From a virus (Duplodnaviria > Heunggongvirae > Uroviricota > Caudoviricetes), in IMG/VR virus record IMGVR_UViG_3300046786_000370, positions 15,927 through 79,926 of that record: DNA of 64,000 bases; one strand, 5' to 3'. Made by a program: the position numbers and the translations under genes. The notes beneath the pieces are model-generated. The model worked only from the letters and a program-made list of their open reading frames with translations. It ran no database searches and was not told where the DNA came from. This document shows, one piece after another, positions 1 to 64,000 of this stretch. The stretch's first letter is position 1. Each line of letters begins with the position of its first letter.

Positions 1-40
1 GTTGATAGCAAAATTCAAAAGGCCATTGACAATCCATTGG

Positions 41-712
41 CTAATAAGTAATAGCGGCTTTAACTAGACTATCTATACTATTAACAATGGGCACACCATT
101 TTCTTCTGTTATCTTAATAGCCAAAGGCAGTTCTGTACAACCAAGTACAACTGCTTTTGCGCCTCTATCTATCAAACTTTGAATTACTGTCATTAACATA
201 GCATATGATTTAACCAAGTCTCCGGCTTTAATCAATTCTATAGAAGGCTGAACTAATGTAGTTATTTCTTCTTGACTAGGAACAATACACGCCCAATCAG
301 TTAAACGATTTTGATACAATTCAGATTGTATTGTACCTTGTGTGGCTATTATTCCAATGGTGCCAACGACATTAATATCACGCAACTCATTGGCAACACT
401 ATCCACAATATGAACAATAGGAACTTTAAGCTTGACTAATTCGTCATACCAGTAATGTGCTGTATTACAGGGAATAACAACCATACTACAGCCAACTGCT
501 TTTAATACCTGTATGCCTTGTAACAAGTATGGTAATGGTCTATCATCGCCATTGCGAATACTTGTGCTTCTATCTGGTATTCTTGGTTCATTCCATAATA
601 CAAATGGAATATGTTCTTGGTCACAACTTGCGGGAGTTTGTTGTATTAATCGTGTTACATACTCGGCACTGGCTGCCGGGCCCATGCCACCTAGTACGCC
701 TATGCGTTTCAT
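41..712 (-). CDS. aspartate racemase (Asp/Glu racemase family)
   Basis: Starts MKRIGVLGGMGP and carries CNTAHYW, the two conserved racemase blocks; 223 aa. Confidence 0.75.
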   Translation of the reverse strand: MKRIGVLGGMGPAASAEYVTRLIQQTPASCDQEHIPFVLWNEPRIPDRSTSIRNGDDRPLPYLLQGIQVLKAVGCSMVVIPCNTAHYWYDELVKLKVPIVHIVDSVANELRDINVVGTIGIIATQGTIQSELYQNRLTDWACIVPSQEEITTLVQPSIELIKAGDLVKSYAMLMTVIQSLIDRGAKAVVLGCTELPLAIKITEENGVPIVNSIDSLVKAAITY

Positions 713-1311
713 TTCTTAAATAATAGAGAAGAAGCAATAACCATCGCAGTCTGTGCCGCTTCTACATCATCTGGTTTTTCTTTCCAGCCTACACTAATCT
801 GTCCTATAAACACACCAGGTTCTGCAGGAACGCTGATACGACACATATAGTTTACTCCGTATTCTTTATATACAAATCCAATAAGACTTTGTGGTTTAAG
901 ATATGGGCTACATGGAATCTTACCAGACATTAAACCTATAACGTCATTGTTGTTGTCATAGTTTTTAGAAAACAGTCCAACTTCTAATCCGTCATTTCGT
1001 TTATCTCTGCCGCCACTGCGAGTAGATAAAAAAACTACCTTACGTGTATTGATTAGTGTATTAACTTCTAAGAACGCAACCATCTCTGCGTCTGTATTCT
1101 TTAATAAGAAATTTAATGCTTCTTCATACTTGCCGTTCATCTTAGGTAATGCTTGTTGAGCACGGTAGGATGCCATAAAAGCATCCTTTTCTGTGTAAAT
1201 GACCCAGCCACCAAATCCTAATATACAAAGGAAGACAACCGTGAATAGGCGAAATGGACTTTCGCCTATATATGTTAATAAACCTAATAAAAAGTCTTTA
1301 AGCTTGTCCAT
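709..1311 (-). CDS. hypothetical membrane-anchored protein
   Basis: ORF with N-terminal TM segment; start moved to the internal Met to avoid overlapping the symporter. Confidence 0.4.
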   Translation of the reverse strand: MDKLKDFLLGLLTYIGESPFRLFTVVFLCILGFGGWVIYTEKDAFMASYRAQQALPKMNGKYEEALNFLLKNTDAEMVAFLEVNTLINTRKVVFLSTRSGGRDKRNDGLEVGLFSKNYDNNNDVIGLMSGKIPCSPYLKPQSLIGFVYKEYGVNYMCRISVPAEPGVFIGQISVGWKEKPDDVEAAQTAMVIASSLLFKK

Positions 1312-2572
1312 GCTCTTTTTCGGTCTCGCAGACAAATGCGGTTACTGCTACATTGCCGTGTACATGGCTTGCTGTGCGAATCATATCCATCAATGGATCA
1401 ACTGCGATCAACAATACCAACACAGCTTCACTTGGTAGTTTTAACAAATCACAGACAACTGCTACAGTGGCAACTGTTAGAATACCTGTTGTACCTGCTG
1501 ATGCCAGACCAGCAAGGATACTACCAAATAATACAACTAACAATCCTGTTACACCCAATGGTGCGTCATAGATGTTAGCAATGAATACTGTAGCGATAGC
1601 ATAGTAAACAATACTACCAATACGGTTAACAGTGAAACTTAGTGGAACCGTTAACTCAACTCCACCTTTGTCAAACTTCAACTTGTGTAGTGCTTCCTGT
1701 GCGTATGGGATACAAGCCAATGAACTACGTGAGCTAACAGCAACAATTAATGTTTCTTTAGTTTCTTTAATAACAGTAGCAAGACTTAAACCGCTTCTTG
1801 CCCAAATTACTGCTGTACCTGCGGCAATAACTAAGAAACCGCCAATTGCTTGTTGCATTACAAAGTCAAACATGGTCATAAAGATACCAACGCCAACTTT
1901 ACCTACTTGCGCTGAAATCATTGCTAATAACGCAATAGGTAGAAAGTAGTTTAGGAATTTGAATATGCTAATACTTGCTTGTTGAATACTTTTTAGTACT
2001 TCAACTAACATCTTTTGGCCTTCTGTTTGTAAGTGTCCAAGAGCGACACCGAATATCAAACAGAAGATAACGATCTTCAAACTTTCACCGTTGTTTAGTG
2101 TATTGAAAATGTTTTCTGGAATAAACTTCTCTGCCATCTTGCCTGCACTAACAGTCGGAGCAACTGGCATTGGTTCTTTTAGAGTGATATTCAGGTCAGT
2201 GCCACTGTCTTTGTCATTGACTAAAACACCGAGTTGTGTTTTCTTTTCCGGAGTCATTTCAGATCCAGTAACTACAACTGTGCCTACACCAATAACTGCG
2301 GCAATAAACATACTACTGACAAAGCCTACGATAATTCTACGAATTAATGTTTGACTGCCTTCTTTTTGTAGCAAACCAATGATACCAACTAGAATAGTTG
2401 CTAACAAGAATGGTAGCACAACTACCTTTAGCAAACTAATATAGATACTACCGATACTTTCAAAGTTCATGCTGAACTCGGGAGCATATACTCCACTTAA
2501 TATACCTACGATGATTGATCCTAAAATAGTCCAAGGACTAACCAGGAAACTTTTTAAATGTGCTGTTGTCAT
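1298..2572 (-). CDS. dicarboxylate/amino acid:cation symporter (DAACS, GltP/DctA-like)
   Basis: 424 aa polytopic protein with the Gly-rich hairpin-loop regions typical of the Na+/H+-dicarboxylate symporter family. Confidence 0.7.
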   Translation of the reverse strand: MTTAHLKSFLVSPWTILGSIIVGILSGVYAPEFSMNFESIGSIYISLLKVVVLPFLLATILVGIIGLLQKEGSQTLIRRIIVGFVSSMFIAAVIGVGTVVVTGSEMTPEKKTQLGVLVNDKDSGTDLNITLKEPMPVAPTVSAGKMAEKFIPENIFNTLNNGESLKIVIFCLIFGVALGHLQTEGQKMLVEVLKSIQQASISIFKFLNYFLPIALLAMISAQVGKVGVGIFMTMFDFVMQQAIGGFLVIAAGTAVIWARSGLSLATVIKETKETLIVAVSSRSSLACIPYAQEALHKLKFDKGGVELTVPLSFTVNRIGSIVYYAIATVFIANIYDAPLGVTGLLVVLFGSILAGLASAGTTGILTVATVAVVCDLLKLPSEAVLVLLIAVDPLMDMIRTASHVHGNVAVTAFVCETEKEHGQA

Positions 2573-2581
2573 GATGTGTCC

Positions 2582-3400
2582 TTATTTCTTTTCAGCTTTA
2601 TATCTGTCCATTAACTTTTTAGTGTCAATGTTACTGTATTCATTTTTAATAACGTAATTAACAATGCTTAACAATTGAACAGCTCGTGGGTTTACCGCTA
2701 TAGCAATGTTGTCTACGCTGTCTGAAATCGTAATACTCTTAGTTGTAATTGCCGCGTCTGGTTTTTCAAAACTAATTTTCTTAATTTCAAACTCATCACG
2801 ATAAGCGGCTGCAATCTCGCCCTTAGTAACTTTATCAATGATCACATCCCATTTATCTTCAGGAAGGAATGTTGCGTTAGGGAAGTTTATGCGAGCAAAT
2901 GTATCATAACTTGAATTGCGAATAAAACTTATCTTGCCATTGAACTCTCTGATGACTTGATAAACTTCTCGACCCTGACTGTTATAACTTAACCATAAGC
3001 GATTAATAACTAAACTTTGTCTTAGTTTAACATAAGGATCGCTAAATCTAACAACTTGTAAACGTGGTCCTGTAACAGACAATTTACTAACTGCTATGTC
3101 TGCACGACCGTCTCTAACCTGTTCTACAACTTCTGCAAAACTTTCTGCATCGCGTCTAAATTGTACTGGTACTCCAAGTAGGACACCAATTCGTCGCGCG
3201 ATCTCGACGTCAAGACCTCGAATATCGTCACCTTCTCCTGAGAAGAATGGTGGAACATCTTTTTTGGTCATTGCTACAACAAGAACGTTGGCTTTCTTAA
3301 TTGCGGCAATATCTGCGGGTAGTGGTACTGTTGATGTCGGCATCTGAGCAGATGCTAATGACGTAACTAGTACAAAAAGTAGAGTGAATAGTTTTTTCAT
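2582..3400 (-). CDS. periplasmic amino-acid-binding protein (family 3 solute-binding)
   Basis: Signal peptide MKKLFTLLFVLVTSLASA followed by a family-3 SBP-like fold; 272 aa. Confidence 0.55.
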   Translation of the reverse strand: MKKLFTLLFVLVTSLASAQMPTSTVPLPADIAAIKKANVLVVAMTKKDVPPFFSGEGDDIRGLDVEIARRIGVLLGVPVQFRRDAESFAEVVEQVRDGRADIAVSKLSVTGPRLQVVRFSDPYVKLRQSLVINRLWLSYNSQGREVYQVIREFNGKISFIRNSSYDTFARINFPNATFLPEDKWDVIIDKVTKGEIAAAYRDEFEIKKISFEKPDAAITTKSITISDSVDNIAIAVNPRAVQLLSIVNYVIKNEYSNIDTKKLMDRYKAEKK

Positions 3401-3448
3401 AGTAATTATATTTATGCTTAATTACTATAAGTATACTGACAACCAATA

Positions 3449-3853
3449 TTACGGGGCTGTAGTAATTTTGTAACTTCCTTCGGGTCTGGCACTATCCCTG
3501 CCAAACAATCTAACACCAAACCATGCGGTCCATGCGCTTACTGGGTTCATCCCATCTTTTCTACAGAATTTACGCATAATCATGTCAGCAGTAGCTCTAT
3601 AATTACGATTAAGCCCATATTCACGCATAAGTTGATAAAGCGCATCATGGACTAATGCGCCTCTCATAAAGTTTTTTGTATCAATAGTGGGACCGCTTGG
3701 GCCATCCCAAGCGTATCCTTTTCTAATTAACAAAGATCCATTGGGACCAAGTTCTATAAAAGGGCTAATAATGTATTCACCAAAGATTTCAACTTCTGTT
3801 ATAAAATCTTTTTCTAGTTGATACTTGTAGCCCCGTGAATATGTTATTTTCAT
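3449..3853 (-). CDS. DUF1353-like protein
   Basis: YAWDGPSGP...VHDALY motif block. Confidence 0.45.
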   Translation of the reverse strand: MKITYSRGYKYQLEKDFITEVEIFGEYIISPFIELGPNGSLLIRKGYAWDGPSGPTIDTKNFMRGALVHDALYQLMREYGLNRNYRATADMIMRKFCRKDGMNPVSAWTAWFGVRLFGRDSARPEGSYKITTAP

Positions 3854-3856
3854 AGT

Positions 3857-4447
3857 TTACATGAATAAGAATACACCCTGAGCACTTAACAACATGCCAA
3901 GGCCAGCAACAAAAAAGCTACCCCAGAACATTGGCATACTGACAGCAAGAATACTTGCTGATAATACAACAATACTCAATTGATACATTGTACTAGCATA
4001 ACCAATCCACGGGCTACGTTTCTTGGCTTCGTCACGTTCAGCTTCTAATGCTCGTGCCTTTTCCATTAGCTCTTTCTTACCTTCGCCAGTCTTAGGATCA
4101 CTTTCGTAACGGTCAATCTTGGCCTGTAGCTTTTCAGCTTTGGCTGTGTCTTTACGATAAACAGCATCATCTAAACTTTGTTCAGCTAGAGTTTGTTTAA
4201 TACTCTTAGCTTGATAGAATGCCCAAATATTGTTTGAGGAAATAGTGTTGTTTAAGGTCTTACTGCTTAAAGTACCACCATACCAGCTGTTAACTGCTAG
4301 TAATAAAGCGAATACAGAAATGACCATACCTGCTTTGTCTTTTAGTTTAGCTTCGCGTTCGCTACGTGAACCGACTGGAGGCTTAGGTGCGTCCGGATCC
4401 TTTGGTTGTTTGTTAATTAAATTTAATACTGAATCTATCAATGCCAT
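3857..4447 (-). CDS. membrane protein with coiled coil (DUF4337-like)
   Basis: N- and C-terminal TM segments flanking a Lys/Glu-rich coiled coil. Confidence 0.35.
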   Translation of the reverse strand: MALIDSVLNLINKQPKDPDAPKPPVGSRSEREAKLKDKAGMVISVFALLLAVNSWYGGTLSSKTLNNTISSNNIWAFYQAKSIKQTLAEQSLDDAVYRKDTAKAEKLQAKIDRYESDPKTGEGKKELMEKARALEAERDEAKKRSPWIGYASTMYQLSIVVLSASILAVSMPMFWGSFFVAGLGMLLSAQGVFLFM

Positions 4448-4459
4448 TTTACTTTCCTT

Positions 4460-5335
4460 TTATAATCCACTGGCACCAGTAGTTGCCCATTCGCGAGCAC
4501 CACTTGGTAATGTGCGTTCACAGGCTAGTTGAGCCACTAATGTAGTCACCACACCTGCTACTACAGCCGCACAGCTTTGTGGTACAATCATTGCACCAGC
4601 TGCCGCATCCATTGACTTAGCCAATGTAAATGCGATCGCGTCTGTTAAAATTTGTTTGTTTGAATTGCCAATAGCTTTACGAATATCTGAACTGATCCAA
4701 ATTAATTCAACGAAAGCTGCCGCAGTTAAATCACAGGCAGCACCTAATGCCACAGCACCTACTGTTTCCTTAGCACTTAGATAAAGAATAGCCGTTGAGC
4801 TTAGTGGCGCCGTAGCCGCAGTAGTTGTTGCTTGACTGCTTGGTTCAGGGCGATATAGTAAAGCCGCAAAGATTGTGCCTAATGCGATACTGACACCAAT
4901 TTGGCAGTAGTTAGCTTCTACCCATTCAGCAATAAGTTCGCCACCTTGTTGGACAGCATACACGCCTTGTTTGGCACCTTGCTCCATGGCCCTGACAGCA
5001 AGTTTACTGCCAGCTTCAACGTCATTTAATGCGGCGCCAGCAACTTTGGCAGTGACCATGGCATTACGAGTAGCAATAGTCTTAGCCTGACCTGCTGAAC
5101 TAACTGCTATGTTCTTAACATTGTTTACAGTTTCGTTGGCAAAGTTAGTTGCTTCACTTGTTACGTTACCTGCTGTATCAACAATAGTTCTACCGGCAAC
5201 ATTAACTGCTTTGGTAGTTTCTTTTGCTACTGTGTTGGCAGTATTAGTAACTGTGTTGGCAACTGTGTTAGCCGCACCTGTTACGGCATTTGATACACTT
5301 TTCCAGCTTTTCTTTTTAAACGGATTCCATCCCAT
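4460..5335 (-). CDS. Ala/Thr/Val-rich hypothetical protein
   Basis: 291 aa ORF with low-complexity ANTVANTVTNTANTV repeats. Confidence 0.4.
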   Translation of the reverse strand: MGWNPFKKKSWKSVSNAVTGAANTVANTVTNTANTVAKETTKAVNVAGRTIVDTAGNVTSEATNFANETVNNVKNIAVSSAGQAKTIATRNAMVTAKVAGAALNDVEAGSKLAVRAMEQGAKQGVYAVQQGGELIAEWVEANYCQIGVSIALGTIFAALLYRPEPSSQATTTAATAPLSSTAILYLSAKETVGAVALGAACDLTAAAFVELIWISSDIRKAIGNSNKQILTDAIAFTLAKSMDAAAGAMIVPQSCAAVVAGVVTTLVAQLACERTLPSGAREWATTGASGL

Positions 5336-5556
5336 GATTATTTTTCCTTTTTAGCCTTGGGCTTTTTTGGTCCGGCTTCTTCAGCCTTCTTTTTAATTTC
5401 CTCTAGAATAGGACTAGAAGTTCTGTGTGGGTGTGTCTTTTCAGGCTCTTTAATATGCGGACGTCTTTTAAACCAACTCATATAAGCTCCTTAATATATA
5501 GTTATTTAGTAGGTTTTGGTTATAGCTATAGATAAATAATCATATAGGAGTCCATT

Positions 5557-6192
5557 ATGGAATTTACATTTGATTTTACTGCTGAACAATTAGCTCAGTG
5601 TATTACTAAGAACAAAAACCCGCAAGAATGGTATGAGGGTTTATACGAACAGCTACCAAAGTTTGCTATCGTGACACCTGCTCGTGTTGCTGGTTTTATC
5701 AGCCAATGCCAACATGAAAGCGCAGACTTTACTATTCTTACAGAAAACCTAAACTACGGTGCTAAAGGTTTGATGGGTATTTTTAAGAAATACTATCCAG
5801 ACGAAGCATTAGCCAAAGCACATGAACGCAAGCCACAGTTAATTGCTAATCGCGTTTACAGTGGACGCATGGGCAATGGGCCAGAATCCAGCGGAGATGG
5901 TTGGAAGTTCAGAGGGCGCGGCCTAGTTCAACTTACAGGTCGCAGTAACTACACACAATGTAGCAGAGACTTGTTTGGAGATGATTGTTTAGTTGATGAT
6001 CCAGATTTGTTGTTAAATCCAGAATGGGCCATTTTAAGTGCCTGCTGGTTCTGGCATAAGAATCGTTTAAATGATATCTGCGACAAGGGCGATGTTGTAT
6101 TACTAAGCAAACGCATTAATGGCGGTACAATTGGCCTTGCTGACCGTATCCATCACTGGAATAAGTGTCTGGAATTATTTGAGCCACATTAA
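5557..6192 (+). CDS. GH19 chitinase-like endolysin
   Basis: QCQHES...NY...GDGWKFRGRGLVQLTGRSNY, the GH19 catalytic signature; followed by a hairpin terminator. Confidence 0.75.
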   Translation: MEFTFDFTAEQLAQCITKNKNPQEWYEGLYEQLPKFAIVTPARVAGFISQCQHESADFTILTENLNYGAKGLMGIFKKYYPDEALAKAHERKPQLIANRVYSGRMGNGPESSGDGWKFRGRGLVQLTGRSNYTQCSRDLFGDDCLVDDPDLLLNPEWAILSACWFWHKNRLNDICDKGDVVLLSKRINGGTIGLADRIHHWNKCLELFEPH

Positions 6193-6362
6193 TGGAACAA
6201 TACATGGATGATTATGAAAGTTACAAGCGGTTCACTGCCGCTTGTAAATGTTCGGTTTGTAGTTGCCGACATCATTGTGGATCAAGTTGCAAGTGTGATA
6301 CTTGCCCTGACTGCGAATGTGAGCATTGTGTTACCAATGACGAATCACTCCGGCAACAATAA
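6192..6362 (+). CDS. small Cys-rich protein (metallothionein-like CxC repeats)
   Basis: 56-codon ORF whose start overlaps the endolysin stop (TAATG); CKCSVCSCRHHCGSSCKCDTCPDCECEHC. Confidence 0.35.
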   Translation: MEQYMDDYESYKRFTAACKCSVCSCRHHCGSSCKCDTCPDCECEHCVTNDESLRQQ

Positions 6363-6401
6363 AAATATTAGTTATAATATAACATAAGACAATACAAGAG
6401 C

Positions 6402-6431
6402 GGATAATAGCAATTTTATCCGCTTCTTTGT
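6402..6431. terminator. hairpin GCGGATAA-N8-TTATCCGC followed by a T-rich run
   Basis: Sits in the convergent gap between the endolysin and isocitrate lyase genes. Confidence 0.45.
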
Positions 6432-6479
6432 CTGTGGCTCCAGATTTTTCACCTAGAGCCTTTGCCCACAACCTCCACA

Positions 6480-7691
6480 TTAATGGAACTGATCTGCTTC
6501 TGTTGAATTGGCCAATGCTGTAGTCGATGTCGCACCAACTGCTGTGGCAATAGCATCAAAGTAAGGAACACCTGCTTCACGTTGGTGACGTACAGTTGTA
6601 AACTTACTATTGTTTCCTGTAGCGAATTCTAATTGTTGTAAATCAGAATACGCACCCATACCTTCTTCAGCATAGGCCTTAGCAAGACTAAATGTAGCTA
6701 GGTTAACTGAGTGGAATCCTGCAAGTGTAATGAACTGGAACTTATATCCCATCTTACCTAATTCAATTTGGAACTGTACACATTCTTCACGTGTCAAATG
6801 CTTACGCCAATTAAAACTAGGACTACAGTTATAAGCAAGCATTTGTTCAGGAAACTCAGCGTGGATGGCTTCAGCAAACTTGCGAGCTTGTGCCAAATCA
6901 GGCGTCGAAGTTTCAAACCATAAGAGATCAGCGTAAGGGGCATAAGCAAGACCTCGCCCAATACAAGCATCAATGCCGTTTTTAAATTTGTAAAAACCTT
7001 CTTCAGTACGTTCATTGATAATAAACTCCTTATCCAATGGATCGTGGTCGCTGGTAATCAGCGTGGCGGCTTCGGCATCAGTGCGAGCCATAATAACTGT
7101 GTCAACGCCTGCTACATCTGCGGCTAAACGTGCGGCATTTAATGTACGAATCATTTGACTTGTTGGTACAAGTACTTTACCACCTAAGTGACCGCATTTC
7201 TTTTCACTTGCCAATTGATCCTCAAAGTGTACGCCCGCGGCACCTGCTTCAATCATTGCTGTCATAAGTTCGTATGCGTTCAATGCGCCACCAAAGCCAG
7301 CTTCGGCATCAGCAACAATAGGAAGGAAGTAATCAGTTTCAACTTTACCTTCCAGGAATTCAATTTGATCAGCACGACGGAAAGCATTATTAATACCTTT
7401 AACAACTTTTGGCACACTATCAACAGGATACAAACTTTGATCCGGATATGTTGTGTTAGCAGTATTGTTAGCGGCAGCAACTTGCCAGCCGCTCAAGTAA
7501 ATTGCTTTCAATCCTGCTTTAGCATGTTGTACTGCCATTTGGCCATTGTAAGCACCTAGCGTGTTTACATAGTCTTCATTGGCTAATAGTTCACGCAACT
7601 TGGCGGCGCCACGTTTAGCTAACGTGTGTTCGATTAATACGCTACCTTGTAGTCGGCGTACATCTTCTTGTGTGTAGTTTCTCTTTTTCAT
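6480..7691 (-). CDS. aceA: isocitrate lyase
   Basis: KKCGHLGGK catalytic signature; 403 aa. Confidence 0.8.
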
Positions 7692-8372
7692 TTAGTTTCC
7701 TTTAATTTTAGTTCTATAATACTGTTTAGCGGTTAAAATAATTCCGCCTGCCCAAGGCAATATGTTTTCATAAAAGTCGTGCATCGGATCAAGATGATTA
7801 TCAATAAAAGGTTCGTGTACAATCATTTTAATTGCTACTACATATAATACAAATGCTCCAACAAAAATACTATCAGGATACTTGTCCATAATCTTAGAGA
7901 CTAATGTACTACCAAACAAGATAATAGGAACACTAACTAATAAACCAAATATAATCAACAACCAATTGCCACCAGCGGCTCCTGCAATAGCTAGAGCATT
8001 GTCAAGACCCATTACAGCGTCAGCCATAACGATCGTACCCATAGCACCCCAGAATGTAGTAGCGGCTTTAATATTATTATGATCTTCATTAGATGAAGTT
8101 AGTTTCCAAGCAATATAAATTAACATCAATCCACCAACTAATCTAAGTCCTGGAATCATCAGCAAATAAGTTAATGCGGCCACACAAACAAATCTAACTG
8201 CTACAGCACCAAAGGTACCCCATAGCATAGCACGTTTACGCAAATGTTCTGGCAGTTGTTTAGCCGCCATAGCAATGACTAATGCGTTTTCACCACCTAG
8301 AACTACGTCGATTAATATAATGGCTAGTAAAGCCCAAATAAATTCCATCATACAAACAAGTCCTCGTTCCAT
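7692..8372 (-). CDS. TerC-family integral membrane protein
   Basis: Duplicated GGENALVIA and DNALAIAGAA motifs; polytopic. Confidence 0.6.
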   Translation of the reverse strand: MERGLVCMMEFIWALLAIILIDVVLGGENALVIAMAAKQLPEHLRKRAMLWGTFGAVAVRFVCVAALTYLLMIPGLRLVGGLMLIYIAWKLTSSNEDHNNIKAATTFWGAMGTIVMADAVMGLDNALAIAGAAGGNWLLIIFGLLVSVPIILFGSTLVSKIMDKYPDSIFVGAFVLYVVAIKMIVHEPFIDNHLDPMHDFYENILPWAGGIILTAKQYYRTKIKGN

Positions 8373-8851
8373 TCACGATGACCTTCTCTGAAAGCCATAT
8401 TGCTTTGAGTTTCTCTAACTTCTACTCTATAGCACCACAAACGTTCTGCTTCACCTGGTCCCCACATCTCAGGGATATAAACTCCGTTAACATACTTATA
8501 AAGCATGTCGCTAAGACCCTCACAGCCCAGTCTAGGTAATACAACTACCTTGGCCATTTTCTTAGCTTCTAACAGTTTATAAGTTTCCATTTCTGGATCA
8601 TCTGCTGCCACAATAAGTGTATGATCAAATTGATCTTCTAGTGTTTTCTTTAGTTCTTTAAGCCCGCCATAGTCAGCGGCCCAATTGCGAACATCCAAGT
8701 TATCAGTACCAAAGTAAAACTTCATGCTAAACGAATAGCCATGTATTAGATTACAGTGACTATCAGCTCTCCACTGGCGATAAGCGCAAGGGAATGCATC
8801 GTGATATTCTTTTGTACTAGTGTACTTGTATGTTATAGGTTGATTTGCCAT
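8348..8851 (-). CDS. 6-pyruvoyl-tetrahydropterin synthase / QueD-like
   Basis: HCNLIHGYSF aligns to the QueD/PTPS zinc-site motif CxxxHGHSF. Confidence 0.5.
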   Translation of the reverse strand: MANQPITYKYTSTKEYHDAFPCAYRQWRADSHCNLIHGYSFSMKFYFGTDNLDVRNWAADYGGLKELKKTLEDQFDHTLIVAADDPEMETYKLLEAKKMAKVVVLPRLGCEGLSDMLYKYVNGVYIPEMWGPGEAERLWCYRVEVRETQSNMAFREGHREWNEDLFV

Positions 8852-8943
8852 CTCTAGTCTCCTTTAATAAGTAGCAAGTTTGACGACATGCAGAATTTAT
8901 ATAGCGGGGTGAATGACGTTGAAAAGGCCGCTGTCAATACTTA

Positions 8944-9777
8944 TTACGGCCTGCCTATTAGCATGACCCTTTTGTATCCTTTTAACTGTAGTTCTCCTTC
9001 AAAAAAGATTTCTTTCATAGGGAACTTCTTTTTCATATGATCCACACTATGAACACAATTAATGTGCTCAGGTATATCAAATAAATTATTACTTTGAATG
9101 GCTACAATAGGATTGCTTTCCAATTCTTTAAAACGAATTTGGTGAAACCATTCTTCACTCATATGCTCAGCACTGGTATTGATGATTAAATCTGGTAAAA
9201 ACTTTTCGCTGTACTTTGTGCTATCTTTGAAGTTTTCCACATCCCATTCGTAGCCATTTTTGTGCAGTGTTAATTCATTTATATTTGCGTTAACTGCTTT
9301 AACTTTATAGTTTTCTAAATTTGTAATGTTAAAAATATAGTCACTGGTTTCGCAGGCTTCTTTGTCTAATTCTATTATACGCATTTTACTGTATGTAAGA
9401 CGCTTGTCGTATATTGTTTTAATTTGACCAAACCATCCTGCCATAACTGCTACATTGTCATAGTTAGAATTAATCTTAGCCAACTCTTCTACCAGCCATA
9501 TTTTGCTACGCATTTGACTACGACTCATTGCATCTTGTATTGGCAAACCTTCATGCTTTTCTTTTAAGTAATTATTAATACCCCTGAAGATTTTATCATT
9601 GGGATTTCTTTTAGAAATAATTCTAACATAGCAAGCCAGCAATGCTTCTTCTATATTGTCAGTACCAAAAGCTTTGCCTATTTCGTTGGTAAGATATACA
9701 TCTTCATCGCTGTTACCGCAAAACTTTAAATACTCTTCTAAACCAAAGAATACTTCTCTAACACTTGTATTTTCCAT
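8944..9777 (-). CDS. hypothetical protein
   Basis: 277 aa ORF with no confident motif. Confidence 0.4.
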   Translation of the reverse strand: MENTSVREVFFGLEEYLKFCGNSDEDVYLTNEIGKAFGTDNIEEALLACYVRIISKRNPNDKIFRGINNYLKEKHEGLPIQDAMSRSQMRSKIWLVEELAKINSNYDNVAVMAGWFGQIKTIYDKRLTYSKMRIIELDKEACETSDYIFNITNLENYKVKAVNANINELTLHKNGYEWDVENFKDSTKYSEKFLPDLIINTSAEHMSEEWFHQIRFKELESNPIVAIQSNNLFDIPEHINCVHSVDHMKKKFPMKEIFFEGELQLKGYKRVMLIGRP

Positions 9778-10340
9778 TATTTTCTCTCAGGATATTTTGT
9801 TATATTTAGATTTCTAAAACAACTTTGTAAGGCAACAATTTGACTCCAACAATCCCAAGCGGCATGGTGTAGTCGAGGATTAGGACGCTCATGTTCTACA
9901 AGTCCATATACAGTTCTAGTATCTTTAACTTGCCAATACTGCCAAGGAAAACCTCTATGTAATTGTTTACAGACTTCTTCTAAAATAACAATATCAAAGG
10001 CAGGACCATTGGCCCACATTGTATTGTAGCCCCCGCACCAACGATGAAAGTCACGCATTACTTCTTGTATAGGATGTCTGTCTTCTTCTGTAAATGCTTC
10101 AAACTGAACTTCGGGACTTTGTTTAGCCCACCATGCTAGTGTATTATCATCAATATGTGCCGTGGGCCAATTAAAACTTTCGGGATCAATTCTACGATAA
10201 AATGTATCCATTAGAATAGTATCACCTTCAAAACTTTCACGGTCGTCGGCAAAAGGATCAAAGCGAATCGCGCCGATTGTAATTACTACACTTTGTGGTG
10301 TGGTGGCTAGAGTTTCGATGTCCACCATTATGTCTGCCAT
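9777..10340 (-). CDS. DEDDh 3'-5' exonuclease (RNase T-like)
   Basis: MADIMVDIETL...HHAAWDCW acidic and His blocks. Confidence 0.6.
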   Translation of the reverse strand: MADIMVDIETLATTPQSVVITIGAIRFDPFADDRESFEGDTILMDTFYRRIDPESFNWPTAHIDDNTLAWWAKQSPEVQFEAFTEEDRHPIQEVMRDFHRWCGGYNTMWANGPAFDIVILEEVCKQLHRGFPWQYWQVKDTRTVYGLVEHERPNPRLHHAAWDCWSQIVALQSCFRNLNITKYPERK

Positions 10341-10341
10341 A

Positions 10342-10575
10342 TTATGCCTTTGTTTGTTTACGTTCGAGGTCCTGCCAGGCTTCCTCTTCTTCTATTGTAA
10401 CACCAGGAAGTTGTTTTGTCAACTGCCAAGAACCGTTACCCAAATCTTTCCATTCCAGTATGTCACCTTCTTTCCAGCCAGTTTGGGCTAAAAGGTCTGC
10501 AGGAAACTCTAACATAGAATCGCCAGTTTTTGGATCTTCTTTTACGTCTAATACCCAACTTGTTTTATTCGTCAT
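10342..10575 (-). CDS. hypothetical protein
   Basis: 77 aa ORF tightly packed in the operon. Confidence 0.35.
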   Translation of the reverse strand: MTNKTSWVLDVKEDPKTGDSMLEFPADLLAQTGWKEGDILEWKDLGNGSWQLTKQLPGVTIEEEEAWQDLERKQTKA

Positions 10576-11062
10576 GTTTAATTACCTCTACTCCGCTTTG
10601 TTTAAGGAATTTGATTCCCGAATCATCACGATAGTCCGCACTATAATACACCCTGCGAATACCTGACTGAAAAATAAGTTTGGAACATTCCATACAAGGA
10701 GCGTGAGTAACAAATATGTCAGCGCCATCACCACTATCGTTAGACTTCGCCAATTTTGATACAGCATTTGATTCAGCATGTAATACCTCTGGTCTTGTTT
10801 TTAATTTGTAACGCCCATGTTCGTCTTCTAAGGGATATTCTTTGTAGGAATAAGCAAAGTAATTACCGTCGAAGTCTCTACTCAAATCGTAGTCTTTATA
10901 TTCGCAGTCGTTTTCCCAACCTGCGGGCATACCATTGTAGCCCATGCTGATAACTCTATCATCTTTGACAATAACTGCGCCAACTTGTAGTCTACGAGCA
11001 TGACTCATTTTGGCTACTTCATGGGCGATATTATTGTATAATTTTTGGAACTTAGGTTTCAT
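10565..11062 (-). CDS. dCMP deaminase
   Basis: HAESNA and PCMECSKLI zinc motifs. Confidence 0.75.
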   Translation of the reverse strand: MKPKFQKLYNNIAHEVAKMSHARRLQVGAVIVKDDRVISMGYNGMPAGWENDCEYKDYDLSRDFDGNYFAYSYKEYPLEDEHGRYKLKTRPEVLHAESNAVSKLAKSNDSGDGADIFVTHAPCMECSKLIFQSGIRRVYYSADYRDDSGIKFLKQSGVEVIKHDE

Positions 11063-11307
11063 TGTCTTAGCTTTAAATTAAGTGTGAAGTTTTCAACTAC
11101 TAATTTGGTAATTGTTGCCAGCATTATTGTTGTACGTTCATCTGGGTCCATGTCAGCCCATGTTGTATTATACTGCTCTAATAGTCCTGTCGCAATCATT
11201 TCTGTGGCCATGTTTTCATCTACTGCCAACATACCCCAATCAATTGGATCTTCGCTGTCTATTTCCTTGACTAAATCAAGAATATCAGTTACTGTGACTT
11301 TAACCAT
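11059..11307 (-). CDS. hypothetical protein
   Basis: 82 aa acidic ORF. Confidence 0.35.
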   Translation of the reverse strand: MVKVTVTDILDLVKEIDSEDPIDWGMLAVDENMATEMIATGLLEQYNTTWADMDPDERTTIMLATITKLVVENFTLNLKLRQ

Positions 11308-11792
11308 TCTAACATTCGTTCAGCTGAAGTGTTTTCAATTACACTAAAATCATCAGAGGTATGATGTTCAATTAATTCATTTTTAACAACTACAGCATAT
11401 CTAATTGATCTTACACTAAGTCCTTGATGTGTAAAATCCTGCTCTAATTTGTGTGCTCTAATAAAGAAAGCATCACCATCTCCGTAGAATTCCACAGCAG
11501 AATCGGGCACTGTTTCTTTAACGTGCTTGTCAAAATGATTCATAACAAAAGCATCTTGACAATACAGGCCATAAACATTGTCCACATATTTCAGCATTTC
11601 TCTGCTGAGTTTTGCGTAAGCTATGGCCTGCTCTGTGTCTAGTCTACTAAATGGCGCTGGACCTGCAAAAATAACAACACGTTTGTCCATGAGCAAATCC
11701 CTTGTCGGAACTGCTTGATGTACGCCGGAGGCATTTATTTTATAAACTGCACCAGCGCCAATCATGTCGCCTATTTTTAGGTCAAATGCCAT
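11289..11792 (-). CDS. hypothetical protein (possible redoxin-like fold, no Cys)
   Basis: 167 aa ORF. Confidence 0.35.
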   Translation of the reverse strand: MAFDLKIGDMIGAGAVYKINASGVHQAVPTRDLLMDKRVVIFAGPAPFSRLDTEQAIAYAKLSREMLKYVDNVYGLYCQDAFVMNHFDKHVKETVPDSAVEFYGDGDAFFIRAHKLEQDFTHQGLSVRSIRYAVVVKNELIEHHTSDDFSVIENTSAERMLEWLKSQ

Positions 11793-12464
11793 TTATTTTC
11801 TGTCTCCAAATAGATTTAGCAAGTTAATAAACAAGTTAATGAAATCCAAATACAATGTTAGTGCTCCACGAATCTCAGCAATACCGTCATTGTCATAACT
11901 AACTTCTTCGCGAATCTTTTGTGTGTCATAAGCTGTTAAACCCAAAAAGATAATAATTGCCAATGCGCTGACCACTGTTTGCATTACTGTGCTACCAATA
12001 AAGATATTAACAATACTGGCAATACAAATCGCAATTAAACCAATAAACATAAACTTGCCCAGACTGTCTAGACTTTGTTTAGTAAAGTATCCGTATCCAC
12101 TCATTACAGCAAACAAAATGGCGGCGCCCATAAAGGCGCTTACAATACTACCCATAGTGAATAGCGCAAATATTGTAGCAAAACTTAGACCCATTAATGC
12201 GGCAAAACCATGTAAACAAAGTTGGGCCATACCTTTAGTAGGGCTTGCGTTTAGTAAAATAGTTACACCAAAGATTGCTACCAATGGCGCAAAGATTACA
12301 ATCCATTTCATTACACCTGTAAAGAAAAATTGTAGTAGTTCTGGACTAGTACCTACAAAATAACTGACTAGCATACTAACAATAACTGCTAGGCTCATGT
12401 AGCCATAAACACGGCCCATGGCTGAGTTAATTTCACTGGCACTTCTATAAACTGCGTATTCCAT
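11793..12464 (-). CDS. Bax inhibitor-1/YccA family membrane protein
   Basis: 7-TM profile; N-terminus MEYAVYRSASE... Confidence 0.55.
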   Translation of the reverse strand: MEYAVYRSASEINSAMGRVYGYMSLAVIVSMLVSYFVGTSPELLQFFFTGVMKWIVIFAPLVAIFGVTILLNASPTKGMAQLCLHGFAALMGLSFATIFALFTMGSIVSAFMGAAILFAVMSGYGYFTKQSLDSLGKFMFIGLIAICIASIVNIFIGSTVMQTVVSALAIIIFLGLTAYDTQKIREEVSYDNDGIAEIRGALTLYLDFINLFINLLNLFGDRK

Positions 12465-12469
12465 TTTGA

Positions 12470-12793
12470 TTACCTTTCTAAAAGATCTCGTTTGTTGGGT
12501 TTACCATCCCATTGTTCAGCATCAGGCAAAGGTTCCCGTTGCTTGGTAATTTTAGGCCAAATCTTGGCCAATTCTGCGTTAATGGCTATAAATTCTCGTT
12601 GACTGTCCGGAATATCCAAGTCAGCGTGAATTGCTTCAGCCGGACATTCTGGTACACATACCGCACAGTCGATACATTCATCGGGATTGATTGCTAGAAA
12701 GTTTGGCCCTTCTACAAAGCAATCCACTGGACATACTGCCACGCAATCTGTATATTTACATTTGATACAATTCTCAGTTACTACGAATGTCAT
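12470..12793 (-). CDS. 7Fe ferredoxin (FdxA type)
   Basis: [18 protein letters not shown]...[12 protein letters not shown]; near-canonical Azotobacter-type ferredoxin I. Confidence 0.85.
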
Positions 12794-12956
12794 TATTATT
12801 TTCCTGTACTTCTATAAATGTTATTTGTTCGTTTACTTCTACAAATCCGCCACATCTTTGGCAGATTACATCTGGTTCTCCGGAGTCACGTGAAAAGGCA
12901 TAACCACATTTTGGGTTAGTACAATGCAGACTCCATTTGCTTATAGGTTGTTTCAT
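12774..12956 (-). CDS. zinc-ribbon small protein
   Basis: CTNPKCG...CQRCGG. Confidence 0.4.
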
Positions 12957-12964
12957 TCATCTAT

Positions 12965-13360
12965 TTACCTACGCATACTTGAAATAGACTTAGCTTCGTC
13001 GTCAGAGAAGATAGGTACGCTATTACTTTTATGCATAACTCCAATACCCAGCATCTTAGTGCCTGTATATTGTGGTGCTTCCTTACTGCTAATAGCACCC
13101 GTATGCCCCGTATCGCGGCTTTTAATGTTGTGGGTGGTACTGCGGCCTGCCGGAGCTGTTAAAGTGTACTGTAGGGGCTCTGCTGTCATTGCTCTACGAC
13201 GTTTCTTTTCATCCGCGTCAATGCCCCACTTCTTTTGAAGCTCACGCCAATCTTCGTCTAATTGCCTAGCTTTTTGGGCTTCGGCGCTGTTACGAAACTT
13301 AACTTTACCCTTGCGTTTGCCACCAAGTGACAGCGCAGGATGCGCTAAATGCATAGTCAT
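12965..13360 (-). CDS. hypothetical basic protein
   Basis: 131 aa ORF with a promoter module just upstream. Confidence 0.4.
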   Translation of the reverse strand: MTMHLAHPALSLGGKRKGKVKFRNSAEAQKARQLDEDWRELQKKWGIDADEKKRRRAMTAEPLQYTLTAPAGRSTTHNIKSRDTGHTGAISSKEAPQYTGTKMLGIGVMHKSNSVPIFSDDEAKSISSMRR

Positions 13361-13383
13361 ACTAATACTCCTATAATGCTATA

Positions 13384-13412
13384 ATTATAGCAGAATATTC
13401 AATTTGTGTCAA
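13384..13412 (-). promoter_or_regulatory. sigma70-like promoter TTGACAcaaatt-N17-TATAAT
   Basis: Exact -35 and -10 hexamers with a 17-nt spacer, upstream of the 12965..13360 gene. Confidence 0.6.
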
Positions 13413-13413
13413 T

Positions 13414-13665
13414 TTATTTGGATAAGTTATAAAGCATGATTGCTTCGTCTAAGGCCCGTTTAATTGTGGGATTAGTTTTTGCGGCTCTGCGTATGTTGCC
13501 CCACAATTTGCTTTCTTCTATCTCTTCCCTAAGGCTCTTAGAATCTTCGCTTTCCCATGCTAGCTTTCTACTTTGTACAGGACTGCCGGGCTCACGCATA
13601 TAAACGGTTTTGCCTCCATCTGGACTTTCGTAGATAACGGCTTCTGTAATTTTATTAACTATCAT
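13414..13665 (-). CDS. hypothetical protein
   Basis: 83 aa ORF. Confidence 0.35.
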   Translation of the reverse strand: MIVNKITEAVIYESPDGGKTVYMREPGSPVQSRKLAWESEDSKSLREEIEESKLWGNIRRAAKTNPTIKRALDEAIMLYNLSK

Positions 13666-14063
13666 TTATCGTCCCACGCTTGCGGAGTTGTCATTTGCTC
13701 ATTGTAAGTCTTAATAAGATCTTTCCAATCACCGATGTCCACTCTGAAATTAAAGTCCATGCCACGATCGCCTACTGTAATACGAACAGCATTGAAATGA
13801 ACTTTCTTCATGACAAACCAATATTGTCCAGCTTTTGATTTCAATTGAACTCCCCATTGTTCATTGGCAGGGTCAATTATATCATAGCCAGCAAATATAT
13901 GTTTAATTTCTTCATGAGTTAGTTTGTACGTAAGTACCAAACTTTTAGTAACCATGATACTCAAATCACAACGATCTGAATTCTTATAAGCATAAAGCTT
14001 GAATGTATCTTTAAATTCTTTAAACACTGAAACTACTCCCGCAACCGCAACTTGTTTGTGCAT
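13662..14063 (-). CDS. hypothetical protein
   Basis: 133 aa ORF. Confidence 0.4.
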
Positions 14064-14343
14064 TAGGATTTTGAATTACAAAATTACTACCTTCAAAATC
14101 TTCTTTGTAATCAATTGTAGCACCTTCTAAGTACTGCATACTCATTGCGTCAACAAGATATTTAACACCCTGCTGTTCAATGATAAAATCATCTTCATTT
14201 TGTACTGTTTCAAGTGTAAAGCCATACTGCATTCCGCTACAGCCTCCACCTTGAACGAATACTCTTAAACTAATGTTCGGATTATTTTCTTCTTGTAGTA
14301 TTTCTGCTACTTTTGTGTTCACGTTTTCTGTAATTGTAATCAT
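14020..14343 (-). CDS. Fe-S cluster insertion protein (IscA/ErpA/HesB family)
   Basis: GGGCSGMQY...CGCGSSF signature. Confidence 0.8.
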
Positions 14344-14344
14344 T

Positions 14345-14863
14345 TTAATTCTCCACTATCATCACTAAATGTAATCTTTTTTCTGTACTTCCATTCATGA
14401 AAGTATGCGGTTTAGTTGTATCCACCCACGTTGTACGACCATCTGCCGGCAAATGAAACATGACCATTGGATCTGTAATTAAAAAATTACATTGTGTATT
14501 AGTTACCAATGGCAAATGTAGTCTGGGACTATAGTCTTTGTGAATACTATAACATCCTTTTTCACGGGCTAACATTATTCTTGCTCTATACACAGGCACT
14601 GCCAGCCATTTAAAATAATCATCTATAGCAGTGCCTATTAGGCTAGGCTGTAAATGACAGAATTTATGTTCCCAGTCTTTAGTTTTAGCTGTACTATGTC
14701 CTGTGCCAGCTAACCAATTATCCACTGAAGGATCATCAGTTTGAATAGAAACTTGCCCGTCGGATCTATATTCCCAATCAACATATAATTTTGCTAGTTT
14801 TACGCATTGCTCGACTACTTCATTATAGCGAGGATACGCTGGCTTAAATTCTTTGTATAACAT
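14345..14863 (-). CDS. small 2OG-Fe(II)/cupin oxygenase (paralog family)
   Basis: [13 protein letters not shown], an HxD...H arrangement. Confidence 0.45.
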
Positions 14864-14871
14864 ACAATTAT

Positions 14872-15372
14872 TTATGAAAGTATGATATCCACTGCGGCAT
14901 CTTCACTGATATAATCATCAGTAGTAAAATGCGGATATTTCGCAAGAATTTTTGCTGTGCCTACATAAGCAAACCATCTATAATCAACTTTGCATTTTGC
15001 TACTTCAGCATAATGCTCTGACAGATATTTTAATGACGATTTCTCAGCATGATAATATCTAAGATGTCTATATTGCATACCAGTTAGTGAGTCATATTGT
15101 GCAATTCTACTGCCCACATTGATAATTCTTTTTTCAGGCAAATCTATCCAAGCATTTAACATATCAATTAACATATATGATTGTGCAAAATTTTCTGTGG
15201 CATTGTTTATAAACACGTCACAGTCGTAGCTTTCGTCGACAATTCGTTGCCTATCTTTTTTCTTATTAATGTCATAACCAGTGCTTCGACTGAATCCAAT
15301 TGAATTTGGGCTCAATCGTTCGAATGCTCTGAGTCCAATTCCTTCAGTATGGCCTGTAATCGCATATTTCAT
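14872..15372 (-). CDS. SDR-like NAD(P)-binding protein (paralog of 60945..61532)
   Basis: ITGHTEGIG glycine-rich N-terminus. Confidence 0.4.
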   Translation of the reverse strand: MKYAITGHTEGIGLRAFERLSPNSIGFSRSTGYDINKKKDRQRIVDESYDCDVFINNATENFAQSYMLIDMLNAWIDLPEKRIINVGSRIAQYDSLTGMQYRHLRYYHAEKSSLKYLSEHYAEVAKCKVDYRWFAYVGTAKILAKYPHFTTDDYISEDAAVDIILS

Positions 15373-16040
15373 TTATGTGCTATCCTTATACTAACGCCTA
15401 ATTTAGATTTACTCATCATTCTTCCTGTAGAATGTATGTGCTGACTGTCAAATACTATAGCTGATCCCGGAGTCCAGGAATATGCTGTTCCGCTCATGCT
15501 ATAAAAATAGTCACGTTCGAAGTGTTGACTGTCTATGTGTTGCCAAATTTCCTGGGGTAATTCAGTATTTGTACCACCTTGGAAAAATTCCCCATCACAG
15601 GGCCTTGAATTTGTTTTCTTATTACTGTAGAAATCACCGTCAATTTCAAAATTGCCTAGCCATGTAATATTCTTACCCTGCCAACGTTGATCAAATACAA
15701 TAAACTTTTGATCCTCTCTGGGCTCAAATCTTTGAATTGGTATAACAATATTCAACCATGCTTTATCTTCTATAGCGTCACAATGTGGAAAGTAACTGTG
15801 ACTGTGCTTATAAAAGTTGTCGCCTACAATTTTGTAGGGTTCATTTATGTTCAATTTGCGTTCAATCAAATTTGTAGCAAATTCATTGAATTCAATTTCG
15901 TCAAATGGCAACAATACTTTGTCCATGCCATGGCTGAATATGTGGTCATGACTGAGAAATATTTGCTTTAAATATTCTAATTCTGAATCAGTGACAATAT
16001 TTTCAACTAATTTGTGCATGTGTTTATTTAAGCCACGCAT
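15369..16040 (-). CDS. hypothetical protein (possible oxygenase)
   Basis: PHCDAIED...QHIHSTG looks like a loose HxD...H motif. Confidence 0.35.
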   Translation of the reverse strand: MRGLNKHMHKLVENIVTDSELEYLKQIFLSHDHIFSHGMDKVLLPFDEIEFNEFATNLIERKLNINEPYKIVGDNFYKHSHSYFPHCDAIEDKAWLNIVIPIQRFEPREDQKFIVFDQRWQGKNITWLGNFEIDGDFYSNKKTNSRPCDGEFFQGGTNTELPQEIWQHIDSQHFERDYFYSMSGTAYSWTPGSAIVFDSQHIHSTGRMMSKSKLGVSIRIAHK

Positions 16041-17043
16041 ACAATTTTTCAGCCTGGCCCTGTGTATGCCATTTATTGTCCCAATCTACGGCCCATTTCT
16101 TATATAAATCTATGCTTTTTAATTTGTCTGTGGTTAAATTAAAATATGGAAGATTTTTATCCCAATATTGTTCTGCGATATGCCTGGGAAATAGATTCAA
16201 TCCTGCGTGTTTCGGATATACAATTGGAAATGTATGTACAGGCAATTTCCAAAATTCCACAGTCTTCGGATAATCAGCTATAGTCCACGGCGTTACGCTG
16301 TAACTTATACTGGCATTACTGTTGTTTTTAATTATATCAACAGAGTCTAATAGTTCATCCCAGCTTGCGTCACGTCGAAACCATTCATAAGTGTCTTTGT
16401 AGCCTTCTATGCTAATGCTACATTGTACACTGGCCCAGCCTTTCCACAGATCCAATCTGGGTTTGATCAATCCATTTGTAATATAAACTAATTTACAATG
16501 ACTTCTATCGTAGTTACTTAAATGTTCTAATATTTTATAATGTGCGGGATCTAGAAATGGCTCGCCACCTGTGAATTTAATGTGATCCAAATTAGGCAAC
16601 AATTCGACTAATTCGGCCAGGAATTCATCTGTAACATCAAACGCATTTATAACATGTGGACTAATTCCCAACAATTTGCGCCAGCCACTGCTACGCTCGG
16701 GTCCACAATGAGCACAAGTCAATTGACATTTGTTGCTCATTTTAAATTGTATTGCACGAATTTCTCTTTGTTCACTGATAAATTTAGTGCCTGTACGCAG
16801 ACTCTGTTGTCCGTGTTCTTCTACTTGTCTACATCTATAACAAGCATATTCAGTGTCTGCGGTATAGCCTGTAGAATTTAAGTTTTCTCTCAGTGTTAAT
16901 AACTTAGGATGATTAAATGCTGTTTTAATTCCATTTTGAATTGGACTGATTCTGGCAGCATTGTCTGTTTCGCCACAGCAGGGTCTTGTCCAACCATCTG
17001 TTTCGATGCTAACCATGTTTTCTACCCAAGCACATTTTTTCAT
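16024..17043 (-). CDS. radical SAM enzyme
   Basis: CQLTCAHC (Cx3Cx2C) plus FTGGEPFL; Cys-rich N-terminal extension. Confidence 0.65.
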   Translation of the reverse strand: MKKCAWVENMVSIETDGWTRPCCGETDNAARISPIQNGIKTAFNHPKLLTLRENLNSTGYTADTEYACYRCRQVEEHGQQSLRTGTKFISEQREIRAIQFKMSNKCQLTCAHCGPERSSGWRKLLGISPHVINAFDVTDEFLAELVELLPNLDHIKFTGGEPFLDPAHYKILEHLSNYDRSHCKLVYITNGLIKPRLDLWKGWASVQCSISIEGYKDTYEWFRRDASWDELLDSVDIIKNNSNASISYSVTPWTIADYPKTVEFWKLPVHTFPIVYPKHAGLNLFPRHIAEQYWDKNLPYFNLTTDKLKSIDLYKKWAVDWDNKWHTQGQAEKLYAWLK

Positions 17044-17528
17044 AAGTTATTGGCCTCGCAGAATTCTTTGACTTGTTTGTAATTTAAAGGCTGATTAAAT
17101 CCCATGCTGAACATATATCTTAGATTGTTTCTGTTAATTACACCGTGCTTTTCATGTGTGTTTAAAAGATAATAACAATCTGGCTCATAGTTTAATTCAC
17201 GAATGTTCATGACTTCTTCTTCATCTGATTGTGTACCATAATATGTTTGACTATCATTACCCACTAATAGCATATTCAAGGCGCAACTTCTAATCGCATC
17301 TGTATGGAATCTATAGAATTGCCATGGTGGCATTCTAAATATAACAGGAACAGCATTAAATTGTTTGATTAATTTCACAATAACAGGATCATCTTTAATC
17401 AATGATTCGTGTACCATGGCAATATCAAAGGCATTTTTATGAATCCACTTAGTGTAATTGCTTTTTGCAAAATCAGTTAGTTGGATTCTACATGTACTTG
17501 TTGATGTTAATTTACTAAATTGTTCCAT
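17040..17528 (-). CDS. small 2OG-Fe(II) oxygenase-like paralog
   Basis: FHTDAIRS...HGVINRNN...R motif. Confidence 0.45.
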   Translation of the reverse strand: MEQFSKLTSTSTCRIQLTDFAKSNYTKWIHKNAFDIAMVHESLIKDDPVIVKLIKQFNAVPVIFRMPPWQFYRFHTDAIRSCALNMLLVGNDSQTYYGTQSDEEEVMNIRELNYEPDCYYLLNTHEKHGVINRNNLRYMFSMGFNQPLNYKQVKEFCEANNL

Positions 17529-18094
17529 GCCGCTAATCTTTTAAATGTGTTGTCGAAATTGTTGTCATGATATCTAATGCTAAAACAATATCTATATTCA
17601 TTGCTGTCATTGCTAATATTATGCGGTACACATACTTCTACCAGCGTTAATTTGTTTAAATTAACACCGTCTATTTTTTCACAGTCTGTGACATTAAAAG
17701 GCATATAACCAGTGCCTGCTTCTGTTACACTATATTTTGTATTAGAATTTAAAAGCCTGTACCAATTCATTGCGCCTATGCCGTTAACAACATAGTTAAT
17801 AGCACTTTTACTATCAAATGAATTGCCGTCGATGTGTATTCTTGTAAACGTTTTTGGCGGCGTTGTAAACATTTGAACTTCTCTTAGTTGAAATCCTAAT
17901 TGACTAAGTTTGTCAATTACTTCGTCAGTTAATACAACATTGGGCTGATATCTTCTAATTGGCTGAAATTCCCCGGGGATTTCAAAGTCACTGCGAATTG
18001 GATTGTAATCTGCAATTTCAAAATAATTCATTCTAGAAAATCCTTCCAATATTCCCTGGCATTGAACAATGGCTTTGGCACAGGAGGATCCCAA
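17507..18094 (-). CDS. small 2OG-Fe(II) oxygenase-like paralog
   Basis: IHIDGNS...PHNIS motif. Confidence 0.45.
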   Translation of the reverse strand: MGSSCAKAIVQCQGILEGFSRMNYFEIADYNPIRSDFEIPGEFQPIRRYQPNVVLTDEVIDKLSQLGFQLREVQMFTTPPKTFTRIHIDGNSFDSKSAINYVVNGIGAMNWYRLLNSNTKYSVTEAGTGYMPFNVTDCEKIDGVNLNKLTLVEVCVPHNISNDSNEYRYCFSIRYHDNNFDNTFKRLAAWNNLVN

Positions 18095-18588
18095 TTTAAA
18101 CTTATAGAAATTCTTTTACGTCCTGGTTCTATGCCACTGGCTGAATGCAGCTCTGGATTTACAGCAATGATATGCCATCTAAATGGTTCTACATGATGAC
18201 TTTCTATTATGTTTTTATCGTTGTCATACCAATGTGTCCATACATTGTCTCCGCCCGTGTCAATGAAATAATTAAATGCGTAATTGCGGCCATAGTCAAA
18301 ATGTATGGGATGACTTTCAGGACCTCTATCTGGGTTAGGTCTATGCTGTGATACGTGAATAAAAGGCATCATTAAATTTTGAGAAATATGTTTAAAATGT
18401 TTGAACACAATGTTTTCGTAGATCCACTTTTGTGCCATGGCAGGTACATAAGTTAGCCTAACAGCCTGTCCTTCTAATTCATTGACCTTCTTTAAAAAAT
18501 TGCTGGATTCAATTAGAGGCACCATATTTAAACATGGCTGTATAAACTCTTGTGGTATCTTGGGGAAATTTACATAACTAAAGTTCAT
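18028..18588 (-). CDS. hypothetical protein (possible oxygenase paralog)
   Basis: IHFDYGRN...HHVEP motif. Confidence 0.35.
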   Translation of the reverse strand: MNFSYVNFPKIPQEFIQPCLNMVPLIESSNFLKKVNELEGQAVRLTYVPAMAQKWIYENIVFKHFKHISQNLMMPFIHVSQHRPNPDRGPESHPIHFDYGRNYAFNYFIDTGGDNVWTHWYDNDKNIIESHHVEPFRWHIIAVNPELHSASGIEPGRKRISISLNWDPPVPKPLFNAREYWKDFLE

Positions 18589-18591
18589 AAA

Positions 18592-19215
18592 CTATTTACT
18601 TTTAATAGTCTCCCAATTAAAGTTCCATGCTGTGTCTAATTTTTCATAGATGACCCATTGTGATGTGTATTGTATAGTAACTGGGAAAGTAACTTCGTTG
18701 AAGTTGCTATAACAGAAATGACGTGGCTCTCTGGGTGTTCGACTTTCTCCCAGTCTAGTTCGCTTCCATATAGCAATGATGTTTTTGTTGTAGTCATTGA
18801 ATGTTAGAGCAACTTGTTTACAGTTGTTTTTAATTGCCCATTGTTTATGCTCTGGTAACAAATAGTTTCTAGCAATGTTTTGATTTCTGTATTCTTCTGA
18901 TATCCATGTTCTAGTGCCAGCTAGTGCTATCAGTGAATTTGTTGCCAGTTTAGCAACACCGCCGCAGGCAATCGCTTTCTTGCCATCATAGACTACATAA
19001 AATGCACCTTCTTGTCCTTGGTATTTGTTTGTTTTTATTAGGATATAAGGCAGGGTGTTGGGTTTGGTATCCCAATGATCGTCCCACATATTTGCCCACG
19101 CAGGATCATCTGTTGTTTGTTGTTCTCGGAGAAAGTTAAAAAACTCAGTGACTTTTTTATCGCTGAGTTTGTAAAAGTCAATGACCTTCATTTTCGTATA
19201 ATTTGAATAACCCAC
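18592..19215 (-). CDS. hypothetical protein
   Basis: 207 aa ORF. Confidence 0.4.
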   Translation of the reverse strand: MGYSNYTKMKVIDFYKLSDKKVTEFFNFLREQQTTDDPAWANMWDDHWDTKPNTLPYILIKTNKYQGQEGAFYVVYDGKKAIACGGVAKLATNSLIALAGTRTWISEEYRNQNIARNYLLPEHKQWAIKNNCKQVALTFNDYNKNIIAIWKRTRLGESRTPREPRHFCYSNFNEVTFPVTIQYTSQWVIYEKLDTAWNFNWETIKSK

Positions 19216-19928
19216 TTAGTCACGTCAAATTCCCACCACTTGACTTGAAAACTGTAGTTGTAAGGATCGCCATGATGATTGTTGTGCCATCCTTCGCCCC
19301 AAGCAATTAAACCAGCAATCCAATTGTTTTTACTTTGTTCTCTTGTATCAGGATAATTTCTATAACCATACTTGTGTCCTAGATAATTAACTAGGCCCAT
19401 AGCAGTCCATAGTATAAAGCTAGGGAATACGTGGAATACCATCCAAGCATGAACTCCGCCGATTAGGTATAACGCAATGGCATAAGCGATGTTTATTTTC
19501 CAATAGTTTTCGTGAACTTTAAGCTGAAATTTATCACGAAGCAAATCAGGAACATATCTAACCTTAGGTTCAGCAAACATACTGCCATAAAAGCAATGTA
19601 CAAAACCCATGTATCTATTTGGAGTATGTGGATCATCTAGTTCTTTGTCGCTGTAACGATGATGTTGTCTATGAACGCTGACCCATCCAATGCTGGATCC
19701 AACACCGCCCAGTGTGCCTAATACTGTGCCAATTTTGCGAAATATATCCAGCGTTTCATAGCTTTTATGTGTAAGCAATCTATGAAAAGTAACTGTAATG
19801 CCTAGACAGCCTGTGATAAAGTAGACGGCAAAAGCGGTTGCATAGTCTATAGATGTAAATGTCATTATACAATAAATGACTGATACGTGGCAGAATAATT
19901 GCCACAAAGGTAGTTTGTATTGTTCCAT
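19188..19928 (-). CDS. membrane fatty-acid desaturase
   Basis: His boxes HRLLTH, HRQHHRY and WHNNHH. Confidence 0.75.
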   Translation of the reverse strand: MEQYKLPLWQLFCHVSVIYCIMTFTSIDYATAFAVYFITGCLGITVTFHRLLTHKSYETLDIFRKIGTVLGTLGGVGSSIGWVSVHRQHHRYSDKELDDPHTPNRYMGFVHCFYGSMFAEPKVRYVPDLLRDKFQLKVHENYWKINIAYAIALYLIGGVHAWMVFHVFPSFILWTAMGLVNYLGHKYGYRNYPDTREQSKNNWIAGLIAWGEGWHNNHHGDPYNYSFQVKWWEFDVTKWVIQIIRK

Positions 19929-19929
19929 G

Positions 19930-20502
19930 TCAGTATTTATCGGGGTCGCTGTCCAAGACTTCCCAGCCTAGCTTTTTCAAATCTGCTTTAATTTCATCTG
20001 TTACAACACTTTCGCTGACATAGGATTTAGATTCAATATATTGTTCTTGCTGTTCTTTGCTTAGTTCAGCAAACTGCTCGTCTAATAGCACAGGGCTATC
20101 GTTACGAATACCACTACAGTACCAATCAATATAGTCGCCTTGTTCGCGCATATCAGCAACAATTCCACCAGCATGGCGCCAACTACAACTCCAAGTCTTG
20201 CCTGCTAGCTTAGGCATAAATTCATTCTTTTGAAAGTCGTTGTTGCACATGGCCGCATAGAGATTCTGAGCATACGATTCTTTAGCACGAACCTTTTCAA
20301 GTATCCAATCAGTACTGCGAAGATCATACTCCATGTTATTTTCCTGCCATTCGGGATCTTCCATGTTAGCTTGATCCTGTTCCCTCCATGACTTGTACAT
20401 ATTAATGTAGTCTTGGTTAGGCAATTTACCTTGTTCTTCACAGCGTTTCACATATCCTTCTTTTTGAAAGGTATGACGATCTGGACTAGTTGATATTTTC
20501 AT
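19930..20502 (-). CDS. hypothetical protein
   Basis: 190 aa ORF. Confidence 0.4.
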   Translation of the reverse strand: MKISTSPDRHTFQKEGYVKRCEEQGKLPNQDYINMYKSWREQDQANMEDPEWQENNMEYDLRSTDWILEKVRAKESYAQNLYAAMCNNDFQKNEFMPKLAGKTWSCSWRHAGGIVADMREQGDYIDWYCSGIRNDSPVLLDEQFAELSKEQQEQYIESKSYVSESVVTDEIKADLKKLGWEVLDSDPDKY

Positions 20503-21227
20503 TATTCAAATTCCGGTAAACTAGGAGCATATACTCCCAAATGTCGAACTGTCACGGCGGCAGCTCTATTCGCATACATTATAGCATCTTCTATGTTATT
20601 TGTCTTTAAGTAAAAATAGCACAGAGTTGCCAAAAATGTATCCCCGGCGCCACAGACATCCACAACTTCTACTAGGGGCGCCGGGTACATTTTCTCTTTA
20701 TATAAACAACCATCTTTGCCCATTGTAACAATTATGTCTGTGGGTACCGAGGTTGTTGTGCTATGTTCAAAATCATTGATCTTAACATAGCATCCTTCAA
20801 ATCTTTTTAAATCTTTTTTCTTTGTATCTACGAAAATTGGACCCGAATATTGTTGCCTGAGTTGTTCGACAAATTCATAGGTTATAGTTCCTTTACAATA
20901 GTCGCTGACTACTATGGCATCATACAAACTTAAATCTACATCAACTTTGAGTGCTGTACAATTTTTGTCTTCGTCTATTCGTAGCATGTGTTGATGACTT
21001 TTAATGTCTAACATTCTTGTTTTAACATTAGTGTCTGTGTGTCTGTAATCAACTGTACAGTGCAATGCTTGTAGATTGCGTTTGACATTCCCAGCCATGC
21101 CAGGAATCTTTTGATAGTGATCCAATTTAACAATTGGAACCGGAGCTTCAGGGCTTAATCGTTCTACGTGACCGTATTGATATATGTCAACACAATCGTC
21201 CCCGCATAATAAAATTTTATAGCTCAT
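20502..21227 (-). CDS. PfkB-family sugar kinase, HldE/RfaE domain-I-like
   Basis: N-terminus ILLCGDDCVDIYQYG...LSPEAPVPIVKL matches the heptose-7-P kinase block; DVCGAGDTF ATP-site motif. Confidence 0.6.
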   Translation of the reverse strand: MSYKILLCGDDCVDIYQYGHVERLSPEAPVPIVKLDHYQKIPGMAGNVKRNLQALHCTVDYRHTDTNVKTRMLDIKSHQHMLRIDEDKNCTALKVDVDLSLYDAIVVSDYCKGTITYEFVEQLRQQYSGPIFVDTKKKDLKRFEGCYVKINDFEHSTTTSVPTDIIVTMGKDGCLYKEKMYPAPLVEVVDVCGAGDTFLATLCYFYLKTNNIEDAIMYANRAAAVTVRHLGVYAPSLPEFE

Positions 21228-21279
21228 ATCCTGTTTTATTTAACTTGGAATTTCGTTATCCATATCTATAAATATTATT

Positions 21280-21834
21280 ATGAAATTGCACACAGAAATA
21301 GATATCCCTGACGTAGAATCAATTAGAACACAGGCTTTAAAAATTATCAGTCCTGATAATTATAACGATGCCAAACCTTTATTTGCTAATATACCAGATA
21401 GCAAAAACGTATTTTTAGGCATACCCGAACTTAAACGATTCTTAGACCGCCAGGGCTGGACTGGATATATTACAGGAATAATGTTCAATGTTATTCAAGC
21501 TAAAACTGTGTCATTGATACATACCGATGCGCCTATGTTCAATAAAAGTTTCAATATACCGCTATGTGGATATGAAGAATCTTATGTTGATTTCTTTGCC
21601 AAAAAAGCTGAACCTACTCTTGTCAATGATGGTAACAATGCTATTTCAACTGAATTTAGATATTGGACATTTGAAAGAGAAGATGTAGAATTAATTGAAC
21701 GTTACAAAACTTCTGGTCCGTATATGCTAAGAACTGAGGTGCCGCATCAAGTAATAAATGATGGACCATCTAAACGTGTTAACTTGTTAGTAAGACTAAG
21801 TCACAAATTAGATATATCTAAGCACTATGTTTAA
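21280..21834 (+). CDS. small 2OG-Fe(II) oxygenase-like paralog
   Basis: IHTDAP...NIPL...PHQVIN...RVNLLVR. Confidence 0.5.
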   Translation: MKLHTEIDIPDVESIRTQALKIISPDNYNDAKPLFANIPDSKNVFLGIPELKRFLDRQGWTGYITGIMFNVIQAKTVSLIHTDAPMFNKSFNIPLCGYEESYVDFFAKKAEPTLVNDGNNAISTEFRYWTFEREDVELIERYKTSGPYMLRTEVPHQVINDGPSKRVNLLVRLSHKLDISKHYV

Positions 21835-21837
21835 AAT

Positions 21838-21914
21838 TGGTCGGAGTACAAGGATTCGAACCTTGGACCCCCTGGTCCCAAACCAGGTGCGCTACCAGAC
21901 TGCGCTACACTCCG
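21838..21914 (-). tRNA. tRNA-Pro (TGG)
   Basis: Cloverleaf folded by eye with GGTTCGAATCC T-arm, anticodon loop TTTGGGA and encoded CCA. Confidence 0.65.
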
Positions 21915-21921
21915 AATTAAT

Positions 21922-21996
21922 TGGTGGGTGATGAGAGGATCGAACTCCCGACAAACTGCGTGTAAGGCAGCGACTCTACCGCTGAGCTAATCACCC
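21922..21996 (-). tRNA. tRNA-Val (TAC)
   Basis: Folded by eye: acceptor GGGTGAT/ATCACCC, loop CTTACAC, CCA encoded. Confidence 0.65.
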
Positions 21997-22003
21997 TGTA
22001 TTT

Positions 22004-22216
22004 TTATTTAACTTCTTGCTTCTGTAGTTTATCAAACTTTGAAACTAATCGTTCATCGTTATAAACTTCTGTAACAGAAGGATCTGTTTTCTTTTCAGCT
22101 TCTATTTCCTTAGAGACTTTATCTCTGCCGAAAATAATGTCCCATCTATTGTTATACTCTTCTTGTGTAACGCTAAATGGGCGTGGTGCTGAACCTTTAC
22201 CTGCTTCATGTGCCAT
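22004..22216 (-). CDS. hypothetical small protein
   Basis: ORF trimmed to the internal Met (MAHEAGKGSAPRPF) because the longer form overlaps tRNA-Gly. Confidence 0.35.
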   Translation of the reverse strand: MAHEAGKGSAPRPFSVTQEEYNNRWDIIFGRDKVSKEIEAEKKTDPSVTEVYNDERLVSKFDKLQKQEVK

Positions 22217-22237
22217 AATGAATCCTTTATAATAATT

Positions 22238-22311
22238 TGGAGCGGGATAACAGAATCGAACTGTCAGCATTAGCTTGGAAGGCTAAGGTATTACCACTAT
22301 ACGAATCCCGC
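22238..22311 (-). tRNA. tRNA-Gly (TCC)
   Basis: GCGGGAT acceptor, loop CTTCCAA, T-arm CAGTTCGATTCTG. Confidence 0.65.
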
Positions 22312-22597
22312 ATCTTATTGAAACACACTTAAACCGTTCTTCAGTGCTATGGACACTATCTCCTAATCCAAGTAGGCGTAGGGTATGTGCTTCAATAAAA
22401 TGTCTAGCTACTCTCACCACAAGAGCCCTAGACCGAGCTGTTACTCTGTCCACGTGCTTTTCCATTTAGACGGGCAACGTCCCCGCCTTTGTGATTTCTC
22501 AAGTCGCTTTAAACAAGCCTTGCGGTAGATCCAATGCACCGTGCCGTTAAGGTGTAGCAATTACCTAACTCTGTTACGTTGAGTTAACACGGGGTTT

Positions 22598-22672
22598 GGT
22601 TGCGGAGGATGGATTCGAACCACCGTCTCCCAGGTTATGAGCCTGATAGTCTGACCTCTGACGTACTCCGCG
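22598..22672 (-). tRNA. tRNA-Met/Ile2 (CAT)
   Basis: Loop CTCATAA, T-arm GGTGGTTCGAATCCATC. Confidence 0.6.
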
Positions 22673-22684
22673 GTAAATATATTT

Positions 22685-23230
22685 ATGGTTAACTGTCTTA
22701 ATATAAACTTAGATATAAATCCTCTGAGAGAAGGTTTAGATATAAATTCATTTGACAAAATTAGACATGTCAAATTTTCGTTTGATGATATCAATCCTAA
22801 ATTAATTTCATTTTTTAATAATTTAAATTTAACAGTAACATGGGCAGAACTATTTTATGTTCCATCTTTCTTTTGTACTACAATACACACTGACATCGAC
22901 TGGCGTGGCAAAGAAAATGACTACACTAAAATAAACTATGTGTTCGGCGGCAAAGATAGTCGAATGTATTGGTGGAAGATTAAACCCGGAGTATCAAATA
23001 CAATTGAACGTACAGCCTTAAGTAGTCAGTATATAAATTACAAACAGGACCAAGTTGACCTAATCGAAGAACAATCTATTGGCTTTCCTAGTATAGTTCA
23101 AGCTGGGATACCACACAATATACGAACTTTTTCAGAAGCTAGACGCTGCCTAAGTTTAGTATTAAGAAAAGAATATAATACTAGATTAACTATGGCAGAG
23201 TCTATAGAAATATTCAAAGAATATTTATAA
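22685..23230 (+). CDS. small 2OG-Fe(II) oxygenase-like paralog
   Basis: IHTDIDW...PHNIRT...R. Confidence 0.45.
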   Translation: MVNCLNINLDINPLREGLDINSFDKIRHVKFSFDDINPKLISFFNNLNLTVTWAELFYVPSFFCTTIHTDIDWRGKENDYTKINYVFGGKDSRMYWWKIKPGVSNTIERTALSSQYINYKQDQVDLIEEQSIGFPSIVQAGIPHNIRTFSEARRCLSLVLRKEYNTRLTMAESIEIFKEYL

Positions 23231-23794
23231 CAATGCCTCTGCCATCAGCGTTTGAACTGTGTCTGCGTTAAGAACAATGTCTGTACGCACATTCAATTCC
23301 AACACTTCGTCTTGAAGCTTTTGTTTAGCTTTTTTAGCCAATCCAACAAATACTTTAAAACCTTTAATGTCTGCTTCTGTAAAAACAGTAGTAGTCACTG
23401 TGCTTTCAAAACCGTAGATACTGCGAGTATCTTCTTTACGGTTCTTAATCTTGTCCAACTTACCAAGTACAACTGCTTCTTGTTCGCGAACTTCATTACC
23501 AGCTAGTGCTGTATAATTTTGAATCTGCTTTTCAAGATAAGCAATCTCTGTAAGTTTGTCGTCAACACCCACACGACTGTTAGCGGCGCTAACTTGCTTG
23601 CGAATGTCATAGAGTGCTTTAACCAAAGAATCACGACGATTCAAATTAGTTTTGAACTCTGTTGTAGCCTTGTCAATTTCCATGATAGGACTATGGAACT
23701 CTGTTAGGCTAACTTGACCCTTTAGGTCAATACCTTTGATAGCATCATTGATGCTGTTTTGCAAAGCACTGGCTTTGCGTAGACTGATATTCAT
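23225..23794 (-). CDS. coiled-coil hypothetical protein
   Basis: 189 aa ORF. Confidence 0.4.
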   Translation of the reverse strand: MNISLRKASALQNSINDAIKGIDLKGQVSLTEFHSPIMEIDKATTEFKTNLNRRDSLVKALYDIRKQVSAANSRVGVDDKLTEIAYLEKQIQNYTALAGNEVREQEAVVLGKLDKIKNRKEDTRSIYGFESTVTTTVFTEADIKGFKVFVGLAKKAKQKLQDEVLELNVRTDIVLNADTVQTLMAEALL

Positions 23795-23968
23795 TTATTT
23801 CTTTTCCTTAAAGTTTCGGTTCTTACTCTGATGAGCATCCGAGATCAACACTTGCACATAACTGCGAATAAATGCGCCACGTTTATGTGCGTCAACAATA
23901 GTTGCCGAACGGCGTTTAATTGCTTTGGGTAGCTTAACTGCTTTGCTATCGTATCCTGTACATGACAT
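23795..23968 (-). CDS. small basic protein (57 aa)
   Basis: ORF MSCTGYDSKAVKLPKAIKRR... below the size cutoff of the ORF track; preceded by TTGACT-N17-TATAAT and an AAGGAAA RBS. Confidence 0.4.
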   Translation of the reverse strand: MSCTGYDSKAVKLPKAIKRRSATIVDAHKRGAFIRSYVQVLISDAHQSKNRNFKEKK

Positions 23969-24284
23969 TGTGTGTTTCCTTTAAAAAATATATTATACAA
24001 CAAAATAAAAGCGGAGTCAAGAAAGTAAGTAACCAACTGGACAAATAACATGCGGATTAGCTTTCACTAAAATCCTGACAAGTCACAATGCACAAGGCAC
24101 AGAGACTTGTATATGTCTGGTCAGCAAATCACAAAGTTGATAGTTAACACCAGTTCACACAAGCACGAGGCGTTTTCAAGGCGCCAGCCAGAGTATTGTT
24201 CGTAATCGCATGAAGCGATAACGGATGTTAGTTCTCGTCTCTTTCTTTTCTCCTAGTATGTAGCATAACTACCTACCTAACTAG

Positions 24285-24323
24285 TATTATAGCAAAGTAT
24301 TTGAATAATGTCAACTAAATTGG
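24285..24323 (-). promoter_or_regulatory. sigma70-like promoter TTGACAttattc-N-TATAAT (distal)
   Basis: 17-nt spacer; would give a ~300-nt leader before the 23968 gene. Confidence 0.4.
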
Positions 24324-24382
24324 CAAACTAAATTTTAGATATAACAACTTAAATAGTCATATACATTTTTAATGAGGTAACT

Positions 24383-24739
24383 ATGTACACAGTGAATGTT
24401 AATTGGATTGGCGGGCCTGAATGGGACAACGAAGCACCCAGCATGTTTAATCCAAACAAAAAGAAAAGCGCCACAGAGCATTTAATTGAAACTGGCGGAC
24501 AATCAATCGATGACGCTATTGAAAGCTTTGATAAATTTAGAAACTATCCTATTAAGGTAGAACAATATAAAAAGCCTGGAGTTAATTGGGTAACAGCTCT
24601 TCACGTCACTGAACAAGATGATGTCAAAGCTTTGGCCATCGTAGAAGAATTAGTTGTTAAGTATAAAAAGAAACAAGAAGAACTTGCTACCAATTCTTCC
24701 GGTTATGCCATTGAAATTGATGTTGTTTCTGATCAATAA
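24383..24739 (+). CDS. hypothetical protein
   Basis: 118 aa ORF; GAGG RBS. Confidence 0.45.
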   Translation: MYTVNVNWIGGPEWDNEAPSMFNPNKKKSATEHLIETGGQSIDDAIESFDKFRNYPIKVEQYKKPGVNWVTALHVTEQDDVKALAIVEELVVKYKKKQEELATNSSGYAIEIDVVSDQ

Positions 24740-25482
24740 GTTGTCAGGTTATCAATACCTAACTTTTGCTTAAACTCGTCAGTAAACACTCCATCAATTC
24801 TCAACGACCAAGTCATACACTCATTTGTATCTCCTCCGTGCATATCTAAATCATTAAAAAAGATAACGGGGGAGTTTACATCGTGTCTTTCTTGCGTGTC
24901 TTCATTATAAACATAAAACTTTTTAATACCTGTTGGATTAATCCACAGAAATTCATTCTTATGCGGTACTTGGGCAACACCATCTCTGTGTACTGGTAAC
25001 TGGCAATCATGCTCATGTAAGAAGAATAAAATTCTTCCATATTCTTTAAATACAGTACCTATCAAATTATCCAGCCAGCTTTTTAGCGTGGGGAAATTAT
25101 TGATATTATTCGTCCAATCAAATGAGTCTGCGTAAGCTTTCTTACGATAAGCAACTAACGGGTCTATGCCCTTTTTATTTTCTCTTAGATAAACAACTGT
25201 GCTAGGATTATAAAGATGAAAGTATAACTTAGCAAAAACATTTTGCTGATTATGAGTCATTGTATTCCAGCCGTATTGATCGCCTTCTTCGCGGGCCAGT
25301 TTACTTTTCATAAGCATAAAGTTACCATAGCGTTCACTTTCCTGAACCCCTGGACCATATACGCCTGCTTTAATATCGCTTTTTGCAATACCCAAGCATA
25401 TTTCCATGTTTATATCTTTAAGTGTTTGTATGTCTAGATGCTCTTGGCAATCTACAAACGGCTTGTTGCCGATGCCTCTCAT
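24733..25482 (-). CDS. hypothetical protein (possible oxygenase)
   Basis: 249 aa ORF containing HEHDCQLPVHRDG. Confidence 0.4.
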   Translation of the reverse strand: MRGIGNKPFVDCQEHLDIQTLKDINMEICLGIAKSDIKAGVYGPGVQESERYGNFMLMKSKLAREEGDQYGWNTMTHNQQNVFAKLYFHLYNPSTVVYLRENKKGIDPLVAYRKKAYADSFDWTNNINNFPTLKSWLDNLIGTVFKEYGRILFFLHEHDCQLPVHRDGVAQVPHKNEFLWINPTGIKKFYVYNEDTQERHDVNSPVIFFNDLDMHGGDTNECMTWSLRIDGVFTDEFKQKLGIDNLTTY

Positions 25483-25483
25483 A

Positions 25484-26032
25484 TTATTCCTTTATTAAAA
25501 AGTCTGGATCAGTTTTAAATCGAAAAGTTAACAACCCTCTTAAATGAGTTGTATTGTTCCATGCGCTGTGTGGTTTAGTTATATTAAGTAATACCGGACA
25601 AAACGATTTGTATTCTCCGATCTTTTCAACATACTCAGGCTCTACTTTAGAGTATACGACTTTGTCTCCATCTCTATGATTGATTTCTACTCGACGATCG
25701 CCAAGGAATTCATATACTCGTGTTGTAGAGGCGCCAGCCAAAGGTGTCAATGGTATATTGATAGCCAATTTTGGCCCGTCTTGCTCTTCATAGTCTACAT
25801 GAATATCTTGTTTAAATCCTGGTCTATGATTTATTAAAAATATCTGTGTGACTACTAGATCGTGTTTACCAAACCAATCAAACAAAGAAGGCATGAGATC
25901 TTTGACTTCTGATACTTCCATTTGCTGGAATTTGGATTCCGTTAATGGCCATTTATTAAGAAAATTATCAATGTCTTGTTTGTTATAATCAATGTACAGA
26001 TACTTAAAATAAAAGTCCGAGTTCTTTTGCAT
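25484..26032 (-). CDS. small 2OG-Fe(II) oxygenase-like paralog
   Basis: IHVDYEE...NIPL...PHSAWN...R. Confidence 0.45.
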   Translation of the reverse strand: MQKNSDFYFKYLYIDYNKQDIDNFLNKWPLTESKFQQMEVSEVKDLMPSLFDWFGKHDLVVTQIFLINHRPGFKQDIHVDYEEQDGPKLAINIPLTPLAGASTTRVYEFLGDRRVEINHRDGDKVVYSKVEPEYVEKIGEYKSFCPVLLNITKPHSAWNNTTHLRGLLTFRFKTDPDFLIKE

Positions 26033-26844
26033 TACGTTCTTTTCTTAATCAAATCAATGACAACGCCGCTGGGATCTACTTCCCACCAATTAACACGACC
26101 GAAATGGTATGCCTTTACGTCACCGTGGTGATTGTTATGCCAACATTCGCCTAATACCAATGGAAATAATATAGGTGCGTTGACGCTATTATCTCCGGTT
26201 TCATAATTTTTATAACCTAAGCTTTGGAAATGATTCAAGCAATTAGTTGCCGCATAGCTGTGAAATGTGATAAAGCTAGGAACTATGACAAACCAAATCC
26301 AAAAATCAAAACTAACTAATGCTATGATTAAATTTACTGCCCAGTACATTGGCATATAGTATTTGTGGCAAAATGCGTAAAAAGGTACTTTAAGTAAATC
26401 AATGATGTCTTTATAGTTAATGTCTTTTTCTTCAACTTTCCACAACCATAAGAACCAACTAGTAGCAATACCTTTTTTAGGTGTATGCGGATCTTTGTCT
26501 CCATCGCTATAAGGATGATGTAAGTTTCTGTGTATAGCGGTCCAGAATATAGGACTGCCCTGTCCTGCTAGCATGGCAAAGAATAGTATAACATATTTAA
26601 TAGGTGCCCAAGTTTCAAAACTCTTGTGACTAACATATCTATGATATCCGATAGTCACGCCTAGAACCATGATACAGAAGTAGCCCATGGCCAAATATAA
26701 CCAATAAATGTTTTGCCAATAACCCATGAATGCGCCAACAATAGCACTTACTGCAATTAAATTCATAGGTATTAAACCTCCCCATAAATTTTTATACTTA
26801 AAGGTTAAAGTTATAAATTCTTTGAATGTTAATTTGTTACGCAT
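26032..26844 (-). CDS. membrane fatty-acid desaturase
   Basis: His boxes HRYVSH, HRNLHH and WHNNHH. Confidence 0.75.
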   Translation of the reverse strand: MRNKLTFKEFITLTFKYKNLWGGLIPMNLIAVSAIVGAFMGYWQNIYWLYLAMGYFCIMVLGVTIGYHRYVSHKSFETWAPIKYVILFFAMLAGQGSPIFWTAIHRNLHHPYSDGDKDPHTPKKGIATSWFLWLWKVEEKDINYKDIIDLLKVPFYAFCHKYYMPMYWAVNLIIALVSFDFWIWFVIVPSFITFHSYAATNCLNHFQSLGYKNYETGDNSVNAPILFPLVLGECWHNNHHGDVKAYHFGRVNWWEVDPSGVVIDLIKKRT

Positions 26845-28015
26845 TTTTATTCCAGTTATAGGTTTTAGGCACCAAGTGTTCCCACTTTTTCGTACCAGTT
26901 CTTACTCTTATTTCACTATTTAGTAGAACTTTGCCCATGCTACCCCAAACCCAGTCTATGTCGGGCTGTGTGTTGGGAGGAACAATAATACTCCATTCAT
27001 AGTCATATGAACTGTCTATTTCTTTAAAATATCTATCTGCCACAGCCTGATATCTTCTGCTGTTTGTAGCAGGGATAACCATGTGCCATTTCTTTAAGCC
27101 GAAGCCTTCGCAGACTTCAAACATCTTAGTCCATAACTCTAGCATGCCGTTTGTTCTCACTGTATAACCAGGACGGCTTTTTAAATTACCTACTACCCAG
27201 CCATCGTTGTATGGTGCCGGTAAATCACATCTCCAACTCATACAACTAACTAACAAATCATCTTCGAAGTATCCATATAAGTGATGTACACTATCTTGAG
27301 GTTCTAAATACCACTTTTGCATGCCTTCTAGCCAGCGTGTTCTATATCGTAGAATGTCGCCAACATCATCAGCAAGCACATCGGTGATATTACCTTTTGT
27401 GTTGACTAAATCTTTTAATTGACCAAAGTCACTCATTGTTAGTCTGTGTATGCCGTTCTTTTTAGGATCTTCAACGTTTTTCCAGTCACTGATTTTACTA
27501 ACATCACCGTGATATATAATCTTTTGCCAGCACGATTCATCTTGTTCATTATTACAAGTTAAAAACTTTTCATCTGGAAGATAAAATTGTAGCCCAGTCA
27601 TTGCTGTCAGCTTTTTAGAAGCCCATCTTTGCCACTTACCGTCGCCTTGACGACTCATGAATACACCGTCGGCTTTTCTAAGTTCACACCAATTGATTTG
27701 ATCTTCTAATACCTTGGCAAATCCTTCATTGATATCAAAAATAGGATTAGACAAAATGTTTGGCTTCCATAGCCTATTTAGAATACGATAAGTGTTGTCT
27801 GGCCAACACGGTCTTTGTAATATGCTACAAACTATCTCGGGCTCTCCTGAATGTCCCCAATAAATAGTCTTAGCACTAACTTCACTGACATGATCCGGGC
27901 TGTAGTTTTTGTATAATCGATGTCCAACTTTGAGATAATGTAATTTTCTCAACTCTTCGTATATACCGTCTAATACTGGATCTGATACCCAAGTTACTGC
28001 TTGATTCTTATACAT
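26837..28015 (-). CDS. hypothetical protein
   Basis: 392 aa ORF. Confidence 0.45.
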   Translation of the reverse strand: MYKNQAVTWVSDPVLDGIYEELRKLHYLKVGHRLYKNYSPDHVSEVSAKTIYWGHSGEPEIVCSILQRPCWPDNTYRILNRLWKPNILSNPIFDINEGFAKVLEDQINWCELRKADGVFMSRQGDGKWQRWASKKLTAMTGLQFYLPDEKFLTCNNEQDESCWQKIIYHGDVSKISDWKNVEDPKKNGIHRLTMSDFGQLKDLVNTKGNITDVLADDVGDILRYRTRWLEGMQKWYLEPQDSVHHLYGYFEDDLLVSCMSWRCDLPAPYNDGWVVGNLKSRPGYTVRTNGMLELWTKMFEVCEGFGLKKWHMVIPATNSRRYQAVADRYFKEIDSSYDYEWSIIVPPNTQPDIDWVWGSMGKVLLNSEIRVRTGTKKWEHLVPKTYNWNKNA

Positions 28016-28186
28016 AATTTAAAAATGAAATTAATTCCTAGTCCTTGCAAAAGTATTTGTAGAATTCAAAACAATGTTTGTGTTGGTTGTAAACGCACTA
28101 AAGACGAAATTAACACTTGGTCTAAGTTGTCTAACGAACAGAAAAAAATCATTGTTGATAGAATTTCTAATCAATCTACTAATTAA
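28001..28186 (+). CDS. DUF1289-like small Cys-rich protein
   Basis: CKSICRIQNNVCVGCKRTKDEINTW pattern; plus-strand ORF in an inter-gene gap. Confidence 0.35.
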   Translation: MILIHNLKMKLIPSPCKSICRIQNNVCVGCKRTKDEINTWSKLSNEQKKIIVDRISNQSTN

Positions 28187-28830
28187 AGATATTTACACCT
28201 GTTAGGGTATTTTTCAGCACTTCTTTTAAAATGCTCTATCATCAAATCTTTGTCTTTGAGATTGTGTAGAGTTAACAAAATAATTTTGTTCACGCCATCT
28301 TCTCTATTAGAGCCATGTAAACATGTTGCATTGTTGTACGCAAACATATTTGTTTCTTTTGGCAAATCCGCATAGTTTACACCGCCTTGTGGATGATAAA
28401 CCTTGAAAGTTGGCAATGGATTTTCGTTGTAGATCATCGATCTAATAGCCACTGCTTCTGGAGCATAATCTCTGTGATATGGTATAGGTTGATTGCTCAT
28501 CCACAATCTACAAAATATAATCTCAGCCCATGGACAGGCCGCTTCTAAGTCTTCTATTACATTTGGAAATATTTCTTTGTAATCTAAAAAAGGCACTTCC
28601 CAGTGATTGTTTTCTAACATACTACTGTGTTTAGCGTAGATGTTTAAGCCTTTAAAGAAATCAATCTTTTTAGAATTTTCCGATGCTGTATTTCCAGCTG
28701 GATCGCTTTTTACAATATGACTAGAACCAGCATGTTTATTCCATGCGTTCCAGAAAAAGTCCCAATCATTTGGCTGTATCGGGGGTGCGTCTAATACAGT
28801 CCACACTAAATTTTCTTCATTAATATTCAT
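28183..28830 (-). CDS. cupin/2OG-Fe(II) oxygenase-like protein (tandem triplet member 1)
   Basis: YHRDYAP...CLHGSNRE. Confidence 0.45.
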   Translation of the reverse strand: MNINEENLVWTVLDAPPIQPNDWDFFWNAWNKHAGSSHIVKSDPAGNTASENSKKIDFFKGLNIYAKHSSMLENNHWEVPFLDYKEIFPNVIEDLEAACPWAEIIFCRLWMSNQPIPYHRDYAPEAVAIRSMIYNENPLPTFKVYHPQGGVNYADLPKETNMFAYNNATCLHGSNREDGVNKIILLTLHNLKDKDLMIEHFKRSAEKYPNRCKYL

Positions 28831-29495
28831 TGTAATTCCCAGGCTAGACCTTTGTCTTTAGATTCTTGTACTTGTTTTAACAATAAACCTTGATCTTTAA
28901 CTCTGCCAAAACTCTTCATCAATACTTTATAGTGACTAGGATCATAATCCGCACCATGGAAGAATTTTAGATTATTAAAGGCAAAGGTATTACGTTCTTG
29001 ATTATATGGAACGTATTTCTCTTCTCTAGTTTCGTTGCTACGTAGTTTAAATGTAGGACTTGGATTGTTGTCATATATTAAACTACGAACAGCCACAGGA
29101 GCAGGCTGTAATGGAGCAGGATCGATGTGATAAAACACTGGCTTAATACAAGCCCATAACACAACTACTTCACATTCGTACCATGGAAGTTTTTCTTCCA
29201 TTTCTTCTACATAAGCATTCCACATCTCAGGAGCATCTAATACAATGTTTTGCTTCCATGTACTACCTTTGAGATAGCTGTCATTCTTCATCCATGTAAT
29301 CATACCTTCGAAGTTGGCAGTATTATAAAGCAGTTGCAAATCATTGCCGCCACTGCTTAAATCTCCTAGGTTGTCTTTTTTCATTTTTGTTAACAACTCT
29401 TTTTTATCATTCCATATGTCCCAAAACAGAGGCATATTATTAGGATATAAAGGTGCAACGTCTGGTATGAAATATCCTATCTTGCTTAAATCCAT
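28827..29495 (-). CDS. cupin/2OG-Fe(II) oxygenase-like protein (tandem triplet member 2)
   Basis: FYHIDPAP...FFHGADYD; ATGA coupling with its neighbour. Confidence 0.45.
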   Translation of the reverse strand: MDLSKIGYFIPDVAPLYPNNMPLFWDIWNDKKELLTKMKKDNLGDLSSGGNDLQLLYNTANFEGMITWMKNDSYLKGSTWKQNIVLDAPEMWNAYVEEMEEKLPWYECEVVVLWACIKPVFYHIDPAPLQPAPVAVRSLIYDNNPSPTFKLRSNETREEKYVPYNQERNTFAFNNLKFFHGADYDPSHYKVLMKSFGRVKDQGLLLKQVQESKDKGLAWELQ

Positions 29496-30139
29496 TATTC
29501 TATTCCTTCATATTTCGAGCCGGCAGCTATTTCATTATTTATATAAGCTTTCAGTCCTTCTGGATCTACTAATGGTCCGTCTATTCTAACTAATACTTTA
29601 CGACCGTTCATCGGTGCATGCGCTCCATGTAGATAGTTTTCATTATTAAACAAAAATAAATTCGGACCTGTTCTTAACTTAGGTGTCAATAATTTGTATC
29701 TTGCTTTACTGACAAGAAAAAATGTATCATTTTCACATTCGTCTAACAACGCAATCCTCGGAGCACTTGGAAATAAATCCTTGGGCAATCCGTCGTGATG
29801 TGCTTTTATTTGTTGCTTGTTTGACCATAACGTGATTCCATGTATGTCATACCACGGCAAAGATTCTAAAATCCTTTTATTCATTTCGCCAAACAATTCA
29901 TCATTTGGTTTGTAGTTAACACGCCAAACAATTTGATTCTGGTAGCCGGGCTTTTGCCATACTGTTACGCCATCCCAAAACTCGCCTTCAAAGCCGCCAC
30001 CATTACCTCTGCTGTCTTTTTGTATTCTTTTAATTGGGATATTAACTTCATTCCACCATGCCCATAATTTTTCGCTGTCGATTTCAAAGCGAGGCAAGTT
30101 TGGTACAATGTATCCTAATTTAGATAAATCATCAACCAT
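29495..30139 (-). CDS. cupin/2OG-Fe(II) oxygenase-like protein (tandem triplet member 3)
   Basis: KAHHDGLP...YLHGAHAP. Confidence 0.45.
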   Translation of the reverse strand: MVDDLSKLGYIVPNLPRFEIDSEKLWAWWNEVNIPIKRIQKDSRGNGGGFEGEFWDGVTVWQKPGYQNQIVWRVNYKPNDELFGEMNKRILESLPWYDIHGITLWSNKQQIKAHHDGLPKDLFPSAPRIALLDECENDTFFLVSKARYKLLTPKLRTGPNLFLFNNENYLHGAHAPMNGRKVLVRIDGPLVDPEGLKAYINNEIAAGSKYEGIE

Positions 30140-31538
30140 TACTTTTTCCTTCTATCAAATGCCATGGGTCATTATAAAATCTAAAACTCAAACTTACTCT
30201 AGGTTTGTCTGTGTTGTTTACTACGCTGTGAACTTTTTTAACATTTAAAATAACCGGCTTATCTAACACATAATTAGCCTGTGGATCAACCCCGCTGACC
30301 AAATATCTATAATAAGGTATATATGTTCCCTTAGTCATTAATTTAATAGACGTTAGACCTTCTTCATCCCACATTTCAGTTGTTACTTGATCAGTATTTG
30401 TAACAGGAAAGTTGATAGCTAAAATCTCGTCGCCGTCATCTAGATGAGGACTTTGCCTTGTGTTTGGCGGCGTAGATATATAAGCAACCTTAATAGGATT
30501 AATTTTATTTGCTGTACACCACTTTTTAAAACTAGGCAATGCTTCTAAAACTTTACGACAGTCGATTATTTTAAAATAACTATCTGGTACAGGATTGTCT
30601 ATGTAAAACTGATCTATTTCTTTTTTGATATCTTCAAAGGCACCGATACCTAAATAATTATAGTAAAATTTTTCGGCACGCCAGTACGGTGCTAGGCCTA
30701 TCCTTCTGTTATGTTTGTCATAAGCAAACAGAATACTCTTTGTCGGAGTTAGATTATACTTTAAACAAATGTTTTCTAATTTGTTTCCGTAAGTATCCCA
30801 CCAATAAGTCAGTGGCATTTTTTCTAATAGCTTAGTAGCTAAATTAACCCCAGATAAATTCACGTAACCTATCCAATTAAGAACCTCTAACTCTGGTATT
30901 TCTTTTTTAGAATATAAAAGACTAATTCTATTGTAAGGTATAGACAGTGATTTACTAAAACTTACGCTAATAGTTTCGAAGGCAGATACATCAATTTGAT
31001 CAGGTTCAGTTAAACCTAAATAAGCGCAATCTAAATGCACTCTCTTAGGATTACATTGTAATGCAAAATCTAGTTCGGTTCTGTCGCCTTGACTATATCC
31101 GGGCCAGGAAACTACCATATCGTCGACATTTTTAGGCTCTTCTAAAATCTGACATTGTTTGCCAGACTTTTCATGCCAGTGAGAATAATAACTATAATCT
31201 CCTTTTTTAAATGCAATGTTACCAACACGTCTGAACAATTCGTCAAGACTGTGCGAATTGCCATTCATAACATATACATACGGGAAATTTCTTTTGGTAA
31301 GATTAAAGAGCCAGTTGCTGGCCCATTGTGTTGCTAATTTTTTTAATTTTGCTGTTGTATCCCATCGTTCTTTCCAATGGAATTCTCTATCCCATGGGCT
31401 ATACATTTCGATAGTATTAGCCTCACGGATAATGTCAGAGACAAAATCATCTCTGATGGGCTTTATAAGTGTTTTATAAAACTCATCTATATGATTTAAA
31501 TCTCTGTGTTCGTCTGCTTTTAAAACGTCATTAGACAT
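30132..31538 (-). CDS. large hypothetical protein
   Basis: 468 aa ORF sitting between the oxygenase triplet and ACP. Confidence 0.45.
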   Translation of the reverse strand: MSNDVLKADEHRDLNHIDEFYKTLIKPIRDDFVSDIIREANTIEMYSPWDREFHWKERWDTTAKLKKLATQWASNWLFNLTKRNFPYVYVMNGNSHSLDELFRRVGNIAFKKGDYSYYSHWHEKSGKQCQILEEPKNVDDMVVSWPGYSQGDRTELDFALQCNPKRVHLDCAYLGLTEPDQIDVSAFETISVSFSKSLSIPYNRISLLYSKKEIPELEVLNWIGYVNLSGVNLATKLLEKMPLTYWWDTYGNKLENICLKYNLTPTKSILFAYDKHNRRIGLAPYWRAEKFYYNYLGIGAFEDIKKEIDQFYIDNPVPDSYFKIIDCRKVLEALPSFKKWCTANKINPIKVAYISTPPNTRQSPHLDDGDEILAINFPVTNTDQVTTEMWDEEGLTSIKLMTKGTYIPYYRYLVSGVDPQANYVLDKPVILNVKKVHSVVNNTDKPRVSLSFRFYNDPWHLIEGKSNG

Positions 31539-31758
31539 TTAAATGATCCAGCAAATGGCCAACAGTTCTGATGTCATTTTCTGGGTCTGGAATTTCTACG
31601 TTATATCGTTTTTCAAATTCCATTTGAAGTTCAACAATATCTAAACTGTCTAATCCAAGATCTTGGATTGGTGTGTCTCTGTTAATTTCTGGAAGTTGCT
31701 TTTTAAATAAATCATCGAAGGCCGATTTTAAAAAGTCAAATTTTTCTTGGTCTGTCAT
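31531..31758 (-). CDS. acyl carrier protein
   Basis: LGLDSLDIVEL phosphopantetheine-attachment motif; 75 aa acidic protein. Confidence 0.7.
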   Translation of the reverse strand: MTDQEKFDFLKSAFDDLFKKQLPEINRDTPIQDLGLDSLDIVELQMEFEKRYNVEIPDPENDIRTVGHLLDHLNV

Positions 31759-31804
31759 GTTGTCCTCATTAAAAAATTATAAAGTATTTAAGAAATTGTG
31801 CCAC

Positions 31805-33235
31805 TTATTTTAATTGGTCGAAGATGTAATTAGAAATAAATGCATGATGTTTGATGCCCATTTCTTTCCAATTTAAATCTACTACCTTTGTGTTTCTTAC
31901 TTCGTCGTAGTCATAGCCTAAATTAGCATAGTTAGGTATGTACCATGTCATAGGCTTTACCATGTTTATTCGCCTGTCGTCATAGTTTAATTTTTGAGCA
32001 ATCGTGATGGCATCTTTAAAATTGTAAGTGCTGTGTTCCCAATAGTCTGTGTCTGCGGGATTAGGAAATGTTATTCCATAGTCAGAGGCATGTTTTTCAA
32101 ACTCTGTGCCTTTGCCGTTTTTATTTAAAAACAATTGAAGGAAGAACCAATTGTCTGCTACTTTGTTTTCTAACAACCATTCCTGTGTTTCTAACAATGA
32201 TTGTTCTGTTTCATAAGGCAAACCTGCGATAAAACTACAAGTAATAGATACGTCGTCTTTCCAAATATCTTTTAGTTTTAATAAAAAGTCTTTGCCGTAC
32301 TTGCCATTCCAGCCTTTGCCTAGACAAGAACTTGCTTCTGGATGAAAACTTTCTATGCCAAAATATGTTGATTTAAGTCCACTTAATTTTAACAGTTCAA
32401 TGGTATGCGGATTAACGCCGATGACATCTAATCTATTATAACCCAGCCATTCAAATTTAAACGGCATTTTTTCTGCAATTTTAGCCAGCCTTTCTATTTT
32501 AGATGAGCTTTCATTTACAGTATCATCCATGATTTGATATCGAGTAGTGCCAAACATTTCATAGTTACGCAGTAATTCATCTTCGATATGAGACTCATCT
32601 CTTAGATAAGTATCTACCTTTTTTCCCACTAATGGATAGCTACAAAATTTACATCTAAACTGACAGCCACGTGCAAGTTCTATGGGCAACGATTCTCCTG
32701 GCTGAATACTAGCATCATCATAAAAACATGCTGTTAAATTTTTAATATCAAAAGGTGAATATGCTGGTGTATTTTCAGTCTTTTCATTCATGTACTTTAA
32801 AAGACTGTCTTCGGCAAAGCTAACAAATTTTCTCCATTTAAATCTGTCTTCTTTACCCAAGTGGCCTACACCTGTATGGCCTCCTAATAACCAATCTAAC
32901 TTTGGATGTTTGATTTGTAGAATAAATCTAGCTGATTGTACCCATTGCGGTTCATAATACTGATCTTGATTTAAGTCGTAGTAATCTTTATGTTGCCTAT
33001 TTGAGTAAGCAGTAGGCTTCCAAAAAGTTGAACTAACGCCAATGGCAATAGTTTCAGGACCAATATGTTTTTGTGTAATTTCTATTAGTCTTCGAGTGGG
33101 TATAGCATGACAAAAATCAATAACCTTTGCGGTATATCCGTGCTGTCGTAGCCAATGAGCTAGAATGTGCGGTCCGATTGGTCTAGTTACGTTTACTGGT
33201 TCGTTAAAACTATTCCATAAAATTATTTGTGCCAT
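31805..33235 (-). CDS. B12-binding-domain radical SAM enzyme
   Basis: CQFRCKFC (Cx3Cx2C) at residue ~190 after an N-terminal B12-binding-like domain. Confidence 0.65.
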   Translation of the reverse strand: MAQIILWNSFNEPVNVTRPIGPHILAHWLRQHGYTAKVIDFCHAIPTRRLIEITQKHIGPETIAIGVSSTFWKPTAYSNRQHKDYYDLNQDQYYEPQWVQSARFILQIKHPKLDWLLGGHTGVGHLGKEDRFKWRKFVSFAEDSLLKYMNEKTENTPAYSPFDIKNLTACFYDDASIQPGESLPIELARGCQFRCKFCSYPLVGKKVDTYLRDESHIEDELLRNYEMFGTTRYQIMDDTVNESSSKIERLAKIAEKMPFKFEWLGYNRLDVIGVNPHTIELLKLSGLKSTYFGIESFHPEASSCLGKGWNGKYGKDFLLKLKDIWKDDVSITCSFIAGLPYETEQSLLETQEWLLENKVADNWFFLQLFLNKNGKGTEFEKHASDYGITFPNPADTDYWEHSTYNFKDAITIAQKLNYDDRRINMVKPMTWYIPNYANLGYDYDEVRNTKVVDLNWKEMGIKHHAFISNYIFDQLK

Positions 33236-33284
33236 GCGTGTCTATTGTAAAGTATAGTCTATTTATATCATAAGATATTAAAAA

Positions 33285-33378
33285 TTTATATTAAAGCACA
33301 CTAATGTCCTGTAGCTTTAACAGGCCTCAGACTTTTTCAAATCTCGCAGTCACACGTCAATGTGCTTTAATATAAATG
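33285..33378. repeat. inverted repeat TTTATATTAAAGCACAC ... GTGTGCTTTAATATAAA
   Basis: About 17-nt arms separated by ~55 nt; the core TTAAAGCAC also appears in the inverted repeat at 46645-46690. Confidence 0.55.
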
Positions 33379-33379
33379 C

Positions 33380-33600
33380 TCTGCATCCCCCGGCGGTAAT
33401 TATAGAGTATCAAGATACGATGCTATCGTACCCATCACACACTCCTTCCACCCGCTCCCCGCAGGGACCGTTCTCGCATTGCCAGCGGCCTTTCGGTTTA
33501 AAGACTACCACCCGTAGTTGTCACGCTACTTCTCATCGTGTGGGTCACACTATCCGGAGACACCCGGAACGTTCTTTCGCATAAATATTTTATGCGTCCA
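33380..33600. other. GC-rich ORF-poor island (candidate structured RNA)
   Basis: Locally GC-rich compared with the AT-rich flanks; several hairpins; contains CCGCAG and GTTTAAAGACTAC, which weakly resemble group-I intron Q/R elements. Confidence 0.3.
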
Positions 33601-33741
33601 TCTAATATAGATAACTTCTTAATGTTGTATAAAAACAATAACAAAGAGCCTTATCGTATAGATAGTAGATTCAAACCTGACGAGTTATTACACTTGCCTA
33701 AAAAAGAATTCATACCAGATGAATTAATTCATCCAAATACT

Positions 33742-33816
33742 TGGAAGAGCCACGGGGAATCGAACCCCGCTTCTCAGGATGAAAACCTGATGTCCTAACC
33801 GATAGACGATGGCTCC
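33742..33816 (-). tRNA. tRNA-Glu (TTC)
   Basis: Loop TTTTCAT, T-arm GCGGGGTTCGATTCCCCG. Confidence 0.65.
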
Positions 33817-33897
33817 ATATAGAAACACACTAGAGTCCCTCGGGCTATACTACCCAAAGTTAACATATCCCTATGACAACTACAATGTGTTTTTATA

Positions 33898-33973
33898 TGG
33901 TGGAGGAGACAGGGATCGAACCTGCGACCTATTGCTTGCAAAGCAACCGCTCTCCCAACTGAGCTACACCCCC
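33898..33973 (-). tRNA. tRNA-Ala (TGC)
   Basis: G3:U70 pair, loop TTTGCAA, D-arm GCTCAGTTGGGAGAGC. Confidence 0.65.
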
Positions 33974-33983
33974 ACATAAAAAT

Positions 33984-34058
33984 TGGCTCCAGAGGCAGGG
34001 ATCGAACCTACGACCAATTGATTAACAGTCAACTGCACTACCGCTGTGCTACTCTGGA
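33984..34058 (-). tRNA. tRNA-Asn (GTT)
   Basis: Loop CTGTTAA. Confidence 0.6.
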
Positions 34059-34435
34059 ATATTGAATTTGTAAGTAGTATCACCATCGTTATTGATACCA
34101 TTCACCCAAGTATATAAAGCCGGCTGGGACTCGGTACGTCACTTGGGATACTAGTCCAGTTAGCAACCAATCTGCGGAGATCTTCCGATCTCCCGGGAGT
34201 TGAACCCGTCCCCTTTTACTATTTCGGTAGTTCGAACTTACCTAGATAGCGTGACATTCTCTTGCTGACACTTACAAAAATGGCGGGAGCCTAACTATCT
34301 TGTTGTTAGCAAGCCTCGTTAGATTGTCTCGAATAGGCAAGTTTATACACCCATCAATCATACTATAGTGTCATCACAGTTAACCCCACTGTGACTAGAT
34401 TGACAGGGACTCAAACCTATCGTCTATCCCATAAT

Positions 34436-34512
34436 TGGCGCACCGGAGGGGACTCGAACCCCTGGCCTCCGCCGTGACAGGGCGGCGTTATAACCAACTT
34501 AACTACCGGTGC
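34436..34512 (-). tRNA. tRNA-Asp (GTC)
   Basis: Loop CTGTCAC, acceptor GCACCGG/CCGGTGC. Confidence 0.65.
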
Positions 34513-34602
34513 AAAATCGTATCGCAATCGGATCAGTACTCCGATATCTATACTAAGGTACCTTAGTATTGTTTTGTTCTAGTATTAAACTATGCGAATT
34601 CT

Positions 34603-34692
34603 TGGTGGAAGACTAGGGAGTCGAACCCTATGACCGTATTACTACAGTCTACAGATTAGCAATCTGCTGCATTACCGTCCTGCCCGTCTTCC
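34603..34692 (-). tRNA. tRNA-Ser (GCT), type II
   Basis: 90 nt with a long variable arm; loop TTGCTAA. Confidence 0.6.
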
Positions 34693-34915
34693 GGTAACCA
34701 TATTAAAACACACTAAGGGAACTAGAACAAATACATAGCACCGTCTGCTGGTTCTTTGTTTTCGTCATTACTGCCTAACTGCCCGTCACGTTCCACTGCA
34801 CGGCTTACACCGTCGTCTATACGCTTCATGTAACTCTATGCGAAGCCAGTCCGTCAACTGGTTATACTTCCATAGAGTACCTAACGGATTAAGTAACCCT
34901 TAATATATTTTAATA

Positions 34916-34992
34916 TGGTGCCCAGGGCGAGACTCGAACTCGCAAAATTTGGCTTCTAAGACCAACACGTATACCAATTCCATCACCTGGGC
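34916..34992 (-). tRNA. tRNA-Leu (TAG)?, type-I-like
   Basis: Loop CTTAGAA but a short variable arm, which is unusual for Leu. Confidence 0.45.
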
Positions 34993-35053
34993 GAAAAAAA
35001 TACTTTACAACATTTTAAAGAACAATTACATCAATTTCTTAATGTATACATGT

Positions 35054-35082
35054 ATTATACATGTTCAGTTAATTTGTGTCAA
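35054..35082 (-). promoter_or_regulatory. sigma70-like promoter (TTGACAcaaatt-N-TATAAT) upstream of the tRNA island
   Basis: 17-nt spacer; a second copy lies at 35138..35166. Confidence 0.55.
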
Positions 35083-35137
35083 CTAATTCTTTTTACTTTT
35101 GTAAAAGTCTTTGCTAACACATTTAACTAACTTAAAT

Positions 35138-35166
35138 CTATTATAGCAAAATAATTGATTTGTGTC
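35138..35166 (-). promoter_or_regulatory. sigma70-like promoter module, tandem copy
   Basis: TTGACAcaaatc-N17-TATAAT. Confidence 0.55.
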
Positions 35167-35318
35167 AATTATCTTCCTTGAATTTTTCGCAGTAGCTTTA
35201 GCCAATAAAACCTAAAGCCACGGAATGTGAGTATGTCAAAGTCAATATTGACCATTGGTTCTTTGGGAATACTTCCATAAGCTTTGTCTAATGTGTCAGA
35301 TATTTTTTTTGGCATACG

Positions 35319-35918
35319 CTATTTATTTCCGTGGTTCTTAAAGCCTACTTGGCCACCTTCTGCTTCAATGCGTTTGATCACATCTTCAAATAATATAGGA
35401 GCAAAGTCAGGAGTCTGTTCCACGCATACACAATGATAACGAACATCTATTTCATCACCATATAAAACTTCTCCTGTCTTAGCATCGACACCACGAGCCT
35501 TACGAACGCGATTAGCGTGAGTATGTCCATGTATGTTAACGCCAAAGCGACCAATTGAATCACTGTGTACAGGAATGTGACTTAAAATCATTCCGTTCAT
35601 TACATGATAAGCACGTAACTCACGAAAGTATTGTCTATATTCGTCATCACGGAAGATATCGTGGTTACCGCGGATTAACACTTTGTCGCCATTTAAGCGA
35701 GCTAACGTAGATAATGACTTGCGGTTAATAACAACATCACCTAAGTGATAAACCTTATCTGTGGGCTTGACACGTTCGTTCCAAGCCTTGACCATTTCTT
35801 CGTCCATCTCGTTGGCGTCATCCCATGGGCGAAGTTTTGTAACTCCATCGTTACGAGTGAATCTACAAACTCCGGTATGCCCGAAGTGTGTGTCACTGAC
35901 TAAAAATACTGAAGGCAT
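35319..35918 (-). CDS. calcineurin-like metallophosphoesterase
   Basis: DTHFGH...GDVV...GNHD...GHTH motifs; start sits 2 nt after the release-factor stop (TAATATG). Confidence 0.65.
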   Translation of the reverse strand: MPSVFLVSDTHFGHTGVCRFTRNDGVTKLRPWDDANEMDEEMVKAWNERVKPTDKVYHLGDVVINRKSLSTLARLNGDKVLIRGNHDIFRDDEYRQYFRELRAYHVMNGMILSHIPVHSDSIGRFGVNIHGHTHANRVRKARGVDAKTGEVLYGDEIDVRYHCVCVEQTPDFAPILFEDVIKRIEAEGGQVGFKNHGNK

Positions 35919-35919
35919 A

Positions 35920-36591
35920 TTAACTCCAAAGTAGGTCAAAGTTTCCTTGTAGCACTTTTTTTGTACTGGATACTTTGTCGGTTATGTGATCTTGTACCCT
36001 ATCATCTTGAAAGCGGTACGTTCTTATTTTATCTCCTCGCATCCCGGAACCAACTTGTTCTCGTCTATTTGAGGCTATACTGTTATTATACTCTGCGCTG
36101 ACTATGTTGTCAACTTTATTGGTTATTGTAGACATTGCTTCGTTATAACTGTTTTCTCTACTGCGGCATTGTGCTGTAGCAACTATACCAGAAGGTATGT
36201 GTGTTATGCGGCAACTGTTTTGATGTTTATTGCGATGTTGTCCGCCAGCACCAGTTCCGCTGTACCATTCTATTTTAAGATCCCGTTCAGCGATAGTTGT
36301 TTTAACTATTTCGGGATCTACAATGGCCACGGTTACTGTGCTGGTATGTACTCTGCCTTTACGTTCAGTGGGAGGAACACGTTGTATTCTATGTCCGCCA
36401 CTTTCGTTATACAAGCCTGATAAATCAGCACCCTCGACTAATATATGTACTTCGCCAAGATACTCACCTATTAGGCGGGTAGTTCAGCCAAGTTTACCAG
36501 CGAATTTTGTATATGCTTGAGCAAGGTCTTTGACAAACAACTTGCTGTCTTCGCCGCCTTCTGCGGCTCTAATTTCTATAACTCGTTTCAT
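35920..36591 (-). CDS. class-I peptide chain release factor homolog (RF1-type PPT motif, GGQ; lacks domain 1) with one in-frame TGA
   Basis: Hand translation: MKRVIEIRAAEGGEDSKLFVKDLAQAYTKFAGKLG-TGA-TTRLIGE...ESGGHRIQRVPPTERKGRVHTS...GTGAGGQHRNKHQNSCRITHIPSGIV...RTYRFQDDRVQDH; a single frame from 36591 to 35920 broken only by TGA at 36486..36484. Confidence 0.7.
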
Positions 36592-36830
36592 ACTCTTTCC
36601 TTTTTAACACGACCAATTCTACTGGCCTTATTCCAATCGTATTTAACACCGTCAGGACATAATCCATCTTTAACGCTGTCAACTCCAAACTTGCCGCAGA
36701 CTTCAAAGTTTGGACCTACAATAGATACAAACTCGTTTAATGCTTTGGCGTGTGCCATTGCTGAATCTAAGTCAGCAAACTCTTTTTCTTTAATTTTAAA
36801 TATCACCTTCTCGTTCCTTAGGAAGAACAA
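36588..36830 (-). CDS. hypothetical protein
   Basis: 80 aa ORF; ATGA-coupled to the release-factor start. Confidence 0.4.
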   Translation of the reverse strand: MFFLRNEKVIFKIKEKEFADLDSAMAHAKALNEFVSIVGPNFEVCGKFGVDSVKDGLCPDGVKYDWNKASRIGRVKKERV

Positions 36831-37287
36831 AGCCCCAATCAGTGGTCACGCCATTGATAGTATGGGGCTCGTTTTCGTCGTAGGTCCAACCCAAGACTTT
36901 CATCATCTTGTGCTTGACCATTAAGTTAGGGCTACGAAAAACTTCAGTGTCATCAAAGCCCATCATCACACCAACTTCGCAGACTGCGCCACTACGGCAA
37001 ACACCTGCTACACAATGAACAACTACATTCATTCTTTTATCAAGAGCATGTTGCAATAGCTTAACTAGCTGTTCTGCTTGAGCATCTGTTACTTTAAACT
37101 CTTCGCCAAAAGCATCGCCTTGCTCAAGATCCAGAAACTCAAACTGATGTGTCTCTTTGAACTTGTGAATAGGACTAGGAAACTCCATAGCAGGATCTAC
37201 AATTTGTATCAGCATGGAATTTTCACCAGCATTGTGATGACGACCCTTTGGGATATCTCCCAAGCTAACATTTTCAATCCATGGCAT
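36796..37287 (-). CDS. Cys-based protein-tyrosine/dual-specificity phosphatase
   Basis: VHCVAGVCRSG (HCx5R) P-loop. Confidence 0.7.
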   Translation of the reverse strand: MPWIENVSLGDIPKGRHHNAGENSMLIQIVDPAMEFPSPIHKFKETHQFEFLDLEQGDAFGEEFKVTDAQAEQLVKLLQHALDKRMNVVVHCVAGVCRSGAVCEVGVMMGFDDTEVFRSPNLMVKHKMMKVLGWTYDENEPHTINGVTTDWGFVLPKEREGDI

Positions 37288-37296
37288 ACATTATCC

Positions 37297-37650
37297 TTAT
37301 TTGACTAATTTAAACAATTCTTCCCATTGTTTTTCTGGGTTTGTGCCTGCTTCTAGGCCACGCAGAGCCAGCAACATCTTTTCATCATCTGGAACTTTGA
37401 AGTAAATGTCTGCGTAAGTGTTATCGAAGTCTCCATCCTCATCATGACTGTACCAAGGATGATCTTCAACCCAATCCGGAAAGTAGTCATCTCGATTGTT
37501 ACCACCACAACGAGTGTGAACAACGATAAAACCATCTTCCATATAAACATTGCGAAAACGTCCAAAATCTTCACGTGTTGAATCCAGCAAAGCCAACAAT
37601 TTGTCAGCGTCTGGATTCATTCCAAAAACCAAGTTATATAGACTCATATT
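37297..37650 (-). CDS. hypothetical protein
   Basis: Start moved to MSLYNLVFG, which has a TAAGGAGA RBS. Confidence 0.45.
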   Translation of the reverse strand, partial: NMSLYNLVFGMNPDADKLLALLDSTREDFGRFRNVYMEDGFIVVHTRCGGNNRDDYFPDWVEDHPWYSHDEDGDFDNTYADIYFKVPDDEKMLLALRGLEAGTNPEKQWEELFKLVK

Positions 37651-37657
37651 ATTCTCC

Positions 37658-37849
37658 TTAAAAACAAAATTCACGAACCCATTCAAAACGAGTGCTAGCA
37701 GGCACCCATCGGAATTGGCTTTTCTTACGTTCAGCCTGTTCAAAGTCAAAGCATACCATAACCCAGCCACGCTCTTGTGAGAAGGCAACTGTGTCTGCTG
37801 TGCGAACTACTTCGACAACTCTGTCATTCATTTTTGCTACTACAGTCAT
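37658..37849 (-). CDS. hypothetical small protein
   Basis: 63 aa ORF. Confidence 0.35.
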   Translation of the reverse strand: MTVVAKMNDRVVEVVRTADTVAFSQERGWVMVCFDFEQAERKKSQFRWVPASTRFEWVREFCF

Positions 37850-37875
37850 TGGCTTCTCCTTTCAAATTATAGTGT

Positions 37876-37904
37876 ATTATACAACCAAAACCAATTTGTG
37901 TCAA
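37876..37904 (-). promoter_or_regulatory. sigma70-like promoter TTGACAcaaattgg-N-TATAAT
   Basis: 17-nt spacer. Confidence 0.55.
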
Positions 37905-38180
37905 TCAAACGACTCCAGCCAATTGCGCTATGAAAATCATTTCTTCGTCTCTGACACCAATATAGTATGGCCGTGGAGTGTGTTTACCTGGCTTGCCCCA
38001 ATGAGTCTTCCAAGGTCCATAACTGTTATAAGCATATTCACTGCCGTATCTTTCCCGCAGGAATTTCTCCACCTTGCCAATTTCTGAGGTCCACGAACTA
38101 AATCTAATGGCGTGAGAACACCCATGTTCTTTATACAGTTTATATCGTCTGTTTAATTTGATTACTTTAACTTTGTTCAT
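37905..38180 (-). CDS. hypothetical protein
   Basis: 91 aa ORF. Confidence 0.4.
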   Translation of the reverse strand: MNKVKVIKLNRRYKLYKEHGCSHAIRFSSWTSEIGKVEKFLRERYGSEYAYNSYGPWKTHWGKPGKHTPRPYYIGVRDEEMIFIAQLAGVV

Positions 38181-38391
38181 AATCTTCTTCTTCTATTGTG
38201 TGTTCATGATATTCCCAGCCTTTTCCGCCAAGAGCTTTCATAAGATCGTATTTGTTCTTTTCTTCTCGACATTCTTGTGGCTGTCCGATGCTACCAACCA
38301 CTGCCATACAGGTCCAGCATCGATAACTATAGTCACCATCGAATTCAGCGATGCTACTGCAGGGCAATTTAATATTAGGTAATACGTTCAT
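38167..38391 (-). CDS. hypothetical Cys-containing small protein
   Basis: 74 aa ORF. Confidence 0.35.
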   Translation of the reverse strand: MNVLPNIKLPCSSIAEFDGDYSYRCWTCMAVVGSIGQPQECREEKNKYDLMKALGGKGWEYHEHTIEEEDYEQS

Positions 38392-38400
38392 GTTTAATAA

Positions 38401-38425
38401 AAAGCCCCTTGCGGGGCTTTTGTAG
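38401..38425 (-). terminator. rho-independent terminator AAAGCCCCGCAAGGGGCTTTTT
   Basis: GC hairpin followed by a T-run, just downstream of the 38430 gene on the minus strand. Confidence 0.5.
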
Positions 38426-38429
38426 TACT

Positions 38430-38636
38430 TTAGACTCTACCTTCGTAGTCTGCTCTCACATACCATTCAGGAACATAATCTAGGTTGTTGTGTTCTTTGT
38501 TGTAGTTAATAGCCCATTGACGGGCTTCAGCTTCATCATCAAAATACTTTGTATCCCAATGCTTCTGACCACTAAACCGATCATACTCAGTTAGAACAAC
38601 TTTGAACAGAGCCTTATTAAGAGTGACTTGTGCCAT
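38430..38636 (-). CDS. hypothetical protein
   Basis: 68 aa ORF. Confidence 0.4.
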   Translation of the reverse strand: MAQVTLNKALFKVVLTEYDRFSGQKHWDTKYFDDEAEARQWAINYNKEHNNLDYVPEWYVRADYEGRV

Positions 38637-38676
38637 ATCGTCTTCCTTTCTCGGGGTTATTAACTACTGTATATAC

Positions 38677-38705
38677 AGTATAACGCCAATTGGAATTTGT
38701 GTCAA
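38677..38705 (-). promoter_or_regulatory. sigma70-like promoter TTGACAcaaattcc-N-TATACT
   Basis: 17-nt spacer. Confidence 0.5.
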
Positions 38706-39071
38706 TTAATCTGCCTGACGTGTTATATAATATTCTCTAATCGCACCAGTGTCAAAATGTTTGATTACACTTTGCTTAACTGTTTCTTTGTCAAACTTTT
38801 TACAACTGAAAACATCTAAATATATCTGTTTTGTACTATCGACAAAATGTGCTGATATGTGCGATGTTACAATAGCTTGTATAGCTGTGTATCCACCTTT
38901 ATCTGGTTGATCCATTGCTACTTGCGTGATCCACGGTTCGCCCACTGGCTCCATGTCAATATTATTAACTAGACTTTTAATCCAGTGTTCGATATTATCT
39001 TTGTCCTGCATTTTTTTAAGATCGCATTGTCCGCAATCCAACATCAGATGATGACCCCAATATTTTTTCAT
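38706..39071 (-). CDS. S-adenosylmethionine decarboxylase-like (SpeD/SpeH family)
   Basis: HLMLDCGQCD...SHISAHF...YLDVFSCKKFD. Confidence 0.55.
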   Translation of the reverse strand: MKKYWGHHLMLDCGQCDLKKMQDKDNIEHWIKSLVNNIDMEPVGEPWITQVAMDQPDKGGYTAIQAIVTSHISAHFVDSTKQIYLDVFSCKKFDKETVKQSVIKHFDTGAIREYYITRQAD

Positions 39072-39179
39072 ACTAACTCCTTATATAATATATAATTAAT
39101 TATGGTAAAGGTTGGTAATTTATCTAATACTTAATACATACACCGTCTTTTTTATTTTTGTGTATATAAATATCGCTAT

Positions 39180-40361
39180 ATGATTAATAAGAAACTAGGG
39201 TACTATACTGTAGGCGAATTCGAATTTGATTCAAAGATACAGGCCTGCTTATTTGCTAATAAAAACAATCAAGAAGTTTCTTGGCACTTTAACGAAAACG
39301 TTTTTAAAAACTATCCGTGGTCCAAAGAGCCTAGTGAATCATTGGATCAACTCTACGATCGTCGAACTAGACAACTTAGAGAAGAATACGATTATATCAT
39401 TATCAGCTATAGTGGCGGCGCTGATAGTCATAATATTGTAGAAAGCTTTATACGTCAAGGTTTACACATCGACGAGCTTATAATCAATACCATGGAAAAA
39501 GGCAGTAGCAAATTTACTGTTGTTGATCCTAACATAAAGAATCCAGAAAATGCGGCCGCAGAGCATCAACTACAAACAATACCAAGACTTAAAGAAATAC
39601 AAAATCGTATTCCAAAAACTAAAATAACTATTTTAGACCTGACGGATCACCTGTTTGATAGTTGGCTTAATGTTGGCGATGCCAGTTGGGTTATGGATAA
39701 GAGAGAAGGCTTGAATCCACTAAATGTAACCAGATTTAACTACATGCATTTCAGTGATGTAAGAAAACAATTTGACAAAGACAAAAAGATTGCGCTAATA
39801 CTAGGCGTCGAAAAGCCCAGAACATTTATTCATTCTAATAATAAGTTTTATATACGATTCACTGATAGAGCAACAAACATCATTACAATAGCCGAACACA
39901 TAAAAGAATACCCAAACGCTGTTGTTGAGTATTTTTATTGGAGTCCCGATAGCTGTGATATTTTATGTAAACAAGCTCATGTAATTAAACGTTGGCTGGA
40001 AGCCTTTCCGGAGAATCAGCCAATGTGGTTTCATAAAAATATGACTGCTGAATCTTTTAGATTAACGCACGAACGAATACTAAGAAATCTCATGTATACA
40101 ACGTGGGATCCTACATGGTGGCAAGCAGACAAAGCGACCAAAGACTGGTACAGTGAATTCGACTCTTGGTTTATCAAAGGATATGCGGGTACTAAACAAC
40201 ATAGTATTTGGTTAGAGGGTATCAACTACATAAGAGATAATGCCAGTAACTTTGTTAACAATAGTCACGGTTACGATGATGGACTCAATGTATTTGCTTA
40301 TAACTTTCCTGTAGCAGAAATGAATCCGCCAATCAACGTCGACAAGTTGTTAAACAATTAA
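39180..40361 (+). CDS. PP-loop ATP pyrophosphatase family protein
   Basis: IISYSGGADS (SGGxDS) motif; 393 aa. Confidence 0.6.
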   Translation: MINKKLGYYTVGEFEFDSKIQACLFANKNNQEVSWHFNENVFKNYPWSKEPSESLDQLYDRRTRQLREEYDYIIISYSGGADSHNIVESFIRQGLHIDELIINTMEKGSSKFTVVDPNIKNPENAAAEHQLQTIPRLKEIQNRIPKTKITILDLTDHLFDSWLNVGDASWVMDKREGLNPLNVTRFNYMHFSDVRKQFDKDKKIALILGVEKPRTFIHSNNKFYIRFTDRATNIITIAEHIKEYPNAVVEYFYWSPDSCDILCKQAHVIKRWLEAFPENQPMWFHKNMTAESFRLTHERILRNLMYTTWDPTWWQADKATKDWYSEFDSWFIKGYAGTKQHSIWLEGINYIRDNASNFVNNSHGYDDGLNVFAYNFPVAEMNPPINVDKLLNN

Positions 40362-41290
40362 ATTTTATATTTCTCTGCTCTGAGATCGTTTGGACATGGG
40401 CAATACTTAAATGGACATAGTATATCTTTTTTATCTAAGATAAAATTATTGATACGTCCCAATGATTTTGCCTTACATAAGCCTGCGCTAACTTCGCCAT
40501 TAAATCTAACTACCAAGCTTTGACTGGTTACCTTACAACGCCAGCCTTCAAATTCATTCCAATTATTAATAGTAATTTTACCTAGAGATAATTCTTCTAT
40601 AGAACCATCGTCGAAATAGACCATTGAGTTAACAAAGTTATCAGAACTAGTTGGTGCACCCATGTGAGTTTTGATCCACGTAGACTGTTCGTCTGTGTAT
40701 ATATAATTCTTTTTTGTATCTGTACCTATATAATTTAAAACCTTGGGCATTACAACACCACGAAGACTTGGAGTTATATTGTTATACAATTCTAAAACTG
40801 TGTCCCAGTTAGCAGGGTCGCAACTAAGGTTAAACAGAATAGAAGTGCCCGAATCAACTATAAGCTTTGATACTGCGTTTACTTTGTCTATTTTTGTAAA
40901 CTCTGGATGTAAGGATATTGTTACGTTATCTAAAAAAGGTAACGCTTCTTCCCACCATTCTTCACTTCTAGATCCGTTTGTTGTTACACCTATATAAACT
41001 TTTTCTGAGTGCATGTATTTTATAATGTCTAGAAAATTAGGATGTAACGTTGGCTCACCACCACCAAATTGAAGATTTATATGTGTTCCTTCTTCGGCCA
41101 ATGATTTTAATGTGTTCATAAAGACTGTAATGTCTTCATAGGATGGAAAGCCGGGTACTTTACCAGTGGCAAATTTTCCATTATGTAAAAAATCCGGACA
41201 GTAATTACATTTAAAATTACAAAAATCCGTAAGCATCCAATATACGTTAACAGTTGGTTTCTTAGGTATTATTTTAATAGGCTGTTTCAT
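40358..41290 (-). CDS. radical SAM enzyme with a Cys-rich (SPASM/twitch-like) C-terminal region
   Basis: CNFKCNYC plus GGGEPTL; C-terminal CKAKS...CPFKYCPCP; start trimmed to avoid tRNA-Phe. Confidence 0.6.
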   Translation of the reverse strand: MKQPIKIIPKKPTVNVYWMLTDFCNFKCNYCPDFLHNGKFATGKVPGFPSYEDITVFMNTLKSLAEEGTHINLQFGGGEPTLHPNFLDIIKYMHSEKVYIGVTTNGSRSEEWWEEALPFLDNVTISLHPEFTKIDKVNAVSKLIVDSGTSILFNLSCDPANWDTVLELYNNITPSLRGVVMPKVLNYIGTDTKKNYIYTDEQSTWIKTHMGAPTSSDNFVNSMVYFDDGSIEELSLGKITINNWNEFEGWRCKVTSQSLVVRFNGEVSAGLCKAKSLGRINNFILDKKDILCPFKYCPCPNDLRAEKYKI

Positions 41291-41305
41291 TCTATTATTT
41301 ATAAG

Positions 41306-41380
41306 TGGTGCCACAGACTGGACTCGAACCAGTAACACAAGAATTTTCAGTCCTCTGCTCTACCATTGGAGCTACTGTGG
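41306..41380 (-). tRNA. tRNA-Phe (GAA)
   Basis: Loop CTGAAAA, D-arm GCTCCAATGGTAGAGC. Confidence 0.65.
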
Positions 41381-41382
41381 CT

Positions 41383-41916
41383 TTATATGTGATTGGTTTC
41401 TCGTAACATATCAAGAGTTTGATCAAAATTGTATTTGTAAGATTGTAGCACCAATGCAATTCTATCTACTGGCTCTGTGCCTATGTTTTTAACACTATGC
41501 GGATTAGACACATTTAATAACCACGCATCTCCGGATTCAGCTATAAACGATCCAGTAAATTCTAAATCATCTTCTTTGAATGTTCTGCCAGTTGTTTGTG
41601 TTGTCATTTTTACGCCGATATCACTGTCTACATTTTTATAAAAATTAGTTTTACAGTCTTTGGCTCTGACATAAAAATTTATTGTAGCAGATACATGACT
41701 GTCTGTATGCGGTGGAATATTATAATTTATTTTCATCTCGCGCACAAAAAAATCATCTCTGTACCTCTCGGGGATAACTGATAAAATTAAATCTTTATTA
41801 TAATCATCTACACCATACAATGAAATGCCTTTGCCATTGATAGCGTATGCGTTAATCAAGTTGGTTTCAGTAAATTTTCCAAGATCGAACTTTTTATTGA
41901 GTTTGGCGAATTGCAT
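41383..41916 (-). CDS. small 2OG-Fe(II) oxygenase-like paralog
   Basis: PHTDSH...NPHSVKN...R. Confidence 0.45.
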   Translation of the reverse strand: MQFAKLNKKFDLGKFTETNLINAYAINGKGISLYGVDDYNKDLILSVIPERYRDDFFVREMKINYNIPPHTDSHVSATINFYVRAKDCKTNFYKNVDSDIGVKMTTQTTGRTFKEDDLEFTGSFIAESGDAWLLNVSNPHSVKNIGTEPVDRIALVLQSYKYNFDQTLDMLRETNHI

Positions 41917-41945
41917 GATTATATTTATAAGGTATAAATATTTTA

Positions 41946-42491
41946 ATGAATAACCCCGACTTTTACCGACCGATACATATTGAAAACCTTAAAGAAATTC
42001 AAGAAGAGGTAATGAATCTGTTGCCAGAAAAATTACTCACTTACTCAAGCTTAACTTATATAGAAAATAATAAAGAAATTTTTTTAAGTTCTAATAAATT
42101 ATCTGATTACTTAAAAAGTAAAAAAATATATGATACTACTGGCGCCATTGCAGTTAATATTACTAAGGGTTTCGGTGCCGGAACTTATCACGTAGATAGC
42201 GGTCCGTATAAACATAGTCTAAATATACCGATTTCTGGCTGCGAAAATACTTGGATTAATTTCTTTAAAGTCAATAGTGATTATACCACCGTTACAGTAG
42301 AAAATGACGGGTTAGCTCATCGTTATTTTAGATACACAGAAGATCAGTGTGAATTAATCTATGAAGCAGAAACATCAGTGCCTTATCTACTTGGAACAAA
42401 AACTCCGCATCGTGTTATTAATAAATCAAACAATACAAGAGTTATGCTATTAGTAAGATTATTTTCTAGTCCTTATATAAATGAGTTATAA
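41946..42491 (+). CDS. small 2OG-Fe(II) oxygenase-like paralog
   Basis: YHVDSGP...NIPI...PHRVIN...RVMLLVR. Confidence 0.5.
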   Translation: MNNPDFYRPIHIENLKEIQEEVMNLLPEKLLTYSSLTYIENNKEIFLSSNKLSDYLKSKKIYDTTGAIAVNITKGFGAGTYHVDSGPYKHSLNIPISGCENTWINFFKVNSDYTTVTVENDGLAHRYFRYTEDQCELIYEAETSVPYLLGTKTPHRVINKSNNTRVMLLVRLFSSPYINEL

Positions 42492-43013
42492 TAGACTCAA
42501 TGGCTGACATTTAAACCCTATAGTAGCTGATAATCTTATATCAGTATTCTCTTCATTTATAAACACCTTGTGCGGGATTCCAGAATCAAAGACTATAGGT
42601 TCTGTTAATTCTAATTCATCAGATACTGTACATAATTCAGGATTCGAAATTTCTATATAAGGTAAATTATTAACACCCAATTTTTTTTGTAATTTAGAAT
42701 CATTTAGATTATAAAATACTGTTTTAGAACCACGACAGTTATGTACTGGCCACAGAAATCTTACATCACCGGCATAATCAACATGTAATATTCCTGAGGC
42801 AGTTAATTTAACTACAGCAATCATACTAATTTCTAAGTTAAATGAATCAGCCACTGCTTTTAGTTCGGGTATTGATTTCAGTACTTTTTTATAATTTAAT
42901 TCATTCCATGTTACTTTAGAATCTAGTACACTAGTATCATTTACAATATAATCATATAATTTATTTGATATGATTTGATGGTCGACTAAATTTAAAAATT
43001 TAAAAGGCTTCAT
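42486..43013 (-). CDS. small 2OG-Fe(II) oxygenase-like paralog
   Basis: LHVDYAGD...PHKVF. Confidence 0.45.
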   Translation of the reverse strand: MKPFKFLNLVDHQIISNKLYDYIVNDTSVLDSKVTWNELNYKKVLKSIPELKAVADSFNLEISMIAVVKLTASGILHVDYAGDVRFLWPVHNCRGSKTVFYNLNDSKLQKKLGVNNLPYIEISNPELCTVSDELELTEPIVFDSGIPHKVFINEENTDIRLSATIGFKCQPLSLL

Positions 43014-43027
43014 GCTGTTATTTAAGT

Positions 43028-43101
43028 TGGTGCCCCACGACAGAATCGAACTGCCATATTCGGATTACAAAACCGACGTAATGCCATTATACGAGTAGGG
43101 C
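43028..43101 (-). tRNA. tRNA-Thr (TGT)
   Basis: Loop TTTGTAA. Confidence 0.55.
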
Positions 43102-43108
43102 TAAAATT

Positions 43109-43184
43109 TGGGGTAAAGGATGGGACTCGAACCCACAACAACTGGAATCACAATCCAGGGCTCTACCATTGAGCTACCTTCACC
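43109..43184 (-). tRNA. tRNA-His (GTG)
   Basis: Extra G-1 opposite C73, loop TTGTGAT. Confidence 0.65.
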
Positions 43185-43185
43185 A

Positions 43186-43260
43186 TGGTGGTGATAGTTA
43201 GATTCGAACTAACGACCGGCCGCGTATGAAGCGGATGCACTACCACTGTGCTATATCACC
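43186..43260 (-). tRNA. tRNA-Met/Ile2 (CAT)
   Basis: Loop TTCATAC, acceptor GGTGATA/TATCACC. Confidence 0.6.
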
Positions 43261-43265
43261 TAATA

Positions 43266-43832
43266 TTATTGAGGAATAAAATACTGTCCTAATTCAGCAA
43301 CTAGTTTATCCCAAGTTGCGAATTCTCCAGTTTCGTTATCACCTATTGAATAACTAACACACCAACGTCCTTCGTCAGTGCTGTTAAATACTGTGTGAGG
43401 TATGCCTCCTTGTACAATACAAGGATGTTTTATTTCTGTTTCGTACAATAGGTTGCATTTGTCTTTATTAAAGACATAAGCGTATGTACCAGCTTTAGTA
43501 GTTCTTAATGCAGGCGTGTAGTCGGGTTGTACTTCGTACCATTTCATAGTACTACCATCAGCACCATATACCCAATTAAACTTAAACAAGTCTATGCCTA
43601 TAGTTTCGCCGTCGATATGAATCGTACGCCAAGTTTGCGGTGCTGTATAAAATAATTCAGAGAATACTATATTCAGTCCATGGTCATCTAAAAATTTAAT
43701 TACATCTGGATCGCGTTCGGATTTTGGTATCGGAAAATGCTGTGTAGAAGCTGTAGGATCTACACGAAGTTGTCGAACCATATTATAATTTGCTCTATGT
43801 GGTATAGATAATTCTTGAAATAACTTGTTCAT
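43266..43832 (-). CDS. small 2OG-Fe(II) oxygenase-like paralog
   Basis: IHIDGET...PHTVFNS; start trimmed to avoid tRNA-Arg. Confidence 0.45.
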   Translation of the reverse strand: MNKLFQELSIPHRANYNMVRQLRVDPTASTQHFPIPKSERDPDVIKFLDDHGLNIVFSELFYTAPQTWRTIHIDGETIGIDLFKFNWVYGADGSTMKWYEVQPDYTPALRTTKAGTYAYVFNKDKCNLLYETEIKHPCIVQGGIPHTVFNSTDEGRWCVSYSIGDNETGEFATWDKLVAELGQYFIPQ

Positions 43833-43856
43833 ATAACTATTTAGTAATCTTATAAC

Positions 43857-43933
43857 TGGCCGGCCCTGAGAGATTCGAACTCCCAACTTCCAGTTTCGAA
43901 GACTGGCACTCTATCCAATTGAGTTAAGGACCG
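43857..43933 (-). tRNA. tRNA-Arg (TCG)
   Basis: Loop CTTCGAA. Confidence 0.6.
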
Positions 43934-43937
43934 TTAT

Positions 43938-44027
43938 TGGTGGAAGCGGTGAGATTCGAACTCACGGACCGTTGCCAGTCGACAGTTTTCAAGACTGTTG
44001 CAATAAACCGGGCTCTGCCACACTTCC
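43938..44027 (-). tRNA. tRNA-Ser (TGA), type II
   Basis: 90 nt; loop CTTGAAA. Confidence 0.6.
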
Positions 44028-44029
44028 TA

Positions 44030-44215
44030 TTATGCTTGTTTATCTACGTTGCGACCTTTGTCGGGTTCTTCTATACGACCTTCTTTGGTGTATAGATATT
44101 GTACAACTTCGATGATTTTCTTTTGTGTGATAGGATCTTCCAAAGTTTTATATACAGTATTGCGATACTGATTATAAATCGTGTCCCATGCGTTATGTAT
44201 ACTTTGGATGATCAT
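44030..44215 (-). CDS. hypothetical small protein
   Basis: 61 aa ORF lying between tRNAs. Confidence 0.3.
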   Translation of the reverse strand: MIIQSIHNAWDTIYNQYRNTVYKTLEDPITQKKIIEVVQYLYTKEGRIEEPDKGRNVDKQA

Positions 44216-44221
44216 ATTATT

Positions 44222-44295
44222 TGGAGCGGGATAGGAGAATCGAACTCCTAACTAAACCTTGGCAAGGTTTCGTTTGACCATTAAACTAATCCCGC
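44222..44295 (-). tRNA. tRNA-Gly (GCC)
   Basis: Loop TTGCCAA. Confidence 0.6.
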
Positions 44296-44301
44296 ATTTT
44301 A

Positions 44302-44841
44302 TTATTTAATAAGATATTCTGGACTAATACCTTTAAAGCTACAAGTAAAACTTATTCTAGGACCTGGCAAGTCGGGTGGTGTGTAGACACCGTGCGGTAT
44401 ACCCGGATCAAAGAAAACTGGCTTTAATAATTCTAATCGATCTATTTCTTTAAGTGGAAAATCTTTGCCTATTCTCCACCAAACGTTGCCTTTTCCTTCG
44501 ACTACTCTTGTTATTGTATTGCCATTTAGATCATAAAATTTAGTATATGATCTTTGACAATTTCTAACAGGAAATAAAAACCTAATGTCTTTACCATCAT
44601 CTATGTGTGTTTCTTCATAGCCAATGCGTCTAAAAACAAACGCACTTATATCAACTGGCTGGTCGACAAATTTTTTAAGCTCGATGAACAACTCTGGAAT
44701 ATAGTTTTGTAATACACTAGTTGACACTGGTGTCCAATCTCTTTTTGCTTGTAAAATATCTGTACGATTTACAACAAAATCATAGAGCTTGTTTGCTATT
44801 AAAGTTTCATTTTCGATGTCAACGAATTTGTATATTGCCAT
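44302..44841 (-). CDS. small 2OG-Fe(II) oxygenase-like paralog
   Basis: THIDDGKD...PHGVYTP. Confidence 0.45.
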   Translation of the reverse strand: MAIYKFVDIENETLIANKLYDFVVNRTDILQAKRDWTPVSTSVLQNYIPELFIELKKFVDQPVDISAFVFRRIGYEETHIDDGKDIRFLFPVRNCQRSYTKFYDLNGNTITRVVEGKGNVWWRIGKDFPLKEIDRLELLKPVFFDPGIPHGVYTPPDLPGPRISFTCSFKGISPEYLIK

Positions 44842-44855
44842 GAAAATATTTAGTC

Positions 44856-44929
44856 TGGCATACCCCCAAGGATTCGAACCTTGACCAGCGGTTTTGGAGA
44901 CCGATATGCTGCCATTACACTAGGGATAC
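44856..44929 (-). tRNA. tRNA-Trp (CCA)
   Basis: Loop CTCCAAA. Confidence 0.55.
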
Positions 44930-44932
44930 ACA

Positions 44933-45010
44933 TGGAGTAGGGGGTCGGATTTGAACCGACGGTTTTAGGGATTTGCAATCCCTTGCATTGGGCCGCTCTG
45001 CCACCCCTAC
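44933..45010 (-). tRNA. tRNA-Cys (GCA)
   Basis: Loop TTGCAAA, acceptor GTAGGGG/CCCCTAC. Confidence 0.6.
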
Positions 45011-45083
45011 ATAAATTGGCCACGATTTTTGTCATTTTAACTCAGGCTAACGACGACTCCCTGAGATTAGTTGCAACACAACT

Positions 45084-45158
45084 TGGTAGCCATGGACAGT
45101 TTCGAAATGTCGACCTATCGCTTATCAAGCGATTGCTCTTCCTCTGAGCTACACGGCT
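45084..45158 (-). tRNA. tRNA-Ile (GAT)
   Basis: Loop TTGATAA. Confidence 0.6.
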
Positions 45159-45162
45159 AAAT

Positions 45163-45238
45163 TGGTCTCGCATGTAGGACTCGAACCTACGATGTCTCCG
45201 CCCCAAACGGAGTGGTATAGCCACTAACCGAATGCGAG
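45163..45238 (-). tRNA. tRNA-Pro (TGG), second copy
   Basis: Loop TTTGGGG; sequence differs from the copy at 21838. Confidence 0.55.
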
Positions 45239-45245
45239 ATAAAAT

Positions 45246-45320
45246 TGGTATCACTGGATGGAATCGAACCACCGTTCCGAACTTCGTAGGATCGTGTATT
45301 CTCCACTATACGACAGTGAT
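45246..45320 (-). tRNA. tRNA-Arg (ACG)
   Basis: Loop CTACGAA. Confidence 0.55.
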
Positions 45321-45325
45321 GTATT

Positions 45326-45399
45326 TGGCAGAGGGTACAAGAATCGAACTTGTGACAACGGAATCAAAATCCGTGGTTATACCATTTAACTAACCCCCA
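45326..45399 (-). tRNA. tRNA-Gln (TTG)
   Basis: Loop TTTTGAT; acceptor stem imperfect. Confidence 0.5.
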
Positions 45400-45407
45400 A
45401 CAAAAAC

Positions 45408-45483
45408 TGGTACCTGGTGTAAGGATCGAACTTACGACATCCCACTTGTAAGGAGGGTGCTACTACCTCTGAGCTAACCAGGC
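45408..45483 (-). tRNA. tRNA-Val (TAC), second copy
   Basis: Loop CTTACAA. Confidence 0.55.
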
Positions 45484-45486
45484 AAA

Positions 45487-45575
45487 AATTGGTGCAGCCA
45501 AAGGACTCGAACCTTTGTGGCAACTAGTATTAGACGCTCGTCGCTCGTTGCCGGGCGCCCGCCTTCTCCATCACT
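45487..45575 (-). tRNA. atypical tRNA-like element (type II or degenerate)
   Basis: Good T-arm AAAGGTTCGAGTCCTTT and CCA end, but the body carries a GC palindrome (GCCGGGCGCCCGCC) and a CGCTCG direct repeat; no clean anticodon arm. Confidence 0.3.
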
Positions 45576-45583
45576 GCTTAACT

Positions 45584-45658
45584 TGGTGGACCAGTAGGGA
45601 CTCGAACCCTAATTCACGACGTGCAAAGCCGTTGTAATTCCCTCTATACTACAAGCCC
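45584..45658 (-). tRNA. tRNA-Ala (TGC), second copy
   Basis: G3:U70 pair, loop TTTGCAC, and the same position-6/67 mismatch as the first Ala copy. Confidence 0.5.
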
Positions 45659-45777
45659 ATATAGAAACACTTTCGATATTAGTTCAATGCTGGCACATTG
45701 AACCGTTCGCTACTGCCAGGTAACCGAATAATACACCGCGCCATTGCGATGCCATACCCGTCAAAAATGTTTTTATA

Positions 45778-45852
45778 TGGCGACTCGTGGGAGAATCGAA
45801 CTCCCGTCTACGGATAGACAATCCGCGATAATAACCACTATATGAACGAGCC
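45778..45852 (-). tRNA. tRNA-Asp (GTC)?, second copy
   Basis: Loop TTGTCTA, which has a pyrimidine at position 37. Confidence 0.45.
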
Positions 45853-45858
45853 TAAATT

Positions 45859-45933
45859 TGGCACTCGGTACGGGAATCGAACCCGTCTTTACAACTTGAA
45901 AGGCTGTCGTCCTAACCGATAGACGAACCGAGT
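45859..45933 (-). tRNA. tRNA-Glu (TTC), second copy
   Basis: Loop CTTTCAA; shares the TCGTCTATCGGTTAGGAC D-arm with the copy at 33742. Confidence 0.55.
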
Positions 45934-45938
45934 ATATA

Positions 45939-46014
45939 TGGTAGGACCAGCGAGATTCGAACTCGCGACCAATGGATTAAAAGTCCACTGCTCTACCAGC
46001 TGAGCTATAGTCCC
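45939..46014 (-). tRNA. tRNA-Lys (TTT)
   Basis: Loop CTTTTAA, D-arm GCTCAGCTGGTAGAGC. Confidence 0.65.
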
Positions 46015-46028
46015 ATTAAAAAGATTTA

Positions 46029-46400
46029 TTGTCGATAAGTATTCTTACTATGTACTTTGGATATCACTTAATGCTAGATTGTAGCGGATGCGCTAACATC
46101 GACAACAAAGAGAACATTTACAATTTCGTAAAAGATCTCGTTAAACAAATTGATATGGTTGCTCATGGAGAACCTATCATTGAATATTTGTTACCTGGAG
46201 ATCCTAAACAAGGTTATAGCTTAATGCAACTAATAACCACAAGTAATATCTGTGGACACTTCATGGAACTTGATGGTACTGCTTACTTTGATATTTTTAG
46301 TTGTAAACAATACGACATCGAAGTAGCCAAGAAAGTTGTACAAGAATACTTTAATCCTGCTAAAATGCGAGTTAATTTCATAACTCGCAATGCTTCTTAA
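46029..46400 (+). CDS. S-adenosylmethionine decarboxylase-like (second paralog)
   Basis: HLMLDCSGC...NICGHFME...YFDIFSCKQYD; paralog of 38706..39071. Confidence 0.55.
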   Translation: MSISILTMYFGYHLMLDCSGCANIDNKENIYNFVKDLVKQIDMVAHGEPIIEYLLPGDPKQGYSLMQLITTSNICGHFMELDGTAYFDIFSCKQYDIEVAKKVVQEYFNPAKMRVNFITRNAS

Positions 46401-46403
46401 AAT

Positions 46404-46490
46404 TGGTGGAGACGACTGGAGTCGAACCAGTAGTGCCTTTCGGGCGGCGGATTTACAGTCCACTGGGGTTACCAATTTTCCTACATCTCC
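46404..46490 (-). tRNA. tRNA-Tyr (GTA), type II
   Basis: 87 nt; loop CTGTAAA; long variable arm GCCCGAAAGGC. Confidence 0.6.
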
Positions 46491-46494
46491 AATT

Positions 46495-46586
46495 TGGTAC
46501 CCCCGGCGGGAATCGAACCCACATGAACCAATTATCTGTTGCTTACGGGATATAAATCCGCCGTTTTACCGTTAAACTACAGGGGC
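46495..46586 (-). tRNA. atypical 92-nt tRNA-like gene (anticodon loop TTTATAT, anticodon TAT?)
   Basis: Good acceptor, D-arm and T-arm, but a 22-nt extra region without a clean variable stem. Confidence 0.35.
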
Positions 46587-46644
46587 ATATTTGTAAACAC
46601 ACTGTCTGCGACATTTCAGTCCATGCCAGCTCAATGTGTGTATT

Positions 46645-46690
46645 AAAGCACTCTAGGGGTCTGTGTTCTAGATTGCTCTAGACTAGAGTG
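46645..46690. repeat. inverted repeat GTATTAAAGCACTCTAG ... CTAGAGTGCTTTAATAC
   Basis: 17-nt arms; shares the TTAAAGCAC core with the inverted repeat at 33285. Confidence 0.5.
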
Positions 46691-46804
46691 CTTTAATACG
46701 AACTAATTTTTCCTCCCACACAAGGGATTCCATCCTAGTCGCCGCCCGTTTGCTCCATGTTTTAAGTGCGGAGCCAGGACCTCGTTTCCTGCTATTCACA
46801 CTTT

Positions 46805-46972
46805 GCGATCATCGATGTTTGTGAAGGAACATCTCCCGCTTTGATAAAGCTAAGTGCATTTCTTCAGCACGTTTTAACTTATTAAGAATCAGTTGTTTAG
46901 TCTGATCCTGAGTTAAAGTATTCTGTCGAAGCCACTCTACTTCTTTTAATTTTTTAATATCTGTCTCTGTCA
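46805..46972 (-). CDS. hypothetical small protein (56 aa)
   Basis: ORF MTETDIKKLKEVEWLRQN... with AAGGAAT RBS; shorter than the ORF-track cutoff. Confidence 0.35.
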
Positions 46973-47007
46973 TAATTCCTTGTTACAAACAAAAAACCCT
47001 AGGGTTT

Positions 47008-47040
47008 TTAAGCCTAGGGTCCTTGGAAGTTAAAATGTAA
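47008..47040 (-). terminator. rho-independent terminator CCCTAGG-loop-CCTAGGG followed by TTTTTT
   Basis: Hairpin plus T-run on the minus strand, downstream of the 47063..47200 gene. Confidence 0.5.
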
Positions 47041-47062
47041 TATTATTACACTTTGGTCTCCT

Positions 47063-47200
47063 GGACCCTAATTTGCTCCGGTGTGCGATCATAACTAATT
47101 TCAATAGATATCCAATTAGATGAAGGCACGAAGCCCATCTGCTTGGCAGTATTAAAATGTTTATGACATACAATCGTTTGCATCTTTTTATTTCCTTTAC
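47063..47200 (-). CDS. hypothetical small protein (45 aa)
   Basis: ORF with AAAGGAAATAAAAAG RBS; promoter module at 47225..47253. Confidence 0.35.
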
Positions 47201-47224
47201 ACGCTTTCTTTAGCGTATGTGTCT

Positions 47225-47253
47225 ATTATATACTTATTTAGTCTTTGTGTCAA
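47225..47253 (-). promoter_or_regulatory. sigma70-like promoter TTGACAcaaag-N-TATAAT
   Basis: 17-nt spacer. Confidence 0.5.
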
Positions 47254-47285
47254 TATCTTTTGGACATCAACATAAAAATATTTTT

Positions 47286-47359
47286 GGTGCCCAATGTCTG
47301 ATTCGAACAGACGACCTACCGCTTACAAGGCGGTTGCTCTACCCCTGAGCTAATCGGGC
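47286..47359 (-). tRNA. tRNA-Thr (TGT), second copy
   Basis: Loop CTTGTAA, D-arm GCTCAGGGGTAGAGC; promoter-like TTGACA-N17-TACAAT ends about 10 nt upstream. Confidence 0.6.
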
Positions 47360-47407
47360 TTTGTTTAACTTGTATCTATTGTATGTTATTTACTAGTTTG
47401 TGTCAAA

Positions 47408-48166
47408 TTATTTCTTAACTTCTACTAATTTAATTAGCCAAGCTAATGGATCTATTTCCCAGAACTTGTGTCTAGTACTATAATTTTTTGCATCACTATG
47501 GTGATTGTTGTGCCATGCTTCGCCTAGTATGATGGGCCACAACCAAGCATTGTTTCTACTTTGATCTTTTGTTTCATAATTCCTATAACCGTGTGTGTGA
47601 CCAAAATAATTGAAGTTGCTGGTACTAAGCTGAATTAACATAGCAGGAACAATCCAAGACCAATATAAAAATTCCAAGTCAATGATTCCTACAACAACTA
47701 CAACGGGCAACAATAAAAGCATATACCACTTATGTATGAATAACTGTGCGGGAGTCATTAGTTCCTTGACTAAGAAAATCTTCATTTCACCTTCCTGTTT
47801 TTTCATATGACCAAAGCCAAATAGTTTATAGCCAAGGTTGTAAGGGCTATGTGGATCTTTTTCTTCATCACTGTAAGCATGATGTAGTCTATGTAAATAA
47901 ACCCAACCTAATACACTACCGCGGCCCGCCAGTAATGCTATAGCAGAAAACAACCAATGAAGAACAGGATTTAATTCAAAGCTTTTGTGGCTATAATATC
48001 TATGTAACGTCATCCATATGCCCAGGATGTTTAATACATAGAAACTAATTAACATCAGTAATATATTACTTAATGTGTAGTCAACAAAGAATAAACCAAC
48101 AATACTTACTATGAAAAGAAAAATTGTTAGTATTCCTATATTTCTACTAGTAGATCCAAATGTCAT
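47408..48166 (-). CDS. membrane fatty-acid desaturase
   Basis: His boxes HRYYSH, HRLHH and WHNNHH. Confidence 0.7.
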   Translation of the reverse strand: MTFGSTSRNIGILTIFLFIVSIVGLFFVDYTLSNILLMLISFYVLNILGIWMTLHRYYSHKSFELNPVLHWLFSAIALLAGRGSVLGWVYLHRLHHAYSDEEKDPHSPYNLGYKLFGFGHMKKQEGEMKIFLVKELMTPAQLFIHKWYMLLLLPVVVVVGIIDLEFLYWSWIVPAMLIQLSTSNFNYFGHTHGYRNYETKDQSRNNAWLWPIILGEAWHNNHHSDAKNYSTRHKFWEIDPLAWLIKLVEVKK

Positions 48167-48942
48167 TTGCGTATAACTTCTATTATTCTAGCTGTGGGAT
48201 CAAACTCCCACCACTTGCCGCTAGTACCTGTACCAAAATCATAGTTACCAGGACGAGCATGATGGTTGTTATGCCATCCTTCGCCAAATGTAAAAATAGC
48301 GTTGATCCATAAGTTACGACTGTTGTCAGTTGTTTCGAAGTTTCTATAACCCCACTTATGGTTCATATAGTTGCTGGTTGTACTACTCCATACGCTGATA
48401 ACTGCAGGAATAATAACAACGTGAATGGCTAACACAGGATCAATCAATGCCCATAATAGCGTCCATAACAATAGTAAACCAAAGTACCATTTATGCATAA
48501 AAACATGATACTTGTCAAAAATTAAATGACGAATCTTCCATTTGTTTGGTTCATAGTCATATGCGGCTACCAGCATCTTAGGACCGCTGACTAATGGGCT
48601 ATGCGGATCGCCAGGCTTATCGCTGTATTTGTGATGGTCTCTGTGCATACCTACCCATCCAATGGCACTACCTGTAAATGCCAAGGCGCCCCAAGTAGAA
48701 CAAAAGTATTCCCAGAATTTAGTTGTCTTGAAACTTTTATGTGTTAGTAGCCTATGAAAGCCAATGCTAATACCAAAACAGCCGATACCTACGTACATTA
48801 GCACACTTAATAGCCAAAGCGATGCTATTTGTGGAAATGAAAATGCATAGAGTAAAACAATTACTGTTGCAGTAATTTGAACGCCGGGTAAGTATTCTGT
48901 GTTAGACGCAAATACGTTGTTAATGATTCTTTTATAGGACAT
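48163..48942 (-). CDS. membrane fatty-acid desaturase
   Basis: His boxes HRLLTH, HRDHH and WHNNHH; ATGA-coupled to the neighbouring desaturase. Confidence 0.7.
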   Translation of the reverse strand: MSYKRIINNVFASNTEYLPGVQITATVIVLLYAFSFPQIASLWLLSVLMYVGIGCFGISIGFHRLLTHKSFKTTKFWEYFCSTWGALAFTGSAIGWVGMHRDHHKYSDKPGDPHSPLVSGPKMLVAAYDYEPNKWKIRHLIFDKYHVFMHKWYFGLLLLWTLLWALIDPVLAIHVVIIPAVISVWSSTTSNYMNHKWGYRNFETTDNSRNLWINAIFTFGEGWHNNHHARPGNYDFGTGTSGKWWEFDPTARIIEVIRK

Positions 48943-48972
48943 AAACGTATTTATCGACTAACAATTTTATAA

Positions 48973-49047
48973 TGGTCCGGCCAGCAGGAATCGAACCCAC
49001 ATTCGCGAGGTAGAAGCTCGCTGTATTATCCATTATACTATGGCCAG
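48973..49047 (-). tRNA. tRNA-Arg (TCT)
   Basis: Loop CTTCTAC. Confidence 0.55.
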
Positions 49048-49053
49048 GTAAAT

Positions 49054-49128
49054 TGGTGCGCCCACGTGGGATCGAACCACGACTCAAGGGATTATGAGTC
49101 CCCTGCTTTACCATTAAGCTATAGGCGC
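49054..49128 (-). tRNA. tRNA-Met/Ile2 (CAT), third CAT tRNA
   Basis: Loop CTCATAA; GGG/CCC pairs in the anticodon stem. Confidence 0.55.
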
Positions 49129-49135
49129 AATTATT

Positions 49136-49219
49136 TGGTGCCCGGGGCCGGACTCGAACCGGCATGCCTTTCGACGGGAGATTTTAAGTCTCCTGTGTAT
49201 ACCATTTCACCACCCGGGC
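49136..49219 (-). tRNA. tRNA-Leu (TAA), type II
   Basis: 85 nt; loop CTTAAAA; acceptor GCCCGGG/CCCGGGC. Confidence 0.65.
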
Positions 49220-49267
49220 AATTAATTTTAAAGAACGTTTCAGTTATTTCTAACTGTCTAAGTATCT

Positions 49268-49296
49268 ATTATAGCAGTTCTTCGTATTTGTGTCAA
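49268..49296 (-). promoter_or_regulatory. sigma70-like promoter upstream of the Leu/CAT/Arg tRNA trio
   Basis: TTGACAcaaatacg-N-TATAAT with a 17-nt spacer. Confidence 0.5.
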
Positions 49297-49323
49297 CATT
49301 ATTTAATTTTATTTTTCACTATA

Positions 49324-49510
49324 TTATCCACCCCATCGTAGTACGAACATTAACGCATCTTTTTCGTCGCTGAAAAAATAATCAATCTTAGTATGATCGT
49401 AGGTGTTATATCCATCCTGATGCATATCGTTTGTGATATAACTTGGACAATGTTCTTTGGCCCATACCAAAGGTTCCCAAAACGGATCGTATGGTATAGT
49501 AACTGTCATG
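49324..49510 (-). CDS. tandem-array small protein 1 (C-terminus LRWGG)
   Basis: ATGA-coupled; C-terminal DALMFVLRWGG. Confidence 0.45.
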
Positions 49511-49763
49511 AAAACTTCAATGCAAACATAAATGCTTCTTCGTCGCATTCAAACTCAATAAACTTTTCCATAAGATAACCAGGACTGTGATAATAACCAT
49601 GCTTACAGTTTTCTTCAAGCCACTTGTTTACAATATAATCCTTGTAGCTTATTTGCCACTGTGCTTGTACACGGTCAACAGTTTTAGCGTAGACTACTTT
49701 GTGCAACACCGGCATCTTGAGGATTAGACTGCCAATTTCATGATCCTTGTATGTTACAGTCAT
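49506..49763 (-). CDS. tandem-array small protein 2 (C-terminus LKFS)
   Basis: C-terminal EAFMFALKFS. Confidence 0.45.
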   Translation of the reverse strand: MTVTYKDHEIGSLILKMPVLHKVVYAKTVDRVQAQWQISYKDYIVNKWLEENCKHGYYHSPGYLMEKFIEFECDEEAFMFALKFS

Positions 49764-50176
49764 TCTCCGCCCCAAGTTAGCTTAAACATAAAAGCATCAT
49801 TGACATCTTTAAACGCAAAGAATAACACATCTCCTCCGCCAATATCGTTCATTTCCCAGTTGCCCCAGTAATCTTGGATAACTCGGTGTATATCAGTTTG
49901 CCATTTACCATCACAGTTTTCTTCACACCAAGTCTCTATGGTTGTATATGCTTGTATCCAACTAGGATATCTCGTCCATGGATCACCCTGTGAACTTTCA
50001 AATGCTACAATGTGAGGATAGCCGTGATAATAATCTTTAATACGACTAGCACGTAGATTTCTATCAGGATCGTTAACATCTTGATAGTGTTCTTCTGTCC
50101 AGCCCATTTTCTTTAAGTAAGCGGCATGACGATAAAAGTTCCACTTACTTTTTAAGTCTTTTAAGAATGGTATCAT
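49760..50176 (-). CDS. tandem-array small protein 3 (C-terminus LTWGGE)
   Basis: C-terminal DAFMFKLTWGGE. Confidence 0.45.
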   Translation of the reverse strand: MIPFLKDLKSKWNFYRHAAYLKKMGWTEEHYQDVNDPDRNLRASRIKDYYHGYPHIVAFESSQGDPWTRYPSWIQAYTTIETWCEENCDGKWQTDIHRVIQDYWGNWEMNDIGGGDVLFFAFKDVNDAFMFKLTWGGE

Positions 50177-50415
50177 GACCACCTCAGTACAAATAGCATA
50201 AACTTTTCTTTGTCAACTATTTTGCACGTTACAATATCTTTAAAGTCTTTTGTTAGTTCTAATTCTAGTCCACTGGCATCTTGAAAGTAATGCATTTGAC
50301 CGTCTGATTTGTAACTGCCAGTAAGAACCTTTGCTTCCGGAGGACAATGTGTTATTTTGAAGCCTTCTTCAACGGCCCATTTCCACATTAGTTTTTTTAT
50401 AAATTCTAAATCCAT
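50173..50415 (-). CDS. tandem-array small protein 4 (C-terminus LRWS)
   Basis: C-terminal EKFMLFVLRWS. Confidence 0.45.
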   Translation of the reverse strand: MDLEFIKKLMWKWAVEEGFKITHCPPEAKVLTGSYKSDGQMHYFQDASGLELELTKDFKDIVTCKIVDKEKFMLFVLRWS

Positions 50416-50624
50416 TAACTCCACCTCAGAGCAAATAGTGTAGCATCGCTACTTTCACGAAAGTAAAAATATGTATGTTTAAATTGATAAACAACATTCC
50501 ACCGACCTTTGAATGTACCCAACTGTTCTCCCAACCATACTTCCATTTCAGTAACATTAGTAGTAAACTCATCCCCATTAACCTCAACTTTGTAAGGCCA
50601 CAGTTCTTTCTTTAATGTTCTCAT
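50415..50624 (-). CDS. tandem-array small protein 5 (C-terminus LRWS)
   Basis: C-terminal DATLFALRWS. Confidence 0.45.
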   Translation of the reverse strand: MRTLKKELWPYKVEVNGDEFTTNVTEMEVWLGEQLGTFKGRWNVVYQFKHTYFYFRESSDATLFALRWS

Positions 50625-50926
50625 GACCACTTCAGTGTAAACATTACAGCATCTTCTTTATTTTTAAACAACCATTGCCCTTTAAGCAATTTATAATCGT
50701 CAGTGGCATTGATATGAATCCATTCAGCTGTGTTAGCATACCAATCAATTTCATTGACAATAGAACCATTACCATATGCAGGATTAATATTGGTAACTGC
50801 CCAGCCTTCGTCTTTGAGCACATCAATCATAATTGTATCCACAATCTCTTTATCTATTTGTTTAGCAAGATCTTTTCCAGCCTGATCAAGCATTTCATCT
50901 AAGAGCTTACTCAATCTCCACCCCAT
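50621..50926 (-). CDS. tandem-array small protein 6 (C-terminus LKWS)
   Basis: C-terminal DAVMFTLKWS. Confidence 0.45.
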   Translation of the reverse strand: MGWRLSKLLDEMLDQAGKDLAKQIDKEIVDTIMIDVLKDEGWAVTNINPAYGNGSIVNEIDWYANTAEWIHINATDDYKLLKGQWLFKNKEDAVMFTLKWS

Positions 50927-51144
50927 CGTAACTTAAACAAGACAGCAGGTTCATGTCTTTCGAATTGAATTTCTCTTTTACCATCTTGGCGTGTGTTTAA
51001 CCAGTTAATATAAAATCTATCAAAGCATTCTAATCCCGGGTGTTCCTGTAGCCAACCATACATTTCAGCACTAGGACCAGACACCCATACTGTATATCTA
51101 AATCTAGGATTCTGTGCTCCTCCGCCGCCGTAGTATAGTTCCAT
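50911..51144 (-). CDS. tandem-array small protein 7 (C-terminus LRWGGD)
   Basis: C-terminal PAVLFKLRWGGD. Confidence 0.45.
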   Translation of the reverse strand: MELYYGGGGAQNPRFRYTVWVSGPSAEMYGWLQEHPGLECFDRFYINWLNTRQDGKREIQFERHEPAVLFKLRWGGD

Positions 51145-51488
51145 TATTTGCCAAACCTCAACACTATCATCATATACAGTTCTTCTGGCATGTCGAAGAT
51201 GTTTTTATACATCGTCCAATTAGAATCAATATGTTCCATCCAATCAGTATGATTTTTTCTGATCCACTCTGCAACTTCTGACGAACATTGAACTGTATGC
51301 CACGGTTTGCCGTCTACTTGGGCACTAGTGATAATTTTATATTTTGGTTGTTGGGATTCTTGCATACTATGCCATTGATTAATATATTGATTAATAGTGC
51401 TTTTACCCATGCGACGTCCAGCGGTATAGTGTATGTCTGCTTTATTAAGTCTATCAAGAATATGTTCTTGGAACGGGGTTAATTTCAT
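51144..51488 (-). CDS. tandem-array small protein 8 (C-terminus LRFGK)
   Basis: C-terminal LYMMIVLRFGK. Confidence 0.4.
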   Translation of the reverse strand: MKLTPFQEHILDRLNKADIHYTAGRRMGKSTINQYINQWHSMQESQQPKYKIITSAQVDGKPWHTVQCSSEVAEWIRKNHTDWMEHIDSNWTMYKNIFDMPEELYMMIVLRFGK

Positions 51489-51697
51489 GACCATTTCAAT
51501 ATCGCCAACATTCTATCTTTTTCATTTTTAACATACCATAAGTCTGAACCACTTAAAGTTCCATGATATTCGGTTTCTATGTGATTAGTTTGACACCAAT
51601 CCCAATACATTTTTCTTTGTTTTGAACTGATAGTAAACCCACGAGGATCTCCCACTAATTTAACTCTTCCTTTTTCGACGAAAACTTTAGTTGTCAT
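51485..51697 (-). CDS. tandem-array small protein 9 (C-terminus LKWS)
   Basis: C-terminal DRMLAILKWS. Confidence 0.45.
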   Translation of the reverse strand: MTTKVFVEKGRVKLVGDPRGFTISSKQRKMYWDWCQTNHIETEYHGTLSGSDLWYVKNEKDRMLAILKWS

Positions 51698-52050
51698 GAC
51701 CACATTAGTTTAGCAATTATAGCATAGTCTTGGTATTTTCGCCTAATTTTTATGGTTAACCGATTTTCTGCGGCATCATTGTTAGCTATACCCCAGTTCC
51801 AATCCCAACCTTGTCGACCTACGTGTTTTTCCATCCAGGGTCTATAATGATCGTTGGGATCAGCTGATTCCACAGCAGTCTGACCACCATCTGGGTCTTC
51901 ATCTAGTACAGCCCAGCCAGTGGGCCAACGTACATTGATAATAACGCCTGGCATAAAACGCCACCAAAGTTGGTGTACAATGTTAAGACCGCAGGGAAGA
52001 TATCTTCCCGAGGGCATTTGAAAAAGACCGTTGACTTCCCACTTACTCAT
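51694..52050 (-). CDS. tandem-array small protein 10 (C-terminus LMWS)
   Basis: C-terminal YAIIAKLMWS. Confidence 0.45.
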   Translation of the reverse strand: MSKWEVNGLFQMPSGRYLPCGLNIVHQLWWRFMPGVIINVRWPTGWAVLDEDPDGGQTAVESADPNDHYRPWMEKHVGRQGWDWNWGIANNDAAENRLTIKIRRKYQDYAIIAKLMWS

Positions 52051-52259
52051 GACCACTTCAACTTAAACATTAAATATCCAGGACCTTCTGTTTTTACACT
52101 GAATCCGTATCCTTGCGGACCTGTAAACTCGTGTAGATAGTCTACATCATTTTCCCACATCCATTTAATGATGGAATGGAATTCGGGCATAGTCTTAACT
52201 CTATAAACATCACCACGATGACTGCGATGATAAGGCCAGCGTTCTACTTGAATATTCAT
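52047..52259 (-). CDS. tandem-array small protein 11 (C-terminus LKWS)
   Basis: C-terminal GYLMFKLKWS. Confidence 0.45.
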   Translation of the reverse strand: MNIQVERWPYHRSHRGDVYRVKTMPEFHSIIKWMWENDVDYLHEFTGPQGYGFSVKTEGPGYLMFKLKWS

Positions 52260-52486
52260 GACCATTTCAACTTAAAAAACATAGCATCCTCTGCTTTTTC
52301 AAAAGCAAAGCGACTTAGATAACCTTGATAGTAATTAGAAATATAATTACCCATGGTATTTCTATCAGCCCATATACACAAGCCAAAATGACTGACAGGA
52401 TGTTTACTCCTATCATCGATACCCATTTCGACTACATGCCAGCCGCTTCTTTGGGCTTTTGTGACACTACGGAAATTTGTTGTCAT
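52256..52486 (-). CDS. tandem-array small protein 12 (C-terminus LKWS)
   Basis: C-terminal DAMFFKLKWS. Confidence 0.45.
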   Translation of the reverse strand: MTTNFRSVTKAQRSGWHVVEMGIDDRSKHPVSHFGLCIWADRNTMGNYISNYYQGYLSRFAFEKAEDAMFFKLKWS

Positions 52487-52887
52487 GCTGCCAAAGATCT
52501 AATCATTGTGTAATGATTCCATGCTTCGCGCACACTTTCATTATCTGTCATTGGACTAGGCATAATGTCATACCAAGTGTCTTTTAGGCTATGAGCGTTA
52601 CCCCAAACTTGACTACCCACTACTCTGGGTTGATGTAGCTTGCCATTTTCAAACAACCGTTGAGCTACGGCACAAGCTTCTTCTAAACTGTATGCGCTCA
52701 TATCGTAGGCTTTTTCTCTGGGCATATGAGTGCCTTGATATTGGTAGTAGTATTCTTCAATGACACCCATTAGCTTAACCAAATCTGGACACTTGGTATT
52801 GCTAACAACAAACAATACATCTTCTTCTTTAACTTCGCCAGCAAGGATACTTTTAACACACTTGCCGAGACTTGTTCCGATTTTCAT
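52483..52887 (-). CDS. hypothetical protein
   Basis: ATGA-coupled on both sides; start taken at MKIGTS. Confidence 0.4.
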   Translation of the reverse strand: MKIGTSLGKCVKSILAGEVKEEDVLFVVSNTKCPDLVKLMGVIEEYYYQYQGTHMPREKAYDMSAYSLEEACAVAQRLFENGKLHQPRVVGSQVWGNAHSLKDTWYDIMPSPMTDNESVREAWNHYTMIRSLAA

Positions 52888-53027
52888 TTGTTCTTCCAAA
52901 GAAATTTTAGAGTCAGGCCGTCAATGAGACCTTGTTTAAAAGATGTGTCTGGTGCCCATAAAATGTATCCAACCATAAGGCCCTGCGTAAACATCAAGGT
53001 GGCAACCATTGCTATTTCAATATCGTT
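52884..53027 (-). CDS. small hydrophobic peptide (47 aa)
   Basis: ORF MNDIEIAMVATLMFTQGLMVGYILW... with one TM segment; ATGA-coupled. Confidence 0.3.
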   Translation of the reverse strand, partial: NDIEIAMVATLMFTQGLMVGYILWAPDTSFKQGLIDGLTLKFLWKNK

Positions 53028-53152
53028 CATTCTTTTTCCTTAACGCAAGAGATTTTGTCCGGGCTATACATCATTACAAAATTACCCACACCAAATGCTC
53101 CAAGGATGCCCAGAGCTACAGTAAACGCACCTACAATAGCAAACATTGTTTT
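53027..53152 (-). CDS. small hydrophobic peptide (41 aa)
   Basis: ORF MKTMFAIVGAFTVALGILGAFGVGNFVMMY... Confidence 0.3.
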   Translation of the reverse strand, partial: KTMFAIVGAFTVALGILGAFGVGNFVMMYSPDKISCVKEKE

Positions 53153-53427
53153 CATTCTTCAACTCCAAAATGTAGTATACCACCTCGCCCATTGTCAAAA
53201 TGCTGTTCAATACGCATAGCGTAATGGTCTCCTTCTTTGGTGCCATCCATCACAGCATTAACACATTCTAACACAAGCAACTCGGCGAACTTTTCAATCT
53301 TATCATCCCACAGCTCGATAGATTCTATATGTTGAACAGGATTACTTGCTAAATTTCGCATAGAAATATGTCCGCCAGACTGTTTAACAAGTTCTTTAAT
53401 TCTATCGTTCATCTGGATCTTTCTCAT
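53152..53427 (-). CDS. NERIKEL-family small protein (paralog A1)
   Basis: NDRIKELVKQ...KFAELLVLECVNAV. Confidence 0.4.
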   Translation of the reverse strand: MRKIQMNDRIKELVKQSGGHISMRNLASNPVQHIESIELWDDKIEKFAELLVLECVNAVMDGTKEGDHYAMRIEQHFDNGRGGILHFGVEE

Positions 53428-53617
53428 AACAAGTTAAACATACTGCATCATATCGCGGACCCATACAATGATAGATACTACCATTACAATACTTACAAAG
53501 GATAAATGCATGAGTAACAATATAACCTTTGCCAGGCGCATACAAAGGATAAAATCCTTCTTCACGTTCTGTATAGCCAATTAGCTTAGGTTCATCCATC
53601 ACTTGCTCCTTACGCAA
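53402..53617 (-). CDS. zinc-ribbon small protein
   Basis: CKYCNGSIYHC...CLTCYEKDPDER. Confidence 0.4.
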   Translation of the reverse strand: MRKEQVMDEPKLIGYTEREEGFYPLYAPGKGYIVTHAFILCKYCNGSIYHCMGPRYDAVCLTCYEKDPDER

Positions 53618-53826
53618 CGATAAGCGTCTGTTTTCAATCCAAGTTGTTGCGCGGCATCTTCACACATTTGTCGAGCATTCTTGCCTATATCAACTGAATT
53701 ATAAAATTCACCTAGAGGTCGCCAATCAGCTACCTTGCCGCCTATACCATGACGATCACCGCCTACAGCAACTACCGTCCAAATCATTAGAATGTAAATC
53801 ATTGTGCCTCCGCTGTCATAGGACAA
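53599..53826 (-). CDS. hypothetical small protein
   Basis: 75 aa ORF. Confidence 0.35.
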   Translation of the reverse strand: MSYDSGGTMIYILMIWTVVAVGGDRHGIGGKVADWRPLGEFYNSVDIGKNARQMCEDAAQQLGLKTDAYRCVRSK

Positions 53827-54116
53827 TCACTTGTTATTGCCGCGGCGTGACCTTTTGGACATACATCTTTAGTTCTGTCAATACCGCACTTGGGGCAAAC
53901 CCAACCTTTAGATTTTTCAACTCCGAAATGTTGTTTAAGCATATATGAGATATGATTACGTGAATCCGTTTCCCACACTTCCACTTTATTAATACATTCC
54001 TTAATAATCAACTCAGCATACTTTTCCAAAGCCTTTTCCCACTTGTCTCGCCTGGCGCCAAGGCCGAAGATTTCGAGTTTACTTTCTTTTTCAAATTCTC
54101 TTAATCGTTCGTTCAT
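53799..54116 (-). CDS. NERIKEL-family small protein (paralog A2) with a C-terminal Zn-ribbon
   Basis: MNERLREFEKE...KYAELIIKECINKV...CPKCG...CPKGH. Confidence 0.4.
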   Translation of the reverse strand: MNERLREFEKESKLEIFGLGARRDKWEKALEKYAELIIKECINKVEVWETDSRNHISYMLKQHFGVEKSKGWVCPKCGIDRTKDVCPKGHAAAITSDCPMTAEAQ

Positions 54117-54317
54117 TTATGTACCACCATAATATTTGATAACTTCTGTAAACGCACCAATCAATCGTGCATTGTTTTGTTGATCCTCTGGATGTAAATA
54201 GTCTCCGCTTTCTAGCATATCAACGAGATACTTTCTATGGTCATTTAAACTTATTAAAGCCAAGCGATCCAATGTATCTAAGTCTAATTCTACTTTGTCA
54301 TTCTTCTTCATTTTCAC
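54117..54317 (-). CDS. hypothetical small protein
   Basis: 66 aa ORF. Confidence 0.35.
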   Translation of the reverse strand: MKMKKNDKVELDLDTLDRLALISLNDHRKYLVDMLESGDYLHPEDQQNNARLIGAFTEVIKYYGGT

Positions 54318-54864
54318 TTTCCCATTCGGCCATTTGTTCGCTGATACTAAATTCTTCGTCTATCTCTGTGGGCAATGTATCTTTGACTTCTTCACTGTCC
54401 ATGCTAGACAAGTCATAACAGTCATCTTCGCCGTCGTAATATTGACCTGCAAACATCACGCCTGGTTCATAATAAAATGCGTTGATAGCAAAGCCCAAGT
54501 CTTCCAGTTTCCTGTATGCTTCTACTGGAGGACTCCAAGCACTTTGGAAATAAAACTTAACATTGTTCTTGTCGATTTTATTAACGTCGCCTCCACCTAT
54601 GTCCCATTTAGTACCCCACTCGCCAATGGCAAAGTCATACCAAGTTGAATAACCATAGTTCTTTACATTACTTGCTTGCTGGGCCATGAGCAGAGCTTGT
54701 TCTTCTTTATCACCAAAACTACCCGAAGTTGTATCCGATAGTTCTTTGGGACAAGGAATAAACTCATTTAAGAATGTGCTATTTTCAAAAGAGCGAATAG
54801 CTCGTTTAATCATAGCAGGGTCATCGTGTGTTAGTGTCAAACTGTTATCGCACCAATTCGGCAT
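54298..54864 (-). CDS. hypothetical protein with an acidic C-terminus
   Basis: 188 aa ORF. Confidence 0.4.
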   Translation of the reverse strand: MPNWCDNSLTLTHDDPAMIKRAIRSFENSTFLNEFIPCPKELSDTTSGSFGDKEEQALLMAQQASNVKNYGYSTWYDFAIGEWGTKWDIGGGDVNKIDKNNVKFYFQSAWSPPVEAYRKLEDLGFAINAFYYEPGVMFAGQYYDGEDDCYDLSSMDSEEVKDTLPTEIDEEFSISEQMAEWESENEEE

Positions 54865-54878
54865 ATTAGCCTCCGTGT

Positions 54879-55676
54879 TTATTTGTTCAACATCAAACCA
54901 GTCATGTTACTAGGAACAATGATAGTATTAACCTTACCAGCTTTGATACCTTCGGAGATGTTAAGCGCGGCTTGTGCGTTCATGTAAGCGATAGAGCTAG
55001 CACTTTGGTTACTCAATGCCTGCATACGACGAGCTTCTGCTTCAGCTGTCTTAACTTCAACTTCTTTCTGCTTGAGCTCGTTCTTAGCACGAACCAAGTC
55101 GTTGGCACTTTGAACCACGCTATCAGCAGGAACAACATTACGAACAAGAACTTGACTGATAGTCAACGAACCATCTAGCTTTTCTTCTACCAATGCCTTT
55201 TGCATCAGTTCTTTAACTTTGGTTTCGATAGATTGACGATTGTCTGCCATATCCAACGCTTCGTAATCACGTGCGGCTTTATAGATACTATTGCGAGCAA
55301 TTTGCATGACATAGTTATACATCAAGTAAGTGTCGCCTTTGTGTTCAATGTGAAATGCTCGGCTCTTAGAGTTATACAACTCCGCGACCTGTGCTTGGTT
55401 CAAGTTATAGATAACCACAGCATCAAAGTCTTTCATTGTGCTATTGTCTTTGGCCAAAGGAGTCATGTCATCAAGTTTGACGTTAACGTCTTTGACTGGG
55501 AAAGTCATAACCTCGCCGATGATAGTTTGATTCCAAGAACCAGGCAAGAGTTCTTGTGTACTAACTTGTTTACTGATATCACGACGGAGACCAACCTCGC
55601 CGGTTTCAATGCGAGTACAACCTGTTGCGACTACAACTGCGGCCATAATCAAACCAATTTTAAAAACGTTTTTCAT
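54879..55676 (-). CDS. SPFH/band-7 domain lipoprotein
   Basis: Lipobox VATGC followed by an SPFH-like coiled-coil region. Confidence 0.55.
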   Translation of the reverse strand: MKNVFKIGLIMAAVVVATGCTRIETGEVGLRRDISKQVSTQELLPGSWNQTIIGEVMTFPVKDVNVKLDDMTPLAKDNSTMKDFDAVVIYNLNQAQVAELYNSKSRAFHIEHKGDTYLMYNYVMQIARNSIYKAARDYEALDMADNRQSIETKVKELMQKALVEEKLDGSLTISQVLVRNVVPADSVVQSANDLVRAKNELKQKEVEVKTAEAEARRMQALSNQSASSIAYMNAQAALNISEGIKAGKVNTIIVPSNMTGLMLNK

Positions 55677-55773
55677 TTTAGAGGATACCTTTTACAAAGA
55701 GAAAGAAACAAAAAATAAAACCAAGTACGAAATACAATGGTCTAACCAAAAAGTCAGTAAACATATTGATCCT

Positions 55774-55950
55774 TAGAAGAGAATTACTAAACCAAACATT
55801 AGCAAGATTGCTACTGTAGAACTAATTATAGCTTGAACTGCTATTTTTGTCAAGTTAAGTGCTTGCTTACCTGACATCTTTTGTACTGCGATCATGCCCA
55901 AATAAACGAGCACACTCAGTACCAAAAACAAAAATACTACTCTAATCATA
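55774..55950 (-). CDS. small membrane protein (58 aa)
   Basis: ORF MIRVVFLFLVLSVLVYLGMIAVQ... with two TM segments, immediately downstream of the SPFH gene. Confidence 0.3.
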
Positions 55951-56622
55951 TCATACCACCTTTACACGAGTTAACCAAGATTCTTTTACTCCATTGCGAT
56001 CATTGACGCTGTTACGCTTTACTGTGCCTTTAAGTGTAACCTTGCCGTTAAGTGGAAACAATTCTTTATCTTTACTGGTAAAGAATTTAACAACATTGCC
56101 TCCTGCGATAGCAGTGACAATGAGACTTTCATATTTTCTGCTGTAAAAGGTTTCAAGAATTTCAGCAGTGATTTCTTGCTTACTACCTTCTTGGCCAAGA
56201 TATTCACTGTTAGCTGTAAGTAAATCCATTTTTTCTTTATGCTGTTCTCGAACCAAGTCTTTGCGGTAAACATTTACCAAACAAGCCATACAAGCGATTT
56301 CATATTTGCCCACAGTTTCCATGCCAACAATGTTAGCAATGGTGCTCATAAAGCCATTGGCAATTGGACCTGACAAAGTTTTGAACAGTAGGCCTGAAAA
56401 GTGACTGGCGAGTTTTTCGCCCATGGCCTTGTCTTCGTCGGTGAGATTAAAAGGACTGATACAAAAATCAAGAGCTAAGTCTTTGTTGAGTTTGAAAACA
56501 GGGTCACCGCTGTAAAGGGTGTTAATATATTTGCCTTCATTGATACGATCGGCACCGGCAATTGCCGCCCATACAAGTGAAATTGGAAAAGGTTTTTTGT
56601 TTACTGTCTTTGCGTTGGACAT
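55951..56622 (-). CDS. hypothetical protein
   Basis: 223 aa ORF; promoter module at 56654..56682. Confidence 0.45.
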   Translation of the reverse strand: MSNAKTVNKKPFPISLVWAAIAGADRINEGKYINTLYSGDPVFKLNKDLALDFCISPFNLTDEDKAMGEKLASHFSGLLFKTLSGPIANGFMSTIANIVGMETVGKYEIACMACLVNVYRKDLVREQHKEKMDLLTANSEYLGQEGSKQEITAEILETFYSRKYESLIVTAIAGGNVVKFFTSKDKELFPLNGKVTLKGTVKRNSVNDRNGVKESWLTRVKVV

Positions 56623-56653
56623 AAAAAATTCCCCGTTGTTTAACTATACTTGT

Positions 56654-56682
56654 ATTATAGCATAACGGGGAATTTGTGTCAA
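56654..56682 (-). promoter_or_regulatory. sigma70-like promoter TTGACAcaaattcc-N-TATAAT
   Basis: 17-nt spacer. Confidence 0.55.
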
Positions 56683-56689
56683 TTTAAAA

Positions 56690-56992
56690 TTAAATTGTTG
56701 TGATCTGTCTTTCGCCTGCGAAAATACCATTTGCGTTATTATAACTAGCAAATTTGGCAAGATAACTTTGAACAATTGGATCAACCATAAAAGCATCATA
56801 GTGTTCACGACTAGTGATATCCGATGACAAAGTTGCTGTTAGTTTGTCTTGGCTAAGCGAACTCGACGGATTAGTTATTCTTGAGCCATAGTTCTGTAAT
56901 TTGTAATTACCGTACGCGATTCCATCTGCAGTATCATACCAAAATGGAACATTAGTATTTGGTCGGATTTGTGTCATAGTTACTCTAATCAT
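56690..56992 (-). CDS. hypothetical protein
   Basis: 100 aa ORF. Confidence 0.4.
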   Translation of the reverse strand: MIRVTMTQIRPNTNVPFWYDTADGIAYGNYKLQNYGSRITNPSSSLSQDKLTATLSSDITSREHYDAFMVDPIVQSYLAKFASYNNANGIFAGERQITTI

Positions 56993-57039
56993 AAGAGTTT
57001 CTCCTTTATTAATAAATTTATTTATCTAGAAATATAAAA

Positions 57040-57342
57040 TTACCTAGTCATACAAGAGTTATAGTAATTTCGTTCACTAGCCTGACATGTTCGTTCGTCG
57101 TAAGTTGTTCGCAATCCGCTACAATTAGCATATCTACGCAGATAAATCTCGCACTGAGCATACCTATTAGGATTAACTGGGTGTATTACTTGCTGTTCGA
57201 CATAAACCCTGGGCTGTGATTGTTGAGCCATACCGTAGCCAATAACTCCGCCGACAACGGCAGGACCTACCCAATGTTGTTGATGCCCGCAACCAGCTAA
57301 ACCGGCTACTAGGGCTGTAATTAGTGCTACTTTCTTAAGCAT
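57040..57342 (-). CDS. putative lipoprotein
   Basis: MLKKVALITALVAGLAGCG signal and lipobox; start moved to the internal Met. Confidence 0.4.
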   Translation of the reverse strand: MLKKVALITALVAGLAGCGHQQHWVGPAVVGGVIGYGMAQQSQPRVYVEQQVIHPVNPNRYAQCEIYLRRYANCSGLRTTYDERTCQASERNYYNSCMTR

Positions 57343-57694
57343 ATTCTTTCTCCTTGACATGCTTGCAGGTTCGACGAAATTGAAAACCACTACAAGTACA
57401 ATGACTTTTGCCACTATCAATGGTTACAGTATAAGTGTCACCTTTACTGCCTTTGACTGTAAAGGTTTTTACCGCAGATACTCGATGTTCCATTACTTGA
57501 TTATTTATAGAAACAATCAGTGACTTTTGAATCACTCTAAATGGAAACTCTGGATTGCCTGTGCTCAAGGCAATCTCTCCAGGTTTTAACCATTTAACTT
57601 GAACTTCATTACCTTCGAATTCAAAGAATTCGGGCTGGTCAAACATCCAAATACCAGGACGATTAAACTGCGGATTTTGTACTTTAACTTTCAT
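57335..57694 (-). CDS. SWIM-type zinc-finger protein
   Basis: C-terminal HCTCSGFQFRRTCKH (CxCxnCxH); promoter -10 abuts the ATG, so the transcript may be leaderless. Confidence 0.45.
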   Translation of the reverse strand: MKVKVQNPQFNRPGIWMFDQPEFFEFEGNEVQVKWLKPGEIALSTGNPEFPFRVIQKSLIVSINNQVMEHRVSAVKTFTVKGSKGDTYTVTIDSGKSHCTCSGFQFRRTCKHVKEKEYA

Positions 57695-57700
57695 ATGTAA

Positions 57701-57729
57701 AGTATAACACCGAACCCAATTTGTGTCAA
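57701..57729 (-). promoter_or_regulatory. sigma70-like promoter TTGACAcaaattgg-N-TATACT
   Basis: 17-nt spacer. Confidence 0.5.
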
Positions 57730-58239
57730 TTAAGCTGTTAAACGTTCTAATTGTTCACGTAATACTTGCTCAATAAAATCGTTGAATGTCATATCACGCT
57801 CATGTGCCATTTTAAATAGAACCATAAGTTCTTCTTCGGGCAAGTCGATGGGAATACTTACGCGAGTATCGTAGTCTTCTCCTGCCGCAATAGCCAATGC
57901 CTTTTGAATCCAATCATCGTCTGACTCTAAATCAACATAGTTGACATCGTCCCATGCTTCGTCTAATGACACATCTCGTTCGGTGCTTTCGCTATCTCGT
58001 TGATCCTTAAAGTCTGGATTAATTCTACGATAAGCACGGTCGTTTTTAAAATCATGACTTTGAACTTCGTAGACTGTTTGTGTCTTAGTATCAAAGATGA
58101 TAGTAAAACTGCGGCCATCGTGGTCGCCATCCCAACTGTCTAAGCTGTAAGCATTGGGTCCATAACATTGCCAACAAAATGTGCTACCTTCAGTAACACG
58201 GTACTCTACTACTTCCATCCATTCTTTCAACGTAATCAT
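57730..58239 (-). CDS. hypothetical acidic protein
   Basis: 169 aa ORF. Confidence 0.4.
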   Translation of the reverse strand: MITLKEWMEVVEYRVTEGSTFCWQCYGPNAYSLDSWDGDHDGRSFTIIFDTKTQTVYEVQSHDFKNDRAYRRINPDFKDQRDSESTERDVSLDEAWDDVNYVDLESDDDWIQKALAIAAGEDYDTRVSIPIDLPEEELMVLFKMAHERDMTFNDFIEQVLREQLERLTA

Positions 58240-58247
58240 ATTAGTCC

Positions 58248-59096
58248 TTAAATTTCAATAAACATTTTAACGTTCCAACCACTGTCAGGTTCGTGTCCTT
58301 CATAGCCACGTGGGTTACATACGACACGAGTTTCACCAATAACATAATCAAAACAATGATGAGTATGACCATGTGTCCACAGTTTAATCTGTGGACGATC
58401 CATAATGAATTCTTCTAAGTTGCTGTGGTAAGCACCATTCATTATGTATTCTCCCTTGTACCACTCGTGAGTGCTTTGATGACTAGGACTGTGATGCCCT
58501 ACTACAACGCACTTCTTATCTTTGTTTTCATCAACTATCAATTTAATATAGTCAACTGTTTGTTTATGACGCATAGCGGTATCAACTGGCTTTAGTCGAG
58601 TAAAATCCAAATCGTCTCGTTTGATAACTTTGTAGTCATTCATCATATCACGGACGCCATGTAGCGTCAATGGATCACCTTTGTTTAGGTCAGTCCATAA
58701 TGTTCCGCCAACAAATACTACATCGTCGATGACTTTACAGTCACGCTCTAGGAAATAAACGTTAGGAAACTTAGCACATTCTTTTCGCAGATGCGTTAAA
58801 CTACCAATCCAACGTCCATGATAAAATTCATGATTGCCTGCTACATAGATGACATGAGGGAATTGAAAACTCACACGTTTTAAGAAGTCCCTAAACCTTA
58901 AAGCAGTTTGTTGCCTGCGTCCAAGATCAGCAAGGTTGACATTGCTGTACATACCGTAATCCATTTCTGGATGGTCGTGGAGATCTTGAGCAACCATAAT
59001 ATCTCCACTAAGGATGAGAACATCGCAGTTCTCATCATTTGAGATATTAACGTCACTGAACTCTAAATGGAGGTCTGATACTACTTTAATTTTCAT
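58248..59096 (-). CDS. calcineurin-like metallophosphoesterase
   Basis: DLH...GDI...GNHE...GHH...GHTH motifs. Confidence 0.6.
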   Translation of the reverse strand: MKIKVVSDLHLEFSDVNISNDENCDVLILSGDIMVAQDLHDHPEMDYGMYSNVNLADLGRRQQTALRFRDFLKRVSFQFPHVIYVAGNHEFYHGRWIGSLTHLRKECAKFPNVYFLERDCKVIDDVVFVGGTLWTDLNKGDPLTLHGVRDMMNDYKVIKRDDLDFTRLKPVDTAMRHKQTVDYIKLIVDENKDKKCVVVGHHSPSHQSTHEWYKGEYIMNGAYHSNLEEFIMDRPQIKLWTHGHTHHCFDYVIGETRVVCNPRGYEGHEPDSGWNVKMFIEI

Positions 59097-59107
59097 AGTT
59101 CATTATA

Positions 59108-59524
59108 CTATGAAGTTGCTGATTGTGTCAACCTTTGTTGGCGTTCAGCTTCGTGTTCATCGCAGAGTGTTTTGATCCAACCACCACTACGTTGATAGCC
59201 AGGCCGGCCACATGTTTCACAAGTATTTCCTGCCCATACTTCTGCCATAGTGACCATGCCTCGAACAGTATCGTCGCCACCATCGTAGTAAAACCGTAGG
59301 CCGCCAAACTTTTCTTTAATTTGTGCCACAACTACTTGAGGAACAACTTCAGAAGTTTTATTCTTCCAATCTAGATGATGTTGAATATTAGCACAAAGGT
59401 TAGTCAGGATCGGCCACCATCCTTCACCACAGCAAAATCCGCCGTAGGGCTCGCTAAACATTTTTGGAAAACGAGTTTCCATTTGTTTAGCGAACTCATC
59501 ATACTTTTCAAATTCGTCAGTCAT
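59108..59524 (-). CDS. hypothetical Cys-containing protein
   Basis: 138 aa ORF with CCGEGW...CETCGRPG. Confidence 0.4.
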   Translation of the reverse strand: MTDEFEKYDEFAKQMETRFPKMFSEPYGGFCCGEGWWPILTNLCANIQHHLDWKNKTSEVVPQVVVAQIKEKFGGLRFYYDGGDDTVRGMVTMAEVWAGNTCETCGRPGYQRSGGWIKTLCDEHEAERQQRLTQSATS

Positions 59525-59751
59525 TTTTTAATTCCAAAGTGCTCTTTAAGTTTGGTAGACATAACATCATAGCGTAAATATCTACCTTGATTTTCTACTA
59601 TATTGGCACATTCTGTAATAATCAACTCGGCATATTTTTTGTTATAATTATCTATTGTCCAATTAGGAATATTATTTCTACAAAAATTATCAGCCTCCTC
59701 AGCAAGCTCTTTGATTCGTTCGTTCATGCTAAACTCCAAACAATACGTCAC
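59521..59751 (-). CDS. NERIKEL-family small protein (paralog A3)
   Basis: MNERIKELAEE...KYAELIITECANIVE. Confidence 0.4.
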   Translation of the reverse strand: MTYCLEFSMNERIKELAEEADNFCRNNIPNWTIDNYNKKYAELIITECANIVENQGRYLRYDVMSTKLKEHFGIKK

Positions 59752-59950
59752 CTGCTAGCTTATCAAATGGTACTCCATAGTCTGCGATGTGTTGGGCATC
59801 ATCTCGTTCGTTTTGCCCTTGACCTACACCAATGTAGTATTTAAAATTAGCTAGCCCTGTTTGACGATAAGTATCACGCTCATGCTCTTGCACAATTTGT
59901 ACAATGCCAATACATTCATTACCAGCATACCAACGCATACCTGTAATCAT
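59729..59950 (-). CDS. hypothetical small protein
   Basis: 73 aa ORF. Confidence 0.35.
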   Translation of the reverse strand: MITGMRWYAGNECIGIVQIVQEHERDTYRQTGLANFKYYIGVGQGQNERDDAQHIADYGVPFDKLAGDVLFGV

Positions 59951-60064
59951 ATTTACTCCTAATTTTTTATATTGCTGCCAACCAAAAGATAAAAACTGCT
60001 ATCCAAGGATGACCAGTAAAGGCAACGAACAATGCCAGAACGGTTCCTAGGAATAGTTTATCGC

Positions 60065-60304
60065 TCATACTTCAAAGTGATCTCGTAGGTCTACTGAAGC
60101 TGCCTTTAGCATAGATGCTACTGCGTCATTGTCATGATCTCGAGCTTTTGATTTAATGATATCCGAGCACTCATTAACTGTAGCAGAAATTACCGCAAGT
60201 ACATAAGCATCGATGGTAGTCTCTAGATTAGTCATATCAATTTTTTTGCCAGCAGTAACTTTGTTATAAGTTTCAGTGGCAATTCGTCTTACATTTTTAT
60301 TCAT
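60065..60304 (-). CDS. hypothetical small protein
   Basis: 79 aa ORF. Confidence 0.35.
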   Translation of the reverse strand: MNKNVRRIATETYNKVTAGKKIDMTNLETTIDAYVLAVISATVNECSDIIKSKARDHDNDAVASMLKAASVDLRDHFEV

Positions 60305-60516
60305 TTTTTAAGTTTTTCCATTAAACGTTCATGTAACCATTCTTCTTCGCCAACAAATGTCGGACATCCTTCAATGAGATCTTCTACAAGAAATTTAACT
60401 TCCATTAATTTCTTTTTAAGTTCAAATGCCGAATATCCGTCATTGCCTGGCCAAGAACATTCATAGGCAATCATTTGTAGATTGCCTTTGATTTCGCTAA
60501 TGCTCCAACTTGGCAT
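60301..60516 (-). CDS. hypothetical small protein
   Basis: 71 aa ORF; ATGA-coupled. Confidence 0.35.
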   Translation of the reverse strand: MPSWSISEIKGNLQMIAYECSWPGNDGYSAFELKKKLMEVKFLVEDLIEGCPTFVGEEEWLHERLMEKLKK

Positions 60517-60518
60517 TA

Positions 60519-60698
60519 TGCAAATTCTGGCTTACGAACACGAACACGTTTAATCTTGCCCAGGTTAGTTTTAATCTCTGCGGCTCGGTCTTGCAACCAG
60601 CTTTCCTTTTCAGCATCTGCCTTAGCACTCTGAAAGTCCTGATAGGTTTTACGAAACTTACCGCATGTTACTGTCCAAGTCATTCCACTCATTTTAAA
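60519..60698 (-). CDS. hypothetical small basic protein (59 aa)
   Basis: ORF MSGMTWTVTCGKFRKTYQDF... with GAGGTA RBS. Confidence 0.35.
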
Positions 60699-60780
60699 TA
60701 CCTCAAAAGTTTAAAAACACAGCCTGATTATACGATGATTCAGATGGGCTGTCAACATCTAAATTCTTCAATAAATAATG

Positions 60781-60954
60781 TATGTTAGAAAAAGTTGACG
60801 AACAAGAAAAAGAAAGACGTTTAAGCATTTGTCGAGAATGTCATCATTATGTTAGTAGAGTCAGTTCTTGTGGTTTTTGTTGGTGTTACTTGCCAATGAA
60901 AACTAGCTATAAACGTAATTCTTGTCCTATTCGTAAATGGGGTTCTAAGAGTTA
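60781..60954 (+). CDS. Cys-rich zinc-ribbon-like small protein (57 aa)
   Basis: Plus-strand ORF in a gap between minus-strand genes; CRECHHY...CGFCWCY...CPIRKW. Confidence 0.3.
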
Positions 60955-61532
60955 AATTTAGGATACATTGATATTTCAGTTATACGCATTGTATCTAAAT
61001 TTGTAAAAGCAAAATCAAATACCTTCATAACTTGATCAATATCAAGTTTACCAATGTCAGGCCAATTAGTACTGTCTTTAGCAACATCGGGCCAACGAGC
61101 ATTTACCCATTCAGTGGCTACCCAGTAAGGTTTTAAGTTGATGGTATGCAATTTCTTTGTTGTATGACTTACAAGTTTCAAATGTCCGTCCTGGTGGCTC
61201 TTATTAATATTATAAGGTACTTTGTTGCCAGGAAAGTCTCCGCCGATACTAGAAACGTTAACAATTAATTTAGATTGATTTTCCCAAATTGTAGTCATTG
61301 ACCTTAGTACCAGTGTTTGGCCAGCATCGTCAGTTTTAAAATTATAAGCATTGTTAACAAAAATATCTGCGTTTTTTGATTCGTTGATAACACGGACTCT
61401 GCCTTCTTCTGTTGAAATGTCATAGCCATTACTTCTAGAAAAACCAAGTACTTGATAATTTTTAGCAATAAAATAATCAGACATAGCTTTACCGATACCA
61501 GCTGTATGTCCTGTTATCGCAACTAATGGCAT
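60945..61532 (-). CDS. SDR-like NAD(P)-binding protein (paralog of 14872..15372)
   Basis: ITGHTAGIG N-terminus. Confidence 0.4.
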   Translation of the reverse strand: MPLVAITGHTAGIGKAMSDYFIAKNYQVLGFSRSNGYDISTEEGRVRVINESKNADIFVNNAYNFKTDDAGQTLVLRSMTTIWENQSKLIVNVSSIGGDFPGNKVPYNINKSHQDGHLKLVSHTTKKLHTINLKPYWVATEWVNARWPDVAKDSTNWPDIGKLDIDQVMKVFDFAFTNLDTMRITEISMYPKFNS

Positions 61533-61849
61533 TATTCTAATCCGTATTTTTTAAGTTCATCGGAATCTGCAACAATCACAGCATCTTTAAATCTGTCGGC
61601 ACACTTCTTTTTGATCTCATTGATATCAGAACCTTGTGCAATAAACCTATCAGTTTCTCTTTCATAAAGATAAAACACACTTCCATGTTTTTCTACATTA
61701 ACATGAATAATTTTATCCTTAAGCTTCTTTGTCAAGTCGTCGATTTCTTCTTGAAGTATCTCGTTTTTTGCTTGAAGATAAAATAAGATAAACTTAGATG
61801 CTAGCCAAACTAAAGCGCAGATGATAATAAATTCTACAGCAAAATCCAT
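61532..61849 (-). CDS. hypothetical protein with an N-terminal TM segment
   Basis: 105 aa ORF. Confidence 0.4.
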   Translation of the reverse strand: MDFAVEFIIICALVWLASKFILFYLQAKNEILQEEIDDLTKKLKDKIIHVNVEKHGSVFYLYERETDRFIAQGSDINEIKKKCADRFKDAVIVADSDELKKYGLE

Positions 61850-62436
61850 TATCTGCTTTCAATAACTTTGTCTGCCAAACCATATTCCATTGCTTGATGT
61901 GCGCTCATGAAATAATCTCGTTCCATGTCACGAGCAAGAGTTTCGTAGTCTTTGCCACGGCTATTATGTCTGACATAAATGTTAGTAAGATTCTTCTTCA
62001 TTTCCAAAATCTCATTAACTTGGATCTGCATATCCGTAGCTTGTCCACGTGCTCCGCCACTGGGTTGGTGAATCATGTGTCTTGCGTTGGGAAGGATGAA
62101 CCGTTTACCCGGCGCTCCGGCTTGGGCGAGTAAACTACCCATTGAGCAGGCCTGCCCCATAACATAAGTGGATACATCTGGTTTGATAAACTGCATTGTA
62201 TCATAAATTGCCATCCCGGCTGTGACACTACCACCTGGGCTGTTAATAAACATTGTAATATCTCTGCTGGCATCTTCGCTTTCCAAGAATAGAAGTTGAC
62301 CTACAATAAGGTTAGCCATTTGATCATGGACTTCGCCTTCCAATAAAATAACACGATCTCGCATTAAGCGACTATACAAATCCATGGCACGTTCACTGTT
62401 GCCAGTACGTTCAAGGACCATTGGGACTAGACTCAT
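61849..62436 (-). CDS. clpP: ATP-dependent Clp protease proteolytic subunit
   Basis: GQACSMGS (catalytic Ser) and HQP (catalytic His) blocks; 195 aa. Confidence 0.8.
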
Positions 62437-62440
62437 TTAA

Positions 62441-62611
62441 TTTCCTTTTGTTTAAGTTGTTCTTTAATTGTAACAGGAATATTGTTTTTGTTCAACCTTA
62501 TCTCGTCCATAATGCGTTCAAGATAAGGATCACGATGTTCGTTGTGAGGAGTGTCAGATAAATCTGCAGGAGTTTTTAGTCGGCGAAGGAAGAATTTTAG
62601 CATAATTGTAT
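62441..62611 (-). CDS. hypothetical small protein (56 aa)
   Basis: ORF MLKFFLRRLKTPADLSD... Confidence 0.3.
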
Positions 62612-62628
62612 TTAAATGATTTTGCCAA

Positions 62629-62964
62629 TTATGCTACCACCTCCAGCATATTAGCAGGGACGTTCCACTTTGAAACACCATTCTCTAGAACTGTAATGTT
62701 TTTAATTTTAATTTTTAGCACTGAGCCAGTATGAACTCGACCTGTTTTAGGATGAGTGAACTTAACAGTACTACCTACTGTCACATTTCGCTTGGTTTGC
62801 TTTGTAAGCTGAGCCCGATAGTATCGAATTGCTTCGCCAATGCTAGTCAATTCTTCGTTGGTAAAAGAGCCAAACATAATAGCTTGATTGATTTCTTTAA
62901 TAGACAACATGTCAAATTCCTTATTTGCGAGTAACTGTAGCGATAGCAAAACCTTTGAGTACAA
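62629..62964 (-). CDS. hypothetical protein
   Basis: 111 aa ORF. Confidence 0.4.
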   Translation of the reverse strand: MYSKVLLSLQLLANKEFDMLSIKEINQAIMFGSFTNEELTSIGEAIRYYRAQLTKQTKRNVTVGSTVKFTHPKTGRVHTGSVLKIKIKNITVLENGVSKWNVPANMLEVVA

Positions 62965-63100
62965 TCACAGCACACCATGTATCAAGGTTATAAGGGATTG
63001 CCAAAGCAGGGAAAATTGTATTCAATGCCCATAGTGTAGCAAATGGACCAAGTACAATTAGAGCAAGTGCGACAAGAATAACAACTAGTTCTTTCATTTT
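62927..63100 (-). CDS. small membrane protein (58 aa)
   Basis: ORF MKELVVILVALALIVLGPFATLWALN... Confidence 0.3.
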
Positions 63101-63109
63101 AGTCTCTTA

Positions 63110-63268
63110 AGAGTTAATAGTTTCAAATGGGCTAAGTTCGTCTTGCTCAACTTCCTCAAATACCCAAGTAATAGGTACGTCAAGTTCTCGAGCAATGGTC
63201 ACTGGCAAGTAACCTTCTTCTAGCATATCTTTAATTTCCACGGACAGTTCTGACATTCTGCTCATTGT
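63110..63268 (-). CDS. hypothetical small acidic protein (52 aa)
   Basis: ORF MSRMSELSVEIKDMLEEGY... Confidence 0.3.
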
Positions 63269-63274
63269 TTTTCC

Positions 63275-63538
63275 TTAGGCAAATTCATACATATACTGAG
63301 CAACACTAGGATCCAATTGGATCAACTGTTTTGCGGCAGTAGTCAATTCTTTGTAACGACGATCGACTTCTGCTCGGGGCAATTCGCCATCGCAGGTCAA
63401 GTTCTCAGGACTCAAACTAGAATCAATCATTTCTGCGACTCGACGACGACCTTGAGCAGTTTGAATTTCATACTGTTCGCCTTTGAAAAAACTGTTCCAG
63501 TGATTCTTGTCTGCGATGAATTTGTTTAGTGCTTTCAT
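63275..63538 (-). CDS. hypothetical protein
   Basis: 87 aa ORF. Confidence 0.4.
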   Translation of the reverse strand: MKALNKFIADKNHWNSFFKGEQYEIQTAQGRRRVAEMIDSSLSPENLTCDGELPRAEVDRRYKELTTAAKQLIQLDPSVAQYMYEFA

Positions 63539-63552
63539 TATGAGCTCCTTAA

Positions 63553-63930
63553 TTAAGCGGCTTTACGGAAATATTGATAGGGCAAACCCAAAGTCCAAGC
63601 AAGGTAATCATTGTCGCCTTGCGTACCTTCAGCTTCGTGAATCCAACGCATAGCCATTGCCATGTCCTTGGCACCAATGCTGATCAATTCAGCACAACGG
63701 CGTTCGAACTTTTCAATTGCTTTAGCTTCTTCGATGCCTTGCTGGATATCGTTGGCTTTCATAATCTCAACCAACTCAGCAAACTCTTGGTCGAACTGCT
63801 CCAGGGTCCAAGTAGAAGTATCAATGTGACGAGGACGAATGCCATGGGCATCTTTGTACATATCAGAAAAAGTGGCTTGGGCCTGCTCCAATGGAGTGTA
63901 ATCTTCCCAGCTCTTAAATTCGTTGCTCAT
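63553..63930 (-). CDS. hypothetical protein
   Basis: Start at MSNEFKS with TAAGGAG RBS; perfect promoter immediately upstream. Confidence 0.45.
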   Translation of the reverse strand: MSNEFKSWEDYTPLEQAQATFSDMYKDAHGIRPRHIDTSTWTLEQFDQEFAELVEIMKANDIQQGIEEAKAIEKFERRCAELISIGAKDMAMAMRWIHEAEGTQGDNDYLAWTLGLPYQYFRKAA

Positions 63931-63947
63931 CTTGTGCTCCTTATTAC

Positions 63948-63986
63948 TTACTATACTTCGTATTATACAGTAGGACCCAATTTGTG
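63948..63986 (-). promoter_or_regulatory. consensus sigma70 promoter TTGACA-N17-TATAAT
   Basis: Minus-strand sequence TTGACAcaaattgggtcctactgTATAAT, followed about 30 nt later by TAAGGAG and the ATG. Confidence 0.65.
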
Positions 63987-64000
63987 TCAATTAAACGTAT

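Follow-up and report, generated by a model that had tools for sequence, protein, structure and literature searches.

Twelve consecutive minus-strand ORFs at positions 49324-52486 of the analysed phage DNA (64,000 nucleotides at full length, hereafter the window) form an array that may best be understood as the in-place expansion of one small-protein domain family. Profile searches indicate that eleven of the encoded proteins are homologous, and the family that they define is previously undescribed. Pfam, PHROGs and NCBIfam returned nothing usable for the window members, for 147 diverse relatives or for the members in cultured phages, which upholds the view of an earlier note on this DNA that the proteins belong to no named family; a sequence profile search of the PDB with the family gave no match, and no account of the family was found in the literature searched. 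The family is thus without a Pfam, PHROG or NCBIfam model and without a solved structure. The positions of the genes and of the flanking features, taken from the ORF list of the window, which confirmed the run of twelve, are collected in Table 1.

Table 1. Array genes and flanking features of the window; sizes are given with the overlap ATG as start, and E is the value against an HMM built from external relatives only
Feature	Positions	Strand	Start	Size (aa)	E	Remarks
m12	52256..52486	-		76	3e-13	member; start codon overlaps the stop codon of the 138-aa ORF upstream
m11	52047..52265	-	52259 (ATGA), probable	70	3.6e-6	member
m10	51694..52056	-	52050	118		array resident; doubtful member by sequence
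m9	51485..51703	-	51697	70	7.9e-7	member; identical to P0030
m8	51144..51494	-	51488	114	1.8e-5	member; orthologs P0005 and P0045
m7	50911..51144	-		77	3.9e-9	member; TAATG junction with m8
m6	50621..50926	-		97-101	3.4e-11	member
m5	50415..50630	-	50624	69	1.6e-12	member
m4	50173..50424	-	50415 (TAATG)	80	5.9e-4	member
m3	49760..50182	-	50176	138	1.7e-12	member; long N-terminal extension
m2	49506..49775	-	49763	85	8.4e-16	member
m1	49324..49548	-	49509	61	2.6e-12	member; last array gene
Upstream ORF	52483..52899	-		134-138		coupled to m12; not family
Sigma-70 promoter	55825..55853	-				perfect consensus (TTGACA-17-TATAAT); nearest such site upstream of the array
Sigma-70 promoter	49268..49296	-				perfect consensus; directly downstream of m1, ahead of tRNA-Leu

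The genes are chained head-to-tail by start/stop overlaps, eight of the array-internal junctions being ATGA and two TAATG. The single exception is the m7-to-m6 junction, which is TTGA, or a 16-nt overlap instead if the upstream ATG is used as start. The earlier count of 11 of 12 junctions with TCATGA or TAATG is therefore correct, provided that it takes in the ATGA by which the non-family upstream ORF is joined to m12; this ORF gave no family-HMM hit and no Pfam or PHROG match. The promoter at 55825..55853 is probably the start of the transcription unit of the array, and the one behind m1 would mark where this unit ends. Perfect sigma-70 consensus sites number 12 in the window versus 0.05 expected by chance; an early-gene status of the array, inferred from these 12 promoters, was considered and rejected.

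The C-terminal tails quoted earlier proved accurate on re-inspection. Among the 572 ORFs of 40 aa or more in the window, a pattern derived from these twelve tails themselves, F-x-L-[KR]-W-x, matched the 12 of the array and no others, and the array proteins end in W-S, W-A or W-G-G. Leave-one-out HMMs recovered nine of the twelve at E<1e-3, and the external-only HMM, built without window sequences and from training sequences all less than 40% identical to the tested member, placed 11 of the 12 at the top 11 ranks among the 572 ORFs (E 8e-16 to 6e-4), the best non-family ORF of the window reaching E 0.53. The weakest of the 11 supported members is m4 (leave-one-out E 0.06). A tail shared beyond chance, as had been proposed, is thus borne out for eleven proteins; none of the profiles detected m10 (E 33). 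The identity of the last residue (S, A, L, Q or T) follows from the NNA-TGA overlap, which dictates the last codon. The codons of the tail Leu and Lys/Arg vary freely, junction DNA is 61-73% identical between copies, and m1 retains the tail with no coupled gene downstream; the tail is conserved at the protein level. With 20-30% identity among the paralogs and no DNA repeats, the copies are ancient.

The N-terminal regions are less uniformly divergent than described earlier, because 25-40 residues before the tail they share another conserved motif, W-[CL]-x-E-N; it is the N-terminal strands, loops and add-on segments that seem to vary from paralog to paralog. The tail consensus is D-A-x-[ML]-F-x-L-[RK]-W, and the fuller family pattern reads W-x-E-N ... 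F-x-F-x-x-E-x-D-A-x-x-F-x-L-R-W. AlphaFold models m2 as a compact beta-beta-beta-alpha-beta-beta-alpha domain (pLDDT 94.3, pTM 0.79) in which W-[CL]-x-E-N sits on the first helix and the tail forms the last one (residues 74-84, block pLDDT about 95). Profile matches in other proteins cover 44-60 residues (HMM positions roughly 14-64), more than the tail alone, and about 10 of the 147 representatives consist of two tandem copies of the domain, with no other known domain; there the tail motif also occurs internally with a linker after it, which means that it need not be a free C-terminal tag. The conserved part is accordingly predicted to fold into a compact alpha/beta domain, about 50-60 residues long, whose conserved positions, mostly hydrophobic or aromatic, look like a scaffold core. 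The earlier picture of a constant C-terminal tag behind a diversified N-terminal part, and with it that of a degron, finds no support; the tail is predicted instead to be a helix within a folded domain.

The same order of elements follows two N-terminal helices in the model of m10 (pLDDT 79.6), which with m2 makes up the two members modelled for the shared-fold comparison. Alignment of m10 to the family by hhalign was in register but weak (E 0.003-0.004, probability 8-11%). Its homologs number 804 at E<=0.01, the best 120 of the 804 being 62-87% identical, and roughly half of the related loci have an m10-type gene within their arrays; a search of 185,579 species genomes with m10, which also served to look for a bacterial host, found no relative, so that the m10 type appears to be viral only. 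This protein belongs to a separate, highly conserved family residing within these arrays, and that it is a very divergent member of the array family, as the models suggest, is only probable.

Two N-terminal add-ons recall other phage proteins. The N-terminal helix of m6 (DLAKQIDKEIVDTI) resembles a gp23 spine-helix segment in some relatives: Pfam PF07068 (Gp23) was matched by three of the 147 relatives, over a 60-residue stretch only, and by none of the window members, while P0201 of the m6 subfamily exceeded the gathering score (29.2 versus 24.4 bits) and matched, when the phage collection was searched by tblastn, a single sequence over nearly its full length, a major head protein (E 0.3). 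The HMM of the m6 subfamily gave no significant match to a real gp23-type capsid protein, and after these Pfam, tblastn and HMM comparisons a capsid-fragment identity of the subfamily was rejected as unproven. The N-terminal extension of m8 carries a Walker-A-like motif, AGRRMGKST, conserved within its subfamily; a terminase or P-loop fragment was also considered and dropped, with weak P-loop matches only (AAA_14, E 0.013).

Clustering at 50% identity divides the family into 345 clusters. All 55 loci from related contigs, many of them 230-374 kb long, carry it; between 1 and 27 copies were scored within +-10 kb, and most loci have at least four. About 80% of the 604 ORFs scored in these loci end in a start/stop overlap (ATGA 343, TAATG/TGATG 78, GTGA or TTGA 60). 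Comparison of the 55 loci, as had been suggested, confirmed that copy number and content differ strongly among related phages, and even close relatives have arrays that are unlike in size, content and gene order; m2 retrieved more orthologs than any other member (45-95% identity). Against GenBank phages, the array region matched by blastn at its tRNAs alone, and tblastn of m2, the family consensus and m10 gave nothing significant, but a weak Phosso match (E 2) proved real by HMM scan. Cultured carriers, in which the proteins are always annotated as hypothetical, are the T4-like jumbo phages Phosso (Sinorhizobium), PA5oct (Pseudomonas) and Atu_ph07 (Agrobacterium). In the regions examined, PA5oct has two members (EST35_0274 and EST35_0275) and Atu_ph07 one (gp313); none was found in positions 1-50 kb of PA5oct, and the PA5oct members fall outside its named early region (PMC7318152). 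The family occurs in T4-like jumbo phages of one clade ('group 2.2', Rak2/PA5oct/Atu_ph07-type) and in their uncultured relatives, in line with the gene blocks that the related loci L001 and L005 share with the cultured phages; no capsid protein was seen for the window's own phage.

The array genes code for soluble proteins, each of 60-140 aa. The family has a median pI of 5.6, with 80% of its proteins below pI 7, and contains 4.8% Trp; neither catalytic motifs nor signal peptides were found in it. Pairwise dN/dS between orthologs is 0.14-0.22, which shows that these are real genes under purifying selection. An arms race, as envisaged earlier, finds no support in these values or in the ancient paralogs; nonetheless the arrays often gain, lose and reorder genes. 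Positive selection on a hypervariable beta-hairpin of m2 was considered as well, and its median dN/dS (0.21 versus 0.13 elsewhere) was not convincing. In PA5oct, EST35_0274 and EST35_0275 are without the ESI-MS/MS note present on neighbouring genes, and the virion mass spectrometry table of Atu_ph07 lists gp311 and gp314 but not the family member gp313 (PMC6102473). Our best guess is that the family is non-virion, being absent from the two available virion proteomes, where small proteins are easily missed.

From the scaffold-like core, the variable N-termini and the acidic, Trp-rich, non-catalytic and non-virion character of the proteins, we tentatively infer a set of binding modules with paralog-specific host or phage partners. 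The proteins would be stoichiometric, mostly acidic, non-virion modules, each paralog recognising a different partner; made together during infection, they may modulate host physiology or defences, and the arrays may expand and contract with host range. Several observations tell against binding modules. Purifying selection across whole genes and the deep divergence of the paralogs are unlike a fast arms-race signature; m1, m2 and m10 look like conserved core genes of this clade, so that phage-cycle housekeeping fits equally; and the members found in PA5oct, Phosso, Atu_ph07 and L005, one of the related loci, have replication and proteostasis genes as neighbours and lie outside the early host-takeover region. 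That the paralogs instead bind each other, as hetero-dimers or hetero-oligomers through exposed beta-sheet edges and in ratios fixed by coupling, is unlikely, since array composition and order vary freely in close relatives, which is hard to square with an obligate complex, since PA5oct and Atu_ph07 have so few members in the regions examined, and since coupling also joins the non-family upstream ORF and is thus not family-specific. A more speculative and rather improbable version of binding would make the family an interchangeable adaptor repertoire, in which the variable N-terminal half seizes different targets and the conserved helix pair docks one common partner; candidates for that partner are the phage Clp/FtsH machinery or the m10-type protein. 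If true, this would amount to a modular, copy-number-dependent reprogramming of the host proteome by a jumbo phage, and the subfamilies with capsid-like or P-loop-ATPase-like N-termini might then act on the capsid protein or the ATPase as decoys or regulators.

The genomic neighbourhood suggests another role, raised already in the earlier note, that of adaptors or substrates of the phage Clp machinery; each paralog would deliver a different target to ClpXP/ClpAP or would itself be degraded via its C-terminus. ClpS, SspB and ssrA-type C-terminal tags are known Clp adaptors and degrons, and the array proteins resemble them in being small, near clp genes and conserved at the extreme C-terminus. 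Linkage to proteostasis genes is conserved in PA5oct, where clpX, clpS, hsp20, ftsH, groES, dnaJ and clpA form the block with the members, in the related locus L001, where clpS, hsp20 and clpP surround the array and the order S21, hsp20, clpS, clpP is as in PA5oct, and in the window, where clpP and a Band7/SPFH gene lie upstream. The distance to clpP is 9.4 kb in the window, close to the 10 kb stated earlier, about 7 kb in L001, and about 1 kb in PA5oct, whose members lie downstream of it. These three cases are not independent because the phages are related, so that the link amounts to shared synteny. The members of Phosso, Atu_ph07 and L005 all adjoin a DnaE-like fragment and PhoH instead, with an AAA/clamp-loader gene in the same setting in L005 as in Phosso and Atu_ph07; GroES is near the members of both these phages, and a clamp loader near that of Atu_ph07. 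In the array proteins the C-terminus is confidently predicted to be a structured domain helix rather than a disordered tag, it recurs internally in two-domain proteins, its endings are not LAA and it is, to our knowledge, unlike the LAA-type ClpX degrons; neither ClpS nor other adaptors appeared among the fold matches listed, and no sequence match to adaptors was seen, all of which makes a Clp role quite unlikely. Still less probable is a role as small regulators that bind RNA or a ligand in the manner of KH or ACT domains, perhaps tied to the adjacent tRNA clusters: both domains are two-layer alpha/beta sandwiches, but the array domain shows neither the type I KH arrangement (beta-alpha-alpha-beta-beta-alpha, GXXG loop) nor that of ACT (beta-alpha-beta-beta-alpha-beta, ligand-binding dimer interface), having no GXXG loop and no final ACT strand, and it is acidic and without sequence similarity to them. 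A role in the virion or in its assembly, as decoration, scaffold-like or head-associated proteins, has the gp23-like helix of the m6 subfamily and the scores of P0201 in its favour and seems highly improbable. A nucleotide-level artefact, in which SD-like GAGGTG/AAGTGG and the re-initiation ATGA impose the tail on unrelated ORFs, would account for the [KR]-W codons being G-rich and SD-like at a distance of 3-9 nt from the ATG that follows, and for the last codon being forced to NNA; it is scarcely credible, since homology continues beyond the tail for more than 45 residues in the upstream direction, codon usage varies at the conserved Leu and Lys/Arg, the tail is kept in m1 and in internal copies, and the fold is predicted confidently.

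Among known systems, anti-CRISPR loci, the early small ORFs of T4 and the host-takeover module of SPO1 are phage anti-defence or host-takeover clusters, likewise runs of small, mostly acidic, non-virion and non-enzymatic proteins in accessory regions. They consist of unrelated proteins, whereas the array holds paralogs of one domain, with no aca-like regulator evident, and PHROGs, BFVD and PDB searches gave no anti-defence match (Acr, Tad, Acb, Ocr and others). The MGF of ASFV and the tandem paralog arrays of poxviruses are lineage-specific multigene families, and like them the array has multiplied one small domain in tandem on a single strand, in an accessory region of a very large viral genome, with copy number and content varying among relatives. 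It differs in fold and sequence family, in the chaining of genes by start/stop overlaps, and in having old copies under purifying selection rather than recent 'accordion' duplicates. Bacillus phage G has a comparable zinc-ribbon expansion of roughly 35 copies (Iyer et al. 2021, PMC7824862). In polymorphic toxin systems, the poly-immunity loci (Zhang et al. 2012, PMC3482391) are also arrays of small alpha+beta paralogs that would be specific binders or inhibitors, but here the setting is strictly viral and has no toxin gene nearby. No toxin domain occurred among the window and locus genes scanned, and Pfam immunity families (Imm*, SUKH, WapI) gave no significant match, one of the 147 representatives reaching WapI at E 0.0098, below the cut-off.

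Jumbo phage genomes consist mostly of unannotated small genes, and this family makes up a noticeable share of them in a widespread clade, now defined as one easily recognised domain family of 345 clusters with up to 27 copies in 20 kb. Since members occur in culturable phages with genetic hosts (PA5oct with Pseudomonas aeruginosa, Phosso with Sinorhizobium meliloti and Atu_ph07 with Agrobacterium), their function is directly testable. Should each paralog prove to bind host factors of its own, the arrays would correspond, among phages, to the host-range and immune-evasion multigene families of large eukaryotic viruses.

The array of twelve consecutive minus-strand ORFs described in the earlier note is present as reported, and with starts set at the overlap ATGs its members, m12 (first in transcription) to m1 (last), encode proteins of 61-138 aa. 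The surrounding window is AT-rich (35-42% GC), is coded on the minus strand nearly throughout, and holds 34 tRNAs and many auxiliary genes. When the strand was read directly, eight internal junctions were ATGA overlaps, two were TAATG, and m7-m6 was either TTGA or a 16-nt overlap. Since ATGA also couples the 138-aa ORF preceding the array to its first member, the earlier count of 11 coupled junctions out of 12 was reproduced. The C-terminal tails (F-x-L-[KR]-W-x) had been quoted correctly, and a regular expression built from these same 12 tails matched the twelve array ORFs and none of the 560 other window ORFs of at least 40 aa. Perfect TTGACA-N17-TATAAT sites occur 12 times in the window, all on the minus strand, against 0.05 expected by chance, and nine of them extend to the common form TTGACACAAA; host sigma-70 RNA polymerase probably transcribes the entire window. 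Because one such promoter lies upstream of the array (55853-55825) and the next directly after m1, the array would make up the distal portion of a single transcription unit that also holds the Band7/SPFH gene.

Aligned with MAFFT, the members share another conserved element besides the tail, W-[CL]-x-E-N, which lies 25-40 residues N-terminal of it. Leave-one-out profiles recovered nine of the twelve at E<1e-3, and a stricter profile, made from external sequences only and excluding window sequences and any at least 40% identical to the tested member, detected 11 of 12 (E 8e-16 to 6e-4). These 11 were the top 11 of 572 window ORFs, the best unrelated ORF having E 0.53. Searching 1.84 billion representatives exhaustively with the profile gave 345 clusters at E<=1e-3, with matches usually covering profile positions ~14-64 of 64 and nearly always finishing within one residue of the protein C-terminus. 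P0216, a 565-aa repeat protein among the profile matches, was rejected as a false positive. Word-indexed searches yielded 293 relatives, mostly m1 and m2 orthologs, and no Pfam domain in any of them. No description of the family turned up in the libraries and papers searched, in agreement with the earlier failure to recognise a named family.

The tail is conserved at the protein level. Its Leu and Lys/Arg codons vary among copies, junction DNA between copies is only 61-73% identical, m1 retains the tail with no coupled gene downstream, and two-domain relatives carry an internal tail copy followed by a linker; together with homology past the tail, this variability and retention make it extremely improbable that the tail is an RBS or overlap artefact. 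Its final residue, by contrast, is a by-product of the start/stop overlap, since the overlap requires NNA before TGA and endings across 604 family ORFs are accordingly WS, WA, WL, WQ, WT and others. The [KR]-W codons form a G-rich, SD-like stretch serving the next gene, which is a dual use and not an alternative explanation of the tail.

The structure of m2, predicted from an alignment of 114 homologs and paralogs, was modelled confidently (pLDDT 94.3, pTM 0.79), with strands at 5-10, 13-18, 21-27, 57-59 and 66-71 and helices at 40-52, bearing W-L-E-E-N, and 74-84. Since helix 74-84 is the tail, the model builds the tail into the fold of a small domain rather than attaching it as a tag, and in structural terms the earlier reading, with a variable N-terminus mounted on a constant tag, is wrong. 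Conserved family positions are largely hydrophobic or aromatic and are placed in both helices and in the strand preceding the last helix, and the paralogs differ in N-terminal strands, loops and extensions. The m2 subfamily also has conserved Cys and His residues, arranged as E-N-C-x-H ... H ... C. Foldseek found no significant match to the m2 fold in BFVD; the top non-significant entries came from uncultured Caudovirales and from the jumbo phages BcepSauron and Atu_ph07, and were small proteins without a characterised function.

The sole array ORF missed by the family profiles is m10 (E 33), which has a strongly conserved family of its own, with 804 homologs at E<=0.01, the best 120 of them 62-87% identical over full length. 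Relatives of this family were found neither in 185,579 bacterial and archaeal species genomes nor in GenBank phages, and it sits within arrays at about half of the related loci. Its AlphaFold model (pLDDT 79.6) has two N-terminal helices followed by beta-beta-beta-alpha-beta-beta-alpha, a predicted element order identical to that of m2, and hhalign gave a weak in-register alignment of its last 50 residues to the family (E 0.003-0.004, probability 8-11%). It is thus probably either a very divergent member or a conserved array companion, and a fold common to all twelve is suggested by homology and the m2 and m10 models.

Two subfamilies carry N-terminal additions. In m6 and two relatives, P0201 and P0274, an N-terminal helix is similar to the spine-helix segment found in major capsid proteins of the gp23 type; P0201 scores above the Pfam Gp23 gathering score, and the m6-subfamily profile against a real capsid protein was not significant. 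The m8 subfamily, including the orthologs P0005 and P0045, has a conserved Walker-A-like [AG]GRxxGKST in an extension of ~45 residues, too short for an ATPase and matching P-loop families only weakly (AAA_14, E 0.013).

By Pfam, the auxiliary set of the window comprises a Na+/dicarboxylate symporter, a solute-binding protein, isocitrate lyase, three radical-SAM proteins, three fatty-acid desaturases, Band7/SPFH, a metallophosphoesterase, ClpP and a dual-specificity phosphatase.

Coordinates of features in the window and in related loci
Feature	Coordinates	Strand	Remarks
Twelve-ORF array	49324-52486	minus
m6	50621-50926	minus
m8	51144-51494	minus	Walker-A-like motif
m10	51694-52056	minus
Second small-paralog pair	53152-53427, 53799-54116	minus	just upstream of array, unrelated to family; 30% identity, E 5e-9; EK[FY]AEL[LI][VI]xEC[VI]N; no match in Pfam or PHROG
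Perfect promoter sites	13384, 24286, 35054, 35140, 36085, 37876, 47225, 49268, 55825, 56654, 60727, 63962	minus
34 tRNA genes	21838-49219	minus	several clusters
tRNA-Ile(tat)	46495-46586		92 nt, unusually long
Auxiliary genes	1298-2572, 2582-3400, 6480-7691, 16024-17043, 26032-26844, 31805-33235, 36796-37287, 40358-41338, 47408-48942, 54879-55676, 58248-59096, 61849-62436
Three paralogous ORFs, 181-184 aa	21280-21834, 22685-23230, 41946-42491	plus	beside tRNA clusters; 32% identity, E 1e-22; by eye HxD...H...R, 2OG-Fe(II) oxygenase-like
393-aa ORF	39180-40361	plus	SGGxDS PP-loop motif by eye; no Pfam match; kept in 8 related loci
211-aa ORF	5557-6192	plus	GH19-type lysozyme look by eye
L012 (related locus), m8 subfamily	11720-12175		Walker-A-like motif
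L005 (JACCDS011156173.1, 290 kb)	1-6800, 11341-16038		curli, CHASE2 and Suf genes beside array
L001 (360-kb metagenomic contig)	1-2016		S21, hsp20, clpS
L060 (PA5oct)	3389-5338		S21, hsp20, clpS

Contigs bearing relatives are phage-like and often huge, several from IMG/VR reaching 230-374 kb; a 360-kb ENA contig also encodes IF3, S21, hsp20, clpS and clpP, and a 290-kb NCBI contig curli and Suf genes, a DnaE-like fragment and PhoH. Near the L005 array lie CsgG, CsgF, a curlin-repeat protein, a CHASE2 guanylate cyclase and an almost complete Suf Fe-S assembly operon. When the window and 55 related loci (+-10 kb each) were scanned with the family HMM, 604 member ORFs were identified, nearly all on the same strand within a locus and about 80% ending in a start/stop overlap. 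The copy-number comparison proposed earlier gave 1 to 27 copies per locus, mostly at least 4, and the arrays vary in which genes they hold and in what order: L006, from a close relative, reads m12-m11-m3-m2-x-m1, the seven genes m10 to m4 missing, and L001, from another, m8-m10-m5-m3. Orthologs are under purifying selection (median pairwise dN/dS 0.14-0.22); the first beta-hairpin of m2 is its most variable part, with no clear positive selection there, and the arms race suggested earlier is unproven.

Among cultured phages, Sinorhizobium phage Phosso (469 kb), first found through a weak tblastn match, has 6-9 members by HMM (E 5e-12 to 5e-3) surrounding a DnaE-like fragment, GroES, an AAA ATPase and PhoH. 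The synteny of this locus identifies the clade as the T4-like jumbo phages of 'group 2.2' in Iyer et al. (PMC7824862). Atu_ph07 (490 kb) has one member at a Phosso-like position, gp313 (E 2e-5), and PA5oct two adjacent ones, EST35_0274 and EST35_0275 (E 5e-10 and 5e-8), ~1 kb downstream of clpP; in all three phages the members are annotated 'hypothetical protein'. The first 50 kb of PA5oct, which contains the genes reported as early (PMC7318152), has no family member. The order S21-hsp20-clpS is common to L001, whose region also has IF3, and PA5oct, and the window's clade is therefore placed among PA5oct/Rak2-like jumbo phages.

Family proteins are small, soluble, mostly acidic (median pI 5.6) and Trp-rich (4.8%), with no catalytic motif or signal peptide, and the domain fusions observed are all with extra copies of the same domain. 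We tentatively favour, at somewhat less than even probability, a conserved scaffold with variable surfaces, the paralogs being stoichiometric, paralog-specific intracellular binders whose number expands and contracts with host changes. Under this proposal, the shared scaffold would display surfaces differing from paralog to paralog, each protein would bind specific partners within the infected cell, and the family would grow or shrink as hosts change. That the paralogs instead form hetero-oligomers with one another is unlikely. The proximity to ClpP pointed out earlier reflects conserved synteny of a proteostasis/replication block, and a family of Clp adaptors or substrates is quite unlikely. 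KH/ACT-like binding of RNA or ligands has little probability, and virion or assembly proteins are very improbable; the published MS table of Atu_ph07 virion proteins includes gp311 and gp314 and lacks gp313 (PMC6102473), and EST35_0274 and EST35_0275 lack the ESI-MS/MS note present on neighbouring PA5oct genes. That a small domain expands in tandem within one lineage of giant viruses is a known phenomenon; an adaptor or decoy role, if true, would sharply raise the interest of this family.
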